Shown here: one piece after another, positions 1-64,000 of the stretch | How the letters are laid out: the number at the start of each line of letters is the position of its first letter | Numbering within the stretch: the stretch's first letter is position 1 | Assembly (NCBI GenBank): GCA_947588765.1 | Contig: CANPZG010000001.1 | Coordinates: 12,658-76,657 of the forward strand | DNA length: 64,000 nucleotides | Direction: 5' to 3' | Origin: an uncultured Bacilli bacterium | Lineage (GTDB): Bacteria > Bacillota_I > Bacilli_A > RF39 > UBA660 | Position numbers and translations under genes: made by a program | The notes under the pieces: model-generated | The model's database searches: none | What the model was told of the DNA's origin: nothing | Seen by the model: only the letters and a program-made list of their open reading frames with translations

Positions 1-2
1 AA

Positions 3-728
3 TCATATCCTAAAACGGGATCTGATGGTTCTGGTTATGATTTAGCTAAAAAATTAGGCCATAGCATAGTTCCAACCTATCCTGCCTTAGTTCAAATAAT
101 AGGCCAAGATAATTACTACAAAGATTGGGCTGGAGTTAGAAGTGATGCTATTGTTAGTTTAAAAAATGGTGATACTGTTTTAAAAGTTGATAAAGGTGAA
201 GTCCAATTTACTGATTATGGATTAAGTGGTATATGTATTTTTAATTTAAGCTCATTAGTTAAAGATAATAAAGATTTAACTATTGAACTTAATTTAGTGC
301 CTTGGTTTCAAGGTAATAAAAAAGATTTAATTGCTTATTTAGATAAATTACAAGAAGAATTTCCAACTTATTCAATTAAAGAAATAATGGAAGGATTTTT
401 ACATTATAAATTAATTAATTTGATTTTAAAATTATTAAAAATAGAACATTGTGCTTTATGGAAAGATGTCCCTCAAGAAAAAATAGCAAGTTTACTTATG
501 ACTTTTCCTTTTAGAGTCAAAGAAACTAAATCTTTTGATGATGCTCAAGTTACCAGTGGTGGCATTCCTTTAAATGAAATAAATCCGTGTACCATGGAAT
601 CTAATATTTGCCCTGGGCTTTATTTCGCTGGGGAAATTCTAGATGTTAATGGTGATTGTGGGGGCTATAATTTAGGCTTTGCTTGGATGAGTGCTTTAAA
701 TATTGAGGTTGCTAATGATAAGAATTAG
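3..728 (+). CDS. HI0933/YhiN-family FAD flavoprotein, 5' end cut by window edge
   Basis: Open frame from nt 3, same frame as the 297..728 ORF. C-terminal GGIPLNEI...GLYFAGEILDVNGDCGGYNLGFAW is typical of the HI0933-like family. Confidence 0.7.
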   Translation, partial: SYPKTGSDGSGYDLAKKLGHSIVPTYPALVQIIGQDNYYKDWAGVRSDAIVSLKNGDTVLKVDKGEVQFTDYGLSGICIFNLSSLVKDNKDLTIELNLVPWFQGNKKDLIAYLDKLQEEFPTYSIKEIMEGFLHYKLINLILKLLKIEHCALWKDVPQEKIASLLMTFPFRVKETKSFDDAQVTSGGIPLNEINPCTMESNICPGLYFAGEILDVNGDCGGYNLGFAWMSALNIEVANDKN

Positions 729-2298
729 ACAAATTAAAGTAATAGTAACCAACAATAGTGAAGAAGTGATTAAAGAAAAAATCGCTAAAAGATTAAAAAT
801 AAAATCTAATGAAATATTAGATTATAAAATAAATAAAGAGGCTATTGATGCAAGAAAATCTAATGAAATATTTTATGTTTATGAAGTAGATGTTATTTTA
901 AAAAATGAAGAATATATTTTAAATAATATAAAAGATAAAGATATTTTTAAAACACCAAATGAAGAATATATTTTTCCAAAAATGGGAGTAGCTAAATTAA
1001 ACCATAAACCGATTATCGTTGGTAGTGGTCCGGCTGGATTATTCGCTGCCTACCTTTTAAGTGAAATGGGGTATAAACCTCTAATAATAGAACGAGGTAA
1101 AATGGTTGATGATCGCCTTAAATCAGTTGAAGAATTTTGGCAAACTGGTAAATTAAATTTGGAAAGCAATGTGCAATTTGGTGAAGGTGGCGCGGGAACT
1201 TTTTCCGATGGTAAACTTAATACGTTAATTAAAGATAAAGAGCATATTGGTAAAAAAATAATGGATATTTTTATTGAAAATGGCGCCCCTAAAGATATTG
1301 CTTATGTTCATAATCCTCATATAGGAACTGATTTATTAAGAGATGTTATTAAAAATATACGTCAAAAAATTATTAATCAAGGTGGTATTTTTAGATATAA
1401 TACGAAACTCACGGATATAATCATAGAAAATAATAAAATAACTAAAATAGTAGTTAATGATAAAGAAATAATAGATTGTGATATTTTAATTTTAGCCATT
1501 GGTCATTCAGCCCGAGATACCATCAAAATGCTTTATGATAATGGATTAAAAATGCAACCTAAAGCTTTTGCTATAGGGGTTAGAATTATGCATGAACAAG
1601 ATATGATTAATACGAATCAATATGGTAAATTCAAAGACTATTTACCTAATGCTAGTTATAAATTAACTTATACAACTACTAAAGGAAGAGGGGTTTATTC
1701 ATTTTGTATGTGTCCAGGTGGTTATGTAATTAATGCCTCAAGTGAATTAAATTGCTTAGCTATTAATGGAATGAGTCTTCACAGTAGAGACAGTGGAGTA
1801 GCTAATAGTGCCATTGTTGTTAATTTTAATCCCAATGATTTAAATATGGATGTATTATCTAGTATTGAGTATCAAAGAAAATTGGAATCTTTTGCCTATA
1901 AATTAGGTAATGGTAACATACCTTTACAAAGATGGGAAGATTATAAGAAAAATAAGCCAACAACAGCTTTAGGTAAACTACACCCAATGGTAAAAGGAAA
2001 ATATCTTTTAACTAATATTAGAGAGAGTCTACCAGATTTTATTAATGAAGCGTTACTTGAGGCTATTCCTTATTTTGGTACTAAAATAAAAGGCTTTGAT
2101 GATAATGATACCTTACTTGCCATTATTGAAAGTCGTACTTCTTCCCCTATAACTATTTTAAGAGATGAAAATAAAGTCGCAAGTATTCAAGGAATATATC
2201 CAGTTGGTGAAGGAGCAGGTTATGCTGGAGGAATAACATCCGCCGCAATTGATGGAATAAAGACTGCTGAGGTAATAATAAAAAAATATCATAATTAA
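715..2298 (+). CDS. FAD-dependent dehydrogenase (COG2509-like)
   Basis: GSGPAGLFAAYLL dinucleotide-binding motif, then FGEGGAGTFSDGKL and GEGAGYAGGI. ATG at 715 follows GAGGT; overlaps the upstream gene by 14 nt. Confidence 0.65.
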   Translation: MIRIRQIKVIVTNNSEEVIKEKIAKRLKIKSNEILDYKINKEAIDARKSNEIFYVYEVDVILKNEEYILNNIKDKDIFKTPNEEYIFPKMGVAKLNHKPIIVGSGPAGLFAAYLLSEMGYKPLIIERGKMVDDRLKSVEEFWQTGKLNLESNVQFGEGGAGTFSDGKLNTLIKDKEHIGKKIMDIFIENGAPKDIAYVHNPHIGTDLLRDVIKNIRQKIINQGGIFRYNTKLTDIIIENNKITKIVVNDKEIIDCDILILAIGHSARDTIKMLYDNGLKMQPKAFAIGVRIMHEQDMINTNQYGKFKDYLPNASYKLTYTTTKGRGVYSFCMCPGGYVINASSELNCLAINGMSLHSRDSGVANSAIVVNFNPNDLNMDVLSSIEYQRKLESFAYKLGNGNIPLQRWEDYKKNKPTTALGKLHPMVKGKYLLTNIRESLPDFINEALLEAIPYFGTKIKGFDDNDTLLAIIESRTSSPITILRDENKVASIQGIYPVGEGAGYAGGITSAAIDGIKTAEVIIKKYHN

Positions 2299-2354
2299 TT
2301 TGCAAAATAAAATTTTTTGTGCTAATATACTTTCCAGCAAGAAAGGGACATTAC

Positions 2355-2735
2355 ATGGAAAATTTTGATAATGATTATGAAAAATTAAAAAATTATTTAT
2401 TAAGTATGGCTAAATATATTTTAGTAGGTAATACAGTTCTTATTGAAATTGAATATGCTTATGATTTATTAAAAGAAGCTTTACAAAATGAAATATTATC
2501 TAGGGAAGAAGCTTTAATGATTAATAAAAGTTTAATCATCAGTCGCGTATTTTGTTTTAATAAAAGTGAAAAAGAAGAAACTAAAATATTAAAAAATAAT
2601 TTAAAAACTTTATATAAATACTTAAAACAAGGAAATTTACCTTTAGATTTTGGAAAATATGCTGCCAAAAACATTCTCGTAATTGAAGAGAGTAAAAAAG
2701 AAGATAATGTTTTAGCAAGAACTATCAAGCTATAA
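2355..2735 (+). CDS. hypothetical protein
   Basis: ORF with AAAGGGA RBS 6 nt upstream of the ATG. No recognisable motif. Confidence 0.35.
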   Translation: MENFDNDYEKLKNYLLSMAKYILVGNTVLIEIEYAYDLLKEALQNEILSREEALMINKSLIISRVFCFNKSEKEETKILKNNLKTLYKYLKQGNLPLDFGKYAAKNILVIEESKKEDNVLARTIKL

Positions 2736-2815
2736 AAATTATCTTTTTTTTGATTTAAATTTGCTATTAAAAATATAATGTAGTATAATTGACTTACCAA
2801 AGAGGTGAAATTAAT

Positions 2816-3304
2816 TTGAAAAAATTAAAAGAAATTTGGCAAAAGAATAGGGTGTTAATAGTGTTGATAGGCATTTTAATTGCTTGTTTTATTGCCATTT
2901 GTATAGTTGTTGTTACTTATTTTTTTGGAGGTAGTGATACAGTCTATGGTGATAGATTAAAAGATATCGATAAACATCCAATTACGGAAGATTTTAAAAA
3001 TAAATATATTTCATCTTTAGAAAATGATGATGCTATTGAAGAAGTAACTTTTAATAGTAAAGGAAGAGTTATTTATATTAGAATAAAATATGTTGATGAT
3101 TTTTCTTTGGTAGAAGCAGAAAGTAAAGCTACTGCATCTTTAACAACTTTTGAAGAAAATACTTTAAATTATTATGATCTTAATTTTACAATTGTTAGTG
3201 ATGAAACTGATAATAGTGATGGCTTTACTCTAATGGGAGCAAAGAATGTTAATAGTGATACCGTAGTTTGGAATAATAATACCCAAGCAGAAAGTGAAGA
3301 ATAA
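2816..3304 (+). CDS. small membrane-anchored protein (one TM, extracytoplasmic domain)
   Basis: TTG start after AGAGGTG. One N-terminal TM helix. Its stop overlaps the start of the next gene (ATAATG). Confidence 0.4.
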   Translation: MKKLKEIWQKNRVLIVLIGILIACFIAICIVVVTYFFGGSDTVYGDRLKDIDKHPITEDFKNKYISSLENDDAIEEVTFNSKGRVIYIRIKYVDDFSLVEAESKATASLTTFEENTLNYYDLNFTIVSDETDNSDGFTLMGAKNVNSDTVVWNNNTQAESEE

Positions 3305-5298
3305 TGAAAAAGAAGAAAAATATATTAATTATTATCTTAAGTGTTATTGTCTTAATAATTATTGGAGTTGTTCTTTTTTTCATCTTAAATGATAAAAATA
3401 AATTAACTGTTCAAGAAAGAGCTTGGATGGATGATAATGTTAGTACAATTCAAAATATAAATATTATTAATGATGCAAATATTTTTGGTAAAAATGCCGA
3501 AGGAGTTTTTTATGATTTCTTAAAAGACTTTTCGGTAGATTATAGTATGCAAATAAATCCAATTACTTTTACAGATGGAACAAAAGATGGTTTAACATTT
3601 ACTTTAAAAAATCAAATAAGTGATAATGATGTTGTTTTTTATACGGACCATTATGTTTTATTAAGTAAGAAAGATGCTAATATCAATAGTTATAGTGATT
3701 TAAATGGCAAGGTTATTGGAATAAATGGTACAAATTATAATTATGTTCATCCATATTTAGCTAATGTAACTTTAAATAGTTATGAAAATGATGAAGCTTT
3801 ATTTGCTTCCCTTGATACGGAAACGGAATTTGTAGTTGTCCCAATGATTCAATATTTAGATACAATTTTAACTAATGATTATTTTGTTAATTTCCATCTT
3901 GGGGATATCAAAAGTTATTATGTTATGCAAAGTGCTAATGATACTTTAAGTGTTGTTTTAAATAAATATTATCAAAAATGGCAAGGTAATTTAGCTAAAT
4001 ATTTTAATAGTCATGAATTTGATTTATTCGTGGATAGCTTAAAATTAACTGAAGCTGAAATAGATAAATTACAAAGTGTAGTTCATAATTATGGTTTTGT
4101 AAATACTAGTCCCTATGAGGTTATTATGGGTGGTGAATATGGTGGTATTGTGGCCGTTTATTTAAGTCATTTTAGTGATTTTTCGAATATTGATTTTAAA
4201 TTTGTTAAATATAAAGATAAAAACCAATTTAATGATGCTATTAACAATAATGAAGTAGAAATGTATTTCAATTATTATAATACCCAAAATGATAGTAAAT
4301 CAGTGAAGGGTCCAAATATTTCTTATGTTATTGCATCACTAAAGGATAATAATGAAGTAGTTAATTCTGTTAATTCCTTGATTAATAAAAATGTTTATGT
4401 GGAAAATAATAGTAAACTACATGAATATTTAAAAACAATAAATGGTATAAACATTGTACCTTACGAAAAGCTAAAAGAAGTTAAGAAGAATAAAGATAAT
4501 AATTACTTAGTAATTGATGAAAATATTTTTGAATATAATAAAGAAGATTTATTAAGTAAATATGATAATAGATATGTTGGTAATATAAATAATAATTATG
4601 AATTTAGAATAAATAATAATGATGTTTTAGCAAGACTTTTTGGTAGTTACATTAAAACATTAGATACTCAAGAAATGGAAATATTAGGTTTAGAAAATCA
4701 TTATGATACCGTTAAAGCTGGTTCTATTATGAGTAAAATTGCCACCTATATAATTTATTTATTAATCATTGTTATTGTAATTACTTTAATCGTTATTAGA
4801 AAAAGTAAAAAAATAAAAATAGCCAGAAGAATTAAAAAAGATGATAAACTTAAATTTATCGATCAATTAACTAGTTTAAAGAATCGTAATTATTTAAGTG
4901 AAAATATTAGTATTTGGAATAATAATACAATTTATCCTCAAGCAATCATCGTAATTGATTTAAATAAAGTTCAAGAAATAAATGATATTTATGGTTATGA
5001 AGAAGGGGATAAACAAATTCAAGCTGCAGCGAATGCTTTAATTAAAACGCAATTAGATAATAGCGAAATTATGCGGACTGATGGTAATGAATTTGTTATT
5101 TACATTGTTGGTTATAGTGAAAAACAAATATCTAATTACATGCATAAATTAAATAAAGAATTAAGTAAATTACCTTATGAATTTGGAGCGGAATTTGGTC
5201 GCAGTATGATTATGGATAATATAAAAACTGTAGAAGATGCGATGAATGAAGCTGTCGAAGATATGAAAAAACAAAAGGTTGAAACTAATGAAAAATAA
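3304..5298 (+). CDS. membrane sensor protein with degenerate GGDEF domain
   Basis: N-terminal TM, ~450-aa extracytoplasmic domain, second TM, then a GGDEF-like fold. The signature reads DGNEF rather than GG[DE]EF (IIVIDLNKVQEINDIYGYEEGD...TDGNEFVIYIVGYS). Confidence 0.55.
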   Translation: MKKKKNILIIILSVIVLIIIGVVLFFILNDKNKLTVQERAWMDDNVSTIQNINIINDANIFGKNAEGVFYDFLKDFSVDYSMQINPITFTDGTKDGLTFTLKNQISDNDVVFYTDHYVLLSKKDANINSYSDLNGKVIGINGTNYNYVHPYLANVTLNSYENDEALFASLDTETEFVVVPMIQYLDTILTNDYFVNFHLGDIKSYYVMQSANDTLSVVLNKYYQKWQGNLAKYFNSHEFDLFVDSLKLTEAEIDKLQSVVHNYGFVNTSPYEVIMGGEYGGIVAVYLSHFSDFSNIDFKFVKYKDKNQFNDAINNNEVEMYFNYYNTQNDSKSVKGPNISYVIASLKDNNEVVNSVNSLINKNVYVENNSKLHEYLKTINGINIVPYEKLKEVKKNKDNNYLVIDENIFEYNKEDLLSKYDNRYVGNINNNYEFRINNNDVLARLFGSYIKTLDTQEMEILGLENHYDTVKAGSIMSKIATYIIYLLIIVIVITLIVIRKSKKIKIARRIKKDDKLKFIDQLTSLKNRNYLSENISIWNNNTIYPQAIIVIDLNKVQEINDIYGYEEGDKQIQAAANALIKTQLDNSEIMRTDGNEFVIYIVGYSEKQISNYMHKLNKELSKLPYEFGAEFGRSMIMDNIKTVEDAMNEAVEDMKKQKVETNEK

Positions 5299-6136
5299 GA
5301 TAAAAACTAGTTTAACAGACTTTTGGCATAATTTTAAAATAGCTATTTCTAAACCAGAAATGGCTATTTTACCAGGACATCTAGCATTTTTCTTCGTTTT
5401 AGCCATCGTTCCAATATTTACTTTAATTACTTATGGAGCAGCCTTCTTAAATTTATCAACGGATACCATTTTTAATTTTTTAACAACAATATTTTCTGAA
5501 GATATTGCTAATATGTTATTAGGTAGTTCATCTTTAGGGGGAACTACTTTAATAATTACCATAGTTGTTGGGCTGGTTATGGCCTCAAATGGAGCAGCCT
5601 CAATTATTACAACAACTAATACCATTTATGGTGTAAAAAATAATAGTTTTATTCGAAGAAGAATAAAAGCAATAATTATGACTTTCTTCTTAATCTTACT
5701 ATTTCTATTCATGTTAATAATCCCAGTATTTGGTAATAAAATAATTGAAATAGTTAAATTTGCGAGTATAAATCCTAATTTAATTGAAGATATTACGGTA
5801 GTAATTAACTTTTTACAAGGACCTATTACTTGGCTAGTAATTTACTTCATTATTAAATTTATTTATACGATAGCGCCAAATAAAATAGTTAAAAGTAAAA
5901 ATGTTGGTTATGGAGCCTTATTTACTAGTATTGGTTGGATAATATCAACTTATATTTATTCCTTCTATATATCTCATTTAGCTAATTATTCCGCCTTTTA
6001 TGGTGGACTTGCTAATATCATTATTTTAATGTTATGGTTCTATTTATTAGCCTTTATTTTTACTATAGGTATAGCCTTAAACTATAGAAGAGAAGAATTG
6101 GAAAAAACTAGTACTTTAAAAATAAAAAAATCGTAA
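5288..6136 (+). CDS. YihY/BrkB family membrane protein
   Basis: Six predicted TM helices; LPGHLAFFFVLAIVPIFTLI...GGLANIIILMLWFYL resembles COG1295. Confidence 0.6.
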   Translation: MKNKIKTSLTDFWHNFKIAISKPEMAILPGHLAFFFVLAIVPIFTLITYGAAFLNLSTDTIFNFLTTIFSEDIANMLLGSSSLGGTTLIITIVVGLVMASNGAASIITTTNTIYGVKNNSFIRRRIKAIIMTFFLILLFLFMLIIPVFGNKIIEIVKFASINPNLIEDITVVINFLQGPITWLVIYFIIKFIYTIAPNKIVKSKNVGYGALFTSIGWIISTYIYSFYISHLANYSAFYGGLANIIILMLWFYLLAFIFTIGIALNYRREELEKTSTLKIKKS

Positions 6137-6144
6137 ATAATAAA

Positions 6145-6184
6145 AATATGTACTACAGGTATTACTAAAGTACATATTTTTCTT
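6145..6184 (+). terminator. rho-independent terminator
   Basis: AATATGTACT...AGTACATATT inverted repeat followed by a T-run. Confidence 0.5.
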
Positions 6185-6299
6185 TGATATTAAAGAGTAT
6201 TCTTTACTCCATATATTGAAGAGTAATATCCTAGAAGTCCCAATGATAGATATTGGGATTTTTAAGATTGTAAACAATTGTTAAATTAAAAATCATCTC

Positions 6300-6324
6300 T
6301 TGACAGAATATATATATATATATA
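6300..6324 (+). promoter_or_regulatory. putative sigma-A promoter with (TA)7 in the spacer
   Basis: TTGACA at 6300-6305, A(TA)7 at 6308-6322, TATAAT at 6319-6324. The spacer is only 13 nt as written. Confidence 0.3.
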
Positions 6325-6461
6325 ATGATATCAGGAAAAATAAGGATATTGGAAAGAATTGTAATATGATGAAAAGAAGAAAAGCTGTACTATGAAAAAC
6401 CGTATGCGAGAAAGCTGATAGTGCTAATATAAAAATGTAGGAAAAATGAGGTGTTTGATAA

Positions 6462-7853
6462 ATGAAAAAAACAAAAATAACAATAGTTTTAATATTTATA
6501 GTAGCTATATGCGCCATAATTATAGGAATTAGTAATAAGACTAAAACTTTTAAAGAAATAAATATCAAAGATGAAAACCAAGACAATACTTTAGCTATAA
6601 TGATAAGAGATGAAAAAGATAAAGAATATAAAAAACAAAATCGCTTAGAGTTTCCTAATAAAGATAATTATAGATATATTGGGTCAACATGTACTGATAA
6701 TGAAGGTAATATATTAAATGGTAAAGAATATATTAGATATGATGAAGATACAAATAAAGCATACTTAACAACAAACAAAGCAGTACATTGCTCGATGTTT
6801 TTTGCAGATGCTCTACCAGCTTCAGAACAAATAGTAAAATATTCAAGTAAATATTTAGAACCAGAACAAGATGTAACAGATAGAGGAGATGTATTAAGAA
6901 GATTTCAAGGAACAGTAGAGAAAAATGCTGATGGAACAATAGATGAAACAAATGATGTAAATAACTATGTATGTTTTGGAACAACTGATAAAGAAGAATG
7001 TGTAAGTAATACTGACAAATATATGTATCGTATTATTGGCTATGCTATTGATGATGATATGGATTCATTAACCTATAAAGGTCAATTAAAACTTATCAAA
7101 AAAGAAGCTTTAGAAAAAACAATGGTGTGGAATGATGACAGGTATACATATGTACCATATTATCAAACAATTCCTTATTTATATATAAATGGTGAGGGAT
7201 ATTTGAATAATGACTACTATGTTTTAGATTCTTGGAAAGATGAAATTGTTAATCATAATTGGACGTATGGTAATAATAATTGGACTTACGATAATAAAAC
7301 GTTATTTCAATATGAAAGCGCCAAATTAAATTATGTTTTCCAATATCTAAATGTAGAATCAGGTAACAAAACTCGTAAAGTTGAAAATACTGCTCAAAGT
7401 AAATACGCTGGACAAAATGTTCGTTATGATGAAATAAGTAAAAAATGGGATATAATATTATCAAAAGTAGGAATGTTGTATTTAACTGATAATTCTCTTG
7501 CTGCTGGGAAAGAAACAAATGGATGTTATAGTAGCGATACAAATGAAGAAAATAAAAATATTTGTCAAAAGGGATGGCTCAATTTAAATAATAATGATAC
7601 TAATATTTTAAGTTTTGATTCTAAAAATCCATTATCTAATATGGAACATATAGTTAACATCGTTGGTTATGCACCAAAGTGGGGTTATTATGACAATTTT
7701 GCTTTAAGATATGATGGACTAATAATTAGTGCGAATGTAGAAGGTTTAATTAGTGTTGTCCGTCCTGTCATTTATATAACTCAAGACATATTTTTAATGG
7801 GAACTGGAACTCAATCTGATCCTTATAGAATAATATCTCCCGATTTAAATTAA
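6462..7853 (+). CDS. secreted/membrane-anchored Cys-rich protein
   Basis: N-terminal signal/TM (KITIVLIFIVAICAIIIG), about 12 Cys, Asn-rich. No family recognised. Confidence 0.45.
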   Translation: MKKTKITIVLIFIVAICAIIIGISNKTKTFKEINIKDENQDNTLAIMIRDEKDKEYKKQNRLEFPNKDNYRYIGSTCTDNEGNILNGKEYIRYDEDTNKAYLTTNKAVHCSMFFADALPASEQIVKYSSKYLEPEQDVTDRGDVLRRFQGTVEKNADGTIDETNDVNNYVCFGTTDKEECVSNTDKYMYRIIGYAIDDDMDSLTYKGQLKLIKKEALEKTMVWNDDRYTYVPYYQTIPYLYINGEGYLNNDYYVLDSWKDEIVNHNWTYGNNNWTYDNKTLFQYESAKLNYVFQYLNVESGNKTRKVENTAQSKYAGQNVRYDEISKKWDIILSKVGMLYLTDNSLAAGKETNGCYSSDTNEENKNICQKGWLNLNNNDTNILSFDSKNPLSNMEHIVNIVGYAPKWGYYDNFALRYDGLIISANVEGLISVVRPVIYITQDIFLMGTGTQSDPYRIISPDLN

Positions 7854-7937
7854 AAGCTTTATAACTTTAGTTATAGAGTTTTTTCTTGGAAAGAAATATG
7901 ATTTATTATATAATATATTTAGAAAGAAGGCTTTAAT

Positions 7938-9245
7938 ATGTTTGAATATATGGGAGATAGATTATCTAATGCAATAAAAAATATTCGAGGTATGGGTAAA
8001 ATAACCGAAGAAAATATTCAAGATGCTATGCGAGAAATAAGAATAGCTTTACTTGAAGCTGATGTTAACTATCAAGTTGTTAAAGAATTTATTGCTGCAG
8101 TTAAAGAAAAAGCTTTAGAGGCTGAAGTTGGTAAAAGTTTAAAACCTGATGAAGTATTTATTAAAATAGTTAAAGATGAATTAGTTGCCCTTTTAGGAGG
8201 GGACTATGTTCCATTGGAAGTAACGAAAAATCCTACTATTTTAATGTTAGTGGGTCTACAAGGTAGTGGTAAAACTACTACAGCAGGAAAATTAGCTAAT
8301 TTTTTAAGAAAAAAACATAGTAAAAAGCCTTTGTTAGTAGCATGTGATATTTATAGACCGGCAGCTATCGAACAATTAGAAACAATTGGGAAAGAATTAA
8401 ATGTTCCAGTATTTAAAAAAGATAAGGCTAAAGTTACAGAAATAGTTAAAGATGCTTTAGAATACGCTAAAGAAGAAAAATGCGATTATATTATTATCGA
8501 TACGGCAGGTCGTTTACAAATTGATGAAGAATTAATGCAAGAATTAAAAGATATTGATGAATTAGTTAATCCTCATGAAAAAATACTAGTTATTGATGGA
8601 TCGATGGGACAAGATGCCATTAATGTTATCACCGGATTTAATAATACTTTAAATTTAACGGGATGTATTTTAACTAAATTAGATGGTAATACTAAAGGTG
8701 GAGTAGCATTATCTGTTAGACATTTAACTCATATTCCTATTAAGTTCGTTGGGGATAGCGAAAAATTAGATGGTTTAAGAGAATTTTATCCTGAAAGAAT
8801 GGCTGAAAGAATACTTGATATGGGCGATATATTAAGCATTGTAGAAAAAGTTGAAGATGTATTTGATGAAGAAGAAGCTAAAAATCAAGCCATTAAGATG
8901 AAAAAAGGAAAATATGATTTAGAGGATTTTTTAACTAACTTAAAGCAAATAAAAAAACTTGGACCTTTAGAAAATATTTTAAAAATGTTACCTCAAGCAA
9001 GAAAAATGGGATTAAATAATATTAATGTGGATCAAAAGCAATTTTCCCGTTTAGAAGCTATTATTAGTTCCATGACTTTAGAAGAAAGAAGAAAACCCGA
9101 AATAATAAAAGCTAGTCGTAAAATACGGATTGCTAAAGGTAGTGGAACAACTGTTGAAGAAGTAAATCGATTACTAAATCAATTTAATATGATGAAAGAT
9201 ATGATGAAAAAAATGTCAAGTGGTAATTTTAAGATGCCTTTTTAA
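7938..9245 (+). CDS. ffh: signal recognition particle protein Ffh
   Basis: N-domain, G-domain (GLQGSGKTTTAGKLA, DTAGR) and Met-rich M-domain at the C-terminus. Confidence 0.95.
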   Translation: MFEYMGDRLSNAIKNIRGMGKITEENIQDAMREIRIALLEADVNYQVVKEFIAAVKEKALEAEVGKSLKPDEVFIKIVKDELVALLGGDYVPLEVTKNPTILMLVGLQGSGKTTTAGKLANFLRKKHSKKPLLVACDIYRPAAIEQLETIGKELNVPVFKKDKAKVTEIVKDALEYAKEEKCDYIIIDTAGRLQIDEELMQELKDIDELVNPHEKILVIDGSMGQDAINVITGFNNTLNLTGCILTKLDGNTKGGVALSVRHLTHIPIKFVGDSEKLDGLREFYPERMAERILDMGDILSIVEKVEDVFDEEEAKNQAIKMKKGKYDLEDFLTNLKQIKKLGPLENILKMLPQARKMGLNNINVDQKQFSRLEAIISSMTLEERRKPEIIKASRKIRIAKGSGTTVEEVNRLLNQFNMMKDMMKKMSSGNFKMPF

Positions 9246-9296
9246 CAAAAAAAGCTTTTATCTCTATAAAAATAATGTTATAATTGTGATGATAGG

Positions 9297-10046
9297 GTGA
9301 TACGATTGAAAAAGATAGAAAGAAGTACCGTATTATTTACACTTTCTCTTTTAATAATTTTAACGCTTTCTATATTAGTAAGTAGGTTTTCTTATGCTTA
9401 TCTTGAATCAGGACCTGTAGCACCCGGAGAAACTAAAGGACAAGTTGTATCTAAAGAAGACCAAATGATATTTACTAAAGGTGATAATATAAGTTTAAAA
9501 TTTGATTCGGCATCATTTACAGAAAGTCAATCTGCTACAACCAAACCATCTGTTACATTAATAGCCAATGAACAAACTAAAAGTGCGGTAGGAATATATA
9601 CTTTAGGTATAAAAATAGAGAAAAATACATTTCAAAAAACGCAAGAAAATAATCCTGAATTAATCTTGACTGTAAAAGATATAACAGGTTCTAAAGAAAT
9701 AACCGCTGAAAATTTACCTGAAAGTGTTAAAAATTCATTGAATTATGTAACAGTTACGGATAGTAAGCAAAAACAAATATCTGGTTTTGATATAACCGGT
9801 AAAACAGGCGTTTTTAACTTTATTGAAAATAATCAAATGACATCAACTAATTATAATGATGGTGTTAAACATGAATTTGAATTTACAATTACTTTTGTTC
9901 ATTATGATTTTGATCAATCTATAAATGAGACAGCTACTTTAAGTGCTAATGCTTATATTTCGGATGTTGCGGAAACGGCAACTAGTGCGTCAAGTATAAA
10001 TTTTGATGAAATAGTAGAAAGTGATTTAACTACTAATTTAGAATAA
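9297..10046 (+). CDS. secreted protein with TasA/camelysin-like N-terminal signal motif
   Basis: GTG start. TM helix followed by SRFSYAYLESG, reminiscent of the SipW-cognate FAYFSD signal of TasA/CalY. The rest is unassignable. Confidence 0.4.
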   Translation: MIRLKKIERSTVLFTLSLLIILTLSILVSRFSYAYLESGPVAPGETKGQVVSKEDQMIFTKGDNISLKFDSASFTESQSATTKPSVTLIANEQTKSAVGIYTLGIKIEKNTFQKTQENNPELILTVKDITGSKEITAENLPESVKNSLNYVTVTDSKQKQISGFDITGKTGVFNFIENNQMTSTNYNDGVKHEFEFTITFVHYDFDQSINETATLSANAYISDVAETATSASSINFDEIVESDLTTNLE

Positions 10047-10052
10047 TGAGTG

Positions 10053-10412
10053 TTAATCACTTTTTTTAATGTTTTCTAATTCTTCTTGCATTCTTTTGAC
10101 AGCTTTAATTAACATATCAACTTCGCTTCTTTGATTTTGATTACTTTTATTTTCGTTATTATCAGTGTAAACTGAACCACCACTTTTAGTTTTTTTACTA
10201 TTAATATTTATATTAGAATTTTCTATTCTTGATTCAATTAATTGTTGTTGGGCGGCATGAGTTAAAACATACTGACCGACCATAATAATCCAGTTACCAA
10301 TGGAGTTTTGTTCATTAGCATTAAAATCGCCAACACAAGCATATCCAACAGCCACAGCAATCAAAGTAAAGACATGAGGATTAGTGTTAGGAGGAAAATT
10401 TTCATTATCCAT
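10053..10412 (-). CDS. small hypothetical membrane protein
   Basis: 119-aa ORF with a hydrophobic N-terminal half and an Asn-rich tail. The RBS is plausible. Confidence 0.35.
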   Translation of the reverse strand: MDNENFPPNTNPHVFTLIAVAVGYACVGDFNANEQNSIGNWIIMVGQYVLTHAAQQQLIESRIENSNININSKKTKSGGSVYTDNNENKSNQNQRSEVDMLIKAVKRMQEELENIKKSD

Positions 10413-10501
10413 AGTTTTCCTCCTTCATTTAATTTTATTAATAAAAACACTAAATTTGCATTTTTCCCCATTTTAATATATAATTTTATTAGGTGAAAGC
10501 A

Positions 10502-11083
10502 ATGGAAATAAATAAAGTTAATGAACCAATTATTGCAGTGAGACAAAGTCAATACCCAACAGATGGTAAAAACGAATTTTTACTTGTAGGTCGAAGCAAT
10601 GTTGGTAAAAGTAGTTTTATTAATACCTTAATTGAACGGAAGAACTTTGCTCGGACTAGTAGCAAACCGGGAAAAACCCAAACTTTAAATTTTTATTTAG
10701 TTAATGATTTATTCTATTTAGTGGATGTTCCCGGTTATGGTTATGCAGCTGTAAGTCAAGATCGGCAAAAGAAATTTGGTTTAATGATTGAAGAATATTT
10801 AAAAAATCGACCTAATTTAAAACAAGTTTTTATGTTAATTGATTATCGTCATAAACCAACTGAAGATGATACCTTAATGTATGAATTTTTAAAATACTAC
10901 AATTTAGATATTACAATTGTCGCAACTAAATATGATAAAATTAGTAAAAATAATCGGGAAAAACAAGATAAATTAATTAGAGAAACATTAAAGTGTCAAG
11001 ATGAAGAAATAATTACCTTTTCGACTATTACCAAAAAAGGTCGGAGTGAAGTTTTAGATATAATAGCAAAAAAAGTAGGTTGA
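10502..11083 (+). CDS. engB: ribosome biogenesis GTPase EngB/YsxC
   Basis: GRSNVGKSSFIN, DVPGYGY and ATKYDK G-motifs; about 195 aa. Confidence 0.9.
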   Translation: MEINKVNEPIIAVRQSQYPTDGKNEFLLVGRSNVGKSSFINTLIERKNFARTSSKPGKTQTLNFYLVNDLFYLVDVPGYGYAAVSQDRQKKFGLMIEEYLKNRPNLKQVFMLIDYRHKPTEDDTLMYEFLKYYNLDITIVATKYDKISKNNREKQDKLIRETLKCQDEEIITFSTITKKGRSEVLDIIAKKVG

Positions 11084-11087
11084 TAAA

Positions 11088-11516
11088 ATGAATGAAAAAG
11101 GGTTTACTTTAGTTGAATTACTTGCAGTTATTGTAATATTATCTCTTGTTGTAGTTATTGCGGCAACAAGTATTAATAGTAGTGTTAACACATCAAAAGA
11201 AAAAATCTTAGAAGATCGGATTAACAATATTACCACGGGAGCTATAAGTTATGTGCAAAATGGGAAAAATATTTTAAATGAAGCTGATTGTGCAGCAATT
11301 AATGCAAAACAACACACAACTTATGACCGTTGTAAAGTGTATACAGTTCAAGAATTGCTTAATTTAAAGGCTATAGAAACTAATGAAAAAGGTGGTAAAA
11401 TATATAATCCCGTAACAAATACGGAAATGAATAATGATATAGTAACGGTTTATCGTATGAATAATCGATTACATGCCCAAATAACTTGTAAAAAAAGTGA
11501 GGGAGAAAGTTGTTAG
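11088..11516 (+). CDS. type IV pilin-like / ComGC-like prepilin
   Basis: MNEKG|FTLVELLAVIVILSLVVV is a class III (prepilin) leader plus N-methylation domain. Two Cys near the C-terminus. Confidence 0.6.
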   Translation: MNEKGFTLVELLAVIVILSLVVVIAATSINSSVNTSKEKILEDRINNITTGAISYVQNGKNILNEADCAAINAKQHTTYDRCKVYTVQELLNLKAIETNEKGGKIYNPVTNTEMNNDIVTVYRMNNRLHAQITCKKSEGESC

Positions 11517-11523
11517 GTAAAAT

Positions 11524-12828
11524 ATGGAAACAGTATGTTTAATCGGAAAACCCAATGTTGGTAAAAGTAGTATTTTTAATCGCTTAATAAAAGAAAAAAA
11601 AGCGATTATTTTAGATACTCCAGGAGTTACCAGAGATAGATTATATGGAACTGTTACCTATAAAGATAAAAGTTTTCATTTAATTGATACCGGTGGTATT
11701 TTACTTGGTGATGATGATTTCGATAAAGATATTATTGCTCAAGCTGAACTTGCTATTGATGAAGCTGATATCATACTTTTTGTGGTTGATGGGATAAGTG
11801 AGATTGATGCGGCTGATATTCATGTTAAAGAATTATTACATCGCAGCCATAAAAAAGTAATTGTAGTTGTTAATAAAATCGATAATGAAGAAAGAAAAGA
11901 TAATATATATAATTTCTATGAATTAGGTTTTGAAACTATTTTACCTGTTAGTGCGGAACATAATAAAGGTTTTAAAGAATTACTTGATTTAATTACAAAA
12001 GATATGAGTAAAATTGAAGAACAAACTGATGATAGTTTAAAATTTTGTTTAATTGGTCGCCCTAATGTTGGTAAAAGTAGTTTGATTAATGCTTTACTTA
12101 ATGAAGATAGAGCTATTGTTAGTGATATCGCCGGAACAACCCGTGATGCTATTGATACCAAATTTAAATATAATGGGGAAAACTATACTGTTATTGATAC
12201 CGCGGGAATGCGAAAAAAAGGTAAAGTTTACGAACAAGTAGAAAGATATTCATTAATTCGTAGTTTAAAAGCTATTGATCGGAGTAATGTTTGTGTTATT
12301 GTCATTGATGCAAGCGAAGGTATCATTGAACACGATAAACATATTGCCCATTATGCTTTGGAAGCTGGTAAAGCTCTAGTTATCGCGGTTAATAAATGGG
12401 ATACAGTTAAAAACCCTGACTTAGAAATAAAAAAATGGCAAACCTTAATTAAAAATGAATTTCAATTTTTACCATATGTTAATGTTGTCTTCTTAAGTGC
12501 TTTAACTAAAAAAAGAATGCATACTTTAATGCCAGAAGTACTTACCGCCTATGAAAATTGGCAAAAAGAAATTAAAACATCAGTTTTAAATGATATTATA
12601 ATGGAAGCTGTAAGTATTCATGAACCACCTTCATATAAAGGTAAAAGATTAAAAATTTATTTTGTAAGTCAAACGGATAATAGACCACCAAAGTTTACTT
12701 TCCAAGTTAATAATAAAAATTTATTACATTTTTCTTATAAAAGATATTTAGAAAATAAAATAAGAGAAAATATTGATTTAACGGGAACACCAATTATCTT
12801 ACAATTTAAAAATAAAAGTGATAATTAA
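11524..12828 (+). CDS. der: ribosome-associated GTPase Der/EngA
   Basis: Two tandem G domains (GKPNVGKSS; GRPNVGKSS) plus a C-terminal KH-like domain. Confidence 0.93.
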   Translation: METVCLIGKPNVGKSSIFNRLIKEKKAIILDTPGVTRDRLYGTVTYKDKSFHLIDTGGILLGDDDFDKDIIAQAELAIDEADIILFVVDGISEIDAADIHVKELLHRSHKKVIVVVNKIDNEERKDNIYNFYELGFETILPVSAEHNKGFKELLDLITKDMSKIEEQTDDSLKFCLIGRPNVGKSSLINALLNEDRAIVSDIAGTTRDAIDTKFKYNGENYTVIDTAGMRKKGKVYEQVERYSLIRSLKAIDRSNVCVIVIDASEGIIEHDKHIAHYALEAGKALVIAVNKWDTVKNPDLEIKKWQTLIKNEFQFLPYVNVVFLSALTKKRMHTLMPEVLTAYENWQKEIKTSVLNDIIMEAVSIHEPPSYKGKRLKIYFVSQTDNRPPKFTFQVNNKNLLHFSYKRYLENKIRENIDLTGTPIILQFKNKSDN

Positions 12829-12871
12829 CTAAAAGTCATTACCAATCATATAATATCATAGGAGGATTTTA

Positions 12872-13114
12872 ATGAAATTTGGTGATGACTTTTTTAAAAA
12901 AGTAGAAAAGAAAACGAAAGTTGATAAAGATACTATTTTTGCTCTCGCTGACAAATTACAAAAAGGGAATATGAAAGATGAGGCCACATTAAGAGAAGTA
13001 ATAGATACTTTAAGTAAAATGACAGGTAAAAAAGTTACAAAGGAACAAAGTGATAAAATAATAGCTAAGATAGTTAATGATAAGGTTCCTAAGAATGTTG
13101 ATAAGATGTTTTAG
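12872..13114 (+). CDS. SpoVIF-like small sporulation protein (tentative)
   Basis: 80 aa. FFKKVEKKTKV...IFALADKL...LREVI...DKIIAKIVNDKVP matches the pattern I recall for SpoVIF/YjcC. Confidence 0.4.
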   Translation: MKFGDDFFKKVEKKTKVDKDTIFALADKLQKGNMKDEATLREVIDTLSKMTGKKVTKEQSDKIIAKIVNDKVPKNVDKMF

Positions 13115-13115
13115 A

Positions 13116-13142
13116 AATGAAAATTAAGTTTTTCATTTTTTT
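13116..13142 (+). terminator. rho-independent terminator
   Basis: ATGAAAA-TTAAG-TTTTCAT hairpin plus a T-run. Confidence 0.5.
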
Positions 13143-13292
13143 AAGATTTATAAACACAATTTATATTTTTAAATAGTTTAAAATTATAAAAATTCACAAT
13201 AGGTGAAATTTCCCTGAAAATAGCCAAAAATTACCAATTTTTTAATAACAAATAACTTCAATTGTGTTAGAATTTTTATGGAGATGGTATAT

Positions 13293-14426
13293 ATGAAAGT
13301 GGCAAAATCTGTAGAAGAAGAAAGAGAAATTGCGATAGGAAATATTGGACCTAAAATTAAAAAGTTAAGAAAGAAAGCTAAAATGACTCAAAGAGCTCTA
13401 GCAGATATTGCTTGTGTTTCTAATAGAACTGTTTCAAAATGGGAAAAGGGTACAAGTTCACCAGATTATGGAGCACTAAGAGCAATGGCTAAAGTATTTG
13501 ATGTTAAAGTTTCATATTTTCTTGATGATACTACCGCGAGAAGTAAAATTAAAGTATTTATTAAAGATTTAAGTGATAAATTTAAAAAGAAAGGTGGTAA
13601 AGCATTATGTTTTATTAGCTTTATATTACTTATCGCTTATTTTGTTATAACTATAAAATCTTTCGCAGTTTATGAAATAGTTAGTAATGATAGTAATTTA
13701 ACTTTTGAATCAGGTTACTATACTAAATCTAATTTTAAAATAATTATCAATATTAATAATATTACTTATATTAGTGAAGAAGATGATAAAGATGTAATTA
13801 GTCAAAAGATAAAATTATGTACTTTAGATAATAATGAAAAAGTTTGTTTCTACGAATCAGAAAATATGGAAGATATAGATTACAAAAATTTTGTCAGTTA
13901 TAATCTAAATAGAAAAGCAGCAAGAAATTTAGAAAAAGATTTATATTTAATTGTGGAAACTATTTATAAAGACAACACTGTTAATGATTATGAAAAGAAA
14001 TTATCAATGAAGAAAATTATTGGTAGTGATAAGGTATTTTATTCTAAGAAGGATACTTATAAGGAAGAAGCGTATACTAACAATAGTTTTAAAATAAATA
14101 ATTTTATGTTAGATAATAATGGTTATATGAGAATAGAAAATACAAAAACATATTATAAAAAATTTGATAATTATATGTTGTACTTTGATTTAGATTTAAA
14201 TAAAATGTCTTATGCGATAGAACTTAAAGATGGAATTAAAAATTATAGTTATTTTTATAATCAAAATTCAATTGAATATAGTTTTAATGATATTAATGGA
14301 AATGTAATTGATAGATACTCATATTTTATTACTAATGATGAATTAGGCTGTCACAAAGGAGATTGTAAAGATTATTTAAAAGTTTATGATGAAATAATTG
14401 CAGTATTTAATAAGGCTTTTTCATAG
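13293..14426 (+). CDS. membrane-anchored XRE-family HTH transcriptional regulator
   Basis: N-terminal HTH_XRE (MTQRALADIACVSNRTVSKWEKG), one TM helix (LCFISFILLIAYFVITI), ~240-aa extracytoplasmic domain with a C-terminal GCHKGDCKDY. Confidence 0.6.
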   Translation: MKVAKSVEEEREIAIGNIGPKIKKLRKKAKMTQRALADIACVSNRTVSKWEKGTSSPDYGALRAMAKVFDVKVSYFLDDTTARSKIKVFIKDLSDKFKKKGGKALCFISFILLIAYFVITIKSFAVYEIVSNDSNLTFESGYYTKSNFKIIININNITYISEEDDKDVISQKIKLCTLDNNEKVCFYESENMEDIDYKNFVSYNLNRKAARNLEKDLYLIVETIYKDNTVNDYEKKLSMKKIIGSDKVFYSKKDTYKEEAYTNNSFKINNFMLDNNGYMRIENTKTYYKKFDNYMLYFDLDLNKMSYAIELKDGIKNYSYFYNQNSIEYSFNDINGNVIDRYSYFITNDELGCHKGDCKDYLKVYDEIIAVFNKAFS

Positions 14427-14521
14427 GTCTTTAAAGAAGAGAATTAAAATCTCTAAATTTGCACTTGCTTTAAATCGACAAAATAGGTTATTATTTCGAC
14501 AGAGAAAGGAGGAGATTAGTA

Positions 14522-15277
14522 ATGAAAAAAGTAGTATGGTATTTTTCTTTACTATTATTAATTTGTTTATGTGTTACTAGTGTTAAAGCAGCAACTAGAG
14601 AAGAACTATTACAATATATGCCAGAAGAATATTTAAATTCTTTATCCGCAGAACAATATAAAAAATATTTAACATTAGATGTATCACAAGCGGTAAGTAA
14701 TGAAGAAGTTTATAAAACAAGTAAATATCCTGAAGAAATTTCACCTCTTGGAGATGAATATTGGGAAACAACTTATAAAAAAATAAAAGTTACTGCTATT
14801 CCTTATGGTAGTTCAGTAAATTATGCGGTTATGCTAGATACAGAATGGAAATATATTCCAACGGTTCGTTCTTTTGATGTTAGTGCTCTTCGTTTTGAAA
14901 ATATGGGATACGATGAACGAATAGCAGCTGGGACACAAATGTATGTACCAAAAAGTACCGGAAACACTACTGGGATAGTATACAGTCCAGATGGTACTAA
15001 TATAAAAAAGGAAGATGATGGATTTGGTATTTCAATGAATTTAGTTAATGATTCCATTAGTTATATTCGTTGTTATATATCTGTAGATGCATCAATGAGT
15101 ACTCAAAAAGGCACTATCTATGGTTCATATCAACATGCTGTGGATAATGTATCTTTAGCTCAATCTCAAAGTTATACAATTAGCCAAGTAGGTATGGGTA
15201 AAGTAATTAATTTTTCAGCAAAAGTATGGGATCACTATGATGATATGGATGGCGTAAAAGTAACGCTAACAAAATAG
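14522..15277 (+). CDS. secreted hypothetical protein
   Basis: Signal peptide ...CVTSVKA|AT; AGGAGG RBS. Confidence 0.5.
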   Translation: MKKVVWYFSLLLLICLCVTSVKAATREELLQYMPEEYLNSLSAEQYKKYLTLDVSQAVSNEEVYKTSKYPEEISPLGDEYWETTYKKIKVTAIPYGSSVNYAVMLDTEWKYIPTVRSFDVSALRFENMGYDERIAAGTQMYVPKSTGNTTGIVYSPDGTNIKKEDDGFGISMNLVNDSISYIRCYISVDASMSTQKGTIYGSYQHAVDNVSLAQSQSYTISQVGMGKVINFSAKVWDHYDDMDGVKVTLTK

Positions 15278-15342
15278 TAAAGAATAAGACAAAAGAATAA
15301 AAAAGAATTGAGGTGGGATGCATGCAATCTTTTGTTCCTCTT

Positions 15343-15444
15343 AAAAGAGATATTGATAAACGGGTCCGTGTTGAAGATAGAATATTTGAATTAATTGGTC
15401 TAAAACAATACCATCAGTCATAAGCTTCATTAGAAAGCGAAAGA
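15343..15444 (+). CDS. possible 33-aa small ORF upstream of spoIVA
   Basis: ATG preceded by GAGGTGGG; encodes MQSFVPLKRDIDKRVRVEDRIFELIGLKQYHQS. Confidence 0.2.
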
Positions 15445-15454
15445 ATGGTGGGTT

Positions 15455-16933
15455 ATGGAAAAAGAACAAGTATTGTCTTCAATAGCTAAAAGAGGTAACG
15501 GAGAAATTTATCTTGGGGTAGTAGGAGCAGTTAGAACCGGTAAATCAACATTTATTAAAAGATTTATTGAAAACCTAGTTGTTCCTAATATCTCAGATGA
15601 ATATGAAAAAAAACATTGTTTAGATGAAATTCCTCAAAGTGCCACAGGAAAAACAATTATGACGACTGAACCTAAATTTGTACCATCAAATGGTGCCACA
15701 ATTAAGATCAATGAATTTTCTACCAACATTAAATTAGTTGATTGTGTAGGTTATGTTATTCCTGAAGCTACAGGATTTGAAGATGAAGACGGAAATCCTC
15801 GGATGGTTAAAAGTCCTTGGTTTGAAGATGCAATTCCTTTTGTAGAAGCCGCGGAAATTGGTACGGAAAAAGTTATCAAAGATCATTCTACAATCGGTAT
15901 TGTAGTTACTACCGATGGTTCGTTCGGTGAAATAAAAAGAGAATCTTACATCGATGCAGAACAAAAGGTTATTACCGAATTAAAAGAAATTGGTAAACCT
16001 TTTATCGTAATACTTAATAGTATTCATCCAACAAATAGTGAAACAACAGAACTAGCACGAAGTTTAAGTGAAAATTATGATGTACCAGTGATACCTATTA
16101 GTGCTGAACTCATGAATGAAAAAGAAATCATGGAAATTTTAAAGACGGCTTTATATGAATTCCCAGTTCTTGATATTCAAATAAATATTCCCGAGTGGGT
16201 GCATGTCTTACCAGCCGCGCATATTATAAAGACTCATTATATGGAAAAAATTAAAGAAAGCATCATTAGTGTTGAAAAACTTAAAGATGTTGACTTTATT
16301 TTGGACCATTTCAGTGATTCAGAATATATATCCAAAGCATACATCTCGGATTTAGATGCTGCTACTGGCATCGTTACAGTTAATTTGGAAAGTCCTGATG
16401 AATTATATACTGAAACCTTGAGATCGATTATGGGAGATGCTGCAACTACGAAGGCAGGACTATTAAAGATATTTGCGACATATCAAGAAGGTAAGGAAGA
16501 ATTAGATAATATTAAGTCAGCTTTAAAGATGGCTAAAAGTACAGGGTACGGCATAGTTTATCCAACAATTAAAGAATTGAAATTAGAAACACCGGAATTA
16601 GTTAAACAAGGTAATCGTTACGGAGTTAAACTTAAGGCTGTGGCTTCTAGTATTCATTTGGTTAAAGTTGATGTTGAATCGACATTTGAGCCAATCATTG
16701 GTAGTGAACTTCAATCAAAAGAATTAATAAATCATTTAATGAAAGATTACGAAACTGATGCTTCAAGTATTTGGAAAAGTGAAATATTTGGTCGTAGTTT
16801 AGAAGTAATCGTTCAAGAAGGAATTCAAGCAAAATTAAGTATGATGCCTGATACAACCAGATATAAATTAAAAGATACCGTAACTAAGATTGTAAATAAA
16901 GGTTCTAATACATTAATTGCAATTGTCTTTTAG
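15455..16933 (+). CDS. spoIVA: stage IV sporulation protein A (coat-assembly ATPase)
   Basis: Walker A GVVGAVRTGKSTFIKRF; full-length (492 aa) collinear resemblance to SpoIVA. Confidence 0.9.
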   Translation: MEKEQVLSSIAKRGNGEIYLGVVGAVRTGKSTFIKRFIENLVVPNISDEYEKKHCLDEIPQSATGKTIMTTEPKFVPSNGATIKINEFSTNIKLVDCVGYVIPEATGFEDEDGNPRMVKSPWFEDAIPFVEAAEIGTEKVIKDHSTIGIVVTTDGSFGEIKRESYIDAEQKVITELKEIGKPFIVILNSIHPTNSETTELARSLSENYDVPVIPISAELMNEKEIMEILKTALYEFPVLDIQINIPEWVHVLPAAHIIKTHYMEKIKESIISVEKLKDVDFILDHFSDSEYISKAYISDLDAATGIVTVNLESPDELYTETLRSIMGDAATTKAGLLKIFATYQEGKEELDNIKSALKMAKSTGYGIVYPTIKELKLETPELVKQGNRYGVKLKAVASSIHLVKVDVESTFEPIIGSELQSKELINHLMKDYETDASSIWKSEIFGRSLEVIVQEGIQAKLSMMPDTTRYKLKDTVTKIVNKGSNTLIAIVF

Positions 16934-17128
16934 GCAATTGTTTTTTTGCTTTTTTAATAAATTTTCCCATATTTATGTCAAATTTAAGTAAAGAAAAGAC
17001 TAATTTTAAGTAAATTAATGTCATATTTTAAATAATTTAATGATTTTTATTGCTTTTCCCTTAAAACTTTGTTACTCTTAATATGTAAGGACAATGAGCT
17101 TTACAAATAAAAACAGGAGGTAAGAAAA

Positions 17129-17401
17129 ATGTCTAAAACTGAATTAGTTGAAATCATTGCTAAAGAAGCTGGATTAACTAAAGCTGATGCTAGTCGTGCA
17201 TTAGATGCTACTTTAAACGGTATTATGACTGGTTTAAAGAAAAATGGTAAAGTTTCTTTAGTTGGATTTGGTACATTCAGCGCTAAGAAAAGAGCAGCTA
17301 GAGAAGGTATTAACCCTTTAACTAAAGCACCTTTAAGAATACCTGCAAAAACTGTTGCATCTTTCAAAGCTGGAAGCAAATTAAAAGACGCTTTAAATTA
17401 A
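17129..17401 (+). CDS. hup: DNA-binding protein HU
   Basis: 90 aa; MSKTELVE...FGTFS...R.PAK; strong AGGAGG RBS. Confidence 0.95.
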   Translation: MSKTELVEIIAKEAGLTKADASRALDATLNGIMTGLKKNGKVSLVGFGTFSAKKRAAREGINPLTKAPLRIPAKTVASFKAGSKLKDALN

Positions 17402-17410
17402 TGAAAAAAG

Positions 17411-17434
17411 GAGTCGAGTAATCGACTTTTTTTG
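17411..17434 (+). terminator. rho-independent terminator
   Basis: GAGTCGA-GTAA-TCGACTT hairpin followed by TTTTTT. Confidence 0.6.
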
Positions 17435-17498
17435 TGCTCAATTTTTGTTTCATATTTGCCTAGTTATGTGGTAAAATAAAATTAATAAGAGGTTTAAT

Positions 17499-18533
17499 AT
17501 GCGGAAAATAGTGTTGTTAGTTGCAGGATTGTTATTAGTTTTAATTAGTTTTTTATTAAATTATTATACGATGAGTCGTTTATTTTTATTAATAATAGGT
17601 ATCATTATTATTGATATTTATTTCACGGTTAAATATCCTAAAAAAATATTACTATTATTAAGTTTACCAATTTTATTTTTAATATTAACTTATGGTTTAG
17701 ATATATTATTAGTTAAATATTTTAATAGAATACCAATTTATAGTTATGAAGAAAGAAGTAGTGAAAAGTTAAGCGTTTATAATAGTTTTTTCTATCGGAC
17801 TTTTAATTGTAATGGTAAGTTAATTATGGATTATGGTTATAGAAGTAACTATGCTTGTAGTCCGGATGATTTAGATACTTTAGATGTTAATGCCTTATTA
17901 AGTGCGGCAGGTAACTATAATCATAAATTTGTTAAAATTGCTGGTAAAATAAGTAAAGTAAGTGGCATTAATGTTTTAGAACTCGCGGGTTACAATATTG
18001 ATGAAAATAATAAATTAAATGGTTATGTAACATTTAATAAAGATTTAGTTAAAGTTAATACCAATGAAGATTTATCAAGATATCATATTTATGATGAAGT
18101 AGTGGTTATTGGTTTAATTAATAAAATAACAAAGAACGAAAATATAACAATTGATTTAACTAATACTTTAATTATCCCCAGTGATATATATGATACTTAT
18201 GATTTAGAAGTTATCCTTGATAAAGAAAATGGCTTAACTAATTATATTGAAAAAAATAATTTGTATTTGTTAGATATTGATGATATATACATTCATTATG
18301 ATAATAACCATATTTATGAATTAAAGTATTTAATTAATGATAATAGATTAACAATTGATGATTTATTAACCAATAAAGAAAGCAAGGAATTAAAAGATAA
18401 AGATGAAAATGAATATGGAAGAATTTATGAATTAGATAAATTTAATGTTTTAAAATGTAATAATGATAAAACCATATTAATGAATCAAAAAAGTAAAGTA
18501 AATAATGATTTATGTTTAACTGATAATAATTGA
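17499..18533 (+). CDS. hypothetical membrane protein
   Basis: Three N-terminal TM helices, then an Asn/Asp-rich soluble domain. Confidence 0.4.
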   Translation: MRKIVLLVAGLLLVLISFLLNYYTMSRLFLLIIGIIIIDIYFTVKYPKKILLLLSLPILFLILTYGLDILLVKYFNRIPIYSYEERSSEKLSVYNSFFYRTFNCNGKLIMDYGYRSNYACSPDDLDTLDVNALLSAAGNYNHKFVKIAGKISKVSGINVLELAGYNIDENNKLNGYVTFNKDLVKVNTNEDLSRYHIYDEVVVIGLINKITKNENITIDLTNTLIIPSDIYDTYDLEVILDKENGLTNYIEKNNLYLLDIDDIYIHYDNNHIYELKYLINDNRLTIDDLLTNKESKELKDKDENEYGRIYELDKFNVLKCNNDKTILMNQKSKVNNDLCLTDNN

Positions 18534-18763
18534 TTTTTTCAAGTATTTATGTTATATTTTGTATGTAATCGATGAAAAAAGATTTTATATATTGATTTAT
18601 TTTTAGAGAGTTAGTGGTTGGTGGAAACTAATAATAAAAATATATAATGCTACTTTTGGAGATTAATCGGCATAGTCGTTAAAAAAAATAAAGTAAAAGA
18701 AAGGATGGTACCGTGTTTTAACACTCCTTGGTATTAATCCTTTTTTTAAATAAGGAGGAAAAA

Positions 18764-19297
18764 ATGAAAATATTTGTGGTTGCTGGTAAAGCAGGAAGTG
18801 GAAAAGGAGAAGTGGCAAAGTTTATAAAGGAATACTATATTTATAAATTAGAAAATAGTGTCGTTACGCAATATAGTAAATATTTGAAAAATTTTGCAAT
18901 GGAATTAACTGATTGGGATGGTGTTAGTGAAAATAAACCAAGAAAGTTTTTACAAGATTTTGGGTCAACGATAAGAAACTATGATAAAGAATATTTTACT
19001 AAAAGAATGATTGAAGATATTAACATTTATGAGTTAGCGGATGTTAATAATGTTATTATTTCCGATGCTAGAATGCCTGAAGAAATTGAAGAATTAAAAG
19101 AAAACTTTGATGAAGTATATAGTATTTATGTCGAAAATCAATTTGGTCAAAGTAAATTAACAGTTGAAGAACAAGCTCATATTACCGAACTTGCTTTAGA
19201 AAACTATAATGATTTTGATTATACTATTGCTAATGATGGTACAACGGAAAATTTAAAAGATAAAGTATTTAAGTATTTAGAAGGGTTAGAAAAATAA
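18764..19297 (+). CDS. P-loop kinase, phage-type dNMP-kinase-like
   Basis: MKIFVVAGKAGSGKG Walker A and an ISDARMPEEIE lid-like motif. AGGAGG RBS. Its stop overlaps the alaS start (ATAATG). Confidence 0.45.
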   Translation: MKIFVVAGKAGSGKGEVAKFIKEYYIYKLENSVVTQYSKYLKNFAMELTDWDGVSENKPRKFLQDFGSTIRNYDKEYFTKRMIEDINIYELADVNNVIISDARMPEEIEELKENFDEVYSIYVENQFGQSKLTVEEQAHITELALENYNDFDYTIANDGTTENLKDKVFKYLEGLEK

Positions 19298-21060
19298 TGA
19301 AAGATTTAAAACATTGTAATTTAAAAGACTTATATATTGATTTTTTTGTTAGACATAATCATAAACAAATTCCAAGTGCGCCATTAGTTCCTGAAAATGA
19401 TCCTTCTGTTTTATTTAATACAGCGGGAATGCAACCATTAATTCCTTATTTAATGGGCCAAGCTCATCCTTATGGTACAAGATTGTGTAATTATCAAAAA
19501 TGTTTAAGAACAACTGATTTAGATGAAATTGGCGATGCTACCCATCATACATTTTTTGAAATGTTAGGTAATTGGTCTTTAGGGGATTACTTTAAAGATG
19601 AATCCATTTCGTGGAGTTTTGAGTTTTTAACTAAAGATTTAGAAATACCGGTTGAAAGACTTGCTGTTACTGTTTTTAAAGGAAATGATTTAATACCTTT
19701 TGATGAAGTATCATTTAATAAATGGTTAAGTTTAGGTATTCCTAAAGAGAGAATTGCTAAAACCGAAAAAGATAATTTTTGGATTGCTGGTGAATCTGGA
19801 CCATGTGGACCCGATACCGAAATATTTTATTTTCGGAGTAATGAAGAAATTCCAGAAAAGTTTGATCCTGATGATGAACGGTGGGTAGAAATCTGGAATA
19901 ATGTATTTATGCAATATCATAAAGCTAGTGATGGTACAATTACCGAACTACCTAAGAAAAATGTTGACACAGGAATGGGTGTTGAAAGAACTACAGCTAT
20001 TTTAGAAGGAGTTAATGATAACTATCAATCAAGTATTTGGTTAGATGTTATAAAAGAAATCGAAGATATTACGAATTTACCTTATGAAGGTAATGAAAAA
20101 AGTATGCGTATTATTGCCGATCATTTAAGAACAGCGGTCTTTATTAGTGCTGATTATGCGGGCATAAAACCTAGTAATACTGACCAAGGTTATATTTTAA
20201 GAAGATTAATTCGAAGAGCAATTAGACATGCGAAAAAGTTAAATATTGATATAAATAGTAATTGGGAAGAAAGAATAGTTAAAATAATTATTAATAAATA
20301 TGCTGGTTATTATCAAGAACTAAAAGATAATGAAACAACTGTTTATGAAGTATTAAGAAATGAAAAAATCAAATTTAATCGTACCTTAGAAAAAGGTTTA
20401 AGAGAATTTGAAAAGGTTGTTAAAAATAATAACCAAATCGATGATGTTACAGCTTTCCATTTATATGATACTTTTGGTTTTCCAATTGAACTTACGATGG
20501 AACTCGCTGCAGAACGGAATATTTCTGTTGATGTTGAAGGATTTAAAAAAAGATTTAAAGAACATCAAGAATTATCAAGAACGGCTTCCGCGGGTAAATT
20601 TAAAGGTGGTCTAGCCGGTAATGGGGAAATTGAAACGAAATATCATACGGCAACCCATTTATTAAATGCGGCTTTAAAAGTAGTAGTTGCTAATACTGTT
20701 CATCAAAAGGGCAGTAATATTACTAGTGAAAGAATGCGTTTTGATTTTAGTTGTGACCATAAATTGAGTGAAGAAGAAATTAAAAAAACAGAAGATTTAG
20801 TTAATGAATGGATTAATGATGGATTAGATGTTACTGTTAAAGAAATGCCTAAAACAGAAGCTTTAAATAGTGGTGCGGAATGTATGTTTATTGAAAAATA
20901 TCCCGATATGGTAACTGTTTATAGTATTGGCGATATTTCGAAAGAACTATGTGGGGGACCTCATGTTAAAAATACAAAAGAATTAGGCCATTTCAAAATA
21001 ATTAAAGAAGAAAGTTCTTCCGCTGGTGTAAGAAGAATTAAAGCGGTATTGGAAAATTAA
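19297..21060 (+). CDS. alaS: alanine--tRNA ligase, compact form without C-Ala domain
   Basis: Class II AlaRS catalytic core (FNTAGMQP, WIAGESGPCGPDTEIF, DTGMGVER), tRNA-recognition region, then a short editing-type domain with HTATHLL...CGGPH zinc motifs. Ends at 587 aa. Confidence 0.7.
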   Translation: MKDLKHCNLKDLYIDFFVRHNHKQIPSAPLVPENDPSVLFNTAGMQPLIPYLMGQAHPYGTRLCNYQKCLRTTDLDEIGDATHHTFFEMLGNWSLGDYFKDESISWSFEFLTKDLEIPVERLAVTVFKGNDLIPFDEVSFNKWLSLGIPKERIAKTEKDNFWIAGESGPCGPDTEIFYFRSNEEIPEKFDPDDERWVEIWNNVFMQYHKASDGTITELPKKNVDTGMGVERTTAILEGVNDNYQSSIWLDVIKEIEDITNLPYEGNEKSMRIIADHLRTAVFISADYAGIKPSNTDQGYILRRLIRRAIRHAKKLNIDINSNWEERIVKIIINKYAGYYQELKDNETTVYEVLRNEKIKFNRTLEKGLREFEKVVKNNNQIDDVTAFHLYDTFGFPIELTMELAAERNISVDVEGFKKRFKEHQELSRTASAGKFKGGLAGNGEIETKYHTATHLLNAALKVVVANTVHQKGSNITSERMRFDFSCDHKLSEEEIKKTEDLVNEWINDGLDVTVKEMPKTEALNSGAECMFIEKYPDMVTVYSIGDISKELCGGPHVKNTKELGHFKIIKEESSSAGVRRIKAVLEN

Positions 21061-21062
21061 AG

Positions 21063-21542
21063 ATGAAAGATATTAATTTTGTTGAAAAAGATGAAGTTTT
21101 TAACTATCGGGTTGGTGCTATAATTCGCAAGGAAAACAAAATTCTAGTTCAAAAATCAGATAAAGTAGCTCATGCTACCATGCTCGGCGGTAGGGTATCA
21201 TTTAATGAAGATTCGAAAGAAGCTATACTTAGAGAAATTAAAGAAGAAACTGGTTATGATGCGATAATAAAAAAAGAAATATGTTTTATTGAAAATTTCT
21301 TTACTTCTAGTTATAATCATAAACGCTATCACGAAATCTTAATTGTTTATGAATTAGCTTTTTTAGATGAATTACCATATACTTTAGAACAAATACCGGC
21401 GAAGGAAGAAAAGAATAAATACCTAGAATATAATTGGATTGATATTGATGAATTAAAACAACAAGCATTTCATCCGTTTATTGTTTTAGATATACTAGAT
21501 TCTGATAGAATCAAACATATAATTTTTAAGGATAATACATAA
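21063..21542 (+). CDS. NUDIX hydrolase
   Basis: Nudix box GGRVSFNEDSKEAILREIKEETGY. Confidence 0.65.
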   Translation: MKDINFVEKDEVFNYRVGAIIRKENKILVQKSDKVAHATMLGGRVSFNEDSKEAILREIKEETGYDAIIKKEICFIENFFTSSYNHKRYHEILIVYELAFLDELPYTLEQIPAKEEKNKYLEYNWIDIDELKQQAFHPFIVLDILDSDRIKHIIFKDNT

Positions 21543-21674
21543 AAATATTATTCTTTTTTAATGCTTTAATAAAATTTTTTAAAAAAAATTAACAATTTTT
21601 ACACAGTTCGACAAATTTTTCACTTTTGATGTGCTATAGTGATTATGTTTCTTGGGATCGGGGGTGATAGAAAC

Positions 21675-22544
21675 ATGATAACAGAAACAGCATTTGTTCC
21701 TACAAGTTTAAAAAATGATATGTTATTTAAAGAAGTATTAGCTCATCCACATAATAAAGATAAGTTAATATATTTTTTATCTTGCTTTATGGATTATAAT
21801 GAAGAATACTTAAAGAAAAGTAATTTAAAAGTTACTTATGAAAGACAGTTACCTAAAGCTAATGTTAAAAATAAAACTTTTCGAGGAGATATAATAGTAG
21901 AATTTGATAATATCACTATCAATCTAGAATGTTATTCAAGGTTTGTTGATGAATACTTAAAGAAATCTCTAGCCTATATTATGCGATTATATTCAACAAA
22001 CCTAGATAGGGGATAAAGTTATGAAAAACTAAAAACCGTATTAGGGATAAATTTTATAGATAATGTAAGAAGTAGTAAATTATCAAAAGAAATGTATAAT
22101 AACGTATCATTAGTATTAAACTATAAAAATGAGCTATATAATAGTATAAAATTAGAGATATATCGACTTGACATAGCAAAAGAGACACCATATAATAAAA
22201 GTGACAAAAAATTAAGATGGTTGAAGTTTATAGGAGCCGATAATTATGAAGAAAGGAAGATTATAGCAAAGGGGGATAAGAAACTTATGGAATTAAACGA
22301 ATGGACACAAGGATATATAACAGATGCCAATACAAGAAAGTTTTTTGCAGATTGGGATAGGAAAATAACATATGGTATAGGCTTAGAAGATGGTGAAATA
22401 AAAGGTAAAAAATTAGGCCAATTAGAAAGTACAAATTCTATAGCCAAAGAAATGATAAAGAAAAGCTATTCTACTAAAGAAATTCAAGAAATAACCAAAT
22501 TGTCAACACAAGAAATAAAAGAACTCAAAGAAGAAATGAAATAA
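21675..22544 (+). pseudogene. Rpn/YhgA-like PD-(D/E)XK nuclease with a single in-frame TAA
   Basis: The N-terminal part (FRGDIIVEFDNITINLECYS) and C-terminal part (KLRWLKF...EIQEITKLSTQEIKEL) are in the same frame. Only one stop (TAA 22014-22016) separates them. Confidence 0.5.
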
Positions 22545-22621
22545 AACATCATTTCTTTTTTCTTGTTATAATTCTTGAAAAAACTAAAAAAAATAGTACA
22601 ATAGTAATAGGAGTTGAGAAA

Positions 22622-23344
22622 ATGTTTTATCCTTTGCTATTTACATTCTTAATTGGTGTTTTTTTTCTTTTAGGAATGATTATATTTAAATATAGTAATC
22701 ATAAGAAAAATTTAACTATATTAGCTACGGCATGTGCTTTTATAGTTATTTTAGGTTTAATTTGTTTTGATTTAATTCCCGAAGTAATGGAATATCATAG
22801 TTGGTATAGTTTAATATTTATAATAATTGGTATATTTATCTTAAAAATAATAGATATATTTATTCCTCATCATAATCATAAACATCATGATAATGATGAA
22901 GCAACAATGTCTCATAAAAGACACTTAAATCATATTGGTACAATTACCATAATTGCTTTAATATTACATAATTTTATTGAAGGTATTGGTTTATATAGTA
23001 TAGCTCAAAATAATTTAAAAAATGGTCTAATGTTAGTTTTAGGTATTGGCTTTCATAATTTACCTTTAGGCATTGAAATAGGTAGTTTGAATCAAGATAA
23101 ACCCAATATTTGGTTAAATATCTTATTAGTTTTATCGTCATTCTTGGGTGGCTTAACCTCATTAATGGTCGGAAATCTACCGGATATTATGACTAATATT
23201 ATTATATCTTTAACGATAGGAATGATTTTACATATTTTAATTTTTGAATTATTAGGTGAATTAGTTAATAATAGAGAAAAAAAAGAATCAATTTATGGTA
23301 TAATTATAGGGATAGTTATATTAATAGTTATTAATTGTTTGTAG
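22622..23344 (+). CDS. ZIP-family zinc/metal transporter
   Basis: Multiple TM helices, His-rich loop HHNHKHHDNDE, and the LHNFIEGIGL / HNLPLGIEIG motifs. Confidence 0.75.
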   Translation: MFYPLLFTFLIGVFFLLGMIIFKYSNHKKNLTILATACAFIVILGLICFDLIPEVMEYHSWYSLIFIIIGIFILKIIDIFIPHHNHKHHDNDEATMSHKRHLNHIGTITIIALILHNFIEGIGLYSIAQNNLKNGLMLVLGIGFHNLPLGIEIGSLNQDKPNIWLNILLVLSSFLGGLTSLMVGNLPDIMTNIIISLTIGMILHILIFELLGELVNNREKKESIYGIIIGIVILIVINCL

Positions 23345-23355
23345 AGGTAAAGATT

Positions 23356-24270
23356 ATGAAAAAAGTATTAGTAACAGGAGCGGCAGGTACTATTGGCTTA
23401 CAAGTAATAAAATTTTTATTAAGTGAAGGTAAATATGAAATAGCAGCTTTAGATTTAAAAAATAATAAAACAGTTCAAGTATTAAAAAAATATAAAAAAA
23501 GAATTAATGTTATTTATGGTGATGTAGTTGATCGCATCTTAATTGAGGCATTAGTTAAAGATTTTGATATTATTATTCATTTAGCGGGCGTTCCTATGCC
23601 TTTAGCTGATATCAAAAAAGATTTAGCGAATGAAATAGATTATAAGGCTTGTGAAAATATTGTTAGAGCTATTGATTATTACAACCCGAAATGTCATTTG
23701 TTTTATGCTTCATCTATGATGGTATACAAAGATAAAGACAAAGTAACCGTTAAAAGCGCTATTCATTTAGATGATTATGATTATTATGCGAAAATGAAGA
23801 AAAACTGCGAAGATTTAATTAAAGAAAAATTAAAGAATTATACCATTTATCGTTTCCCTATGGTTTTAAGTAGTGTAAAAGAATCTTTAGTTTTAAATGG
23901 CAAACTCAAAGAAAACATTAATTGGATTACGAAAGAAGATGCGGCTTATAGTTTTGTTAAAGGAATTAATTATTTAGATAAATTAAATAAAAAGACTTTT
24001 AATTGTCTTGGAGGAGAAGCTATAAGTTATGATGAGTTATTAAATCATATTTTAGAAGATTATGGCTTATCTTGGAAATATGTTTTTGAAAGATTATTCA
24101 TGGATAAATATTCTTATGATTGGAATTGTCTTGATGGTAATGATTTAGATGAGTTAATTCATTATCAAATATCCACGATTGATGATTATTATCGTAATTT
24201 GAAAAAATGGGGAAGAAAAAGAAAATTACCAAAATTCTTAGGTAAACTTGTGCGAGGTCATAAATTATGA
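23356..24270 (+). CDS. NAD-dependent epimerase/dehydratase (extended SDR)
   Basis: Rossmann VLVTGAAGTIGLQVIKFLL. Confidence 0.65.
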   Translation: MKKVLVTGAAGTIGLQVIKFLLSEGKYEIAALDLKNNKTVQVLKKYKKRINVIYGDVVDRILIEALVKDFDIIIHLAGVPMPLADIKKDLANEIDYKACENIVRAIDYYNPKCHLFYASSMMVYKDKDKVTVKSAIHLDDYDYYAKMKKNCEDLIKEKLKNYTIYRFPMVLSSVKESLVLNGKLKENINWITKEDAAYSFVKGINYLDKLNKKTFNCLGGEAISYDELLNHILEDYGLSWKYVFERLFMDKYSYDWNCLDGNDLDELIHYQISTIDDYYRNLKKWGRKRKLPKFLGKLVRGHKL

Positions 24271-25295
24271 TAGGGCTAGCATTATCCGGTGGTAGTGTTA
24301 AAGGTGCTTATGAAGTTGGTGTTTATAAAGCATTCGTCAAATGTCATATTAAATTTGATGGTTTTGTTGGAACCAGCATAGGTTCTTTTAATGCGGCAAT
24401 GTTGGCTGCGGGTAAAGGACGGGAATTAATTAAATTTTGGCGTAATGTTAATGTGGCCGAATTACTAAATTTAGATGAAAAATTTTTAAAAGCCTTAAAT
24501 GATAAACATCTTAAAGATGCTGTTATAGGTATCAAACAAATCATAACGGATAAAGGGATAAATACGATTGGTCTAAAAGAAATATTAGAAAAATTTAATA
24601 TTGAAGAAAGTATTCGTAATTCAATTAAAGATTTTGGTTTAGTAACTGTTAGAATTAAACCATTAAAAGCTATGCGCATGTTTAAAGAAGATATCCCTAA
24701 AGGAAAGTTAAATGAATATATTTTAGGTAGTTGTTACTTACCAATTTTTAAACCGGAAAAAATAATTGATAAGAAGTATTATGCGGATGGTGGATTTATT
24801 GATAATCTACCTGTTAATATGTTACTTGATAAAAACTATGAAAAAGTTTATGCTGTTGACTTAGGAGCCATCGGCATAAAACAAAAAATAAAAGATAAAT
24901 CGAAAGTTGTAATCATCAAGCCATCTCATGATATTGGGGGCCAATTTGTTACCGACAAAGAAAAGATTAATCATAATATTGATATGGGGTATTTTGATAC
25001 TTTAAAATTATTAAAAAATTTAGATGGTAAAAAATATATCTTTAAAAAAGAAAAAGATAAAACTTATGAAAGAATGATTAAAAATATTTCATCACGAAGA
25101 ATTGCGGAAATAAAACATTTCTTTCATACCCAAGATATTAAAAAATGTATTATTTTAGCAACAGAATATTTTATGTTGAAAGATTCTTATGAATATAATA
25201 AAATATATAGTATTAAAAAAGTTATAAAAACATTAAGAAAAACTAAAAGAAAACCAAATGGAATATATTGGTTTATTAGAGACTTAAAAATATAG
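24267..25295 (+). CDS. patatin-like phospholipase
   Basis: GLALSGGSVKG and GTSIGS (GxSxG) motifs. Confidence 0.75.
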   Translation: MIGLALSGGSVKGAYEVGVYKAFVKCHIKFDGFVGTSIGSFNAAMLAAGKGRELIKFWRNVNVAELLNLDEKFLKALNDKHLKDAVIGIKQIITDKGINTIGLKEILEKFNIEESIRNSIKDFGLVTVRIKPLKAMRMFKEDIPKGKLNEYILGSCYLPIFKPEKIIDKKYYADGGFIDNLPVNMLLDKNYEKVYAVDLGAIGIKQKIKDKSKVVIIKPSHDIGGQFVTDKEKINHNIDMGYFDTLKLLKNLDGKKYIFKKEKDKTYERMIKNISSRRIAEIKHFFHTQDIKKCIILATEYFMLKDSYEYNKIYSIKKVIKTLRKTKRKPNGIYWFIRDLKI

Positions 25296-25304
25296 GAGGA
25301 CAAT

Positions 25305-26021
25305 ATGGGAAGAGCATATGAAGTAAGAAAATATAGTATTCAAAAAACAGGAGCGGCAAAGGGAAAAATATACACAACTTATGCGAAAGAAATTTATCTT
25401 GCAGCTAAAAAAGGATTACCTGATCCAGATGCTAATGTTGTTTTAAAAAGAATAATAGATAAAGCTAAGAAAAATCAAGTACCTAGTGATATTATCAACC
25501 GAGCTATTGATAAAGCTAAAGGTGTTGGAGGAGAAGACTATCATGAAGTTATTTATGAAGGTTTTGGTCCAGGAGCATCCACTTTTATTATCAAATGTCT
25601 AACGGATAATGTTAACAGAACTGTTGGTATGGTTAGAGCGGCTTTTAATAAAGTTAATAAAAGTCTTGGAGTAACTAATAGTGTGCAATATAACTATGAC
25701 CATCTTGGCGTTATTTCTTTTAAATATGATAATGAAGAAGAAATATTTAATGCTTTACTTGAAAGTGGTATTGAACCAGTTGATTTTGAAAGTGAAAATG
25801 GTGAGATAATTATTACCGTTAATCCAACTGATGTCAATCCATTAAAAGATTTAATTGAAAAATTAATTCCTAATGTTGAATTTATTTTAGATGAAGTAGG
25901 GATGTACTCTAAAGACAAAGTTACTTTAACTGGTGAAGATAAAGAAATCTATGACCGTTTATATAAATTATTAGATGAAATTGAAGATGTTTCTGAAATT
26001 TATACTAATGTTGAGGAGTAA
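25305..26021 (+). CDS. YebC/PmpR-family transcriptional regulator
   Basis: YEGFGPGASTFIIKCLTDNVNRTV and collinear YebC-family similarity; 238 aa. Confidence 0.85.
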   Translation: MGRAYEVRKYSIQKTGAAKGKIYTTYAKEIYLAAKKGLPDPDANVVLKRIIDKAKKNQVPSDIINRAIDKAKGVGGEDYHEVIYEGFGPGASTFIIKCLTDNVNRTVGMVRAAFNKVNKSLGVTNSVQYNYDHLGVISFKYDNEEEIFNALLESGIEPVDFESENGEIIITVNPTDVNPLKDLIEKLIPNVEFILDEVGMYSKDKVTLTGEDKEIYDRLYKLLDEIEDVSEIYTNVEE

Positions 26022-26024
26022 AAA

Positions 26025-26561
26025 ATGACTATACGCAAAAAATATGAACCTAAAATTCAACAAATAAATGCTAAGTTAGTAGAAAATAATGAAAAATTAC
26101 AAACATTAGATGAAGAATTTAATGTTGTAAAAGAAGATGTTAATAATTTAAAATATAAAAAAAGTATTTTAATAAATCCAAATGAATTTAAATTTAATTT
26201 AAGACAAAAAATTAGAAATAAAAAAACAAATATTTTCGCCAAAATTAGTGCTTGGCTCAATTATTTTAAAGAATTACCTGAAATTAATAAAATAATAAAG
26301 TGCGAAAATATCTATGAAGTAATCCAAGATTTAGCCAGTAAAGAAATTTATCAAGATAGTATTAAACAAGAAATATTTGATTTAGAAAAATCTAACTATG
26401 ATTTAAAATATGCTCTAGAAGTATATGAACGAACTAGTGCTTATTTTGACCAAAAAGAAAAGGGAGAAACTAAATTATATACTGATAGAGATAATTATTT
26501 TAAACCAAATAAAGGTTACAAAAGAGTGTTAGTAAAACGCAGAATGGAAATGGGAAGGTAA
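26025..26561 (+). CDS. hypothetical coiled-coil protein
   Basis: ORF with RBS; no motif recognised. Confidence 0.35.
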   Translation: MTIRKKYEPKIQQINAKLVENNEKLQTLDEEFNVVKEDVNNLKYKKSILINPNEFKFNLRQKIRNKKTNIFAKISAWLNYFKELPEINKIIKCENIYEVIQDLASKEIYQDSIKQEIFDLEKSNYDLKYALEVYERTSAYFDQKEKGETKLYTDRDNYFKPNKGYKRVLVKRRMEMGR

Positions 26562-26567
26562 TTAATA

Positions 26568-27218
26568 ATGGATGGTTATGAATTATTAGAAGTTATAAAG
26601 AAAAATAAAAGTTTATTAGAAGAACGAGAAAGAGAATTATTAAATAAGCAAAATAATTTACTTAATATTAAGCATGTTAAAGATTATGATACCTTAATTA
26701 ATTCTTTATCTAAAGATTTTGATGTTTTAGCCCATACGGAAAGAATTAAAGAAATAGTTAAAAGTTCTTTAGTTAAAAAAACTAATCGCATTAGTCTAAA
26801 TTTTCGTTTAAATAGTTTAGCATTTTTTCTTTTGATGGGAGTAATGAATATTGTTAATCCCATGGGTGATTTTGCCGTTATTTTCACAGTTTTAGGCGTC
26901 CTTTTATTAGCGGGTGAAGCCTTAATAAGTAACCATCTTTTATATAGAAAAGAATATAGAAATATGCAAGAAGTTTTAGCTAGTAAAGATATTGATGAAG
27001 TAGCTAGAGATTTAGAAAAAGCTAGAAACGAAAAGCAAAAACTAGATGCTTCTATTAAATCCAATGAAGAAAATCTAGCTAAAACTAAAGACAATATTAT
27101 AATGCTTGAAGGTACCTATAATATGGTCTTAAAAATTTTAGAAGAAATACCCCATGAAGAATTAACTAAAGAATCTTTAAAAGGGGAACAAGCTCGGAAG
27201 AGAATGCTTCATAATTAA
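26568..27218 (+). CDS. hypothetical membrane protein
   Basis: Two central TM helices flanked by coiled-coil segments. Confidence 0.35.
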   Translation: MDGYELLEVIKKNKSLLEERERELLNKQNNLLNIKHVKDYDTLINSLSKDFDVLAHTERIKEIVKSSLVKKTNRISLNFRLNSLAFFLLMGVMNIVNPMGDFAVIFTVLGVLLLAGEALISNHLLYRKEYRNMQEVLASKDIDEVARDLEKARNEKQKLDASIKSNEENLAKTKDNIIMLEGTYNMVLKILEEIPHEELTKESLKGEQARKRMLHN

Positions 27219-27229
27219 GGATAAATAAA

Positions 27230-27715
27230 ATGAATGAAAAATGGCAAAAAATATATGAAAGTAATAAGAAGTTAGATGATATTTTTGAGCATAAATATGT
27301 AGGAACAGAAAATTACTACGAAAAGAATTGTCTAGGTTTTCTTGTTGAACTTGGCGAATTTGTAAATGAAAGTAAAGTTTTTAAATATTGGACGATAAAA
27401 GAAGCAAATAAAGAAAAATTACTTGATGAATATGCTGATACCATAACTATGACTTTACTTTTTTATCGTTTATTAAATTTAGAACTTGAAAAACCAATTT
27501 CACATTTAGATACGACAAATGTTTACGAAATAATTAACTTTTTATTTTTAAAAGGCACCGAATTAATGTATAATTTAAATGAAGAGTTAGTAAAAGAAAT
27601 ATTTAGTAATTTATTATACTTAGGTAATTTACTAAATTTAAAAGAAGATGAGGTAATTGCAGCTATAAATAAAAAACATATTATAGTTAAAGAAAGATTA
27701 GATAGTGATTATTAA
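27230..27715 (+). CDS. all-alpha NTP pyrophosphatase, dimeric dUTPase-like (tentative)
   Basis: LGFLVELGEFVNESKVFKYW...LLDEYADTITMTLLFY resembles dimeric dUTPase (dUTPase_2) motifs. Confidence 0.4.
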   Translation: MNEKWQKIYESNKKLDDIFEHKYVGTENYYEKNCLGFLVELGEFVNESKVFKYWTIKEANKEKLLDEYADTITMTLLFYRLLNLELEKPISHLDTTNVYEIINFLFLKGTELMYNLNEELVKEIFSNLLYLGNLLNLKEDEVIAAINKKHIIVKERLDSDY

Positions 27716-27726
27716 GGAGTGAGATT

Positions 27727-28953
27727 ATGACAGTTTATGAAGATTTAAAATGGCGAGGATTAATTCAAGATATTTCCAGTGATGATTTAATTGAAAAATT
27801 AGATAAGGGCGGATTAACTTTTTATATTGGTACTGATCCAACTGCTGATTCCATGCATATTGGTCATTATTCCTCATTTTTAATATCTAAAAGATTAGCG
27901 AAAGCAGGCCATCATCCTATTTTACTCGTTGGGGGTGCTACGGGTTTAATCGGGGATCCTAAACCAACTAGTGAAAGACCAATGATTAGCAAAGAAGAAG
28001 TCTTAAAAAATTTTGAAGGATTAAAAAATCAAGCCGAAAAGATATTTGGTTTTGAAGTTGTTAATAACTATGATTGGACTAAAGATATAAATGTCTTAGA
28101 TTTCTTAAGAGATTATGGTAAATATTTTAATATAAATTATATGTTAGCTAAAGACAAAGTAAAATCTCGTTTAGAAAGTGGGATAACTTATGCTGAATTT
28201 TCTTATATGATTTTACAAGCTTTAGATTTCCTTCATTTATATGAAACTCGTAATTGTACTTTACAAGTTGCTGGTTCCGACCAATGGGGAAATATTACTT
28301 CCGGCATAGAATTAATTCGCAAAAAGTTAGATAAAGAAGCTTATGGTATGGTAATGCCACTTGTCACTGATTCTAATGGCGTAAAGTTTGGTAAAACGGA
28401 AGGTAATGCTTTATGGTTAGATATTAATAAAACATCTTCTTATGAATTATATCAATATTTAATTAATCTTGAAGATAGTATGATTATTGATTATTTAAAG
28501 AAATTAACTTTTCTATCAAAGGAAGAAATTGAAGAATATGAACTAAAAAACACAAGTCATCCAGAATTAAGAGAAGCTCATAAGCGTCTAGCCGAAGAAA
28601 TTATCACGGATATTCATGGTAAGGAAGAATTTTTTAAAGCCAAAAAAATAAGCGAATCATTATTCAGTGATAAAATATGGGAATTAAGTAGTGATGATAT
28701 AATCTCTAGTTTAAAAGATTTACCGACATTTACTTTAGAAAATGATATTAACATATTAGATTTATTAGTTAATAACAATATTTGTAGTAGTAAAAGAGAA
28801 GCTAGGGAAATGGTTACAGGTAATGCTATTAGTATTAATAATACTAAAATAACTGATATTGAAAAAGTAATTACCAAAGATTTAGCCATTGATAATAAAG
28901 TTTTATTAATTAAAAGAGGAAAGAAAAATTATTATTTAGGAATATTTAGTTAG
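27727..28953 (+). CDS. tyrS: tyrosine--tRNA ligase
   Basis: HIGH (SMHIGHY), KFGKT (KMSKS-type) and a C-terminal S4 domain. Confidence 0.93.
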   Translation: MTVYEDLKWRGLIQDISSDDLIEKLDKGGLTFYIGTDPTADSMHIGHYSSFLISKRLAKAGHHPILLVGGATGLIGDPKPTSERPMISKEEVLKNFEGLKNQAEKIFGFEVVNNYDWTKDINVLDFLRDYGKYFNINYMLAKDKVKSRLESGITYAEFSYMILQALDFLHLYETRNCTLQVAGSDQWGNITSGIELIRKKLDKEAYGMVMPLVTDSNGVKFGKTEGNALWLDINKTSSYELYQYLINLEDSMIIDYLKKLTFLSKEEIEEYELKNTSHPELREAHKRLAEEIITDIHGKEEFFKAKKISESLFSDKIWELSSDDIISSLKDLPTFTLENDINILDLLVNNNICSSKREAREMVTGNAISINNTKITDIEKVITKDLAIDNKVLLIKRGKKNYYLGIFS

Positions 28954-28967
28954 GAAGTGTAGTAGTA

Positions 28968-29456
28968 ATGTTTAAAGATTTTGATTTATCATTGTTTTGT
29001 ATTTTAAATAGCGATAAGGAAATTAGAGAAGAATTAATAGCTAATTTAGAACATATAGAACCCGAAGTTTATGAAAAAATAAATGAAATACTTATGGTAA
29101 ATCAAAGTGGACATTATGTTATTGAAAATCCTTCCTTAAAAGAAATATATGATTTATATTTACGAGAAGATAATTTAACTATCTATCAAGAATTATATAA
29201 TATAGAGCATAAAAGTTATGATTTAATCTGGTCTTTAAGTTTAAATAAAATTGATAATAATAAATCTTTAAGATATGTAGGAACTTATTATAAATATGAA
29301 AGTTACCCAGGTAAGACTTATGAATTAGATTTTTCTCCTTTAGGGGATGCTCTTTTAGCTAATGGAAAGCTTCTTTCTATAGTTAATATAGTTGATTTTC
29401 CTAATATTACGAAAGAAACTTTAAGCTTAACTAGAACATATAAAAAACATATATAG
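28968..29456 (+). CDS. hypothetical protein
   Basis: ORF with RBS; no motif. Confidence 0.35.
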   Translation: MFKDFDLSLFCILNSDKEIREELIANLEHIEPEVYEKINEILMVNQSGHYVIENPSLKEIYDLYLREDNLTIYQELYNIEHKSYDLIWSLSLNKIDNNKSLRYVGTYYKYESYPGKTYELDFSPLGDALLANGKLLSIVNIVDFPNITKETLSLTRTYKKHI

Positions 29457-29525
29457 CCCTAATGGGCTTTTGTTTTTGGCTGAAAATGGAATATGTCATA
29501 AGATATGGTGAAAGGAGAAATATTT

Positions 29526-29750
29526 ATGTATAATCGTCGCTATATGTATCCTAATAACTATAATGAAAGACAATTTATTGTGCCATTTTTACTTGGGGGA
29601 CTTGCTGGTGGAGCTGCTGTAGGACTTACCCGTCCTCGTCCAATTTATAATGTGGCGCCAAATACACCATATCAACCACCATACTATGGAGGAGCACCAT
29701 TTTATAATAATTCTTATAGTTATTATGTTCCTTATCCTTATTACCGATAA
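29526..29750 (+). CDS. small Tyr/Pro-rich protein (possible spore-coat-like)
   Basis: RBS AAAGGAGA. Central hydrophobic segment; C-terminus PYQPPYYGGAPFYNNSYSYYVPYPYYR. Confidence 0.35.
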   Translation: MYNRRYMYPNNYNERQFIVPFLLGGLAGGAAVGLTRPRPIYNVAPNTPYQPPYYGGAPFYNNSYSYYVPYPYYR

Positions 29751-30850
29751 ATATTAATACCTTCACTATTTAAAAAGTTTAATATTATGCCGAGATAAAT
29801 AAAATAAATAATAATTGTTGAACCCCCATAACTTAAAAATGGTAAAGGTATCCCAATAATGGGAACTAAACCTAGATTCATCCCAATATTAATTATTTGT
29901 TGAAAGAAAAAAATACTAATAAAACTAATTAAAAATAGTTTTATTTTTTTCGTTTTAATTTCTTTTAATAATTTTAATAAATATAAATCAATGACCAGAT
30001 AACAAAAAAGTATAATGAATCCCGAAATAATGCCAAAGTTACCAATATTAAAAGCAAAGATAAAATCAGTTGGGGCCTCGGGAATATATAAAGTAACTTT
30101 ATTTAAACCACTACCAAATAAAGTAGAGGACCCAATAACAATTAAAGCATTTTCTAATTGATAGGAACTATTCGTGGTAAATGTAAGTAATCTTTCCACT
30201 CGATAGAAAAAACTAGTGCCAATTAATTTAATTAATAAATCTTGATTATATTTATATAAACCAATAAATAATATAACCATACTAGTTAAAATAAAAAGTA
30301 ATAATAAAAACCACCATTTACTAATTTTAGATGAGAGTAACAAACATAAAGCAATAATTAAATAAAAGATTATCGCTCCGGTATCCGGTTCTAAAAAAAC
30401 TAAGATGGAAGGAACTAAAACAATAATAAATACTTTAAAAATTAATTTTATTTCATCTTTAATATTAGTTATTTTACTATTAGCGATTATATTACTTAAA
30501 TATAGAGATAAAGTTAATTTAACTAATTCACTGGGTTGAAAAGAAAATATACCAAAATTAAACCAAGCTTTAGCCCCATTGATATCTTTTCCGACAATTA
30601 AAACTAAACCCAGTAAAATTAAAGAAAATAAATAAAAATAAAAACTGTAATTTAAAAGTTTCTTTAAATTTAATTTATTAATTAAAATAATACTTAAAAA
30701 ACCTAAAAAGTACCATAATAATTGTTTAATTAAATGATAATTATAAGTACTATCAATTAATTTCGCATTTTGCATATTAAAAAAACTAATTATCATGATA
30801 ATAAATAAAGGAATAAATAAGGGTAAATAATTTTTTCTTACAATTTTCAT
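29741..30850 (-). CDS. SEDS family protein (FtsW/RodA/SpoVE)
   Basis: Ten TM helices; C-terminal PLPFLSYGGSTII signature. Confidence 0.8.
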   Translation of the reverse strand: MKIVRKNYLPLFIPLFIIMIISFFNMQNAKLIDSTYNYHLIKQLLWYFLGFLSIILINKLNLKKLLNYSFYFYLFSLILLGLVLIVGKDINGAKAWFNFGIFSFQPSELVKLTLSLYLSNIIANSKITNIKDEIKLIFKVFIIVLVPSILVFLEPDTGAIIFYLIIALCLLLSSKISKWWFLLLLFILTSMVILFIGLYKYNQDLLIKLIGTSFFYRVERLLTFTTNSSYQLENALIVIGSSTLFGSGLNKVTLYIPEAPTDFIFAFNIGNFGIISGFIILFCYLVIDLYLLKLLKEIKTKKIKLFLISFISIFFFQQIINIGMNLGLVPIIGIPLPFLSYGGSTIIIYFIYLGIILNFLNSEGINIYR

Positions 30851-30903
30851 ACTATTAATATGTTACATTTACTAAAAATTATCATAAAATATGGTGAGGT
30901 GGA

Positions 30904-31200
30904 ATGATGGATAAATTACCTAGAGTATTTGCTAATCCAATTGGGAAAAAAATAAATAATGTGCAAGAAACTTATTATGGAAACGAAACTAGAAATATTG
31001 ATGTAAATCCTACTAATATCAATAGTAAAATCAATGAAATATTTTCATCTAAAGATCATATTTATAAAAGTAAAGTAAAAATAACTTTTAGAGATAAAGT
31101 TAGTGAAGAAGTAATAGTTGGTAAAACTAATGTTAATTTATTAACCATAGATGGGAAATTAATTAGAATTACGGAAATCGTGGATATTGAAAAAATCTAA
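30904..31200 (+). CDS. hypothetical small protein
   Basis: GGTGAGGTGG RBS; 98 aa; no family assigned. Confidence 0.4.
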   Translation: MMDKLPRVFANPIGKKINNVQETYYGNETRNIDVNPTNINSKINEIFSSKDHIYKSKVKITFRDKVSEEVIVGKTNVNLLTIDGKLIRITEIVDIEKI

Positions 31201-31203
31201 TAA

Positions 31204-31241
31204 AAAAAGTATATCATTTTATATCTTCGATATACTTTTTT
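31204..31241. terminator. bidirectional rho-independent terminator
   Basis: AAAAAGTATATC...GATATACTTTTT hairpin flanked by A- and T-runs. Overlaps the last codons of the minus-strand gene. Confidence 0.5.
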
Positions 31242-31540
31242 AATTGGCGAGCATTTTTGCCAAAGATTATTTTTAATTGGTTATCTATTTCGACAATTCC
31301 TTTAGCTCCCAGTCTTTGAATAGCTTCTTTATTAGCTAAAGATACATCTTTTAAAATAACTTTAAAACGAGACATATTATATTCGGTATTGATAATATTA
31401 TCTTTACCACCAAGATAAGTTATTAATTTATTAGCTTCAACATTAAAGTTTCTTTTATTTAGTTTAACAATAACTAAAGAAATAATAAGTAAAACTACAC
31501 CAATTATTACATATTGAATTATATTCATTAAATCCATCAC
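31214..31540 (-). CDS. membrane-anchored PTS EIIB(Glc)-like domain protein lacking the phosphorylatable Cys
   Basis: N-terminal TM. LGGKDNI...RFKVILKD...LGAKGIVEI...IIFG matches the EIIB type-1 fold, but CATR is replaced by NMSR. Confidence 0.45.
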   Translation of the reverse strand: MMDLMNIIQYVIIGVVLLIISLVIVKLNKRNFNVEANKLITYLGGKDNIINTEYNMSRFKVILKDVSLANKEAIQRLGAKGIVEIDNQLKIIFGKNARQLKKYIEDIK

Positions 31541-31671
31541 CTTTTTAATTATACTACATTTTCAGTAAAATTAAAACATCTATTAATTTTCAGAAAACCT
31601 ATGTTGGAGTAAGCACGTATTTTTTTAAGAAACATAAATTATTAGTGAGAATACATGAAAGGGTGAAAATT

Positions 31672-32118
31672 ATGAATAACAATACAAACGAACAACAAGG
31701 CAATTGTATTAATGAAATACTTTGTGTTATCTTAGTATTACAAGAAAACGCATGTCCTGATAATTGTTTACAAACTTGTGATAGACCAGTTTTAGGTGGA
31801 GGAGCTAACTGTTTAATTTGTAATACAAGACCTGTAATGCTATATTGCTGTAGTGGAAATGGAACTCCATGGAGTATGCCAATAACTAAAGATTCAACCG
31901 AAAGTTGTGCTGGTCAAGGACAAACTGCAACTTGTTCAAATGTCTTTAGAGTAGAAAAGATAGAAGGAAATTGTTGTACTTTCCGTGTTTTGGCCGAAAA
32001 TGAAGATACAACAAGTGTTTATCCATATGTTGCAACTAATGTCTTCTTCACAATGGATTGCAGTTGCTTATGTGGCATAAGATGTTTATCAGATACTTAC
32101 GTAGATTGCCTTTGTTAA
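31672..32118 (+). CDS. CotY/CotZ-family cysteine-rich spore coat protein
   Basis: About 20 Cys. VFRVEKIEGNCCTF and DCSCLCGIRCLSDTYVD parallel B. subtilis CotY FFRVEKLCDCCA / CFCAIQCLSPELVD. Confidence 0.65.
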   Translation: MNNNTNEQQGNCINEILCVILVLQENACPDNCLQTCDRPVLGGGANCLICNTRPVMLYCCSGNGTPWSMPITKDSTESCAGQGQTATCSNVFRVEKIEGNCCTFRVLAENEDTTSVYPYVATNVFFTMDCSCLCGIRCLSDTYVDCLC

Positions 32119-32120
32119 TT

Positions 32121-32146
32121 AAAAACCTCATCTGGAGGTTTTTTTC
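32121..32146 (+). terminator. rho-independent terminator
   Basis: AAAACCTC-ATCT-GGAGGTTTTTTT. Confidence 0.6.
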
Positions 32147-32225
32147 TTGCCTAAAAATAGCTATTGTTATAAATTCTACTATTTTTTAAAATATATGATA
32201 TAATTGTATTAATAAGAAGGAGTTT

Positions 32226-32873
32226 ATGATGAGTTTAAAGAAATTATTTTGGACTATTATTGTTATAGCAATACTCGGCGGAATAGGTTATGGAGTATTC
32301 TATTTTATTAAAGATAAAAATGCTTGGAAAATAGAAGTTGTTGTTGATGAACTACATGTAAGAAAAGAACATAATTTATATGAAGCCCAAGTAGGTACCA
32401 TTTATAAAGATGAAAAATATAATGTTTTAGAAATATATTTAGATGATCCAAGATATGTTTGGTATAAAATAAAACTTTCCGGTAAAGTATATGGTTGGGT
32501 TGCCAGTGGAAGAAATAATAATTATGTTAATGAAATAAATAATCCTAATGTTACAGATTATGATGAAGGAGAATCTTATAAATTAGATTATAAAAAACCA
32601 GTTGTTAAGTTTGATGATAATGTTTATATTGTTTATGATATAAAAAGTATAAATTATGATCATTTAACTATTGAAGATGAAAGTGAATATACTATAGATC
32701 ATAAAATATATTATGAAGAAAAACCAGTTGATAGTGATATTCCTCAATATTGGATTCAATATATTGTAACTGATGTTGCAGGTAATCAAACAAAAATAGT
32801 GCAACAAATAAAATTTGATATTGAACCAGACCCAAGTGAAGTATTAAGTTTTGAAAATGATTTTGAAAGATAA
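32226..32873 (+). CDS. membrane-anchored SH3b-domain protein
   Basis: TM helix, then ELHVRKEHNLYEAQVGTIYKDEKYNVL...WYKIKLSGKVYGWVASG, which is SH3_3-like. Confidence 0.45.
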   Translation: MMSLKKLFWTIIVIAILGGIGYGVFYFIKDKNAWKIEVVVDELHVRKEHNLYEAQVGTIYKDEKYNVLEIYLDDPRYVWYKIKLSGKVYGWVASGRNNNYVNEINNPNVTDYDEGESYKLDYKKPVVKFDDNVYIVYDIKSINYDHLTIEDESEYTIDHKIYYEEKPVDSDIPQYWIQYIVTDVAGNQTKIVQQIKFDIEPDPSEVLSFENDFER

Positions 32874-32987
32874 AAGTATTAATTATTGGACATTTACCAT
32901 TATTAACCAACTATATGTTACTTTACATTTTGCATATAATATTGTATAGTGTAAATGTAAAATTAATTTGAAAAGGAGTTTGATTTT

Positions 32988-34571
32988 ATGAAAAAATTAC
33001 CATTATGGGCAATGAAAGGATTAATTGTAGGATCAAGTGCTGCTGTTGTCGCTGGTACTTGTGCTATAGCAATTAATGTTAATAATTCATTTAAAGCAAG
33101 TAATGAAAGCAAAGTAAGTCTTGTGGAAAATGAAGTTATGGAAGCTCAAAAAACTAAAGAATTAGAAGAAGCTGAAAAAGAAGTTAATGAATCTAACGCA
33201 GAATTTGAAGAAGCTACTAAAGAATTAGAAAAGGCAACGAAAGAACATGAAAATGCTAAAAATGAAGCTGTTGCTGCTGAAGAAGCTTTCAATAAGGCTG
33301 AAGAAGCTCAAAAAAAGGCTGAAGATGCAGTTCAAAATGCCAAAACCGAAGAAGAAAGAAAAATTGCTTTAGAAGAAGTTGAGAAAGCAAAAGAAGTTGT
33401 AACTAAAGCAAAATCAGCAAAAGAAGAAGCTACTACTAAAGTTAAAAATGCGGAAAATGCTGTTACAAAAGCCGACAATAATAAAAAGGCAGCTGAACAA
33501 AGAGCTCAAAAAGCTGATGAGAATAAAAAAACTTTAGAAGAAGAAATAGAAAAAACTCAAGAAAAAGCTCCTGAAACTTCTAATAAAACTACAACTACTA
33601 CGGAATCAACTGTAATAGAAAATAAAAACAATAAAAGCGTTGAAAAAGAAAATGAAAATCAAGTAAATACTACCCAAGAAAACAAAACTGATACTGAAGA
33701 AAGTAAAGTAGATAAAATGGCAGTTAATGCTATAATTAATGCTGTAAAGAATAGCCAAAATGCTAAATCTTTAACAGTTTATGATATTACTAACAAGTGG
33801 GCAAAAGAATATAATAAAAATAGTAATACGGAATTAATCACTTATTATAGTGGTTCTAGTGCCTCTAATGGTAGATCTGGGGTATTATACTCTTATACAA
33901 GTAAACCAAATGGTACTAATAGTACAGAAAAACAAAAATCATTATTTAGAGCAATGTCGACATCTATTTGGTCTATTCCAAATGCCGCTAGTATTAAAGC
34001 TAATGTCGAAGCTTGGGAAATGCAATTCAGTGGTAAAAGAACTGTTGGCGTTTCAGAATTAAATTTAATTGAAAAAGGCATTGAAGATGCAACGTTATAT
34101 ACAAATGCTGCTAGTTTAGTAACAAACAGTGCGACTTCATTATTACAAAATGTTTCATATTATAAAGTACAATTATGTAAAATAAATGTAATAAAATGGT
34201 TAAGTACTTACTATAATACCAATAATGTTACTAATCTTAATAATTTAAAAACGGACTCTATAGAAATAATTGTTGGTATATCAGGTGGTTATGTAACTTA
34301 TATTTCCAATGTTAACAATAATAATACCAAAGGATTTGAAATAATGGTCGGTCAAAATGGCCATGTTACAGCAGGAAAATTCTTAAAATTTGAAGTAGTC
34401 TTAACTAATGCTAATAATACGGTAGTTCCTACTGTTGATGAAATTGGCTTAAGCTCTGATTCCGTTGAAAAATTGGAAGAAGAGTATAAAGCTCACTATG
34501 GTTGTAAAAAAGAGTGGGTTTATGGCGATGAAAAATATGGAGATTATTACTACTGGGTTTGTACTCCATAA
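32988..34571 (+). CDS. surface protein with Ala/Glu/Lys-rich coiled-coil and C-terminal globular domain
   Basis: Signal/TM, ~170-aa EEAxKxAE-type repeats, Thr-rich linker, C-terminal domain ending with a Cys pair. Confidence 0.45.
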   Translation: MKKLPLWAMKGLIVGSSAAVVAGTCAIAINVNNSFKASNESKVSLVENEVMEAQKTKELEEAEKEVNESNAEFEEATKELEKATKEHENAKNEAVAAEEAFNKAEEAQKKAEDAVQNAKTEEERKIALEEVEKAKEVVTKAKSAKEEATTKVKNAENAVTKADNNKKAAEQRAQKADENKKTLEEEIEKTQEKAPETSNKTTTTTESTVIENKNNKSVEKENENQVNTTQENKTDTEESKVDKMAVNAIINAVKNSQNAKSLTVYDITNKWAKEYNKNSNTELITYYSGSSASNGRSGVLYSYTSKPNGTNSTEKQKSLFRAMSTSIWSIPNAASIKANVEAWEMQFSGKRTVGVSELNLIEKGIEDATLYTNAASLVTNSATSLLQNVSYYKVQLCKINVIKWLSTYYNTNNVTNLNNLKTDSIEIIVGISGGYVTYISNVNNNNTKGFEIMVGQNGHVTAGKFLKFEVVLTNANNTVVPTVDEIGLSSDSVEKLEEEYKAHYGCKKEWVYGDEKYGDYYYWVCTP

Positions 34572-34653
34572 ATAATATTTAAAATTGAAGGATAGAGAAA
34601 AATAATTCTTTATCCTTTTTAATTTATATATTATAATTATCTTGGTGATAGTA

Positions 34654-35859
34654 ATGAAGAAAATAGTATTTGTCTTAGTTTTATTTTTTAGTGTTTTTTC
34701 TGTTAAAGCAGTAGAATTTGATTTAAAATCTACTAATGCTATTTTTTATAATTTAGATGAAGATACTATTCTTTATGAAAAAAATAGTGATGAAAAAGTT
34801 GCTATAGCCTCTTTAACTAAAATTATGACAGCTATTGTATCAGTCGAAAATATTGATTCTTTAGAGGAAAAAGTTACTTTAGTAAAGAAAGATTTTGATA
34901 CTTTAGTAGAAAATAATGCTTCAGTTGCTGGTTTTAAAGTTAATGAAGAAGTTACTTATGAAGATTTATTGTATGGTTTACTTCTTCCAAGTGGAGCTGA
35001 TGCAGCACAAGCTTTGACCAGACTTATCGCAGGAAATGAAGAAAATTTTGTTAAATTAATGAATGAAAAAGCCCAAGAATTAGGTATGGAAAATACCTTA
35101 TTTACTAATGAAACAGGTTTAGATATAAATAATCCTTATTCGACAGTGAAAGATGTTGCGACAATGTTTAAATATGCTTTAGATAATCCTACTATTAGAA
35201 AAATAATAACCTCTAAAAGTTATACAACCTCTGATGGTTCACTAAAGTTATTTAGTACAGTGGCATCTTCTATAGCCTCAGTTGGTAATATGGATTATGT
35301 TCTCGGGGGTAAAACAGGTACAACCTCGAAGGCTGGTAGATGTTTAGCTACTATCGCTGAATTTAATGATAATAATTATTTATTAGTTACAGTTGGAGCA
35401 CCAATGATAAATACTCCTTATAATGTTATAGATCAAAGAACTATATATGAATACTTTTTTACCAATTATGATATGCATACAATATATAAAAAAGAAGATA
35501 CTTTATTGGAATTAGAAACAGAATATGCTGATAAAGATAGAATAACAATTCATCCTCAAGAAGATGTTGAAGTTTATTTAAAAAATAATTATAATCGGGA
35601 AGATCTTAGATTAGATTATGAAGGTGCCAATATTGTTTCTTATAATACTAAAAAGGGTGAAAAACTAGGTGATATAACAATTAGTTATGAAGATGAAGCA
35701 GTTAAAACTATTCCCATTTATCTTGATGAAGAACTACATTTTGATTTTCTAAAATACATAACAAAGCATTATGAATATGCTATTGCTGGTGGTGTTGTCG
35801 TAATCGGAGGAAGTGCTATTTTAATAAAAACTTTTAAGGCTAAAAGAAAAAAGATTTAG
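34654..35859 (+). CDS. D-alanyl-D-alanine carboxypeptidase (S11 family)
   Basis: Signal peptide; SxxK (ASLTKIM), SGAD (SxN-like) and KTGTT motifs. Confidence 0.75.
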   Translation: MKKIVFVLVLFFSVFSVKAVEFDLKSTNAIFYNLDEDTILYEKNSDEKVAIASLTKIMTAIVSVENIDSLEEKVTLVKKDFDTLVENNASVAGFKVNEEVTYEDLLYGLLLPSGADAAQALTRLIAGNEENFVKLMNEKAQELGMENTLFTNETGLDINNPYSTVKDVATMFKYALDNPTIRKIITSKSYTTSDGSLKLFSTVASSIASVGNMDYVLGGKTGTTSKAGRCLATIAEFNDNNYLLVTVGAPMINTPYNVIDQRTIYEYFFTNYDMHTIYKKEDTLLELETEYADKDRITIHPQEDVEVYLKNNYNREDLRLDYEGANIVSYNTKKGEKLGDITISYEDEAVKTIPIYLDEELHFDFLKYITKHYEYAIAGGVVVIGGSAILIKTFKAKRKKI

Positions 35860-35912
35860 CCTTTTATAACGACTACAAATTTGATATAATATTACTATAG
35901 TTGGAGGAAAAA

Positions 35913-37994
35913 ATGAAGATAACAGAAGGTCTTAATATTAGACAAAAAGAAGCTGTAGAACATATCACGGGGCCTTGTTTAGTTTTAGCAGGAGCAGGAT
36001 CTGGAAAAACTAAAGTATTAACAACCAGAATTGCCAACTTAATTGAACATGGAATATATTCTTCACATATTTTAGCCATAACTTTTACTAATAAAGCGGC
36101 CAAAGAAATGAAAGATAGATTATTTAAATTAATTGGGGATAATTCGGCATTTGTCGGAACATTTCATTCTTTTGGTTTAAGAATAATCAAAGAAAATTTT
36201 AAAGAATTTGGTTTAAAAAGTAATTTTTCCATTGTCGATAGTGAAGATGTTAATACGATAATTAGAAAAATTATGAAAGAATTAAATATTAATTCAAAAG
36301 AAGTATCAATTGGTTATGTTAAAAATAGAATTAGTTTTATTAAAAATGAAATGTTAAGTATATCTGATGTCAATAGATTATTTATTACGCCAATTGATAA
36401 ATTAGTTAGTGAAATATATCGTAAATATGATGCAACTTTAAAAAATAATAATACTGTAGATTTTGATGATTTATTAAAATTACCCGTAGAATTATTTAAA
36501 AATAATGATGAAATATTAGATAAATATCAAGAAAGATATCAATATATATTAGTTGATGAGTATCAAGATACTAATGAAGTACAATATCAATTAATTAAAT
36601 TATTAAGTAGTAAATATCGTAATATTTTTGTGGTGGGTGATCACAATCAGGCTATCTATGGCTTCCGCTGGTCAAATTATAAAAATATTTTAAATTTTGA
36701 AAAAGATTATCCGGATGCTTTAACAGTAACTTTAAATCAAAATTATCGCAGTACAACTACAATTTTAGATGCGGCAAATAATGTCATAAAAAATAATAAT
36801 GAAAGAAAAGATTTAGAGTTATTTAGTGATTTAGGTAAAGGCTTAAAAATAAAATATTTTCGAGCTTATGATGAAAAACAAGAAATTACTTTAATAATTG
36901 AAGAAATCAAGAAATTATTACAAGAAGGTAATAGTTATAATGATATTGCGATACTTTATCGAACAAATGGTCAAGCGAGAATTATTGAAGAAGGAATTAA
37001 TAATGCGCGTTTTCCTTATCGCATTGTGGGTAGTTATTATTTCTATAAAAGAAAAGAAATTAAAGACTTAATTGCTTATTTAAAATTAATATCTAATCAT
37101 GATGATGAAGTATCTTTAAGAAGAATAATTAATGAACCAAAAAGAGGAATAGGTACTAAATCTTTAGATGATTTAGGTAAAATTGCTACTACTGAAGGAA
37201 TAAGTTTATTTAATGCTTTGAATAAACCTAAAGAAGTAGAGTTTAAAAATTTGATTTTAGAATTAACTAAAGATAGTGAAAATGCTAGTTTAACCGAATT
37301 AATTGATTTGATTTTAGAAAAATCTGGTATGAAAAAAGAACTTGAAGATAATGCGTCATTAGAAAATGAAATTAGATTAGAAAACTTAATGGAATTTAGA
37401 AGTATTACCGAAAACTATCAAAATGAAGTTGGGGGTGTAAATCTAGAAGATTTCTTAGACGAAATAAGTATTGTTAGTGATATGAGTGAACATAAAGATG
37501 TAAGTAATGCTATCACTTTAATGACAATGCATTCAGCAAAAGGATTAGAATTTAAAAACGTTTTTCTTGCTGGTATGGAAGAAAATATTATGCCCCATAG
37601 TATGTCTTTACAAGAAGAAAATGGGCTTGAAGAAGAAAGAAGATTATGTTATGTGGCCATAACTAGAGCTAAGGAAAGATTATATTTGAGTAATGCCAAA
37701 AGAAGAATGCTATTTGGTAATACCCAAAATAATTCACCCAGTAGATTTATCACCGAAATTGATGATAGTTTAATTGATAAAGTAAATATGGATAACGAAC
37801 CAAAGAAATTTGAAAAACAAGAATACTATGAAGAAGATGGTAAGACTTATCACAAGGGCGATATTGTTATTCATATGAGTTATGGGCGCGGTGTAGTTAT
37901 AGATTTTGATGAAAAATTCGTAACGATAGCTTTTAATAAAAGATTTGGGGTTAAAAAAATCTTAAGTAATTATAAAGGTTTAAAGAAGGAGTAA
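35913..37994 (+). CDS. pcrA: ATP-dependent DNA helicase PcrA/UvrD
   Basis: AGAGSGKTKVLTTRIA Walker A, DEYQDTN and the remaining superfamily-1 motifs; 694 aa. Confidence 0.9.
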   Translation: MKITEGLNIRQKEAVEHITGPCLVLAGAGSGKTKVLTTRIANLIEHGIYSSHILAITFTNKAAKEMKDRLFKLIGDNSAFVGTFHSFGLRIIKENFKEFGLKSNFSIVDSEDVNTIIRKIMKELNINSKEVSIGYVKNRISFIKNEMLSISDVNRLFITPIDKLVSEIYRKYDATLKNNNTVDFDDLLKLPVELFKNNDEILDKYQERYQYILVDEYQDTNEVQYQLIKLLSSKYRNIFVVGDHNQAIYGFRWSNYKNILNFEKDYPDALTVTLNQNYRSTTTILDAANNVIKNNNERKDLELFSDLGKGLKIKYFRAYDEKQEITLIIEEIKKLLQEGNSYNDIAILYRTNGQARIIEEGINNARFPYRIVGSYYFYKRKEIKDLIAYLKLISNHDDEVSLRRIINEPKRGIGTKSLDDLGKIATTEGISLFNALNKPKEVEFKNLILELTKDSENASLTELIDLILEKSGMKKELEDNASLENEIRLENLMEFRSITENYQNEVGGVNLEDFLDEISIVSDMSEHKDVSNAITLMTMHSAKGLEFKNVFLAGMEENIMPHSMSLQEENGLEEERRLCYVAITRAKERLYLSNAKRRMLFGNTQNNSPSRFITEIDDSLIDKVNMDNEPKKFEKQEYYEEDGKTYHKGDIVIHMSYGRGVVIDFDEKFVTIAFNKRFGVKKILSNYKGLKKE

Positions 37995-38000
37995 TGATAT

Positions 38001-40879
<2,879 letters not shown>

Positions 40880-40984
40880 GAGATGACTAAGTTCATCTTT
40901 TTTGATTTTTAAAAAGATAAAGGCAAAAGTTTAAAAAAACATTGGTTTATGATATAATACAGCTAATAGGAGGTTTTGTTCGTT

Positions 40985-42280
40985 ATGGATATAAATGAAA
41001 TAGAAAAAAAAGAAAAAGTAATCAAAGAAAAGGAACTTATTAAAAGATTTTATGATGAATTTGATGAAAAGGATGAAAAACTTATAATATTACCTAAATT
41101 GAACCTAAGATATGGTACTACAAGGCATTTTTATGGTATATTTTCTAATAAAAACATTGGGTACGATTATGCATCAAGGCCATATTTTTTATATTATTCT
41201 AGAAAATTTTTAGAGTATGCTTGTACTGGTGAAATTCGAAAAATAAATAATACTTGGGTTCAAAGTGATAAACATACAATAATATTGGGAAAAGAATTTC
41301 TTGATGTTTTTAGTGATTTACTAGATTGGGCATTGAACATTGTTAAATTGGAAAGAGATTTTGCAAGTTTTGTTAACTGGCCAATACAAAATTATATTAA
41401 TTCTTATAATGCAAATTTTTCTCCTATTAAAGGACATCTCGATGCCGACAGTTTACTTTTAGGCCCAGATTGTCTAGTATATGGAGATAAATTATTTAAA
41501 GAATTTTTTATAAACTCTAATGTTGGATTTACATTCTCAATACCAATGTTTGTTAAAAATGTTGAAATTGCCAGTGGTGTAGATATAAAACCATTTATTC
41601 AAAAAGTTTTAAAATGGTATAAAGAACCAAAAACAAATAATCAAGTTTTTAGATGCGTATTAGCCTTTTTAGCGGTTCAAGTAAGTTATTATCTAGGGGA
41701 GTATTTTACCAAAGAAGAATTAAAAATAATTGAAGGATGGACAAATGAATGCTTTATTTCTCCTTCAATGATTGGTTCGACAATAAATTATTCATATGCT
41801 AAATATATTCCAAGTGCCAATATTAAATTACACCAAGAAACACTTGAAAAATATGCTCTTATTGGTAAAGATAAAAGAAAATATAATATTGAAGCAAAGT
41901 ATTTATATAGATTTGCTCTTGAATGTATTGATAAAGTAGATTTAGAATCTATTATTGAAGTTCTTTATGATTGTAAAAGAGATGATTTGGTAAACTCTTT
42001 AATGCAAGCAATTAAAGAAAAAAGTAATATAACTAGTAATACTGAAAATGTAGCCAAATCTAATGATACTTTAGAATTTAAATATAATAGTTTTAAAGAA
42101 TTTCTTGATACATTAAATGAAGAAGAAGCCAAAATTATAAGTTTAAAGTTTTTAAACATGGATGAAGAAATGATTTCTTCAAATATAAATATACCTCTAG
42201 AAACAGTAAGAGAGATTTACAGTAATATAGAAAATAATATGTATAAAATAAAAGGTAATTCCCGAAAAAGAGAAAAATAA
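40985..42280 (+). CDS. hypothetical protein with C-terminal sigma-70 region-4-like HTH
   Basis: The last ~60 aa (EEAKIISLKFLNMDEEMISSNINIPLETVREIYSNIENNMYKI) resemble sigma-70 region 4 / LuxR-type HTH. The preceding ~350 aa are unassigned. Confidence 0.4.
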   Translation: MDINEIEKKEKVIKEKELIKRFYDEFDEKDEKLIILPKLNLRYGTTRHFYGIFSNKNIGYDYASRPYFLYYSRKFLEYACTGEIRKINNTWVQSDKHTIILGKEFLDVFSDLLDWALNIVKLERDFASFVNWPIQNYINSYNANFSPIKGHLDADSLLLGPDCLVYGDKLFKEFFINSNVGFTFSIPMFVKNVEIASGVDIKPFIQKVLKWYKEPKTNNQVFRCVLAFLAVQVSYYLGEYFTKEELKIIEGWTNECFISPSMIGSTINYSYAKYIPSANIKLHQETLEKYALIGKDKRKYNIEAKYLYRFALECIDKVDLESIIEVLYDCKRDDLVNSLMQAIKEKSNITSNTENVAKSNDTLEFKYNSFKEFLDTLNEEEAKIISLKFLNMDEEMISSNINIPLETVREIYSNIENNMYKIKGNSRKREK

Positions 42281-42332
42281 AGACTTTTTATAAAAAATTT
42301 GGTACAATGTTAGATAGAAAGGTTGTGTTTTT

Positions 42333-42701
42333 ATGTTAAAAGAATTTAAACAATTTATTGCTCGGGGAAATGTATTAGACTTAGCGGTTGGTGTTATTGT
42401 CGGAGGTGCTTTTTCAGCCATAATAACTAGTTTAGTTAATAATATATTTACTCCGATTATTGGTCTTATTCTTGGGGGTGTTGATTTTTCTAATCTATCG
42501 ATTAAATTTAAAGATGCTGAAATTATGTATGGTGCATTTATTCAAAGTGTAATTGACTTTTTAATTGTGGCTTTTTGTTTATTCTTAGTCGTAAAATTTG
42601 TTAACAAAGTAACACATAAGAAAAAAGAAGAACCAAAAAGAATAGAAAAGACTCCTGAATTAAAAACTCTTGAAGAAATTAGAGATTTATTAAAGAAATG
42701 A
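42333..42701 (+). CDS. mscL: large-conductance mechanosensitive channel
   Basis: [27 protein letters not shown]. Confidence 0.9.
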
Positions 42702-43330
42702 AATATACTTTCCCAGATGGAATAACAATTGAATGTGAAATAATTAGGAAAAATAATAAAAATATTTATTTCCGTTTTAAAGATGATTTAAAATTATATA
42801 TTACAGCCCCAATGTATTTAAGCCAAAGAAGTATTGAAAAGTTACTAAAAGAAAATAATGATGCGATATATAATATGTATCTAAAAATGGAAGACAAAGT
42901 TAAAGATGATGATAAATTCTTAATATTAGGTAAAAAGTATTATATTGTGGTAGATGAAAATCTAGATAAAATTACTTTTAAAGAAAAAGAAGTTTTTACG
43001 CCAAGTAGAGAAGCTTTAGATAAATATTTAAATACCGAAATGTTAAGAGTTTATAATGAAGAGATGGAACTAGCCAAAAAATGTTTTGCTAATTTACCTG
43101 ATTTTACAGTAAGAACTAGAAAAATGACTACTAGATGGGGTGTAAATGATACGAAAAAGAAAATAATTACGCTTAATACCGAATTAATAAAACACGATAT
43201 TAAAGCGATAGATTATGTAATTATTCATGAATTATGTCATTTTTTTGAACCTAATCATAGTAAGAATTTTTGGCATTTAGTATCTCTCGCGTGTCCTAAT
43301 TATAAAGAAATAAGAAAGAGTTTAAGATAA
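42698..43330 (+). CDS. YgjP-like M48 metallohydrolase (DUF45)
   Basis: [18 protein letters not shown] (HExxH, WLM-like). Confidence 0.6.
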
Positions 43331-43331
43331 G

Positions 43332-44048
43332 ATGGAAAAAATAACGAGTTTACAAAATCAAAAAGTTAAATTTTGGGTGTCTTTAAAAAATAAGAAGGTT
43401 AGAGAAGAAAATAAACTTTTTATTATTGAAGGAGACCATTTATTAAAGGAAGCTAAGAGTAAAAATATTGTTAAAGAAATAATTAGTATTGAAGAAGATG
43501 ATACTGATTATTTAGTAACTAAAGAAATAATGCAAAAAATAAGTGGTCAACAAAGTATTAGTAAAAAAATTGGCGTATGTGAGTTTTTAACACCAGAAAA
43601 AATAGAAGGTAATACCTTAGTTTTAGATTGTTTGCAAGATCCAGGTAATTTAGGTACTCTTATTAGAAGTGCTGTTGCTTTTGGTTTCAAAAATATTTTG
43701 TTAAGTAATGATTCCGTAGATTTATATAATGAAAAAGTTATTAGGGCTAGTGAAGGGATGATTTTTCATGTTAATGTGGTTAGATGTAACTTACTAGAAG
43801 TTTTACCAAAATTAAAAGACGATGGATATAAAATAATTGGTACCACAGTTAAAAAAGAAAAAAGTGAAAAAATTAAAGGTGATAACTTAGCCATTGTAAT
43901 TGGTAATGAAGGTCAAGGAATGAGTAAAGATGTCAAAAACTTATGTGATAGCCTAGTAAATATTCCCATGACTAGTAATTGTGAAAGTCTAAATGCGGCG
44001 ATTGCCGGTTCGATTTTAATGTATGAGGTATATCGTGAATCTTGTTAA
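43332..44048 (+). CDS. TrmH/SpoU-family RNA 2'-O-methyltransferase
   Basis: LVLDCLQDPGNLGTLIRSAVAFGF and IVIGNEGQGM...NVS SPOUT motifs. Confidence 0.7.
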   Translation: MEKITSLQNQKVKFWVSLKNKKVREENKLFIIEGDHLLKEAKSKNIVKEIISIEEDDTDYLVTKEIMQKISGQQSISKKIGVCEFLTPEKIEGNTLVLDCLQDPGNLGTLIRSAVAFGFKNILLSNDSVDLYNEKVIRASEGMIFHVNVVRCNLLEVLPKLKDDGYKIIGTTVKKEKSEKIKGDNLAIVIGNEGQGMSKDVKNLCDSLVNIPMTSNCESLNAAIAGSILMYEVYRESC

Positions 44049-44517
44049 TGTTGGGTTTGTAGCAACAAACCATGGTCTAGATGGTAAATTAAAAGTTCTA
44101 ACCGATGAACGACTAATTAATGAAATATTTAAAGTAGATAATAAAATTTATATTAATGATAAAGAATATATCATTAATAGTTTTCAAACTTCCGGTAAAT
44201 ATATAATTATTTCTTTAAAAGATTATCTAAATATTGATTTAATAACGCCCTTAATAAAGCAAAACATTTATATTGATGTTGATGAAATAAAACTAGATAA
44301 TAATTATTTACTTGGCGAATTAATTAATTCTAGAGTAATAGATGATAATACTCCAATAGGAGAAATAACTGATATTAGAAAAGGTCTAAAATATGATTAT
44401 GTTGTAGTTAAAGGTAGTAATGAATTTTTAATTCCTTTAATTGATGAGTATGTAATTAAGTTTAATAGAGAAGAAAAAGTATTATTAACGAAAGGTGCAA
44501 AAGATTTAATCTTTTAA
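44035..44517 (+). CDS. rimM: 16S rRNA processing protein RimM
   Basis: VGFVATNHGLDGKLKV N-domain plus a PRC-barrel C-domain. The start codon is uncertain (GTG 44035 or ATG 44023). Confidence 0.65.
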   Translation: MNLVNVGFVATNHGLDGKLKVLTDERLINEIFKVDNKIYINDKEYIINSFQTSGKYIIISLKDYLNIDLITPLIKQNIYIDVDEIKLDNNYLLGELINSRVIDDNTPIGEITDIRKGLKYDYVVVKGSNEFLIPLIDEYVIKFNREEKVLLTKGAKDLIF

Positions 44518-44550
44518 GAAAGTGTAGTATAATATAAGGGAGGTTTAAAA

Positions 44551-44955
44551 ATGAATGTTGTAGGAACTATGTTTTTTAAAGATGAAAAGTTGTTAATTGA
44601 TAAGCCAAGAAAAAGACCGACATATCAAATGATTGGTGGAAGAGTTGAAAATGGTGAAACACCCTTAGAGGCAGCAATTAGAGAATGTCACGAAGAATTG
44701 GGCGATTATTCAGCTTTCGATGATAAGTTATTTGAATTAGTTATGGAATTTGATGAAATAGCAACTAGTGATGGCATTACACCTATTCATTTTTATGTAT
44801 TTAAATATAATGGATTTTTAGAAGGAAAATTATCTACATCAGAAGAAATAGAAAGTTTTTTGTGGTATGATTCTTCGTATGGAAATGAAATTTTATCTAA
44901 TACATTAAAAAATGAAGTTGTTCCTTATTGTTTAAAGAAAAAATTAATTAAATGA
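44551..44955 (+). CDS. NUDIX hydrolase
   Basis: GGRVENGETPLEAAIRECHEELG Nudix box. Confidence 0.6.
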   Translation: MNVVGTMFFKDEKLLIDKPRKRPTYQMIGGRVENGETPLEAAIRECHEELGDYSAFDDKLFELVMEFDEIATSDGITPIHFYVFKYNGFLEGKLSTSEEIESFLWYDSSYGNEILSNTLKNEVVPYCLKKKLIK

Positions 44956-45038
44956 GAAAATTTGATAAATGTAGGTTTTATAATAATTTGTAAGTGATTG
45001 AAAAACTTAAAAAAATAACATAAGATAGAGAGGCATTT

Positions 45039-45713
45039 ATGAGAATTGATATATTGACACTTTTTCCAAATTTATTTAATAATTTTTTAGAAGAATCAAT
45101 TATTAAAAGAGCCATTAATAAAAAATTAGTAACAATAAATGTTATTGATTTTAGAGAGTATTCGCCTTTAAATAACCATCAAGTAGATGATACTCCCTAT
45201 GGTGGTGGCGCGGGAATGGTTTTAAGATGTGAGCCAATTTTTGAATGCCTAGATAAAATAAAAACAGAAGATTCTTATGTTGTTATGTTAACACCATCGG
45301 GTAAGACTTATAATGAGCATATGGCTTACGAAATAAGTAAGAAAAAACATATAATATTAATATGTGGCCATTATGAAGGTTTTGATGAAAGAATAAAGAC
45401 GCTTGTCGATTTGGAGATAAGTATTGGCGATTTTATTTTAACTGGGGGAGAAATACCTGCTATGGCGGTAGTTGATTCCGTAACTAGATTACTTCCCGGC
45501 GTAATTAATGAAGAAAGTTTAATTAATGAATCATTTAATAATAATTTATTAGATTATCCAAATTATACAAAGCCAAGTGTTTATCGTTCTTTAAAGGTAC
45601 CGGATGTTTTACTGTCGGGAGACCACGCGAAAATAAAAGAATATCGCTTACAAGAACAAAAAAGAATAACAAAAGAAAATCGACCTGATTTATTGGAGAA
45701 TGAAGATGAGTAA
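45039..45713 (+). CDS. trmD: tRNA (guanine37-N1)-methyltransferase
   Basis: MRIDILTLFPNLF...ICGHYEGFDERI...SIGDFILTGGE. Confidence 0.93.
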   Translation: MRIDILTLFPNLFNNFLEESIIKRAINKKLVTINVIDFREYSPLNNHQVDDTPYGGGAGMVLRCEPIFECLDKIKTEDSYVVMLTPSGKTYNEHMAYEISKKKHIILICGHYEGFDERIKTLVDLEISIGDFILTGGEIPAMAVVDSVTRLLPGVINEESLINESFNNNLLDYPNYTKPSVYRSLKVPDVLLSGDHAKIKEYRLQEQKRITKENRPDLLENEDE

Positions 45714-46134
45714 ATATATAATAAAAAAAGTAACTATTAAAAAAGGTAAAGTAAAATATGATGCCGAAAAAGGTTATGTTTTCGCTCCTAAAAGTAAAAC
45801 ATATGAAAATATCAAAAAAGTAGAAGTTGTTGATAATGAATTAAAAACGCAAATAATGCATAAAAAACTTGCCAGTGAATATAAAAAAATAGTTGCTTAT
45901 ATATATCAAATATTAAGCGAAGATGAAGGCGATGCCGTTAATACTTTAACAGCTTATTCCGAATTAGATCGTTTGAAACATTTATTAATGGTAAAATACC
46001 AAGAAAAGGTTGATAAGAAATTATTAGAAAAATATATGTTAAAATTAGAAATATTAGAAATGGAAATTAATAAATTAATGTATAACTTATATCAAAATAG
46101 AGAAGTAAGTACGGAAAGAGGAACAAGTAGATAA
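45700..46134 (+). CDS. hypothetical protein
   Basis: 144-aa ORF overlapping the trmD stop. It occupies the position normally held by rplS but is not RplS-like. Confidence 0.35.
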   Translation: MKMSKYIIKKVTIKKGKVKYDAEKGYVFAPKSKTYENIKKVEVVDNELKTQIMHKKLASEYKKIVAYIYQILSEDEGDAVNTLTAYSELDRLKHLLMVKYQEKVDKKLLEKYMLKLEILEMEINKLMYNLYQNREVSTERGTSR

Positions 46135-46153
46135 TCATAAGGGGAAATAAAAT

Positions 46154-47035
46154 ATGTCAAAAACTTTAGATAGATACAAAGAAGTAAAGAAAGCAAGTGT
46201 CCTAGGAATAATAGGAAACTTCTTTTTGTTTATAATAAAAGGAATAATAGCACTTTTTACTCATAGTGAGGCAATGATTGGGGATGCCATAAATAGTTTA
46301 AGTGATATTTTATCATCTTTCATGGGCTTTTTAGGTAATCATATAGCTAGTCGTCCTAGTGATGAAGACCATAATTTAGGCCATGGTAAAGCGGAATATA
46401 TTTATTCTTTATTTATAAGTTTTATGATGTTTATTTTAAGTATCAATATTGCTTATAGTTCGATAAAATCATTCTTTAATCATCAAGAATTTATTTTTTC
46501 TTATTATCTAATTTATGTTTGTCTTATTACAATTGTAATTAAGTTATGTTTATATATTTATAATAGAAGTTTAGCTAAAAAAATGGCTAATATCATATTG
46601 GAAGCGGCATATAAAGACCATCGTAATGATATGATAATTACAACCTTCAACTTAATAAGTGTTATTTTTTCATTATATGGTATTTATATTTTTGATAGCA
46701 TTGTTGGTTTAGGTATTGCGATATGGATATTTTTCCAAGCCATTAGTATTTTCAAAAAAAGTTATGATGTTTTAATGGATAAATCTTTTTCTGTAGAAAC
46801 GAAAAATAAAGTCTTAGATATTATTAAAAACTATCCCGAAGTAAAGGATATCAATCATTTTAATGCCACACCTGTAGGTTATAAATATCAAATATCATTT
46901 ACAATTTTTGTTAATGGTAGATTGTCAACTTTTGATAGTCATGCTATTGCAAATAATTTAGAAAAAGAAATAGTTAAGAAAATACCCGAAGTTTATTTAG
47001 CCATAATCCATGTTAATCCTTTGGATTTATCGTAA
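46154..47035 (+). CDS. cation diffusion facilitator family transporter
   Basis: HSEAMIGDAINSLSDI, six TM helices, and a C-terminal cytoplasmic domain. Confidence 0.8.
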   Translation: MSKTLDRYKEVKKASVLGIIGNFFLFIIKGIIALFTHSEAMIGDAINSLSDILSSFMGFLGNHIASRPSDEDHNLGHGKAEYIYSLFISFMMFILSINIAYSSIKSFFNHQEFIFSYYLIYVCLITIVIKLCLYIYNRSLAKKMANIILEAAYKDHRNDMIITTFNLISVIFSLYGIYIFDSIVGLGIAIWIFFQAISIFKKSYDVLMDKSFSVETKNKVLDIIKNYPEVKDINHFNATPVGYKYQISFTIFVNGRLSTFDSHAIANNLEKEIVKKIPEVYLAIIHVNPLDLS

Positions 47036-48424
47036 GTGTTTTATCTCCTTAACAAAAGGAGATTTTTTCATAATAGGGCATAGCAAAAATACTTCATTTT
47101 TAGTGCGAGTTAAAGCAACATAAAAAAGTCTTCTTTCTTCAGCATAAACAATTTCTTGATCATCAGTTTGTAACTCATCAATTACTTTATTATTTATAAG
47201 TTGATTAGGAAATCCATATAAGGAATTTTCGAGATTGATTAAGATTACTTTATTAGCTTCTAAGCCTTTCGAGGAGTGCACAGTCATATATTTAATAAAT
47301 TTATTTTTATAAATAAATCCTTCATTAGTAAGACTACATCCAGTTGGTAAAAATTTCTTTATATCAAAGTTATTGCGACCTAAAACTAAAATATCATCTT
47401 CATTTTTTAATGAATCTAAAGTATTAGCTAAAGCTTTCTTAGGATTAAAATAATATTTAATAATAATAGGTTTAGATAAATGCTTATGACTTAATAACGA
47501 TTTAGTTATTTGTTTTTTATTTTTCATAATAAATTTACTAGAGATATTAATTAATTCTTGGCTATTACGATAAGTATATTTAAGTTTTAAAATAGTTGAA
47601 TTTTCAACAAGAGTAGTAAAGTTTAAAAAGATATTAACGTCACACCCCGAAAACTTAAAAATTGATTGATAGTCATCCCCAACGACAAATAATATCGCTT
47701 GTGTAGCTTTTCTTAAACTATTAACTAAATTCCATCTTATTAAAGAAGTATCTTGAAATTCATCAATAATAATATATTTATATTTTTTATAGTTATTGAC
47801 ATATTTTGTGGCTTCCGTAATTAAATCATCAAAATCAAAAGAATTAGAACTAATGAGTTCACTTTGGTATAAAGCATATATTCTAACAATTAATTCAATT
47901 AATAAAGTGTCTTTTTTATAAATATTTTTAATATTTTCAATAGTCTTAGCATTAGTTTTATATAAATGAATAAAAGTAATGATAATTTTTTTTAGCTTTT
48001 CGTAACTTTTACTTTTTAAAAATTCTTGATAATCATAAAAAGAATGATATTTTAATATTTTAGTAATTAAAATAGAATCATCTAAACTTAAGAAAAATTC
48101 ATTAGTGATATACTCTAAAGTATTATCGTTAGTTATTTTGTAGGAAATATTATTATATTTTAAAATATCAATTGCTAATTTATGAAAAGTATAGATATCG
48201 GTATTAATCTTTATTTTGTTTTTTAAATCATTAACACTTTTATTCGTAAATGATATTAAAAGTATTTCTTCGGGTTTTATCTTTAAAACTGTAGTTAAAA
48301 ACTCTAGTTTACCTAAAATAGTAAAAGTTTTGCCACTTCCCGCAGCAGCAATAAGTAAAGTATTTTTGGTACTTTTAATGGCTGCTTCTTGATATTCATC
48401 AGCCTTTTTTCCGTCAATTAACAT
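47027..48424 (-). CDS. short UvrD/REP-family helicase
   Basis: AAAGSGKTF Walker A, DEFQDTS, VHSSKGLE, and a terminal LTRTKN motif (UvrD-family motif VI, VALTRA type); 465 aa. Its 3' end overlaps the convergent CDF gene by 9 nt. Confidence 0.65.
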   Translation of the reverse strand: MLIDGKKADEYQEAAIKSTKNTLLIAAAGSGKTFTILGKLEFLTTVLKIKPEEILLISFTNKSVNDLKNKIKINTDIYTFHKLAIDILKYNNISYKITNDNTLEYITNEFFLSLDDSILITKILKYHSFYDYQEFLKSKSYEKLKKIIITFIHLYKTNAKTIENIKNIYKKDTLLIELIVRIYALYQSELISSNSFDFDDLITEATKYVNNYKKYKYIIIDEFQDTSLIRWNLVNSLRKATQAILFVVGDDYQSIFKFSGCDVNIFLNFTTLVENSTILKLKYTYRNSQELINISSKFIMKNKKQITKSLLSHKHLSKPIIIKYYFNPKKALANTLDSLKNEDDILVLGRNNFDIKKFLPTGCSLTNEGFIYKNKFIKYMTVHSSKGLEANKVILINLENSLYGFPNQLINNKVIDELQTDDQEIVYAEERRLFYVALTRTKNEVFLLCPIMKKSPFVKEIKHLR

Positions 48425-48561
48425 AAGTCTCCTCTTATGTTCTATCCTAAAAATAATTTAGTATAAAAGAGTATTTTAGTCAAGTTAAACAGTTCCCCAT
48501 AATTTGACAAAAAAAGCCAAAAGTGCTAGAATATCTACTCGAAAGCAAGGGGGAATAGATA

Positions 48562-49266
48562 ATGGAAAAAGATGCTTTTGAAATGACTGATAAAGAAGTA
48601 TTAAATGTGGATATTCTAAAGGAAACTATTAATAGTAATAATAGTGTTAGTAATCTTGAAGAATATTTTAAAGGAGAAAAGAAAAAGTTATTGGCTAAAT
48701 TAGCAAAAGATATAAAACTATCTAAGATAAAAGAAGGTATAGTTTATGGTATTTTAACTTTAATTTGTGCTTCTTTAGGTTTAACTATTCATGGTTTTAT
48801 TTCTACCGAAGCTGTAATTAATTCCTTTTTTTCATTTATTGCGGCTGGTGCTTTAGGTGGTTCTATAGTTTATCTTGGCTTAAGTCCTTATTTTCAAAAA
48901 CAAAGAGCTAATATAAATAAAGAGTTTGAAAGAAATTTTAGCTTTATAAGTGAACAAGAAAAATCTTGTCAAAATATAAGAAATAATAATGATAAAATAG
49001 TAAACATTTCCAATGATTTAGTAAAGACTAGTGAAGTAGTGCCTACTAAAAATTTTGATTACAGCGATTTGTTAATCGTTGGTACAAATGAAGAATTATG
49101 TAATTTTTATAATGTTGAACCTAATACTAAAGAAGCTGGTAATTTGTATTTAATTATTGATACTTTAAAATGTGTCGAAGATGATGCTAAAAGTTTTTAT
49201 TACGAACAATTAATGAAAATTTATGAAGAAAATCATGCTAGTAAAAGAACGTTAACAAGAAATTAA
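48562..49266 (+). CDS. hypothetical membrane protein
   Basis: Two central TM helices; no motif. Confidence 0.35.
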   Translation: MEKDAFEMTDKEVLNVDILKETINSNNSVSNLEEYFKGEKKKLLAKLAKDIKLSKIKEGIVYGILTLICASLGLTIHGFISTEAVINSFFSFIAAGALGGSIVYLGLSPYFQKQRANINKEFERNFSFISEQEKSCQNIRNNNDKIVNISNDLVKTSEVVPTKNFDYSDLLIVGTNEELCNFYNVEPNTKEAGNLYLIIDTLKCVEDDAKSFYYEQLMKIYEENHASKRTLTRN

Positions 49267-49340
49267 AAATAGTTTGATAAAGATAGTTAGACACTATCTT
49301 TTTTTTGAGGACTTTGCTATAATAAAAAGGGTGGTAGATA

Positions 49341-50486
49341 ATGAATAAAGCACACATAGAAATAGATATTGAAGTTTTAAAGAAAAATATTAATAAATTA
49401 TTTAAATGTTTTAATACTTATGATAAAAAAATAATTGATGTAAGTGATAATAATTTTGGTCTAGGCATCTTTTTAGCAAGTATTTATGAAGAATTAGATA
49501 TCGATTATTTATTTACATCTAGTTTAAATGATGCCATTAAAATAAGAAAATATAGTCGTGATATACCAGTTTTAATAAAAGAAAGTGTAACTAGCGAAAA
49601 TATCTATGATGCTATTAACAATAATATAACACTTACCATTAAAGACTTAAATTATTTACAAACTATAAGTACTTTAGAAATAAAAGATGATTTAAAATTA
49701 TTTTTATTTATTGATAATGGATCTAATGTTTATGGTTTAAAAAGTTATGAAGAATTAAAGAAAGCTATCGAAATAATTAATAACAATAAACATCTTTTAT
49801 TAGTAGGAATATACACTAACTTTACTACTTATGGAATAGATGATGAATATTATTATCTAGCAATGAATAATTTTCTAAATATCCTTGAACCATTAAATAG
49901 TAAAAATTTAATAATATTTGGTAATGAACCATTGATGTACCATGAAAAAATAAAAAAAATAAATGGTATTAAGTTTGATTTAGCAGTCTTAGGTTTAACT
50001 AAGAACTTTAATAATATTAATAAAATGAAAATGCGGAAATTAATGAAAAAATATCCCCAAATGGGAATAAATTTTATTGATCTGGATTTAGATTTAGTCT
50101 TTTCTTTAGTAGCTTATATTAATGATATTAGCTTTGTTTATAAAAATACTTTAGTTGGTAGAAATTATTTAGCTCGTGAAGATATGAGGGTAGGGGTAGT
50201 TAATATTGGTTATAAAGATGGTATAACTAAAGCTTTAAAAGTAGTAGTTGTAAATGAAGAAGTAAGAGATATTATTACCGATAATATTGATGAAGTAATA
50301 ATTAAATTAAATGATAATGATAATTTAAATGATAAAGTTTATTTAATTAGTGAATATAATAATATAGATAATTGTTTAATTAATTTAAAAACTAATCGTT
50401 ATTATTTGATGAGTATTTTAAATAATAATTTAACAAGAGTATATAAATTTATTGATGAAGAAAGAGAAATAAATTATTGTGAATAG
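49341..50486 (+). CDS. alanine-racemase-like protein lacking the PLP-binding lysine
   Basis: Collinear with Alr (AHIEIDIEVLKKN.. / ..IDVSDNNFGLG / FIDNG..G / VNIGYKDG), but the AVVKANAYGHG lysine is replaced (VSDNNFGLG). Confidence 0.5.
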   Translation: MNKAHIEIDIEVLKKNINKLFKCFNTYDKKIIDVSDNNFGLGIFLASIYEELDIDYLFTSSLNDAIKIRKYSRDIPVLIKESVTSENIYDAINNNITLTIKDLNYLQTISTLEIKDDLKLFLFIDNGSNVYGLKSYEELKKAIEIINNNKHLLLVGIYTNFTTYGIDDEYYYLAMNNFLNILEPLNSKNLIIFGNEPLMYHEKIKKINGIKFDLAVLGLTKNFNNINKMKMRKLMKKYPQMGINFIDLDLDLVFSLVAYINDISFVYKNTLVGRNYLAREDMRVGVVNIGYKDGITKALKVVVVNEEVRDIITDNIDEVIIKLNDNDNLNDKVYLISEYNNIDNCLINLKTNRYYLMSILNNNLTRVYKFIDEEREINYCE

Positions 50487-50534
50487 TTTTTAATCTACTA
50501 TTAAAGATTTTATGTGTAAAAAACGTAAAAAAAT

Positions 50535-50563
50535 ATTGCATTATCGCCTTTGTTATGATAAAA
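50535..50563 (+). promoter_or_regulatory. sigma-A promoter of the tRNA operon
   Basis: TTGCAT, 17 nt, TAAAAT, about 30 nt upstream of tRNA-Val. Confidence 0.6.
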
Positions 50564-50595
50564 TGAGTTATGTCATCGGGTGATGTATGCATTTT

Positions 50596-50672
50596 GGGCG
50601 CTTAGCTCAGTTGGTTAGAGCACCTGCCTTACAAGCAGGGGGTCATAGGTTCGAGTCCTATAGCGCCCACCA
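50596..50672 (+). tRNA. tRNA-Val(UAC)
   Basis: Cloverleaf folds by hand. Anticodon loop CUUACAA; encoded CCA. Confidence 0.85.
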
Positions 50673-50685
50673 TTATTTTTTTATT

Positions 50686-50996
50686 GCCGACTTAGCGTAA
50701 CTGGCAGCGCAACTGACTTGTGGGATAGAGTGTTTTTACACCTTGAACTATCTTGCACCCTTAAGTGGAAACATTTAAGGTGGATGCCGCTAATTCGGGG
50801 AACTCTTAATAAACTAAAAAGTTTATATGACAATCCCGAGCTAGGTTAATACCGAGTGTAGAGACTTTATACGGTGAGCCTAAGTCTTAGTGATATGGCT
50901 AAGAGAAAGTCCAGACTACAAACAATTAAATTGGTAGTGAAAGCTATAGTAGTATGAATCAGTAGGTTGGGGGTTCGACTCCCTCAGTCGGCACCA
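50686..50996 (+). tRNA. tRNA-Thr(UGU) interrupted by a 235-nt group I intron (exons 50686-50721 and 50957-50996)
   Basis: The joined exons give ACTGA-CTTGTAA-TCAGT-AGGTT-GGGGGTTCGACTCCCTC-AGTCGGCACCA, a canonical tRNA-Thr(UGU). The insert lies between nt 36 and 37. Confidence 0.8.
50722..50956 (+). ncRNA. group I intron (IC3-like), no ORF
   Basis: Preceded by an exon U and ends with G. Contains AAUUCGGGGAA, GAGUGUAGAGACU..ACGG, CCUAAG and AAGUCCAGACUA, which match conserved core segments of the Azoarcus/Anabaena tRNA introns as I recall them. Confidence 0.7.
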
Positions 50997-51002
50997 TTTT
51001 TT

Positions 51003-51086
51003 GGAGGGATAGCGAAGTGGCCAAACGCGGCAGACTGTAAATCTGTTCCTTCGGGTTCCATGGTTCAAATCCATGTCCCTCCACCA
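51003..51086 (+). tRNA. tRNA-Tyr(GUA)
   Basis: Anticodon loop CUGUAAA; long variable arm; CCA encoded. Confidence 0.85.
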
Positions 51087-51094
51087 TTAATGTT

Positions 51095-51170
51095 TGCCTC
51101 GTAGCCAAGTGGCAAGGCATCAGACTTTGACTCTGACATTTCGGTGGTTCGAATCCACCCGAGGCAGCCA
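51095..51170 (+). tRNA. tRNA-Gln(UUG)
   Basis: Acceptor TGCCTCG/CGAGGCA; anticodon loop CUUUGAC; discriminator G; CCA. Confidence 0.85.
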
Positions 51171-51186
51171 TTTTTTAAATATATAT

Positions 51187-51262
51187 GTTCCGCTAGCTCA
51201 GTAGGTAGAGCATTTGACTTTTAATCAAAGGGTCTCGAGTTCGAATCTCGAGCGGGACACCA
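51187..51262 (+). tRNA. tRNA-Lys(UUU)
   Basis: Anticodon loop CUUUUAA; CCA encoded. Confidence 0.85.
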
Positions 51263-51272
51263 TTGTAGATAT

Positions 51273-51307
51273 AAATTTTCCTTAAAATATGGGAAAATTT
51301 TTATTTT
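51273..51307 (+). terminator. rho-independent terminator of the tRNA operon
   Basis: AAATTTTCC...GGAAAATTT hairpin plus TTATTTT. Confidence 0.55.
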
Positions 51308-51379
51308 AGCCAATAATTCAAAATTAACTTAAATTGTTAATTTTATATGTATATAAGAAAATCATAAAAAAACTGGTAA

Positions 51380-51559
51380 TTATTTAACCAGTTTACTTTG
51401 TACTAATTTGACTTTGCTTTTACCATTTAAAACATTATCGCTCCATTCAAATGGCTTTTCATAATCTTTGGAATTCTTACTATGATTGATTTTGCAAGGT
51501 TTAATACTAGTAAAGAATCCCTTTGGAAATTTAGTATTTTTTGTCTTTTCGTCTTTCAT
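51380..51559 (-). CDS. possible 59-aa small protein
   Basis: AAAGGAG RBS 6 nt before the ATG; encodes MKDEKTKNTKFPKGFFTSIKPCKINHSK.... Below the size cutoff of the ORF track. Confidence 0.3.
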   Translation of the reverse strand: MKDEKTKNTKFPKGFFTSIKPCKINHSKNSKDYEKPFEWSDNVLNGKSKVKLVQSKLVK

Positions 51560-51655
51560 AGTAACTCCTTTCTAATAGTATTATACACTTTTTATTTAAA
51601 AAAATATATAATTTTAATGAAAGTTATTTTAGCATTTTGTCATAAATTTGTCAAA

Positions 51656-52087
51656 TTATGATTTTATATTATCTTTTATATTTGTATAAATTGGTTTTAA
51701 AAGATTTTCATCTTTTAATTTTAGTATAAGTTGTACTAATTCATCTAGCAATTCTGGATCTATATATGCTATAATTTTATATTCAATTTTACTTTTGTCA
51801 AAATAATATAATTGATCCGCTTTAATATAACCTTCTTTATTATTTATATTTTCACCAGAAATTTTTTCTTCTTTTACTGCTAAATTTTGTTCGAATCTAA
51901 GTTTTTTCTTTTTATGTTCCTCATCATGAAAGCTACATAGCATATTAGAAACAAAATCATATCTAAAACCTTCAACAAAGTCTGGTTCATCATTTATAAC
52001 TACAAAAGAATGTTTAGGTACTATTTCGCCATATTCATTCTTAAATTCCTTTATTACAATTACATCACCTAATTTGCACATTTTCAT
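51656..52087 (-). CDS. hypothetical protein with N-terminal PemK/MazF-like resemblance (tentative)
   Basis: CKLGDVIVIKEF....HSFVVINDE and a later Q..Y.DK..I pattern loosely resemble the MazF/Kid SH3-like fold. Confidence 0.35.
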   Translation of the reverse strand: MKMCKLGDVIVIKEFKNEYGEIVPKHSFVVINDEPDFVEGFRYDFVSNMLCSFHDEEHKKKKLRFEQNLAVKEEKISGENINNKEGYIKADQLYYFDKSKIEYKIIAYIDPELLDELVQLILKLKDENLLKPIYTNIKDNIKS

Positions 52088-52158
52088 CACAACCTTTCTT
52101 TAATATTGTTAAATTAGTTTATTTAATAAAATATTTGTTTGAAATATTTTATAATTAA

Positions 52159-52677
52159 TTATTCATCCGGATAATCTTCTAAAAATGTTTTTGATTTATG
52201 AGGTTCATCAAATAATAAATTATTATAATTTTGTTGTCTTAAAGCCTCATATAAAACTATGGCAACAGTATTGGCTAAATTTAAACTACGGACATTTTTA
52301 CTCATTGGTAAACGCATACAATGATCTAGATTATTTTTTAAAATATGCTTATCAATACCCGTAGATTCTTTACCAAAGATAAAATAGATATTTTCTTTAG
52401 AATTAGAGTAATCAAAAGTAGTGTGAGGTTTATGACCGTATCTAGTTAGAAAATAATATGTTCCTTTATTTTTACTAGCAAAATCTTCATAATTTTCATA
52501 TACTTGATAATCACATTTATCAATGTAATTAACACCACTTCGTTTAATTGATGCTTCATCTAATTTAAAACCTAAAGGTTTAATTAAATGAAGTTTAGCA
52601 TTAGTAGCAATACAACTACGCATAATATTTCCCGTATTTTGAGGTATTTCTGGTTCAAATAAAACTATATTAATCAT
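52159..52677 (-). CDS. trmL: tRNA (cytidine/uridine-2'-O)-methyltransferase, TrmL/SpoU family
   Basis: MINIVLFEPEIPQNTGNIMRSC..., LGFKLD, and a C-terminal SPOUT knot (SLNLANTVAIVLYE). Confidence 0.75.
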   Translation of the reverse strand: MINIVLFEPEIPQNTGNIMRSCIATNAKLHLIKPLGFKLDEASIKRSGVNYIDKCDYQVYENYEDFASKNKGTYYFLTRYGHKPHTTFDYSNSKENIYFIFGKESTGIDKHILKNNLDHCMRLPMSKNVRSLNLANTVAIVLYEALRQQNYNNLLFDEPHKSKTFLEDYPDE

Positions 52678-52702
52678 TTTTTCTCCTTCATTTAAAAAGA
52701 CC

Positions 52703-53266
52703 TTAACGGCCTTCAAAATCATATATATCTAATAATTTTTGGAAGTCTCCAGCATTAATTGGATTTCCATCATCTCTTAAGACAACATCTACTAACTTAC
52801 CATTATTATAATATAGAATAGTAGGTACCTTTTGAATTAAATTAGTATCAAAAGCATTATTTATTCTTTCTAAATAATTGTCTTCACTTTGAATGCTAGA
52901 AACATTTAAATAATAGAAACGATCCGCTAAATCATAATCATCAATAATACTTTTTAAACCTTTTTCTAAATCATAAGTTGCTTGATTTTTAGTATAACTA
53001 ATTAAAACAAATGTATCTCCACTTGGAGCATCACTTAATATTTGACTAACTTCTTCTAGATTTTTAATTTCTAAAGATAGAGTACCACTAGAAATTAAAT
53101 AACTTTCACTAATTCTTTCTGCTTTACGAGCATCACTTACGCGTGAAAAATAGAATATTACAAGAACAGCTACTAAAACAACAATCCCAGCAATTAAACA
53201 AATTTTATTTAATCTTTCTTGTTTTAAAATTGCTTCCTTATTATCTACCTTTTTATTTTCAGCCAT
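52703..53266 (-). CDS. membrane-anchored thioredoxin-fold protein without CxxC
   Basis: N-terminal TM; C-terminal KVPTILYYNNGKLVDVV is thioredoxin-like; no Cys pair. Confidence 0.4.
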   Translation of the reverse strand: MAENKKVDNKEAILKQERLNKICLIAGIVVLVAVLVIFYFSRVSDARKAERISESYLISSGTLSLEIKNLEEVSQILSDAPSGDTFVLISYTKNQATYDLEKGLKSIIDDYDLADRFYYLNVSSIQSEDNYLERINNAFDTNLIQKVPTILYYNNGKLVDVVLRDDGNPINAGDFQKLLDIYDFEGR

Positions 53267-53325
53267 TTTACACACACCTTTCATTATAATATTATCATAA
53301 CTTTTTGATTTTTAAAATCATTTTT

Positions 53326-55563
53326 TTATTCTTCATCATCTTTTTTGTCTAATTTTACTAAAACTTCACGTGGTTTAGAACCATTTTGAGGTCCAACTAT
53401 ACCTCTTGCTTCTAATAAATCCATCATGTTAGCCGCGCGATTAAAGCCATAATGGAATCTTCTTTGAATTAGAGAAGCACTAATTTTACCAGTTTGAATG
53501 GCAAATTCAACTACAGCATTGTAATCTTCATCTTCTTCGCTCATACTATTTGTTGCCCCTGCGGAAGTATTAGAAGAACTAACATTGACAAAATCATCAT
53601 TATATTTGGCGGTTCCTTGTTTTTTACAATAATCAATTAATCTTTTTATTTCATCATCATTAATGAAACATCCTTGAATTCTGGTAGGGGCACTTTCACC
53701 CATAGGGAAGTATAACATATCACCACGACCTAATAATTTTTCGGCACCACTTTGGTCTAGGATAGTCCGGGAGTCGATACCACTGGAAACAGCGAAAGAA
53801 ATACGAGATGGAATATTATTTTTAATTAAACCAGTGATGACATCAGTTGATGGTCTTTGAGTGGCAACAATTAAGTGAATTCCCGCAGCTCTTGCAAGTT
53901 GTGTAATTCTCGTAATTGAATCTTCAACTTCTTTAGATGCCACTAACATTAAATCGGCAAGTTCATCGATAATAGCGACAATATATGGCATATGAGCGTC
54001 CATTTTTTCGGGATGTCTTTTATTTTCTTTATCAATTAAGGCATTGTAACCTTCAATATTTCTTACTTCTTTATCACTAAATAATTGAAATCTATCATCC
54101 ATTTCTTTAACAACTCTTTGTAGAGTCAAACTAGCTTTTTTAGGGTCACTTACAACCGGACAAAGTAGATGAGGAATACCATTATAATTAGTTAATTCAA
54201 CTTTTTTGGGGTCGATTAACACTAATTTTACTTCACTAGGTTTATAACGCATCAAGATAGAAGCAATAATACCATTAATACAAACTGATTTCCCACTTCC
54301 GGTTGAACCAGCAACTAAAAGGTGAGGCATCTTCGTTAAATCCATGGCTTTAGCTTCACCCATGATATCTTTTCCTAAAGCAGCACAAATATTAGCTTTG
54401 GAATTTAAAACATTCGGAGCTTCTAAAACTTCTCTTAAAGTAACACTACTAATTGTAGGATTAGGTATTTCCACCCCAATAGTATTTTTGCCGGGAATAG
54501 GAGCTTGAATAATAACATCTTTGGCGGCAAGGGCTAAAGCAATTTCTTTATGAATATTTTCAATTCGATTAACTTTCGTACCACTTGGTACGGTTAATTC
54601 ATATTGCGTTACAGCTGGACCAATGTGAATTTTAACAACTTGAGCGTGAATACCAAAGTCACCTAAAACTCTTTCTAATATTTCTTTATTACTAGTTATA
54701 AATGTTGTTGAGTTAACTTTCTTGGGCTTAAGTGGGTCAAATATTTCATTATATCTAGGCAATTGATAGGTCCCATCATCAATTCCTTCTTCTTCAATTT
54801 CATTTGGCTTAGCCTCAACTTCAACTGGTTTTTGTTTAACATCATCAATTGAGGTAATAATAACTTTATCATTCTTTTCTTCTTTTTCCTCTTTAATAGT
54901 TGGCATTATACTCGTGGCATCACTGATAATAACTTCATTATCAGCTTTTTCATCACTAGTAATTGCTTGTTTGCCTTTTTTAAATAAGGACAATATTTTA
55001 TCAACTAATTCGGAGAGTGTTATATCAAAGCATAAAATAACACTGAATATTGATAGAATAACTAAAATAATAGAAGTTCCAATTTTATCAAATAAACTAG
55101 CTAAAACGAAGATTCCAACAGCCCCAATGAAACCACCACCAATAACTATCGAACTAGTTCCATCAGTATTTAAAGCATTGTTATCCGGTATCGAACTCAT
55201 TCTTTCCATGTAATTAGTATAAGTATTACTAATTATATCTTTTTTATTATCGGATAAATTTAAAAATTCATAATGACTAAAAACTAAAAGAACAAAAAAG
55301 AGTAGATAGATTCCAATTAATCTGGGATTAGTAAATTTAGGCATTTTTCTTTTAAATAACATATAAAAACCTAAAACAATAACTCCTAGTAAAATTATTA
55401 ACCACCAAGTACCAGCTAAAAACATTGCAAATTTCTTTATAATAGAACCAATTAGGCCAAAACCTAGACCAATAGCTCCAATTAAAATTAAAATTAATCC
55501 GGTTAATTCAACATTCATACTAGTATTCTTATTATCTTTTGATTTTTTCTTTTTTGCCATCAT
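53326..55563 (-). CDS. ftsK: DNA translocase FtsK/SpoIIIE
   Basis: Four N-terminal TM helices, linker, motor domain (GSTGSGKSVCINGII, Walker B), and a C-terminal gamma wHTH. Confidence 0.9.
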   Translation of the reverse strand: MMAKKKKSKDNKNTSMNVELTGLILILIGAIGLGFGLIGSIIKKFAMFLAGTWWLIILLGVIVLGFYMLFKRKMPKFTNPRLIGIYLLFFVLLVFSHYEFLNLSDNKKDIISNTYTNYMERMSSIPDNNALNTDGTSSIVIGGGFIGAVGIFVLASLFDKIGTSIILVILSIFSVILCFDITLSELVDKILSLFKKGKQAITSDEKADNEVIISDATSIMPTIKEEKEEKNDKVIITSIDDVKQKPVEVEAKPNEIEEEGIDDGTYQLPRYNEIFDPLKPKKVNSTTFITSNKEILERVLGDFGIHAQVVKIHIGPAVTQYELTVPSGTKVNRIENIHKEIALALAAKDVIIQAPIPGKNTIGVEIPNPTISSVTLREVLEAPNVLNSKANICAALGKDIMGEAKAMDLTKMPHLLVAGSTGSGKSVCINGIIASILMRYKPSEVKLVLIDPKKVELTNYNGIPHLLCPVVSDPKKASLTLQRVVKEMDDRFQLFSDKEVRNIEGYNALIDKENKRHPEKMDAHMPYIVAIIDELADLMLVASKEVEDSITRITQLARAAGIHLIVATQRPSTDVITGLIKNNIPSRISFAVSSGIDSRTILDQSGAEKLLGRGDMLYFPMGESAPTRIQGCFINDDEIKRLIDYCKKQGTAKYNDDFVNVSSSNTSAGATNSMSEEDEDYNAVVEFAIQTGKISASLIQRRFHYGFNRAANMMDLLEARGIVGPQNGSKPREVLVKLDKKDDEE

Positions 55564-55718
55564 TCTTCACCATTCTAATTATATCGTAAAGCCTTTTTTT
55601 TTGCAATTTTATTCATAAAAAAAGTAAAAAATTAATTTTGTTTTTACATTGTAAGTAGTATAATTGATACATAAATATAAAAAGAATAGTTAAGAAACTA
55701 TAGTAATAGGAGAATATA

Positions 55719-56693
55719 ATGGAAATAATAGATATCCCAAAAATAGTATTACATATTCATTTAGATGGTTCACTAGATTTAGATCTTGCTTATAAATGGC
55801 TAAAAGAAGATGGTTATAATTATACTTATTCGGAAGCTTTAGAAAAACTAAGGGTAGATAAAGATTGTCGAAGTTTAAATCAATATTTAGAAAAGTTTGA
55901 TTTACCATGTAAATTATTAAATAGTTATGAAAGATTAAAAGAAGCTATTAAATCTTTATTTTTAAAACTTGAAAAAGAAGGCGTAGTTTATGCTGAAGTT
56001 AGATTTGCTCCTATTAAGCATGTAAATGATAAATTAAATGTTGATGAGGCAGTTGAAGCTGTCTTAGATGGAATGAATGAAGTTTTAGAAAATGGAAAAA
56101 TGGATGGTGGAATAATATTATGCTGTATGAGAGATGCGAGCATCGAAGATAATTTGAAAACCGTATCTCTTGCTAAAAAATATTTAGCACGGGGAGTTGT
56201 TGGTATTGATTTAGCAGGAGCCGAAGCTCTTTATGAAACTAAAAATTTCCAATATATTTTTGCTAAAGCTAAGGAAGAAAATATTCCGTTTACTATTCAT
56301 GCGGGAGAAGCCGATGGTATAAGTTCAATAGAAAGTGCTTTAGAATTTGGTACTCGTAGACTGGGGCATGGTATAAGAGCTATCGAAGATAATAATATGA
56401 TTGAAAGATTAAAAAAAGAAAATGTATTACTTGAAGTCTGTGTTACTAGTAATTATCAAACTGAAGCTGTTAAAGGTATTCACCCAATAGAAGAATTATA
56501 TAAAAAAGGAGTAAAAATATCTATAAATACTGATAATGATACTGTATCAAGTATAGATATTATAAGTGAATACAAATATATACATGATAATACCAATTTA
56601 AAAATAGAAGATTTAATAAAATGTAATTATGATTCCATAGATTTTATTTTTAAGGAAAAATCCAAAAACAAATTAAAACAAATATATAAATAA
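55719..56693 (+). CDS. add: adenosine deaminase
   Basis: HIHLDGS, HAGE and SINTDN metal-binding motifs. Confidence 0.85.
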   Translation: MEIIDIPKIVLHIHLDGSLDLDLAYKWLKEDGYNYTYSEALEKLRVDKDCRSLNQYLEKFDLPCKLLNSYERLKEAIKSLFLKLEKEGVVYAEVRFAPIKHVNDKLNVDEAVEAVLDGMNEVLENGKMDGGIILCCMRDASIEDNLKTVSLAKKYLARGVVGIDLAGAEALYETKNFQYIFAKAKEENIPFTIHAGEADGISSIESALEFGTRRLGHGIRAIEDNNMIERLKKENVLLEVCVTSNYQTEAVKGIHPIEELYKKGVKISINTDNDTVSSIDIISEYKYIHDNTNLKIEDLIKCNYDSIDFIFKEKSKNKLKQIYK

Positions 56694-56697
56694 AATA

Positions 56698-56723
56698 AAG
56701 AAGTAAAAAATTAATTTACTTCT
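56698..56723. terminator. bidirectional terminator between add and cotJC
   Basis: AAGAAGTAAA...TTTACTTCTT hairpin. Confidence 0.5.
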
Positions 56724-57281
56724 TTAATATCCTTTACTTTTATAGTAGTCATATAGTTCTTTAAAGCGATTAAAATGAACTACTTCTCTTTGACGTAAAA
56801 ATAAAAGGGGACCTATAATATCTGGATCAGTTGCTAAATCAATTAAGTTTTCATAAGTAGCTCTCGCTTTTTGTTCGGCAGCCATATCTTCACTTAAATT
56901 AGCAATAGGATCACTCATTGATTCAATGTAAGCTGCGGTAAATGGCACACCATTAGCATTAGATGGATATATTCCTTTCCGATGGTCAGCATAGAATTGT
57001 TCTAATCCTGCGGCTTTTATTTCATCAATTGTGGCATTTTCCATCAATTGATTAACCATAGAACCAATCATTTCTAAATGGCCTAATTCTTCGGTCGCAA
57101 TATCATTAAGTAGGGCTTTTCCTCGAGCATCAGGCATCGTAAATTTATGAGAGAAATATCTTAAAGCCGCTGCTAGTTCGCTATTAGCTCCTCCAAATTG
57201 GGTAATAAGTAGTTTCGCCATTTTTAAATCTTTTTTCTTAATATTAATAGGGTAGTTTAAGTGTTTGACATATTTAAACAT
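56724..57281 (-). CDS. cotJC: spore coat protein CotJC (Mn-catalase/ferritin-like)
   Basis: LITQFGGANSELAAALRYF...EELGHLEM. GGAGG RBS; the start overlaps the cotJB stop (ATGTTTAA). Confidence 0.8.
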   Translation of the reverse strand: MFKYVKHLNYPINIKKKDLKMAKLLITQFGGANSELAAALRYFSHKFTMPDARGKALLNDIATEELGHLEMIGSMVNQLMENATIDEIKAAGLEQFYADHRKGIYPSNANGVPFTAAYIESMSDPIANLSEDMAAEQKARATYENLIDLATDPDIIGPLLFLRQREVVHFNRFKELYDYYKSKGY

Positions 57282-57717
57282 ATTTAGCATCCTCCCGATC
57301 ATTCCATGGCCATGGTTCATTAACCCAATTAAAGGTATTACCATCAACTTCATCAACTTGAAGAGGGCCATAAAGTTTAACGTATTCTAGTTCTTTTTCA
57401 CAAGCTTTTTCCACATATCTTTTGAATAATTGTAGAAGTTCTTCGTCATCTGGATGTAAGTCTAGGCATAAATTCAAATCATTAATGGCAAAATCATATT
57501 TCATAATTTCAAACAATAATTGATCTCTTTTAGATAAAGGTTCTATTTTGCGATAAGTATAATTTTTATATGGTTTAAATTCATCTTTATACATATTACC
57601 TCTTAGAAAACCTTCTTCGGGATTTAAAACATTAGATAATTTATTTTCTTTTAAATTATTAGAATAGTTCGAACCTAAATCAAATGTCATAAATCCAATA
57701 TTATCATCAAATAACAT
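57274..57717 (-). CDS. cotJB: spore coat protein CotJB
   Basis: LLFEIMKYDFAINDLNLCLDLHPDDEELLQLF...YGPL is the CotJB family pattern. Confidence 0.7.
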   Translation of the reverse strand: MLFDDNIGFMTFDLGSNYSNNLKENKLSNVLNPEEGFLRGNMYKDEFKPYKNYTYRKIEPLSKRDQLLFEIMKYDFAINDLNLCLDLHPDDEELLQLFKRYVEKACEKELEYVKLYGPLQVDEVDGNTFNWVNEPWPWNDREDAKYV

Positions 57718-57876
57718 AATTTTTTCCTCCTGTTATATAGTAGTTATTTTTCCTAAATTGGTATAGGTTAATGAACTAGAAAAAGCATAATTGTCAATAA
57801 TTGTAATTTTTCGTGATTTAAATTGACATTATAGCTATTATCATTTAAAATTAATTATAGGATAGGAAAGATACAT

Positions 57877-58281
57877 ATGAAAAATAGTTTACATAGTATT
57901 ACAGAAAAAATTAAAAATTTTTTAGTTCCTCATAAAATAATTGCGGGAATTTTTGTAGTTCTAGTTTTATTATTAGGTATTACCTTCTTGAGATCTTTTG
58001 CTTATTATGAAAAAAGTGTACCAGATGTAATTGTTAAAAGTAAAGTAGGAAATATTCCAGATATTGAAATTAGAATAATGCAAGCAGATGGTAATGCTGC
58101 TGGGGGATATAAACAAATTACGGAAGTTCCTGATACAAGTAGCTATCATTATAATGAGACAAAAAGCCATTGTGCTAATAAATCAACATTAACATTTAAC
58201 AAAGAATCTAATAATTTTACAATTGAAGCTGAAGGAACAGATTTATGTTTTGCTTATTTTGATAATGGAAAAACTCAATAA
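57877..58281 (+). CDS. small secreted protein with TasA/camelysin-like N-terminal signal motif
   Basis: TM helix then LRSFAYYEKSVPD, similar to FAYFSDKE of CalY/TasA. Two Cys. Confidence 0.4.
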   Translation: MKNSLHSITEKIKNFLVPHKIIAGIFVVLVLLLGITFLRSFAYYEKSVPDVIVKSKVGNIPDIEIRIMQADGNAAGGYKQITEVPDTSSYHYNETKSHCANKSTLTFNKESNNFTIEAEGTDLCFAYFDNGKTQ

Positions 58282-58300
58282 AGAGTAGAAAAGGAAATTT

Positions 58301-58579
58301 ATGTATTGTAAAAAATGTGGTAATCCTTTACCTAATGAAGGTTTTACTTGTAAGTTTTGTGGTGCCATGATGGAAAGTAATCAAATTGCTCAACAAAAGA
58401 ATAATTTACAAGAACGAAAATGGCAAACGAGAACAAAAAGTGAACTATATGGGATGGAAAAAATAAATTATCAAAAAGAAGAACAAGAAAATAAGAAAAA
58501 TTTTCCTTTAGGAGTATTTTTAATAGTCGGAGTACTTATAATTTTAATTGTAATCGCCATACTAATTAATATGAATTAG
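58301..58579 (+). CDS. zinc-ribbon membrane protein
   Basis: CKKCG...CKFCG ribbon and a C-terminal TM helix. Confidence 0.45.
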   Translation: MYCKKCGNPLPNEGFTCKFCGAMMESNQIAQQKNNLQERKWQTRTKSELYGMEKINYQKEEQENKKNFPLGVFLIVGVLIILIVIAILINMN

Positions 58580-58582
58580 TAG

Positions 58583-59101
58583 GTGATTTTTTTGTTATTA
58601 GTATGTATAAAAATATTTTTAGCGAGGATAGTGGATGTAACATTAGGTAGTATTAGAACAATATTAATGGTAAAGGGAAAAAGTATCCCAGCAAGTATTA
58701 TTGCTTTTTTAGAAGTCTTTATTTGGTTTATTATTGCGAAAGAAGCATTAAATACGCCATATAATTCTTTATTAATTCCCGTATTTTATGCTGGAGGTTA
58801 TGCGACAGGAACCTTACTTGGAACATATTTATCTAATACTTATGTAAGTGGGATTGTTGGCTTGCAAGTTATTACCAAAACTAATAATAAAAAGATGATT
58901 GAAAGAATTAGAAAAAATGGTTATGGAGTCTCAATTGTTAACTTAAAAAATGCCTATGAAGGGCATAAAAAAGAGATGTTAATTATCCAAGTAAATAAAA
59001 AAAGTTTAAAGGAAATTACTAATTTAATTAAAGAATATGACCATAATGCTTTTATAATTGCTAATGAAACAAAATATGTCCAAAATGGTTTGATAAAATA
59101 A
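58583..59101 (+). CDS. UPF0316/DUF2179 family membrane protein
   Basis: TLGSIRTILMVKGK...EVFIWFI N-terminal pattern and a C-terminal DUF2179-like domain. Confidence 0.5.
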   Translation: MIFLLLVCIKIFLARIVDVTLGSIRTILMVKGKSIPASIIAFLEVFIWFIIAKEALNTPYNSLLIPVFYAGGYATGTLLGTYLSNTYVSGIVGLQVITKTNNKKMIERIRKNGYGVSIVNLKNAYEGHKKEMLIIQVNKKSLKEITNLIKEYDHNAFIIANETKYVQNGLIK

Positions 59102-59185
59102 GACAAAAAAATTAAAAAAATTTTATATAAAATATTGACTAACAAAAATTTTTATAGTAATATTTAATCATAGGGAGTGTTGTCA

Positions 59186-59695
59186 ATGAGACAAAATATG
59201 ATATTAAAAGATTCACACGGGTTTACATTAGTTGAATTGTTAGCCGTAATCGTTGTCTTAGCAATAGTAATGTTACTAGCCGTACAAGCTATATTACCTC
59301 AAATGACATTAGCAAGAAAAAATGCTTTAGCAATAGAAGCCAATAGTGCAATTGAAGCAGCCCAAAGTTATGTAGTAACCAAAGCTTTGACTGAAGGCTT
59401 GGTTGTTGGAAAAGACGATGGATTATGTGTTAAAATTTCAACATTAGCAGATGGATTTTATAAAGTAGATACTACTAAATATAGTGGATATGTAAAAATA
59501 ACGCAAGCACCTAAAGCTCCTGGTTCTACAAGTACTAGCACTAATTACTTATATCAAGTTTATTTACAAAATGGTCAATATATGGCAAATGGTAAAGGTT
59601 TAGAAGATAATAAACAAGTTAACATCACTGGTGATCAAATAGATGAATATGATGCATCTTCTTTTAATGGTACACCACCTGAAGGATGTAAATAA
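59186..59695 (+). CDS. type IV pilin-like protein
   Basis: Leader ...KDSHG|FTLVELLAVIVVLAIVMLLAV (prepilin N-methylation domain). Cys pair (LCVK...EGCK). Confidence 0.6.
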   Translation: MRQNMILKDSHGFTLVELLAVIVVLAIVMLLAVQAILPQMTLARKNALAIEANSAIEAAQSYVVTKALTEGLVVGKDDGLCVKISTLADGFYKVDTTKYSGYVKITQAPKAPGSTSTSTNYLYQVYLQNGQYMANGKGLEDNKQVNITGDQIDEYDASSFNGTPPEGCK

Positions 59696-59700
59696 TAATT

Positions 59701-59724
59701 AAGTGCGAAAGCACTTTTTTTTCT
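59701..59724 (+). terminator. rho-independent terminator
   Basis: AAGTGC-GAAA-GCACTT plus T8. Confidence 0.6.
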
Positions 59725-59772
59725 TGTCTAAATTTCTTCTTTAAGTTATAATCTTATATAGGTGAAGAAAAA

Positions 59773-61146
59773 ATGAAAATAACAATGGATGACTTAGTAA
59801 ATTATTGTAAACAATATGGATTTATATTTCAAGGTAGTGAAATATATAATGGTTTAGCTAATTCTTGGGATTACGGTCCTTTAGGAACAAATTTAAAAGA
59901 AAATATTCGGAATGCTTGGAAAAAGAAATTTATTCAAGAAAATCCTTATAATGTTGGTTTAGATGCCGCAATTATAATGAATCCTGATGTTTGGGTAGCA
60001 TCAGGTCATGTAGCATCATTCGCGGATCCTTTAATTGATTGTAAAAGATGTAAATCTAGACATAGAGCCGATAAATTAATTGAAGACTTTACTAAAGGTA
60101 AAGAAACTGGTGATGGTTGGGATAATGAAAAACTAGAAAAGTTTATTGCTGATAATAATATTAAATGTCCTAACTGTGGAGGCAGTGATTTTACACCTAT
60201 TCGGAAATTTAATTTATTATTTGAAACATCAATTGGGGTTACGGAAGATGGCAAAAATACTGTTTATTTAAGAGGAGAAACAGCTCAAGGAATATTTGTT
60301 AATTTTAAAAATGTTGAACGGAGTATGCGTCTTAAAATACCTTTTGGTATTGCCCAAACTGGTAAAGCTTTCCGTAATGAAATAACTCCAGGTAATTTTA
60401 TTTTCCGTCTTAGGGAATTTGAACAAATGGAATTAGAATTTTTCTGTGAACCAGGAACGGATTTAGAATGGCATGGTTATTGGAAAAATTATTGCCTAGA
60501 TTTCTTAAAAAGTTTAGGTTTAAAGAGCGAAAATTTAAGATATCGTGACCATGCTAAAGAAGAATTAGCCTTTTATAGTAAAGCCACAACGGATATTGAA
60601 TTTTTATATCCAATTGGTTGGGGAGAACTATGGGGTATAGCTGATAGAACTGATTATGATTTAGGTGTTCATCAAAATAAAAGTGGCGTTGATTTACGTT
60701 ATTTAGACCCAAATACGAATGAAAAATATCTACCATATGTTATTGAACCATCAGTTGGATTAGATCGTTTAATCTTAGCCGTTTTAACTGATGCTTATAC
60801 AGTAGAAAAATTAGAAAATGAAGATCGCGTTGTTTTAAAAATACATCCTGCTTTAGCACCATATAAAGTAACAATTTTACCATTAATAAAGAAAAATCAC
60901 GCTAGTAAAGCTAATGATATTTATGCGTTATTATGTAAATATTTTGCTTGTAATTATGACGAATCTGGTTCTATTGGTAAAAGATATAGAAGAAGTGATG
61001 CTATAGGTACACCTTTAGCTATTACGATAGATGATGAAACTATTAATAACAATACTGTAACAGTTAGAGATAGAGATACCATGGAACAAATTACTTTAAA
61101 AGTAGATGATTTAGTAGACTATATTAATAAAAAGATTGAATTTTAA
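59773..61146 (+). CDS. glyQS: glycine--tRNA ligase (alpha2 dimeric type)
   Basis: Class II motifs and the N-terminal YGFIFQGSEIYNGLANSWDYGPLG; 457 aa. Confidence 0.93.
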   Translation: MKITMDDLVNYCKQYGFIFQGSEIYNGLANSWDYGPLGTNLKENIRNAWKKKFIQENPYNVGLDAAIIMNPDVWVASGHVASFADPLIDCKRCKSRHRADKLIEDFTKGKETGDGWDNEKLEKFIADNNIKCPNCGGSDFTPIRKFNLLFETSIGVTEDGKNTVYLRGETAQGIFVNFKNVERSMRLKIPFGIAQTGKAFRNEITPGNFIFRLREFEQMELEFFCEPGTDLEWHGYWKNYCLDFLKSLGLKSENLRYRDHAKEELAFYSKATTDIEFLYPIGWGELWGIADRTDYDLGVHQNKSGVDLRYLDPNTNEKYLPYVIEPSVGLDRLILAVLTDAYTVEKLENEDRVVLKIHPALAPYKVTILPLIKKNHASKANDIYALLCKYFACNYDESGSIGKRYRRSDAIGTPLAITIDDETINNNTVTVRDRDTMEQITLKVDDLVDYINKKIEF

Positions 61147-61209
61147 AAAATCATATTGCAACTAAGTGTATTTTTTGATAAAATGGGGTAGTAGACTAGG
61201 AGGTAGATT

Positions 61210-61626
61210 ATGGCCTTTAAAAAATTAAAAAGTATTTTCGATTATAATGGTGATGATGAAGGTAAAAACGGCAGTGAAGATGAATATTATACTGTAAATG
61301 AAGAAAAAGCCGTGAAAGAAGCTGAAAAATCAGGAAATAAAATGATTTTACTTGAACCAAGAGCATATTCAGAATCTGTGCAAATCGCTGATCATTTAAA
61401 AAATCGTAATAGCGTGGTAGTTAATTTAAAAAGAGTCACATCTGATCAAGCTAAAAGAATTATTGATTTTTTAAGTGGTGTTGTTTATGCTATTGCTGGA
61501 ACTATGCAACAAATTGGAGTTGGTATTTATTTATGTACTCCTAAAAATGTTAATGTTCAAGGTAAAATTACAGATGACCACGAAAAGAGAAATAAAAATA
61601 ATAACAATGAAGATTTAGATTGGTAG
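61210..61626 (+). CDS. sepF: cell division protein SepF
   Basis: LLEPRAYSESVQIADHLKNRNSVVVNL...IIDFLSGVVYAIAG (DUF552). Confidence 0.8.
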   Translation: MAFKKLKSIFDYNGDDEGKNGSEDEYYTVNEEKAVKEAEKSGNKMILLEPRAYSESVQIADHLKNRNSVVVNLKRVTSDQAKRIIDFLSGVVYAIAGTMQQIGVGIYLCTPKNVNVQGKITDDHEKRNKNNNNEDLDW

Positions 61627-61636
61627 GTGTTTAGTA

Positions 61637-62065
61637 ATGGTAAATAAGTTTAATACCAGTCTAAATGGTTATAATAAAGAAGAAGTAAATGCTTTTGTCA
61701 ATGAAGTTGTTAAAGAATATGAAAGCATGTTAAAAAAGCTTAAAACTAGTTGTGATGTTATTGACGATTTAAAAAAAGAATTAAAACATTATAAAGAAAA
61801 TGAAGCTAGTTTAAATAGAGCGATATTAATTGCTGAAGAATCAACTAGTACCATTAAAAGAGCAGCTTATGAAGAATCTAAACTTATTATTGATGATGCA
61901 AAAAGAAATGCCACGAAAGTTATTAATAATGCTTTAAATAAAGCGGAAAAAATAGAAGAAGATGCTGAAAGTCTAAGAAGAAAAGTGGCAGTTTATAAAA
62001 GACGTTTTAAAACTTTAATTGAAAATCAATTAGAAGAACTAGAAGAATTTGATGAAAGAATGTAA
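61637..62065 (+). CDS. DivIVA-domain protein
   Basis: N-terminal F..SLNGYNKEEVNAFV motif plus a coiled coil. Confidence 0.65.
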   Translation: MVNKFNTSLNGYNKEEVNAFVNEVVKEYESMLKKLKTSCDVIDDLKKELKHYKENEASLNRAILIAEESTSTIKRAAYEESKLIIDDAKRNATKVINNALNKAEKIEEDAESLRRKVAVYKRRFKTLIENQLEELEEFDERM

Positions 62066-62092
62066 GAAATATAGCATATTTCTTATATTTTT
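62066..62092 (+). terminator. possible weak terminator
   Basis: GAAATAT-AGC-ATATTTC hairpin (all AT) plus a T-rich run. Confidence 0.3.
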
Positions 62093-62113
62093 GCCTTAAT
62101 TGCATAAAATTTG

Positions 62114-62142
62114 TTTACAAGAAGGTTTTAATATAGTATAAT
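62114..62142 (+). promoter_or_regulatory. sigma-A promoter P1 upstream of tRNA-Ile/Glu
   Basis: TTTACA, 17 nt, TATAAT. Confidence 0.5.
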
Positions 62143-62168
62143 TTATTTACTGGCTTGTTAAAAAAGTC

Positions 62169-62197
62169 TTGCAAAAATCTTATTTATATTATAAAAT
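62169..62197 (+). promoter_or_regulatory. sigma-A promoter P2 upstream of tRNA-Ile/Glu
   Basis: TTGCAA, 17 nt, TAAAAT; 20 nt before the tRNA. Confidence 0.55.
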
Positions 62198-62217
62198 TAA
62201 AGAGGTTTTTGTTTAAT

Positions 62218-62294
<77 letters not shown>

Positions 62295-62300
62295 TTAAAT

Positions 62301-62377
62301 GGCCTGTTGGTGAAGTGGTTAAACACACATGCCTTTCACGCATGCATACATGGGTTCAAATCCCGTACAGGTCACCA
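62301..62377 (+). tRNA. tRNA-Glu(UUC)
   Basis: Anticodon loop CUUUCAC; CCA encoded. Confidence 0.85.
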
Positions 62378-62387
62378 ATTAGTAAAT

Positions 62388-62414
62388 AATCCCTTAATAA
62401 TAAGGGATTTTTTG
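62388..62414 (+). terminator. rho-independent terminator
   Basis: AATCCCTTA...TAAGGGATT plus a T-run. Confidence 0.6.
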
Positions 62415-62474
62415 TTGCTATAATATTTAAAACAAATAAAAAAAGTTCTTCGCGAACTTTTATCTTTTTATTTA

Positions 62475-62565
62475 TGGCGGAGTGAGAGGGATTTGAACCC
62501 TCGCAACAGTTACCCGTTCTACATCCTTAGCAGGGACGCCTCTTCAGCCTCTTGAGTATCACTCC
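62475..62565 (-). tRNA. tRNA-Ser(GCU)
   Basis: Reverse complement folds with a 3-bp D-stem, anticodon loop CUGCUAA, long variable arm, discriminator G and CCA. Confidence 0.8.
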
Positions 62566-62615
62566 ACAACCAAGCTACTTCTTAATTTTAATATAAAAGT
62601 AGCTTATTGTCAATC

Positions 62616-63461
62616 TTATTTAGATAAGACCAAATTTCTAATTTCATCAATAAAATGTTGCATAATTGTTAAATAATCATCTTCAGTTTTATTATTAATC
62701 ATCGTTGATGTTGAAATACTAGTTACATTATTTTCCGTAACAATGGTACTTATTGCTTCCGGTAAATTATTATCACTAACTATTATGCCCTTATAACTAC
62801 CATTTTTATACCCACTGGCTAAACTATTAATGGTACTTTCATCAGCATTTTCTACCGATATAACATTAAAGCCATAATTTTCTAAATATTTATATACATC
62901 TTTAGATACAACTAAAGTATTAGTATTATTTTCTTTAGCTTCTTTTCCAATTGTCCTTAAATCAGCATCCATTATGGAAATCTTTTCAGCAAATTCATCA
63001 TATTTTTTATTAATATTATCTATTATTGCTCTTGATTTTAAATATTCACTTAAATTATCCCGAATATTTTTCGCAAGCATTAAGTAATTATTAGGACTTA
63101 ACCACAATTCTTCAAGGCCATTAGTATAAGTTAAACCATAAGAGACATCAATAATTAATAACTTATTATTTTTATTAATTAAATCTTTAGCAATGTTTTT
63201 TTCTTTACTTAAGCCATTATAAACAAATAAATCACTACTAGCATATTCACTTATTTGTTTATCTGTTAACTCGTAGGAATCAATATCCGTATCTGCTGGA
63301 TAAATACTTGATACTTCCCCATAATCTTGATATAAAGTATTGATTAAATATTCAATAGGATAAATAGTAGTAGTTATTTTGGCATCTTCCAAATTATCTT
63401 TAAATAAAGTACAACCAGTTAGTAAAAATAAAACTGCTAATAACATTAAAATTTTTTTCAT
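62616..63461 (-). CDS. TroA/ZnuA-like solute-binding lipoprotein with degenerate metal site
   Basis: Lipobox LLTGC. Collinear with the ZnuA/TroA fold, but the PH.YEP-type His positions read DSYELT. No ABC partners are adjacent. Confidence 0.5.
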
Positions 63462-63685
63462 TTCTTTTCTTCCTCCAATATAGGAACTTCATCGATACCA
63501 AATTTTCCAAATGGACGGCATCTTAAAATCCTTTTTATTCCTAACTTTAAACCTTTAATAACGCCATATCTTTCGATAGCCTCAATCATATATTCACTAC
63601 ATGTGGGAGTAAATCGACAAGCTTTATGGCAACTCAAGGGCAAAATTTGATACCCCCGAATTAAATATATCATAATGGTTTTCAT
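63458..63685 (-). CDS. yidD: membrane protein insertion efficiency factor YidD
   Basis: YQ...[17 protein letters not shown]...[14 protein letters not shown]. Confidence 0.8.
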
Positions 63686-63795
63686 TTAATACCACCTTTA
63701 TAAATTTTACTATATATTTTTATTTTTGTAAATTATTTGACAAAGAAAAAAGAAATGCTATAATAATTTTTAAATTTTTAAGGAGTTGTTTTTTT

Positions 63796-64000
63796 ATGGT
63801 TAATATTAATAAAAAATTAATTAATAATTATCTAGCTGGGGAAGATACATCTCCTTATAGTTTAGCTAGCTTAGAAAATGATCTTAATTTTATGAAAGAA
63901 GTAATTAATGCATCACATGATTATAAGATATATAATTTATGTAGTGAAGAGTTAAAACAAAATTGTGAATTTATTGTTTTCTTAGTTAATAAGTTTCCTC
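63796..64000 (+). CDS. hypothetical protein, 3' end cut by window edge
   Basis: ATG after GGAG; the frame stays open to the window edge. Confidence 0.3.
   Translation, partial: MVNINKKLINNYLAGEDTSPYSLASLENDLNFMKEVINASHDYKIYNLCSEELKQNCEFIVFLVNKFP

What the first reader, a model, noticed from the sequence alone, without database searches (positions are those of the whole stretch)
19297..21060. Compact 587-aa alanyl-tRNA synthetase lacking the C-Ala domain, co-arranged with a dNMP-kinase-like gene and a NUDIX gene
The ORF has the full AlaRS aminoacylation core and tRNA-recognition region. These are followed directly by a ~150-aa editing-type domain with the HxxxH...CxxxH zinc motifs (HTATHLL...CGGPH). 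It then stops, with no beta-barrel linker expansion and no C-Ala oligomerisation domain, whereas bacterial AlaRS is usually ~870 aa. Its start overlaps the stop of a phage-type P-loop kinase-like gene, and a NUDIX hydrolase follows. It may be the organism's only AlaRS (a minimal form) or a paralog with altered function.
Basis: partly seen in the sequence, partly recalled or inferred. Interest (0 to 1): 0.55.

Follow-up and report, generated by a model that had tools for sequence, protein, structure and literature searches.

The report
Small alanyl-tRNA synthetase behind alanine T-box
This is an intact, short form of the enzyme that loads alanine onto its tRNA; the short form is already catalogued and normal for this group of uncultured gut bacteria, and its position and regulation indicate it is their everyday working copy rather than an oddity.

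Summary
ORF 19297-21060 encodes a 587-aa AlaRS with the aminoacylation domain, the tRNA-recognition domain and an AlaX-S-like editing core. It lacks the ~110-aa beta-barrel and the ~190-aa C-Ala domain, and no remnant of either lies downstream.

It is not an anomaly. The protein matches the ~595-aa NCBIfam equivalog NF002436 end to end. A 2023 preprint already names this architecture "small-AlaRS". All 80 best species-level relatives, mostly uncultured gut Bacilli MAGs, have the same length, and NCBI annotates the form in Patescibacteria, Clostridia MAGs and Methanomassiliicoccaceae.

Two new lines of evidence indicate the housekeeping enzyme.
- In related species the gene sits in the canonical Bacillota alaS slot: RecD2, AI-2E, alaS, IreB, RuvX, DUF1292.
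- A reduced T-box riboswitch with an alanine (GCU) specifier, which Rfam's threshold missed, precedes the operon at 18563-18751 and in 34 other species.

The kinase-like gene is a conserved, translationally coupled partner inside this operon (47 of 80 species). The NUDIX gene is incidental (0 of 80).

A second alaS elsewhere in the genome could not be excluded directly. Verdict: new member of a known kind, modest interest.

The parts
18530..18558 (+). Promoter-like site (TTGATT, 17 nt spacer, TATATT, with TG before the -10) immediately upstream of the leader
   Evidence: Consensus scan. This is a pattern match only. The number of such sites in the region is not above the shuffle expectation, so it is a weak inference based on position.
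18563..18751 (+). Reduced T-box riboswitch leader lacking Stem II. Features: AGAGA box at 18605-18609; distal-loop GGUUGGUGGAAA; specifier codon GCU (Ala) at 18649-18651 followed by A; T-box core GGAUGGUACCGUG at 18703-18715, whose UGGU matches discriminator A73; terminator hairpin plus U-run ending about 18748.
   Evidence: Rfam RF00230 scores 60.9 bits, E=3.2e-13, when only 18540-18770 is searched. That is below the gathering score of 93, so it was missed. The ortholog in L019 passes the gathering score at 97.7 bits. My own model R1 scores 158.5 bits, E=5e-24. GCT is invariant in 23 aligned leaders. 95% of cells are paired, 11 of 15 pairs show compensatory changes, and 0 of 500 shuffles reach the observed score. 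The terminator folds at -17.9 kcal/mol, z=-4.07.
18764..19297 (+). DNMK-like P-loop kinase gene (177 aa, Walker A GKAGSGKG). RBS AAGGAGG lies at 18752-18758. The stop overlaps the alaS start by 1 nt. Substrate unknown.
   Evidence: Pfam DNMK PF21448 39.6 bits (cut-off 27.1) and P-mevalo_kinase 34.3 bits. PHROG 139 dNMP kinase, E=7e-31. AF2 pLDDT 91.9. Best PDB folds are phosphomevalonate kinase 7xnd/3ch4 (TM 0.71-0.74) and T4 dNMP kinase 1dek. The gene sits directly upstream of small alaS in 47 of 80 species at 37-78% identity. The ENA gene call gives 177 aa.
19297..20589 (+). Small alaS, aa 1-431: class II aminoacylation domain plus tRNA-recognition (ATL) domain
   Evidence: PF01411 aa 9-435. 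E. coli AlaRS N-terminal fragment 3hxu, E=1e-94, over aa 8-431. R71, W162, N201, D224, G226, N294 and D391 are conserved.
20590..20637 (+). Short Gly-rich linker (aa 432-447, ASAGKFKGGLAGNGEI) that replaces the ~110-aa beta-barrel of canonical AlaRS
   Evidence: Alignment A1, columns 469-600. pLDDT is below 50 for aa 427-441 in the AF2 model (the model as a whole is low confidence).
20638..21060 (+). Small alaS, aa 448-587 plus stop: editing core of AlaX-S type with a zinc site (H450, H454, C552, H556). It ends at GVRRIKAVLEN; there is no C-Ala.
   Evidence: NCBIfam AlaXM positions 96-233 of 234 match aa 448-585. PDB AlaX-S 1v4p/1wxo matches aa 445-572. PF07973 covers aa 539-581. Q470, G472, S473, R579 and R580 are invariant.
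21063..21542 (+). NUDIX hydrolase gene (159 aa), 2 nt after the alaS stop. It is possibly co-transcribed in this organism but is not a conserved partner.
   Evidence: PF00293 48.9 bits. It was found next to small alaS in 0 of 80 related loci, and only in a contig carrying the identical AlaRS protein, L081.

Best explanation
The locus is a T-box-controlled operon: promoter, alanine T-box leader, DNMK-like kinase gene, small alaS (with NUDIX following in this organism only). It most likely encodes the organism's working, and probably only, alanyl-tRNA synthetase, of the 'small-AlaRS' type.

**Proposed mechanism** (each step marked shown or inferred):
1. *Regulation.* When tRNA-Ala is poorly charged, its GGC/UGC-class anticodon pairs with the GCU specifier and its free NCCA end pairs with the UGGU of the T-box core. 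This stabilises the antiterminator over the terminator hairpin and allows read-through into the operon. The leader features, the specifier and the covariation are shown. The switching itself is inferred from the well-studied T-box mechanism.
2. *Aminoacylation.* The enzyme activates alanine and charges tRNA-Ala through the acceptor stem only, reading G3:U70 with the conserved Asn294/Asp391 pair. Residue conservation is shown; activity is inferred.
3. *Editing.* The AlaX-S-like zinc-dependent editing core is tethered by a 16-residue Gly-rich linker and clears Ser-tRNA-Ala. The motifs are shown. The specificity is inferred from archaeal AlaX-S, which lacks the barrel and, as far as I recall, edits Ser- but not Gly-tRNA-Ala.
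4. *Consequences of the missing domains.* Without C-Ala the enzyme should be monomeric and should not grip the tRNA elbow. This is inferred from E. coli truncation studies and from the Tupanvirus mini-AlaRS.
5. *The kinase.* It is co-expressed and translationally coupled, but its role is unknown. The simplest reading is a nucleotide-type kinase riding in a housekeeping operon.
For: **It is an AlaRS of the small type.**
- NF002436 766 bits (cut-off 529) over profile positions 5-593 of 595; TIGR00344 617 bits (cut-off 457).
- Catalytic, G3:U70-reading and editing residues are conserved.

**It is standard for the clade and strongly constrained.**
- 120 of 120 best clusters are 577-590 aa at 80-99% identity.
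- 80 of 80 species loci are full length at 69-85% identity.

**It sits where canonical alaS sits.**
- 14 of the 80 loci carry RecD2, IreB, RuvX or DUF1292 near the small alaS. Together they give the order RecD2, AI-2E, [kinase], small alaS, IreB, RuvX, DUF1292.
- A canonical 875-aa AlaRS sits in AI-2E, T-box, alaS, IreB, RuvX, DUF1292, YceG.
- The B. subtilis block yrrL/yrrK/yrzL/recD is listed in PMC3814617.

**It is regulated like a housekeeping alaS.**
- An Ala-specifier T-box lies directly upstream of the operon in the window and in 34 other species.
- Other T-boxes in the same loci carry other specifiers and precede other genes.

**The small form looks like a housekeeping gene elsewhere.**
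- In Patescibacteria it lies between mnmA and infA-rpsM-rpsK-rpsD-rpoA.
- NCBI names small forms 'alanine--tRNA ligase' in several phyla.
Against: - No whole genome was visible, so a second long alaS, a free-standing C-Ala, an AlaX or a DTD elsewhere cannot be excluded.
- No biochemistry exists for any small-AlaRS in the literature I could search.
- In E. coli, removing C-Ala weakens tRNA binding and charging (PMC10036535). How a bacterial enzyme with ordinary L-shaped tRNA compensates is therefore unknown.
- The window's own T-box scores below Rfam's gathering threshold and lacks Stem II.
- In the window organism the ancestral neighbours (AI-2E, IreB, RuvX) are absent from the 64 kb. Positional orthology is therefore shown in relatives, not here.
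- The AF2 model of the enzyme was poor.
Confidence: 0.8

Rival explanations
1. Accessory paralog. The genome also has a canonical ~870-aa AlaRS elsewhere, and the small enzyme is a second copy with a specialised or back-up role, for example a different tRNA-Ala isoacceptor, stress conditions, or supply of Ala-tRNA for cell-wall synthesis.
For: - Only 64 kb of the genome is visible.
- The window protein is closer to small forms of other phyla (47-50% catalytic, 55-60% editing identity) than to any long form (37-46% and 41-53%), which allows acquisition by transfer.
- In one Clostridia MAG the small gene sits in a non-canonical context after ilv genes.
Against: - In relatives the small gene occupies the one canonical alaS slot and carries the Ala T-box.
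- It is present at full length in every one of the 80 best species loci and is highly conserved.
- It passes both alaS equivalog cut-offs.
- No long alaS, barrel or C-Ala fragment appears in about 1.2 Mb of flanking sequence from 80 genomes. That sequence covers only 10 kb on each side, so this is weak evidence.
Confidence: 0.1
2. Split or trans-complemented enzyme. The missing beta-barrel and/or C-Ala functions are supplied by separate proteins encoded elsewhere: a free C-Ala/DHHA1 protein, an AlaX-M or AlaX-L, or the co-transcribed P-loop protein acting as a tRNA-binding helper. This would resemble the split AlaRS of Nanoarchaeum equitans.
For: - The kinase-like gene is translationally coupled to alaS and shares its Ala T-box in many species.
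- Architectures with the barrel lost but C-Ala kept exist (P0178), so the modules are separable.
- A split AlaRS has precedent (PMC10036535).
Against: - The slot between the leader and alaS is filled in other species by a bona fide cytidylate kinase (256 bits to PF02224) or an AAA_18 kinase. In seven species it is empty. That fits hitch-hiking nucleotide kinases better than an obligate AlaRS subunit.
- The kinase model is a plain NMP-kinase fold with no extra RNA-binding module.
- No C-Ala-like gene lies within 10 kb in the 80 genomes.
Confidence: 0.07
3. Artefact: a truncated or frameshifted canonical alaS, or a mis-assembled contig.
For: None beyond the unusual length.
Against: - The same boundaries recur in 80 independent species genomes and in thousands of metagenomic proteins.
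- The internal deletion is in frame and the ends are conserved.
- The next gene starts 2 nt after the stop, and no remnant exists in any frame.
Confidence: 0.01

Closest known systems
small-AlaRS subgroup (bioRxiv 10.1101/2023.05.29.542759) = NCBIfam NF002436 / PRK01584 'alanine--tRNA ligase', ~595 aa
   Same: The three-domain architecture is identical: catalytic, ATL/tRNA-recognition and editing domains, with no cradle-loop barrel and no C-Ala. The window protein matches the NF002436 profile end to end above its cut-off. It groups with small forms from Patescibacteria, Clostridia MAGs and Methanomassiliicoccaceae.
   Different: The preprint reports the subgroup from CPR bacteria, Thermoplasmatota, DPANN and Asgard archaea. 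It does not mention the large gut Bacilli clade seen here, the canonical-locus position or the Ala T-box. No member has been characterised biochemically.
Canonical bacterial AlaRS (E. coli or B. subtilis type, ~875 aa; TIGR00344)
   Same: The aminoacylation and tRNA-recognition domains are the same (E=1e-94 to E. coli 3hxu), as are the catalytic and G3:U70-reading residues and the editing zinc motifs. In Bacillota the genomic slot and the T-box regulation are also the same.
   Different: It lacks the ~110-aa beta-barrel and the ~190-aa coiled coil plus C-Ala (DHHA1). It is therefore predicted to be monomeric and to make no contact with the tRNA elbow.
AlaX-S free-standing editing protein (P. 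horikoshii PH0574; PDB 1v4p/1wxo)
   Same: The editing module is the minimal core without the N-terminal barrel and carries the HxxxH/CxxxH zinc site (AlaXM positions 96-233).
   Different: Here it is fused in cis to a synthetase. Its substrate range (Ser only, or Ser plus Gly) is untested.
Tupanvirus mini-AlaRS and C. elegans mitochondrial AlaRS (PMC10036535, PMC8887476)
   Same: These are natural AlaRSs that work without a functional C-Ala and rely on acceptor-stem recognition.
   Different: The Tupanvirus enzyme also lacks the editing domain and the conserved N/D residues. The C. elegans enzyme serves T-arm-less tRNAs and keeps the barrel and editing domains. The window protein keeps the editing core and the N/D pair, and presumably serves ordinary L-shaped tRNA.
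T-box leader (Rfam RF00230), alanine class
   Same: It has the AGAGA box, the distal loop, a specifier loop with GCU followed by a purine, the T-box core, and alternative terminator and antiterminator structures. It lies upstream of an aaRS gene.
   Different: It is a reduced form without Stem II and scores below Rfam's gathering threshold in the window. It controls an operon whose first gene is a nucleotide-type kinase rather than alaS itself.

Membership tests
Alanyl-tRNA synthetase (class IIc; TIGR00344 / NF002436) | Scores above the curated equivalog cut-offs | tested here: met
   NF002436 766.3 bits against a cut-off of 529. TIGR00344 616.9 bits against 457.
Alanyl-tRNA synthetase (class IIc; TIGR00344 / NF002436) | Active-site residues for alanine and ATP (E. 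coli R69, W170, N212, D235, G237) | tested here: met
   R71, W162, N201, D224 and G226 are conserved.
Alanyl-tRNA synthetase (class IIc; TIGR00344 / NF002436) | Asn/Asp pair that reads G3:U70 (E. coli N303, D400) | tested here: met
   N294 is invariant. D391 is present in the window protein and in all 30 close relatives.
Alanyl-tRNA synthetase (class IIc; TIGR00344 / NF002436) | Charges tRNA-Ala with alanine | not testable with these tools
   This needs an aminoacylation assay or complementation. No tRNA-Ala gene lies in the window or the loci.
small-AlaRS subgroup | Catalytic, ATL and editing domains present | tested here: met
small-AlaRS subgroup | Cradle-loop (beta) barrel absent | tested here: met
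   Only 16 residues lie between the tRNA-recognition domain and the editing core. Alignment A1 shows a ~110-aa gap relative to long forms. PF01411 matches only up to position 436 of 552.
small-AlaRS subgroup | C-Ala (DHHA1) absent | tested here: met
   No PF02272 hit. The protein ends 7 residues after GVRRIKA. There is no remnant downstream.
small-AlaRS subgroup | Groups with other small forms rather than with long forms | tested here: met
   Shown by the NJ tree of the catalytic domain and by pairwise identities. These are distance methods only, with no ML tree.
Prototype four-domain AlaRS | Beta-barrel and C-Ala domains present | tested here: not met
T-box riboswitch (RF00230) | Reaches Rfam's gathering score | tested here: not met
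   The window scores 60.9 bits against 93. The orthologous leader in L019 scores 97.7 bits.
T-box riboswitch (RF00230) | Specifier loop codon, conserved T-box core with UGGN, and a terminator/antiterminator alternative | tested here: met
   GCU-A is invariant. The core is GGAUGGUACC. The antiterminator helices covary, and a terminator hairpin with a U-run is present.
T-box riboswitch (RF00230) | tRNA-dependent read-through | not testable with these tools
   This needs in vitro transcription or a reporter assay.
DNMK-type P-loop kinase (PF21448) | Pfam gathering score, Walker A motif and NMP-kinase fold | tested here: met
   39.6 bits against 27.1. Walker A is GKAGSGKG. Foldseek matches 7xnd, 3ch4 and 1dek with TM 0.71-0.74.
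DNMK-type P-loop kinase (PF21448) | Phosphorylates dNMPs | not testable with these tools
   The substrate is unknown. The equally good match to phosphomevalonate kinase leaves it open.

The most novel reading that the evidence does not exclude
The DNMK-like P-loop protein may be a functional partner of the small AlaRS rather than a passenger. It shares the alanine T-box and is translationally coupled to alaS. It could compensate for the lost C-Ala or barrel, or act on a product of alanine or serine mischarging. A second possibility concerns origin. The Bacillota lineage seen here keeps the ancestral locus and T-box, so it may be where the small-AlaRS family arose before spreading by gene transfer to CPR bacteria and archaea.
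Probability: 0.08. Interest if true: 0.6.

Novelty: new member of a known kind. Interest (0 to 1): 0.3.

Why it matters
The experimental AlaRS literature still states that the four-domain prototype is conserved throughout biology, and it treats C-Ala as the main tRNA-binding module (PMC10036535, PMC8887476).

This locus belongs to a large, abundant clade of gut bacteria. At least 80 species were inspected, and hundreds of further matches were found. In this clade a three-domain enzyme appears to be the regular alaS, complete with alanine T-box control.

That gives a convenient, ordinary-tRNA bacterial system for two questions:
- How does AlaRS charge and proofread without the beta-barrel and C-Ala?
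- Does Gly-tRNA-Ala editing then fall to other factors?

It also shows that Rfam's T-box threshold misses reduced T-boxes in AT-rich genomes.

None of this changes the classification. The architecture is already catalogued, so the finding is confirmatory rather than surprising.

Tried and rejected
- **Frameshift or truncation.** Rejected: no barrel or C-Ala remnant in any frame, and the boundaries are identical in 80 species.
- **NUDIX as a functional partner.** Rejected: 0 of 80 loci.
- **'Phage-type' kinase implying a prophage.** Rejected: the neighbours are chromosomal housekeeping genes (SpoIVA, HU, Der, WhiA), and the kinase is a conserved operon member.
- **Rfam scans.** Scans at the gathering threshold and at E<=1 on 4.4 kb found no T-box. 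That was a false negative, resolved by a narrow search and a clade-specific model.
- **tRNA-Ala genes.** I looked for them to inspect G3:U70 and the elbow. There are none in the window or in the 80 loci.
- **Cluster member look-up for organism names.** It returned no names.
- **Literature searches.**
  - For a bacterial C-Ala-less AlaRS in Firmicutes, Patescibacteria or spirochaetes: nothing relevant except the small-AlaRS paragraph.
  - My recollection that Borrelia AlaRS is 594 aa, and that PRK01584 derives from spirochaetes, could not be verified and is not used as evidence.
  - A search for BSU27410 found nothing. The canonical gene order was instead verified from the long-form locus L090.
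- **AF2 model of the small AlaRS.** It came out poor (pLDDT 68, pTM 0.47), so I ran no fold search and draw no inter-domain conclusions.
- **Model R1 in other lineages.** It found no leader at the Clostridia MAG or Patescibacteria small-alaS loci. This is uninformative because the model is clade-specific.
- **Ancestral neighbours in the window.** I searched the window for AI-2E, IreB, RuvX, DUF1292, RecD2, Cmk and others. None was found, so the module has been relocated in this organism.
Full report
**Observation**

The ORF at 19297-21060 (+) is real and encodes 587 aa. Pfam places tRNA-synt_2c on aa 9-435 but uses only profile positions 2-436 of 552. It places tRNA_SAD on aa 539-581 and finds no DHHA1/C-Ala domain.

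An alignment with long and short relatives (A1) shows two clean deletions relative to ~875-aa enzymes:
- about 110 aa, the beta-barrel, between the end of the tRNA-recognition domain (…HQELSRT) and the start of the editing core (ASAGKFKGGL…);
- everything after GVRRIKAV, that is the coiled coil and C-Ala.

The stop codon is followed 2 nt later by the start of the NUDIX gene. tblastn with barrel and C-Ala segments of ten long forms finds nothing in the window or in 80 related loci. The only hits come from one query, P0178, which itself lacks the barrel, so its segment is editing core. A frameshift or truncation artefact is therefore excluded.

**Is the enzyme intact?**

Yes, by every sequence criterion available.
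- The N-terminal 431 aa align with the E. coli AlaRS catalytic fragment at E=1e-94.
- The residues equivalent to E. coli R69, W170, N212, D235, G237, N303 and D400 are conserved as R71, W162, N201, D224, G226, N294 and D391. The last two are the G3:U70 readers.
- In the editing core, H450/H454, Q470, G472, S473, C552/H556 and R579/R580 are conserved.
- The editing module corresponds to positions 96-233 of AlaX-M and to the whole of AlaX-S. It is the minimal core without the barrel.

**Is it unusual?**

Not for its lineage, and not for the databases.
- The protein matches NCBIfam NF002436 (PRK01584), an 'alanine--tRNA ligase' equivalog of 595 positions, over positions 5-593. The score is 766 bits against a cut-off of 529. 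It also passes TIGR00344.
- The 120 best protein clusters are all 577-590 aa at 80-99% identity.
- A scan of one genome per species returned at least 595 related stretches. The best 80 are all full-length small forms at 69-85% identity. Most are labelled uncultured gut Bacilli, from rabbit, mouse, human and ruminant samples, and they include Clostridium sp. CAG:609.
- In an exhaustive search of 50%-identity representatives, about half of the best 150 are small forms (560-660 aa). These cluster together on the catalytic domain.
- NCBI names small forms 'alanine--tRNA ligase' in Patescibacteria, Nealsonbacteria, Clostridia/Eubacteriales MAGs, a Deltaproteobacteria MAG and Methanomassiliicoccaceae.
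- A 2023 preprint (10.1101/2023.05.29.542759) describes exactly this architecture and names it small-AlaRS. It reports the form from CPR bacteria and several archaeal groups and gives no biochemistry.

The mainstream AlaRS literature nevertheless says the prototype is conserved throughout biology. It lists only C. elegans mitochondrial AlaRS, the Tupanvirus mini-AlaRS and the split N. equitans enzyme as exceptions.

**Housekeeping gene or paralog?**

I could not see the whole genome, so this rests on two indirect but independent lines of evidence.

*First line: position.* Across the 80 loci the gene directly upstream is usually a small P-loop kinase, and before that an AI-2E family permease. 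Fourteen loci carry RecD2, IreB, RuvX or DUF1292 near the small alaS. Together they give the order RecD2 (YrrC), AI-2E, [kinase], small alaS, (0-4 genes), IreB (the YrzL family), RuvX (YrrK), DUF1292 (YrzB).

This is the canonical Bacillota alaS neighbourhood. A standard 875-aa AlaRS with C-Ala (P0227, locus L090) sits in rarA, mnmA, AI-2E, alaS, IreB, RuvX, DUF1292, YceG, Udk. Other long forms show mnmA, alaS, RuvX. [quoted passage not shown] That alaS is BSU27410 is from my memory only.

*Second line: regulation.* A T-box leader with an alanine specifier precedes the operon.
- Rfam at its gathering threshold found none in the window, but it did find one in L019, directly upstream of the kinase gene.
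- A motif search showed the same T-box core upstream of the kinase in the window and in 22 other loci.
- A narrow Rfam search then matched window 18563-18731 at 60.9 bits, E=3e-13, with Stem II missing and GCU aligned at the specifier position.
- In an alignment of 23 leaders GCT is invariant.
- The helices covary strongly: 95% of cells are paired, 11 of 15 pairs show compensatory changes, and 0 of 500 shuffles reach the observed score. Slid controls give 35-56% paired.
- The window copy folds into a terminator hairpin (-17.9 kcal/mol, z=-4.1) followed by a U-run, then an RBS, then ATG 18764.
- A clade-specific covariance model found the GCU leader in 35 of 81 sequences. It always lies directly upstream of [kinase(s)]-alaS, or of alaS itself in the seven species without a kinase. 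The other T-boxes it hit have other specifiers and precede other genes.
- The syntenic long-form alaS in L090 has an Ala (GCC) T-box in the same place.

A gene that sits in the alaS slot and is switched on by uncharged tRNA-Ala is most simply the cell's AlaRS.

**The neighbours named in the finding**

*The kinase-like gene* is a genuine conserved partner. It is found directly upstream of small alaS in 47 of 80 species at only 37-78% identity. In the window its stop overlaps the alaS start.

Its true start is probably ATG 18764 (177 aa, as in the ENA gene call), because the T-box terminator occupies the region of the longer ORF.

It belongs to the DNMK/phosphomevalonate-kinase branch of NMP-kinase-like P-loop proteins:
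- Pfam and PHROG hits;
- a confident AF2 model, pLDDT 92;
- best structural matches 7xnd/3ch4 and T4 gp1 1dek.

NCBI annotates it only as a hypothetical protein of Bacilli.

In other species the same slot holds a bona fide cytidylate kinase or an AAA_18 kinase, sometimes two kinases in a row. I therefore read these as nucleotide-type kinases riding in a housekeeping operon. Why they sit behind an alanine T-box is unexplained.

*The NUDIX gene* is next to small alaS in none of the 80 related loci. It is followed by a split Rpn/PDDEXK_2 gene. It looks like a local rearrangement. Consistent with that, the window lacks the ancestral neighbours altogether.

**Mechanism**

*Shown:*
- an intact synthetase active site;
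- the acceptor-stem-reading residues;
- a minimal zinc-dependent editing core joined by a 16-residue Gly-rich linker;
- an Ala T-box with alternative terminator and antiterminator structures;
- translational coupling to the kinase gene.

*Inferred from established knowledge:*
- The enzyme recognises tRNA-Ala through G3:U70 alone.
- It is monomeric and does not bind the tRNA elbow. C-Ala provides both dimerisation and elbow binding in E. coli, and a 1-700 fragment is monomeric yet active (PMC4649089 abstract).
- Its editing resembles AlaX-S, which in my recollection clears Ser- but not Gly-tRNA-Ala. Gly-tRNA-Ala would then be left to DTD, if one is present.

*Not tested:* activity, oligomeric state, editing range, and whether anything compensates for the lost tRNA affinity.

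**Origin**

The window protein is closer to small forms from other phyla than to long forms, including the syntenic Bacillota one:

| Compared with | Catalytic domain identity | Editing domain identity |
|---|---|---|
| Small forms of other phyla | 45-50% | 55-60% |
| Long forms | 37-46% | 41-53% |

Together with the retained ancestral locus and T-box, this allows two readings. The family may have arisen in place within a Bacillota lineage and then spread horizontally. Alternatively, the small gene may have replaced the long one in situ. Distance methods on unlabelled sequences cannot decide between them.

**Verdict**

The feature is a new member of a known, already annotated kind. The additions from this analysis are:
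- the clade-wide distribution in gut Bacilli;
- the positional orthology with canonical alaS;
- the overlooked alanine T-box;
- the kinase slot inside that operon.

Interest is modest.

Noticed in passing
window 18563-18751; also L001, L002, L007, L009-L012, L014-L016, L019-L023, L025, L028, L030, L032-L034, L037, L039, L041, L043, L045, L047, L061-L063, L066, L068, L075 and L008 (partial): Reduced alanine T-box leaders, many without Stem II, fall below Rfam's gathering score in these AT-rich genomes. Standard annotation would miss them: only 1 of the 7 loci scanned at the gathering threshold passed for this leader.
   Followed up: yes
Between the T-box leader and small alaS in L012, L039, L045, L047, L061, L068, L050, L006, L057 and others; window 18764-19297: Three unrelated small P-loop kinase families occupy the same slot inside the alanine T-box operon, sometimes two in tandem: DNMK-like, cytidylate kinase, and AAA_18/CoaE-like. 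Why nucleotide-type kinases should be controlled by tRNA-Ala charging is unexplained.
   Followed up: partly
Proteins P0123, P0125, P0181 (from; not in the window): These small-AlaRS-like proteins have a whole extra domain inserted inside the synthetase: Ham1/ITPase, histidine phosphatase, or alpha/beta-hydrolase. They could be real insertions or chimeric gene calls.
   Followed up: no
Proteins P0178, P0229, P0214 (from; not in the window): An intermediate AlaRS architecture of 773-814 aa. The beta-barrel is missing, as in small-AlaRS. For P0178, Pfam shows that the DHHA1-type C-Ala is retained. For P0229 and P0214 this is inferred only from their length and alignment span. If so, the two deletions are separable.
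   Followed up: partly
window 21639-22016 and 22092-22544: A PD-(D/E)XK / Rpn-family nuclease-transposase is split into two adjacent ORFs. The N-terminal part hits PF12784 and the C-terminal part hits TIGR01784 and HTH_Rpn_C. It is probably a disrupted gene marking the rearrangement that brought NUDIX next to alaS.
   Followed up: partly
window 15455-16933 (SpoIVA); L081 3576-3818 (SpoVIF); L081 13646-14560 (WhiA): Sporulation genes are present in this ~27% GC uncultured gut 'Bacilli' lineage. Several of its relatives are labelled Tenericutes or Erysipelotrichaceae in public records.
   Followed up: no
L084 4851-11131 (Patescibacteria) and L082 (Clostridia MAG GCA_050952525.1): In Patescibacteria the small alaS lies between mnmA and infA-rpsM-rpsK-rpsD-rpoA-rplQ, a core translation context. 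In one Clostridia MAG it follows ilvD/ilvB-like genes, which is not a canonical context, so its status there (sole gene or second copy) is open.
   Followed up: partly
window 17499-18533: A 344-aa predicted membrane protein with no Pfam hit, absent from all 80 related loci, occupies the place where relatives have the AI-2E permease upstream of the operon.
   Followed up: no

Follow-up and report, generated by a model that had tools for sequence, protein, structure and literature searches.

We found that the only tRNA-Thr(UGU) gene in the window, the whole 64,000-nt (64-kb) stretch of DNA analysed here, is interrupted after its anticodon by a 235-nt insert, which is very probably a functional, ORF-less small group I intron of the IC3 type at position 36/37 (probability about 0.88). 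The gene is missed by default tRNA finders and by Rfam at its gathering score, so genomes of a large uncultured group of gut Firmicutes will appear to lack tRNA-Thr(UGU), a tRNA that probably carries much of the threonine decoding in this 27% GC genome. The intron family gives bacterial tRNA introns a further, well-populated host tRNA, and its occupancy states, its forms with and without a homing endonuclease gene (HEG-plus and HEG-minus) and its phage copy provide a compact system in which to study how introns are gained, lost and retargeted. The understanding of how group I introns work is unchanged.

An interrupted tRNA-Thr gene in a five-tRNA cluster

The gene and its surroundings contain the following features.

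50536-50564, + strand: possible promoter, TTGCAT-17 nt-TAAAAT with TGn upstream of the second hexamer, picked by eye from sequence only
50596-51262, + strand: five-tRNA cluster Val(UAC)-Thr(UGU, interrupted)-Tyr(GUA)-Gln(UUG)-Lys(UUU), called by ARAGORN, with spacers of 6-16 nt
50596-50672, + strand: tRNA-Val, first in the cluster
50686-50721, + strand: 5' exon of tRNA-Thr(UGU), GCCGACTTAGCGTAACTGGCAGCGCAACTGACTTGT, called by ARAGORN both from the joined exons and when introns were allowed
50722-50956, + strand: group I intron, IC3-like, without ORF, 235 nt, from G50722 to the terminal omega-G50956
50957-50996, + strand: 3' exon of tRNA-Thr(UGU), AATCAGTAGGTTGGGGGTTCGACTCCCTCAGTCGGCACCA, called by ARAGORN
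51003-51086, + strand: tRNA-Tyr, third in the cluster
51095-51170, + strand: tRNA-Gln, fourth in the cluster
51187-51262, + strand: tRNA-Lys, fifth in the cluster

When introns were allowed, ARAGORN called the genomic sequence as tRNA-Thr(tgt) i(37,235), and the joined exons gave tRNA-Thr(tgt), 76 nt long, whose acceptor stem has 7 bp, whose D and T arms are normal and whose CCA is encoded. Neither ARAGORN without the intron option nor the Rfam tRNA model detected the gene. The 5' exon supplies the 5' strand of the acceptor stem, the D arm, the 5' strand of the anticodon stem, C32, U33 and the anticodon U34 G35 U36, and the 3' exon supplies A37, A38, the 3' strand of the anticodon stem, the variable loop, the T arm, the 3' strand of the acceptor stem, A73 and CCA. 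The insert therefore lies between nucleotides 36 and 37 of the anticodon loop, preceded by U36 and ending in G50956. A shifted splice boundary, the two-base shift by which Asn is confused with Thr, was rejected, since only a cut after TGT, with the insert ending in G ahead of AA, yields U(-1), omega-G and a 7-nt loop together. The GC content of the intron is 38%, against 27% for the window, and the 38-nt sequence of the spliced junction occurs uninterrupted in at least 120 metagenome contigs.

These results agree with the preliminary description, which had given the exon and insert coordinates exactly, joined the exons into a perfect 76-nt tRNA-Thr(UGU), and placed a 235-nt insert at 36/37, after a U and ending in G. 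Its statement that the insert encodes no protein also held, as only mechanical ORFs of 43 and 50 aa overlap it. The same is true of the host, described as low-GC and Firmicute-like: genes for SepF, DivIVA, CotJB and a Mn catalase of the CotJC type are present in the window. The tRNA-Thr gene was likewise correctly placed within a five-tRNA cluster, where it is the second of five genes on a common strand. The Val-Thr-Tyr-Gln-Lys order with an uninterrupted Thr gene was found in at least 61 metagenome contigs.

The cluster is presumably transcribed as a single unit. A consensus promoter scan flagged no + strand promoter upstream of the cluster, the candidate at 50536-50564 included, and we assign that candidate low confidence as a promoter. 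The sole 'terminator' returned by the scan was a false positive formed by the T arm of tRNA-Thr and the T-run that follows it. Contigs of the same species, found through the upstream alanine racemase, all end at or before the tRNA cluster and are therefore silent on the presence or absence of the intron among strains. ERZ27249446 and ERR10663692 are examples of samples in which this organism occurs.

Group I identity and predicted fold of the insert

The insert scored 23.8 bits with the Rfam group I model RF00028 (E=5.4e-4 in a 501-nt search), with the P3-P8 core aligned; the gathering score is 50 bits, and at that score RF00028 gave no intron match. The RF00028 seed contains no bacterial sequences, and cut-offs of 18-20 bits were applied in a 2020 preprint (Williams 2020, 10.1101/2020.01.27.920355). 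We built an HMM from 14 introns labelled IC3 in Table S5 of Nakagawa 2026 (PMC13011429), and its sole nhmmer match in the 64 kb was 50751-50956 (82.6 bits, E=3e-25), ending at omega-G. A covariance model built from 8 of those published IC3 tRNA introns, all from other host tRNAs and trimmed to P3-P9, likewise had a sole match in the 64 kb, 50780-50957, at full model length (112.6 bits, E~8e-32). With one covariance-model match and one nhmmer match at these E-values, the resemblance is far beyond chance. The preliminary description had named an ORF-less IC3-type group I intron, which both models support, and the cmsearch check it proposed had a divided outcome: RF00028 fell short of gathering (23.8 vs 50 bits), whereas the models made from IC3 introns matched (112.6 bits; E=3e-25). 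The four strings it quoted were all located, namely AATTCGGGGAA at 50792-50802, GAGTGTAGAGACT at 50854-50866 followed by ACGG at 50871-50874, CCTAAG at 50879-50884, and AAGTCCAGACTA at 50907-50918. BLAST of the locus against phage records returned only short, uninformative core matches, to other group I introns of Bacteroides, Pelagibacter and Agrobacterium phages.

We drew a P1-P9 structure by hand, including the P3/P7 pseudoknot, and scored it on 50 non-redundant copies of the intron (64 pairs in 12 helices). The helices are as follows.

50719-50757, + strand: P1, exon U34 G35 U36 plus GGGAUAG (50719-50728) paired with CUAUCUUGCA (50748-50757)
50759-50780, + strand: P2 hairpin, 9 bp, with GAAA tetraloop L2 (50768-50771); compensatory changes in 8 of 9 pairs
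50784-50789, + strand: P3 5' strand, paired with 50872-50877 in a pseudoknot with P7; compensatory changes in 3 of 6 pairs
50794-50840, + strand: P4 (50794-50800/50834-50840), invariant, enclosing J4/5, P5 and P5a
50841-50856, + strand: P6 hairpin; compensatory changes in 4 of 6 pairs
50861-50866, + strand: P7 5' strand GAGACU, in which A50862 is bulged; identical in 50 of 50 copies and aligned to P7 of RF00028 and of the IC3 profiles
50872-50877, + strand: P3 3' strand, partner of 50784-50789
50878-50899, + strand: P8 with predicted canonical 11-nt GAAA-tetraloop receptor; compensatory changes in 4 of 6 pairs
50908-50912, + strand: P7 3' strand AGUCC, invariant, partner of the P7 5' strand
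50915-50953, + strand: P9 domain, made up of P9.0, P9a and P9; compensatory changes in 6 of 13 pairs

The results showed 99.0% pairing across the 50 copies, compared with 34.8-40.1% in slid controls, and double changes at 29 pairs (306 cells); the observed values were reached in 0 of 500 shuffles. Covariation is uninformative for P4 and P7 because both are invariant. The window copy agrees at each alignment column without variation among the 50 sequences, and all its helices are paired apart from the outermost P3 pair, an A·A mismatch also present in 8 of the 50. The helices follow one another in the correct order, with a P3-P8 core of P3/P7 pseudoknot topology, and the architecture is the compact one of IC3 introns (GAAA-capped P2 and P9, an 11-nt P8 receptor, and no P2.1 or large peripheral domains).

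The preliminary description had found no convincing pairing between P1 and an internal guide sequence (IGS), but P1 exists and is supported by covariation. It has 10 pairs (99.2% paired, compensatory change in three), and the wobble at the splice site, U50721·G50755, is a U·G pair in 48 of 48 informative sequences, as group I P1 helices have. The IGS is GCA (50755-50757). P1 is capped by a variable hairpin (50730-50741) and was recovered in the MFE fold, whose z-score was -2.7. U50753-U50754 and A50957-A50958 could form a 2-bp P10.

Within the core, P5 (50804-50805/50829-50830) has one pair with 28 compensatory cells, and P5a is a hairpin with an AAAA loop and an internal loop resembling a tetraloop receptor. 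The P4-P5a segment is where the HNH ORF lies in relatives. In P7, the invariant pair G50863-C50911 next to bulged A50862 agrees in sequence with the canonical arrangement and is the predicted guanosine-binding pair, on the model of G264-C311 in Tetrahymena. The P8 receptor strings CCUAAG (50879-50884) and UAUGG (50894-50898) are conserved in the family alignment A1, in which the L2 columns G57, A58, A59 and A60 are invariant; by analogy to the Azoarcus intron, the P8 motif is presumably a GAAA receptor on which L2 docks. In the 3' domain, P9.0 pairs ACUAC (50915-50919) with GUAGU (50949-50953) and encloses two hairpins, P9a (50923-50933) and P9 (50934-50947); the GAAA loop L9 (50939-50942) of the latter is conserved in A1. 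AUG then leads to omega-G50956, directly before the 3' exon.

The intron family, its proposed splicing and alternative readings

Among GTDB species genomes, we found this tRNA-Thr(UGU) site occupied by a homologous intron in at least 112 cases, comprising at least 102 Firmicute-type and at least 10 proteobacterial loci. U(-1) and omega-G are present in all 102 Firmicute-type loci listed and in the window, and these loci together encode 23 distinct, foldable mature tRNAs with compensatory changes in the tRNA stems. ARAGORN with long introns gave spurious calls ('tRNA-Stop(tta)', 'Ile(tat)' and 1-kb 'introns') where neighbouring genes were fused or boundaries misplaced, and the proteobacterial cases were re-derived by testing every U(-1) boundary. 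The 10 proteobacterial loci listed all have the same boundaries, omega-G included.

Variants of 618-660 nt carry HNH ORFs in L5 (PHROG HNH, E=2e-17). The window copy has no homing-endonuclease gene, only the mechanical ORFs of 43-50 aa, and looks like an ORF-less derivative or relative of the HNH-bearing copies. A sister intron in tRNA-Tyr was found among the relatives, and one copy is phage-borne. Each of the four Thr/Tyr intron occupancy states of the operon is represented, the family has HEG-plus as well as HEG-minus members, and intron-less syntenic operons are common in metagenome contigs. Taken jointly, these observations tentatively suggest, at somewhat below even odds, that one intron lineage with a 3-nt IGS (GCA) reading UGU colonised both tRNA-Thr(UGU) at 36/37 and tRNA-Tyr(GUA) at 35/36 of the same operon, is also carried, together with an HNH endonuclease, on a phage tRNA gene, and is present in two phyla. 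In that case few bacterial tRNA introns would be as widespread and yet so little characterised, and gut bacteria would offer a natural setting in which to follow intron site-switching.

The gene structure, the homology, the fold backed by covariation and the polymorphism of intron presence and absence are results of this analysis; for the window copy, we infer catalysis, the efficiency of splicing, the tertiary contacts and the mode of mobility as follows. The Val-Thr-Tyr-Gln-Lys cluster would give one precursor transcript, in which the intron would fold into P1-P9; the GAAA loops L2 and L9 would dock on the P8 receptor and the P5 region, respectively. Pairing between the anticodon UGU and the 3-nt guide GCA would set U36·G at the 5' splice site as a wobble. 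This site would be attacked by free guanosine, which omega-G50956 would then replace in the P7 pocket. Exon ligation would restore the loop CUUGUAA, and the tRNAs would be released by RNase P and 3' processing. The window copy would descend from a mobile family that would target the conserved anticodon stem-loop of tRNA-Thr(UGU) and in which the longer members have an HNH homing endonuclease in L5.

An intron that is group I by descent but needs a host protein, such as a chaperone or maturase-like cofactor, to splice in vivo is an unlikely alternative to a self-sufficient one. In its favour, the exon contributes only 3 bp to P1, the MFE z-score is only -2.7, and a protein chaperone or high Mg2+ might be needed because the intron is AU-rich (38% GC, in a 27% GC genome) and P10 is about 2 bp. 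Against this, the GAAA loops of L2 and L9 and the conserved 11-nt P8 receptor make up the full stabilising set of self-sufficient IC3 introns, no candidate cofactor gene is linked to the locus, and the ORF of its relatives encodes an HNH nuclease.

Two further readings deny that the gene works at all or that it is one gene. A dead relic, in which the intron is inactive, its tRNA-Thr gene is a pseudogene and tRNA-Thr(UGU) comes from a different gene, seems very improbable. The 64 kb cover part of the genome, so that another copy may lie elsewhere, and P3 has a slight flaw in its terminal A·A mismatch; however, the exons are flawless by ARAGORN, all family-invariant core positions are kept with the other helices all paired, and the interrupted gene occupies the normal slot of a conserved operon. 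Moreover, a second, uninterrupted Thr(UGU) gene within 8 kb was found at none of the 119 GTDB intron loci examined. A reading in which the halves are tRNA fragments, either decayed or unrelated to each other, or belong to a split tRNA joined in trans, with some other non-coding RNA as the insert, draws on the failure of default tRNA finders and on nothing else, and we give it almost no weight. This reading was refuted, as one canonical tRNA results from joining the halves, the IC3 models match the insert from end to end, and more than 100 species have the same arrangement, with compensatory changes in both the tRNA stems and the intron helices.

Comparison with known introns

The tRNA-Ile(CAU) intron of Azoarcus sp. 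BH72 (IC3; Ile2.5Ug) shares with the window intron the insertion point at 36/37 right after the anticodon, the 3-bp exon-IGS pairing with a U·G wobble, the P2 GAAA loop, the 11-nt P8 receptor CCUAAG/UAUGG, the P7 strings GUAGAGACU/AGUCCAG and a small size without an ORF. The two differ in host (Ile2 vs Thr) and IGS (GUG vs GCA), and the window intron is AU-rich with a longer P1 (10 bp plus the capping hairpin). Its 3' domain, with P9.0 enclosing P9a and P9, resembles that of tRNA-Leu introns, unlike the short Azoarcus P9. The best pairwise match among published introns, at 61-63% identity, was to the tRNA-Leu(UAA) introns of cyanobacteria, plastids and Bacteroidota (IC3; Leu.3Ug). These share with the window AAUUCGGGGAA, AAUCCCGAGC, GUGUAGAGACU, GAGAAAGUCCAGACyACAAA and the P9.0/P9 GAAA 3' domain ending in AUG or ACG, but are inserted at 34/35 within the tRNA-Leu anticodon and have other P1 and IGS sequences.

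In 2020, the list of host tRNAs grew from 4 to 21 site classes, 'Thr.5Ug' and 'Thr.3Ug' among them (Williams 2020, 10.1101/2020.01.27.920355). The window intron has the features of Thr.5Ug: a tRNA-Thr host, insertion after loop position 5 (36/37), U(-1) and omega-G. In the preprint, Thr.5Ug likewise has its intron after nt 36 of the loop, with U(-1) and omega-G, but its seed (Rba53) carries anticodon GGU, vs UGU in the window, and Thr.3Ug (Mti5) is a UGU tRNA but cut at 34/35. The 'divergent' introns at 36/37 of Patescibacteria tRNA-Thr(GGU) (Nakagawa 2026, PMC13011429) are grouped with IA introns in the intron tree and missed by RF00028, and the Bacillota rows of its Table S5 contain no Thr(TGT) intron. 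A literature search, with Williams Table 1 and the Pseudomonadota rows of Nakagawa outside its scope, returned no paper specifically on a tRNA-Thr(UGU) group I intron. The preliminary description, which knew of no report of a tRNA-Thr host in a Firmicute-like genome, overstated the novelty, with Thr classes listed in 2020 and at least 112 public species genomes carrying the intron. The novelty is modest, the Thr.5Ug class being already in the 2020 preprint, and the Thr(UGU) family may have been described no further than a catalogue count.

The closest counterparts in site were introns that we found at 36/37 of tRNA-Thr(UGU) in Rhodobacteraceae (Salipiger, Ruegeria, Roseovarius, Leisingera and Paracoccus). 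Their host tRNA, insertion point, IGS context UUGCA and IC3 core are identical to those of the window intron, but they are GC-rich and 252-256 nt long. Cultured carriers include Salipiger aestuarii DSM 22011 and Paracoccus rhizosphaerae CCM 7904. A profile of the Rhodobacteraceae introns and one gammaproteobacterial copy scored the window at 57 bits, compared with 82.6 bits for the mixed IC3 profile. Judging from these sequences, the Rhodobacteraceae and window introns may share common descent or may have captured the same site independently.

The interrupted tRNA-Thr(UGU) gene

ARAGORN and Rfam placed a same-strand tRNA cluster at 50596-51262 of the window. By default they called four genes (Val, Tyr, Gln and Lys), and 330 nt between Val and Tyr stayed without a call. 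When 50686-50721 and 50957-50996 were joined, ARAGORN called the 76-nt product tRNA-Thr(UGU): its 7-bp acceptor stem is perfect, its D and T arms are normal, CUUGUAA forms the anticodon loop and the CCA end is encoded. When introns were permitted, the genomic locus was called tRNA-Thr(tgt) i(37,235). The results agreed with the preliminary description, which had proposed one tRNA with a 235-nt insert between nt 36 and 37, and the core motifs it quoted from the insert were all located at their positions. The intron starts directly after U36 and its last base is G50956. Of all cuts in the loop, this is the only one that leaves seven loop nucleotides and also has U(-1) and omega-G. The point is important, as shifting the boundary by two bases is a recognised cause of confusion between Asn and Thr (PMC13011429). 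Across the insert, an ORF scan of the window found nothing but two mechanical ORFs (43 and 50 aa), in line with the claim that it encodes no protein.

The GC content was 27% for the window and 38% for the intron. ORFs resembling ligA, trmD, ftsK and glyQS indicated a bacterial chromosome, and Pfam confirmed CotJB, a CotJC-like Mn-catalase, SpoU, SepF and DivIVA. The host can therefore reasonably be described as a low-GC spore-former-like Firmicute, as had been suggested. One candidate control element was found by eye and was not flagged by the consensus promoter scan:

50536-50564, + strand, candidate promoter TTGCAT-17-TAAAAT with TG upstream

The sole terminator-like site reported inside the cluster by the consensus scan (50975-51000) is the tRNA-Thr T arm followed by a TTTTT spacer, and we rejected it as a false positive rather than an operon-internal terminator. 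Two ORFs without a Pfam match flank the alr-tRNA cluster region, at 48562-49266 (+, 234 aa) and 51656-52090 (-, 144 aa); the 234-aa ORF is kept beside alr in same-species contigs.

Group I subgroup, fold and predicted splicing

In a 501-nt search, RF00028 aligned with 50724-50932 over its full model and scored 23.8 bits (E=5.4e-4), below the gathering threshold of 50 bits. The RF00028 seed contains no bacterial sequence, and surveys of bacterial tRNA introns use cut-offs of 18-20 bits (10.1101/2020.01.27.920355). Because of this shortfall and the non-bacterial seed, we turned to published introns that Nakagawa et al. 2026 class as IC3 (Table S5, PMC13011429) and made independent profiles from them. 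Their hosts are tRNA-Leu, Lys, Asn, Ile2 and Arg; none is a tRNA-Thr. An nhmmer profile of 14 IC3 introns gave a single match in 64 kb (50751-50956, 82.6 bits, E=3e-25), terminating precisely on the proposed omega-G. A covariance model of eight of these introns, trimmed to P3-P9, also gave a single match in 64 kb (50780-50957, 112.6 bits, E~8e-32 under a rough calibration, model positions 1-184). The covariance-model check that had been proposed stayed below the gathering threshold with RF00028; the decisive scores came from the IC3 models. Pairwise identity to the published IC3 introns was 46-63%, the best matches being introns of Bacteroidota tRNA-Leu, Bacteroidota tRNA-Arg(UCU) and Bacillota_A tRNA-Asn. 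Judged by its sequence, the element fits the small IC3 type first suspected and the existing catalogue class Thr.5Ug.

We then wrote a P1-P9 structure with a P3/P7 pseudoknot by hand from the window sequence and counted its pairs in an alignment of 50 intron copies (mutual identity <92%), with 10 exon nt on each side.

Pairing in the 50-copy alignment, for a structure derived from one of the aligned sequences
Pairs and helices: 64 and 12
Share of cells with a standard pair: 99.0% (34.8-40.1% with 3' partners slid 1-3 columns)
Pairs with both partners changed: 29 (slid controls: 5-9)
Cells with both partners changed: 306
Covariation score: 0.304 (slid controls: 0.04-0.05)
Column shuffles attaining the observed values: 0/500

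The fold is secure despite its origin in a single sequence, because the slid controls fail and double changes are many. Compensatory changes occurred in P2, P3, P5, P6, P8, P9.0, P9a and P9; P4 and P7 were invariant and so carry no covariation information. The preliminary description had seen no convincing P1 or internal guide, and this was overturned. Exon U34 G35 U36 and intron GGGAUAG (50719-50728) pair with CUAUCUUGCA (50748-50757), the splice-site wobble U50721·G50755 is U·G in 48/48 informative sequences, and three further pairs of P1 show covariation. The exon is bound by a guide of GCA only, a 3-bp pairing as in the Azoarcus intron; the two U's 5' of it could form a minimal P10 with A37/A38. 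GAAA tetraloops were invariant in L2 and L9, an 11-nt canonical receptor CCUAAG/UAUGG lies in P8, and an internal loop in P5 resembles a receptor. The 3' domain (P9.0 around P9a and P9, then AUG) is patterned as in tRNA-Leu introns. An unconstrained MFE fold gave back P1, P2, P4, P5, P9.0 and P9 (z=-2.7), with the tRNA anticodon stem closing the entire intron.

Ordinary group I splicing is the best-supported reading of these features. We infer its steps from homology: the five-tRNA precursor would be transcribed and the intron would fold within it, guanosine would attack 3' of U36, omega-G would be exchanged into the P7 pocket, and exon ligation would restore the loop CUUGUAA. Splicing may possibly be assisted by a protein, which would suit an AU-rich RNA with short P1 and P10. 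That the window copy is a dead relic is unlikely, since its exons and core are intact and none of the 119 GTDB loci listed with the intron had a second, uninterrupted Thr(UGU) within its 8 kb. The copy also retains all family-invariant columns; its sole blemish is the outermost P3 pair, an A·A that 8/50 sequences share.

Relatives, mobility and site occupancy

A single pattern scan of GTDB species genomes (AGTCCRGAC-N25-55-GAATCAGTAGGT, that is, the P7 3' strand, omega-G and 3' exon) returned at least 119 loci. For 102 of the 119 listed, the ARAGORN call was tRNA-Thr(tgt) interrupted at position 37, so the possibility that the window holds two unrelated tRNA halves fell away, their joined product being a canonical tRNA. 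Introns in these 102 loci were mostly 205-245 nt (a few at 309-659 nt). All of them, like the window, have U(-1) and omega-G, and together with it they yield 23 distinct mature tRNAs whose stems vary by compensatory changes. Hosts were labelled uncultured Clostridia, Bacilli, Clostridium sp. CAG:245/492/508/780, Mollicutes, Mycoplasmatota, Erysipelotrichaceae and Lachnospiraceae; the sources were the guts of humans, rabbits, ruminants and mice. The nearest copies among the matches listed were 83-88% identical and came from 'uncultured Bacilli' MAGs. In several 'uncultured Bacilli' MAG loci the similarity extends to the neighbouring alanine racemase and to genes downstream, with a nucleotide identity of 67-76%.

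Ten further loci are tRNA-Thr(UGU) cut at 36/37 that ARAGORN miscalled as Ile(tat) or His. Nine are from Rhodobacteraceae (L004, L019, L054, L060, L076, L087, L088, L111, L117), namely cultured Salipiger, Ruegeria, Leisingera and Paracoccus strains and MAGs of Ruegeria, Roseovarius and Salipiger; the tenth (L013) is a gammaproteobacterial MAG. These proteobacterial introns are GC-rich and IC3, with the guide context UUGCA at the very same site; a profile of the ten scored 57 bits on the window, below the 82.6 of the mixed IC3 profile. The family profile also matched the other seven loci, of which six sit at the locus end or a few bases from it. With the 102 and the ten, the family numbers at least 112 species. 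Among size variants, a 437-nt 'intron' in Clostridium sp. CAG:780 (L103, 6284-6796) has its ribozyme core and 3' exon start partly duplicated in tandem, probably an assembly artefact or recent duplication. Two ORF-less tRNA-Thr variants (L104, 309 nt; L039, 336 nt) have extra sequence: in one of them ~75 nt are added to the capping loop of P1, in the other ~100 nt to P5. They show which peripheral loops tolerate cargo.

About a dozen relatives among the matches listed have 618-660-nt tRNA-Thr introns with added sequence in L5. This insert codes for a ~136-aa protein of the HNH homing-endonuclease kind with the motif C..C...EHIDGN...N..LLCPNCH, and its last codons overlap the ribozyme P5', P4' and P6 strands. 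Pfam HNH scored slightly under its cut-off (19.5 vs 21.4 bits), and PHROG HNH-endonuclease families matched the phage-borne ORF copy (E=2e-17). That copy is on viral contig L120 (IMGVR_UViG_3300037454_000175), where a tRNA cluster includes tRNA-Thr(UGU) with an ORF-bearing family intron at 36/37 (3674-4332, -) and a very short P1 (UGU/AAAAAAUUGCA, slash at the splice site). It could be a vehicle for between-host spread. A sister intron interrupts the neighbouring tRNA-Tyr(GUA) at 35/36 (CUGU/...G/AAA) in four GTDB loci among the matches listed, with the same GCA guide set against U33 G34 U35.

L5 HNH ORF intact: L012, L058, L072, L073, L075, L081, L107, L113
L5 HNH ORF frameshifted: L062, L063, L065
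Tyr sister intron, GTDB loci: L062 5594-5790 (-), L065 1011-1212 (-), L072 4752-4956 (-), L035 673-875 (+)
Tyr sister intron, metagenome contigs: L200 6510-6710 (+), L232 2-204 (-)

Two metagenome contigs carry the Tyr intron with an intact Thr gene. When metagenomes were searched for the 38-nt spliced junction, uninterrupted tRNA-Thr(UGU) turned up in at least 120 contigs, at least 61 of which keep the Val-Thr-Tyr-Gln-Lys order. From the Thr introns, the Tyr introns with and without a Thr intron, and the intron-less operons, it follows that all four Thr/Tyr occupancy states exist. The window has the Thr intron, an uninterrupted tRNA-Tyr (51003-51086) and no HNH ORF.

Comparison with known tRNA introns

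The classical bacterial tRNA introns are those of Leu(UAA), fMet, Ile(CAU) and Arg(CCU). The Williams 2020 preprint widened the list to 21 site classes, and its seed alignment includes Rba53.Thr.5Ug (anticodon GGU, cut 36/37), Mti5.Thr.3Ug (UGU, cut 34/35) and Mba143.Tyr.4Ug (10.1101/2020.01.27.920355). Nakagawa et al. reported Patescibacteria Thr(GGU) 36/37 introns, which are divergent and group with IA introns in the intron tree; the Bacillota introns listed there, among 4,934 complete genomes, are Arg(UCU), Asn and Ile2 only (PMC13011429). A tRNA-Thr host in a Firmicute-like genome was not known to the preliminary description. Hosts of the tRNA-Thr kind as such are catalogued; in the literature other than Williams' Table 1 and the Pseudomonadota rows of Nakagawa's Table S5, we found no paper describing the tRNA-Thr(UGU) 36/37 introns. 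The practical value of the window intron lies mainly in annotation, where it is a pitfall: a tRNA gene that is probably important goes unseen in many gut genomes. The wider family, with its Thr/Tyr site switching and its HNH-bearing and phage-borne copies, is a more interesting lead than the window intron, which has no new splicing mechanism. Because the Thr.5Ug class and the IC3 subgroup are already catalogued, the window intron is best called new, or at least not individually described, within a known kind.

Follow-up and report, generated by a model that had tools for sequence, protein, structure and literature searches.

A shared N-terminal module, possibly a SipW-type signal, on two modular protein families of uncultured Bacilli

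Introduction

The closest described counterparts of the proteins analyzed here are the SipW-cognate signals of TasA, CalY and TapA, modelled by TIGR04088, in which a basic n-region and a long hydrophobic core end in T/S-aromatic-A-aromatic-aromatic, with Gly-Gly-Gly before this motif and S-D/N-D after it. Cleavage of TasA requires the ER-type signal peptidase SipW, and the P-type peptidase LepB is blocked by the P3-P4′ stretch of TasA, in which P2 and P2′ are aromatic (PMC10269814). The sites read TWA|AF in TasA and TFA|YF in CalY, the core of the CalY family is T-[YF]-A-[YF]-F, and true CalY proteins carry the Peptidase_M73 domain (PF12389). A second comparison is offered by donor-strand fimbriae (tafi, ABP and the TasA class), which combine TafD/SipW, DUF5305/TafG and subunits, and in which DUF5305 and a dedicated signal peptidase form a conserved processing pair (PMC11821415, PMC12337348). 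Type IV (Com-like) pilins provide a third, with a class III signal made of a basic leader, Gly at −1, Phe at +1, Glu at +5 and an α-1 helix, so that the motif lies before the helix.

Here we analyze a 64-kb stretch of DNA, which we call the window. A preliminary description had singled out two of its proteins, here P1 and P2, for a TasA/camelysin-like N-terminal motif and for a pilin-like gene close to each. P1 and P2 are best explained as surface proteins that are exported by their host, an uncultured spore former of the Bacilli with 27% G+C.

Results and discussion

The shared N-terminal module

P1 is encoded at 57877-58281 on the plus strand (134 aa, ORF confirmed) and has no Pfam or NCBIfam match. 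A basic n-region (aa 1-20) and a hydrophobic helix (aa 21-38) are followed by the pentapeptide S40-F-A-Y-Y44, which lies within RSFAYYEKS (aa 39-47), by the conserved linker VIVKSKVGNIPD and by the beta domain (aa 61-131). P2, at 9297-10046 on the plus strand, has 249 aa, or 246 aa from the probable start ATG 9306 supported by gene callers and homologs; neither it nor the 25 P2-family members scanned with it belong to any Pfam or NCBIfam family. Its basic n-region and hydrophobic helix lead into S32-Y-A-Y-L36, within RFSYAYLES (aa 30-38), then a linker, the beta sandwich and a disordered acidic tail. Common to both proteins are a Lys-rich start, a hydrophobic helix of ~20 residues and the aromatic pentapeptide (RSFAYYE; FSYAYLE), with an Arg or Lys 1-2 residues ahead of the motif, which is unusual for the c-region of a signal peptide. 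The SFAYY codons (aa 40-44) lie at the outer end of the P1 helix, at 57994-58008, and the SYAYL codons of P2 (aa 32-36) at 9390-9404, both on the plus strand, with candidate cleavage after Ala42 and Ala34, respectively. Beyond the module the mature parts are unrelated, that of P1 being a single small disulfide-type beta domain with Cys99 and Cys124, and that of P2 a beta sandwich of ~180 residues.

To describe the two stretches as near-identical, as was done initially, is too strong because P1 and P2 are not significantly alike (BLASTP E 2.8); SFAYYE and SYAYLE have 4/6 identities, but the shared motif is real. BLASTP of both proteins against all window ORFs gave nothing significant, and the window's own P2 scores only E 0.005 against a profile of P1-family N-termini. 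Such values would suit unrelated membrane proteins that, in an AT-rich genome where F, Y, K, N and I are common, happen to have aromatics after a TM, as does an unrelated HTH-TM protein at 13278-14426 with KSFAVYE behind an internal TM. At the level of the families, however, the pentapeptide [ST]-[YF]-[ASG]-[YF]-[YFL] is present in 72 of the 77 P1/P2-family ORFs with an N-terminal TM and in 0/97 distinct non-family N-terminal-TM ORFs from ~0.77 Mb of related DNA, and it persists down to ~25-35% identity in both families. When a profile was built from P1-family N-termini alone, its best 56 ranks were all P1/P2-family ORFs, with P2-family N-termini found at E 6e-8 to 6e-4, and hhalign aligned the two families at E 1.4e-4 (probability 52%) over the TM and motif only. 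Judged from these sequences, the module is shared beyond chance, and a coincidental origin is already disfavoured as very improbable. The protein at 13278-14426 was also tried as a carrier of the module and rejected (module HMM E 640, no relatives); its KSFAVYE has no detectable relation to the module.

Two large mix-and-match families have this module as their N-terminus. Of the 415 representatives that a profile search with P1 gave, many contain the P1 domain in 2-11 tandem copies, and relatives of P2 comprise 28 homologs and 61 metagenome loci. Longer members of both families add tandem P1 domains, DUF6273 or ALK/LTK glycine-rich (GRD) head domains, while numerous relatives have the same P1 domain behind a plain TM that lacks the motif. 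One modular relative lies in the window itself (6462-7853, plus strand, 463 aa), in which a plain TM lacking the motif is combined with a beta domain like that of P1 and with a DUF6273-like domain also found in long P2-family members. By BLASTP it matches the P1-family representatives P0149 (E 1e-7) and P0123 (E 7e-7) and, at E 6e-6 to 8e-5, the C-terminal portions of P0010, P0011 and P0021, and the A2 profile matches it at aa 163-275. The P1 alignment retrieved nothing in a first metagenome scan, and a scan of the genome collection with a narrower alignment matched 3 rabbit-gut 'uncultured Bacilli' MAG contigs only.

Comparison with SipW-cognate signals

The likeness to SipW-cognate signals that had been proposed holds for the core pattern, which equals the CalY/TasA site, but not for the available models. 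Both families have a hydrophobic core ending in T/S-aromatic-A-aromatic-F/Y: the P1-family core is [ST]-[YF]-[A>S>G]-[YF]-[YF] and the P2-family core T-[YF]-A-[YF]-[FL]. Numbered around the candidate cleavage site, the 54 P1-family N-termini have S37/T15 at P3, Y41/F10 at P2, A39/S10/G5 at P1, Y32/F17 at P1′ and Y44/F10 at P2′, and those of the P2 family have T47/S5, Y33/F19, A45/S7, Y46/F6 and F35/L17 at the same positions. Small residues thus occupy position P3 (S/T) and position P1 (A/S/G) in 54/54 P1-family and 52/52 P2-family N-termini, partly by selection, as they do in TasA and CalY. The basic n-region and long hydrophobic core are also as in SipW-cognate signals, and a conserved segment follows the motif where the mature N-terminus would be. 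P1 and P2 differ from those signals in lacking both the Gly-Gly-Gly ahead of the motif and the S-D/N-D behind it, and the n-regions of the P1 family are much longer, at 20-45 residues. Against a CalY-family profile the best local alignment from hhalign set motif on motif, at low probabilities (0.9% and 7%), and CalY N-termini scored no better than ordinary TM proteins against the module profile.

TIGR04088 matched neither P1 nor P2, and its cut-off was not reached in either family, with hits to 1/25 P2-family members (E 0.54) and to 2/56 P1-family N-termini (best E 0.054). Peptidase_M73 matched 0/27 sequences at E ≤ 1 (P1, P2 and 25 P2-family members). By structure prediction the folds of P1 and P2 differ from one another and neither retrieves TasA. 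Searched against the PDB with Foldseek, the P1 model, which includes the N-terminal helix and has a pLDDT of 69, gave no match below E 0.9; the P2 model, which likewise includes the helix (pLDDT 78), gave generic beta-sandwich matches with TM ≤ 0.27 and no TasA among the best 50. Viral structures yielded generic or no matches to the P2 model, and PDB sequences searched with the P1- and P2-family profiles yielded TM-like noise only. P1 and P2 are not TasA relatives. Together these tests leave a shared SipW-like signal plausible, while TasA/CalY-type matrix subunits paired with pilins are not shown.

The AF2 models also bear on whether the module is cleaved at all. In P1 a helix spans residues 20-46 and six strands residues 63-130, and in P2 a helix spans residues 9-37 and strands residues 45-222, so that in both the motif is drawn as the end of the helix. 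A helix running through the motif is as expected for an uncleaved anchor and counts against a cleavable signal. It is possible, though we hold it doubtful, that the module is an uncleaved type II signal-anchor that tethers these proteins to the cell or forespore membrane, with the pentapeptide as an interfacial aromatic belt and the linker as a stalk. A hydrophobic stretch of ~18-23 residues flanked by Arg or Lys would suit such an anchor, as would the failure to reach the TIGR04088 cut-off and the P1-domain relatives, including the one at 6462-7853, that have a plain TM without the motif. However, an aromatic belt leaves unexplained why the residues at positions P3 and P1 are strictly small, why the motif is missing from all 97 further ORFs with an N-terminal TM in these genomes and why the pattern is identical to that of a proven SipW site. 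Residues 42-60 of P1 fall below pLDDT 50 in the AF2 monomer, and despite this the segment behind the motif is conserved in the P1-family alignment as I-[IV]-G-G-x-V-G.

Signal peptidase genes

A search by regex and phmmer found no S26/S24 signal peptidase in the 64-kb window, and no operon of the tapA-sipW-tasA or sipW-calY type was found for P1 or P2. Among ~70-75 loci of family genes (~0.7 Mb), none had a signal peptidase within 10 kb except contig L047. That no dedicated peptidase adjoins any family gene also speaks for the uncleaved anchor, and the lack of an adjoining sipW, together with mature domains that are not Peptidase_M73/TasA by sequence, sets P1 and P2 apart from SipW-cognate systems. 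On L047, one ER-type signal peptidase lies 9 kb from a P2-family gene, and it is a signal peptidase I of TIGR02228 (105 bits against a cut-off of 52, E 3e-30). An ER-type signal peptidase exists in this lineage. It sits in an operon on the strand opposite the P2-family gene, together with a DUF5305 gene (PF17231, E 4e-17) and a cargo gene. The cargo is a 437-aa ALK_LTK_GRD protein whose N-terminus is a TM followed by TSYGYAALNTELSISGEAYV (SYGYA); this N-terminus resembles the module by eye only, the module HMM score of 1.5 bits being statistically insignificant. The GRD head domain of this cargo also terminates long P1-family members.

The order peptidase, DUF5305, cargo on L047 is like that of donor-strand fimbriae. 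Unlike in those systems, peptidase and DUF5305 are absent from both window loci and do not adjoin P1 or P2, and the P1/P2 cargo domains are not TafA/TasA-like.

We lean, tentatively, toward the module being a cleavable signal of the SipW type, carried by cargo families that are both new and modular. The module would act as a Sec signal peptide, and a SipW/TafD-like signal peptidase of the ER/archaeal type would cleave it after the small residue and ahead of the two aromatics (SFA|YY; SYA|YL). We infer SipW-type cleavage from a site pattern that is the same as in CalY/TasA (T-F/Y/W-A | Y/A-F) and from the aromatic residues at positions P2, P1′ and P2′, which are those reported to hinder P-type signal peptidase. 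Cleavage would free the mature protein, and its new N-terminus would be the conserved segment that is unstructured in the monomer; we speculate that this freed segment could serve as a donor strand or as a strand that binds an anchor. A broader version of this hypothesis, which we consider unlikely, is that the module represents an unmodelled ER-type (SipW/TafD + DUF5305) signal class marking a large, modular surface repertoire in uncultured low-GC gut Bacilli, made up of tandem P1 beta domains, the P2 sandwich and the DUF6273 and ALK/LTK-GRD heads. Once freed by cleavage, the aromatic-led strand would then attach or polymerise these proteins by donor-strand exchange at the surface of cell or spore, and the same cargo would alternatively be placed behind type IV pilin-like signals.

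Should the SipW-type reading hold, the substrates of dedicated ER-type signal peptidases in Firmicutes would extend far beyond TasA/CalY-type matrix proteins and be more varied than these, and the module would escape current models (TIGR04088). The pentapeptide that closes the signal helix would then be a sequence handle for unannotated surface or spore-surface proteins of uncultured gut Bacilli, and the zinc-ribbon and UPF0316 proteins described below would be nominated as partners of the P1 family. If it is only an anchor, the module is an ordinary family signature of membrane-tethered proteins.

Pilin-like neighbours

Genes with class III signals had been reported near both proteins, and both are borne out. 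The type IV pilin-like gene near P1 (59186-59695, plus strand; Cys84 and Cys171) scores 32 bits with PF07963 and 27.1 bits with TIGR02532, and the one near P2 (11088-11516, plus strand) scores 30.7 and 28 bits, each above the cut-offs of 21.2 and 16.3 bits. The first has the leader MRQNMILKDSHG followed by FTLVELLAVIVVL, with the processing site HG|FTLVELL, and starts at ATG 59186 with AGGGAG 8 nt upstream, the mechanical ORF beginning at GTG 59177. The second has the leader MNEKG followed by FTLVELLAVIVIL, with the processing site KG|FTLVELL, and is wedged between engB (10493-11083) and der (11524-12828). In both, a basic leader, G at −1, F at +1, E at +5 and an α-1 helix are present. P1 and P2 themselves carry no class III signal: they match neither the N_methyl model nor TIGR02532 and have no G-F-x-x-x-E, and in contrast to the pilins they lack Gly −1, Phe +1 and Glu +5 and have their motif after the helix, not before it.

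The pairing of protein and pilin at two loci, from which a functional link had been suggested, is matched by a local gene order conserved in some lineages only. About four lineages retain the order P2 homolog, engB, pilin, der; engB-pilin-der was read directly in loci L001-3, L023 and L072, and the P2 homologs of L015 and L019-24 are followed, at the same spacing, by a 151-aa pilin. In L061 a pilin follows the P2 homolog by ~380 bp with engB absent, and in L013 a P2-family gene is directly followed by three pilin-like genes, the first of which is also seen in L014 before the contig ends. At most P2-family loci the pilin is absent, where absence refers to canonical GFTL[IV]E pilins found by regex, a pattern that the divergent pilin-like genes of L013 escape. 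Downstream of UPF0316 the pilin occurs only in the closest relatives (L006-8), and P1 relatives at 37-40% identity keep the zinc-ribbon and UPF0316 genes and lack the pilin. What ties the pilin genes to P1 and P2 is a conserved local gene order; they are not demonstrated partners.

This evidence, with that above, makes it improbable that P1 and P2 are TasA/camelysin-like fibre or spore-appendage subunits that work with pilins through SipW-type and prepilin-type peptidases, as the preliminary description proposed. In its favour are the CalY/TasA-like core, the gene order around P2 in ~4 lineages with pilins nearby in L061 and L013/L014, relatives that place a P1 or DUF6273 domain behind pilin-like N-termini, and, at the P1 locus, a promoter match and terminator that bracket P1 through pilin with cotJ genes nearby. 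Against it stand the Peptidase_M73 and Foldseek results (TM at most 0.27), the differing folds of P1 and P2 and the absence of the pilin beside P1 orthologs at 37-40% identity and beside most P2-family genes. Moreover, no pilus assembly gene or prepilin peptidase was found among the window ORFs examined (regex, with Pfam on 18 selected ORFs), and the pilin-like N-termini of the relatives, 'KNGFIS...', are pilin-like by eye only; considered as recognised minor pilins, they were rejected, being matched by no model.

The P1 locus

The zinc-ribbon membrane protein and the UPF0316 protein that had been noted behind P1 are both confirmed. The first (58301-58579, plus strand, 92 aa) has an N-terminal CxxC...CxxC zinc ribbon, from weak matches, and a C-terminal TM, an architecture that fits TcaA-like zinc-ribbon/TM proteins. 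The second (58583-59101, plus strand) has both UPF0316 Pfam domains in order, PF18955 (DUF5698, E 7e-15) then PF10035 (DUF2179, E 5e-13), which fits the YebE-type architecture of B. subtilis; with NF003191 it scores 119 bits, under the equivalog cut-off of that model. A zinc-ribbon gene follows the P1 homolog in L006-8, L009, L010 and L011, and a small gene in L080 (106 aa) and L076 (90 aa) corresponds to it by position and size only. UPF0316 is kept behind the zinc-ribbon gene in L006-8, L009-11 and L080, and the trio is retained in at least four further lineages. The zinc-ribbon protein and UPF0316 are constant partners of P1. We did not meet a linkage of either to P1-family proteins in the literature, in searches aimed at other questions.

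Divergent from P1 on the minus strand lie the spore-coat genes cotJC (Mn-catalase-like) and cotJB (56724-57717), assigned from Pfam CotJB and Mn_catalase matches on the identical arrangement in L006-8. These genes also adjoin P1-family genes in L010, L011 and L076, four lineages altogether. We hypothesize that P1 acts with the zinc-ribbon/TM protein and UPF0316 in a cotJ-linked, possibly spore-surface, context.

The best sigma-70-like promoter match of the region (TTGACA-17-TAAAAT, 11/12, a consensus match only) lies at 57823-57851 on the plus strand, 26 nt upstream of the P1 start. The sole plus-strand terminator-like hairpin with a T-run at the P1 locus is at 59701-59716, 6 nt past the pilin stop. 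Together they bound a possible four-gene unit of P1, the zinc-ribbon gene, UPF0316 and the pilin. A weaker promoter-like site at 59135-59163 could drive the pilin gene at 59186-59695 alone.

Gene organization at the P1 and P2 loci

The window has a G+C content of 27%, with housekeeping genes interspersed with sporulation genes: cotJC/cotJB on the minus strand (56724-57717), and spoIVA (15455-16933), a SpoVIF-like gene (12872-13114) and a CotZ-like gene (31645-32118), all on the plus strand. P1, a 134-aa protein encoded at 57877-58281 (+), opens a run of four plus-strand genes with short gaps. Next come a zinc-ribbon protein of 92 aa whose C-terminus is a TM (58301-58579), a UPF0316 protein with DUF5698 and DUF2179 (58583-59101) and, last, a type IV pilin-like gene that in fact starts at the ATG at 59186; cotJB/cotJC lie upstream and are divergent. 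By consensus match only, the strongest sigma-70-like site in this region is 26 nt 5′ of P1, and the sole plus-strand terminator-like hairpin there lies 6 nt 3′ of the pilin stop. P2 is encoded at 9297-10046 (+; probable start 9306), in the order ORF 6462-7853, ffh, P2, a conserved minus-strand ORF, engB, a pilin-like gene (11088-11516, +) and der. The minus-strand ORF (10053-10412, 119 aa, 'NFPPNTNPH...GNWIIMVGQYVLTHAAQQQLIESRIEN') keeps its position in two related contigs, L023 and L072, and had no match in Pfam.

A common N-terminal motif in the P1 and P2 families

P1 and P2 are best described as members of new, modular families of surface proteins in uncultured gut Bacilli that may well carry a SipW-type signal, in a variant missed by the current model (TIGR04088). 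Both proteins have a basic N-terminus and a single hydrophobic helix, followed by RSFAYYEKS in P1 and RFSYAYLES in P2. The preliminary description called these stretches near-identical; the motif is present in both, but near-identity was an overstatement (pairwise BLASTP E 2.8, not significant; identities 4/6).

The motif becomes persuasive only once the relatives of P1 and P2 are compared. A profile from four close P1 homologs retrieved 415 representative proteins (E ≤ 1e-3), most of the best of which have an N-terminal n-region rich in Lys, then a hydrophobic stretch of ~20 residues, followed by SYAYYQ, SYAFFQ, SFAFFQ, TYAFYK or the like and then I-[IV]-G-G-x-V-G. For P2 there were 28 homologs and 61 metagenome loci, and their N-termini read ...LIALVVGATFAYFKAQGG or ...LLIGKFTYSYLAPT. 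Position tables gave a core of [ST]-[YF]-[A>S>G]-[YF]-[YF] for the P1 family and T/S-[YF]-[A>S]-[YF]-[FL] for the P2 family. In ~0.77 Mb of related-organism DNA, the N-terminal-TM ORFs numbered 77 within the families and 97 (distinct) outside them; the pentapeptide stood at the helix end in 72 of the former and 0 of the latter. An HMM of the module (basic n-region, hydrophobic helix and aromatic pentapeptide), built solely from 56 P1-family N-termini, filled its top 56 ranks with P1/P2-family ORFs, with P2-family N-termini down to E 6e-8 and the window's P2 itself at E 0.005. Aligning the two family alignments with hhalign gave E 1.4e-4 and a probability of 52%, over the TM and motif only. These counts, the cross-family ranking and the hhalign result show that the common motif is real, conserved and specific, and that AT-rich composition is not its source.

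The top non-family match of this HMM (E 1e-3) was a 171-aa protein (2789-3304, +) with a TM and then 'VVVTYFFGGSD', perhaps a degenerate form of the module. The protein at 13278-14426 (+) escaped the HMM, and none of the fetched proteins is related to it. It comprises an HTH_3 (XRE) domain, a TM, 'KSFAVYEIVSNDSNLTFESG' and an outside domain of ~250 aa; the motif-like pentapeptide behind its internal TM may be a coincidence, or the protein may be a regulator that is tethered to the membrane and bears a peptidase site.

Similarity to TasA and CalY

The likeness of the motif to a SipW site, proposed earlier, was apt. In a CalY-family alignment that we rebuilt from database sequences the site is T-[YF]-A-[YF]-F-S-D, and its five-residue core pattern is therefore equal to that of both window families. 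When each family was aligned with the CalY profile by hhalign, the best local alignment superposed the motifs exactly, at low probabilities (0.9% and 7%). Both HMM checks suggested in the preliminary description failed: the N-termini never reached TIGR04088 (best E 0.054, 2/56 N-termini, and E 0.54, 1/25), and Peptidase_M73 gave zero matches. AlphaFold predicted a beta sandwich of ~180 residues for P2 (pLDDT 78) and a six-strand domain of ~70 residues for P1 (pLDDT 69); Foldseek searches with both models returned generic sandwiches or nothing, and TasA was absent. Assignment to the TasA/CalY family is thus unsupported: because these searches failed, the likeness is confined to the signal-peptide end, and mature P1 and P2 are unrelated to TasA and to each other.

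Cleaved signal or membrane anchor

It is quite possible, if short of likely, that the module is cut by an ER-type peptidase. In cleavage-site numbering (distinct from the protein names), the would-be P3 and P1 positions are always small, with aromatic P2, P1′ and P2′ around them. Small residues at P3 and P1 are the signal-peptidase rule, and their presence counts in favor of cleavage. The same pattern speaks against a somewhat doubtful alternative, that the module is an uncleaved, family-specific membrane anchor; the AlphaFold helix running on through the motif, and the length of the hydrophobic stretch, with an Arg or Lys after it in both proteins, fit an anchor. TasA depends on the ER-type SipW; its stretch from P3 to P4′ (TWA-AFND), above all the aromatic residues at P2 and P2′, is an obstacle to the P-type enzyme LepB (PMC10269814), and this too counts for cleavage.

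A related contig of 26.5% G+C, L047, has a P2-family gene on one strand and a three-gene operon on the other (7893-11432, -). The operon encodes a signal peptidase I of ER/archaeal type (TIGR02228, 105 bits), lengthened at its N-terminus by a long multi-TM region, then a DUF5305 protein, and then an ALK_LTK_GRD protein of 437 aa in which TSYGYAALNTELSISGEAYV follows an initial TM. Donor-strand fimbriae of archaea and bacteria share, as their conserved processing pair, a dedicated signal peptidase with DUF5305 (PMC11821415, PMC12337348); the L047 operon is a bacterial equivalent of TafD/TafG of archaea, but its cargo is not TasA. The GRD head domain of this cargo also terminates long P1-family proteins, and the conserved stretch behind the motif has pLDDT < 50 in the monomer model. 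The operon, the reported pair, the shared GRD and this low-pLDDT stretch argue for cleavage; against cleavage, no peptidase adjoins any family gene, and the cargo N-terminus resembles the module by eye only (1.5 bits). Elsewhere on L047 (5029-5664), 'KTFSFAYPNN' stands behind a TM.

Modular architecture

Lengths of 200-760 aa are common among the P1-profile matches, some of which extend to 2042 aa, with the P1 beta domain in 2-11 tandem copies; P1 is the minimal form of proteins whose versions in relatives span 506-762 aa. The 463-aa product of ORF 6462-7853 (+) combines a plain N-terminal TM, a P1-like beta domain and a DUF6273-like domain ('NNYVCFG...YMYRIIGY...LKLIKK') common to long P2-family members. 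This protein bridges the families, since BLASTP links it to P1-family representatives (E 1e-7) and to P2-family C-termini (E 6e-6). In one cluster, on L016, genes of the P2 family take turns with P1-domain genes that have a plain TM. Some relatives have the P1 or DUF6273 domain behind N-termini that are pilin-like by eye only (KNGFISTS..., KGFISVTV), a weaker, domain-level link to pilins. In the long P1-family proteins P0033, P0036, P0039 and P0042 the C-terminal domain is the glycine-rich ALK_LTK_GRD (PF12810, E 1e-34).

Gene neighbors

The pilin-like genes reported near both proteins are real, each encoding a genuine class III signal protein, and the local gene order holds, but a functional pairing is unsupported. 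A pilin follows UPF0316 in the closest P1 relatives only (64% identity); at 37-40% identity clpB or another P1-domain gene takes its place, and most P2-family genes have no pilin within 10 kb. Because the zinc-ribbon and UPF0316 genes are retained at 37-40% identity, they, not the pilin, are the constant partners of P1. There cotJB/cotJC are again near, and they repeatedly adjoin P1-family genes in related contigs (L010, L011, L076); L076 has two ALK_LTK_GRD P1-family genes in tandem after cotJB-cotJC (1136-5809).

The block of P2 homolog, small minus-strand ORF, engB, pilin and der recurs in about four lineages, at identities down to 27-38%; the order was seen directly in the window and on L023 and L072, and deduced for L015 and L019-24 because the spacing is the same. 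In L061 a pilin lies ~380 bp downstream, without engB. Pilin-like genes stand directly 3′ of a P2-family gene in L013 and L014; in L014 the contig stops after the first of them. The L013 region (9655-14311, +; cf. L034 19388-20602) has three consecutive ones, which encode GFAFVE (507 aa), KGFISVTV (280 aa, weak DUF6273 match) and RGSTLLE (191 aa, N_methyl) proteins, with comEA and comEC a few kb downstream. No pilus assembly genes were seen among the window ORFs examined. A pilin-like gene is inserted between engB and der, which encode essential GTPases, in the window (10493-12828, +), L023 (11958-14307) and L072 (3927-6249), an odd location for a pilin; the junctions have gaps of 4-7 nt or stop/start overlap, and the arrangement is kept across lineages.
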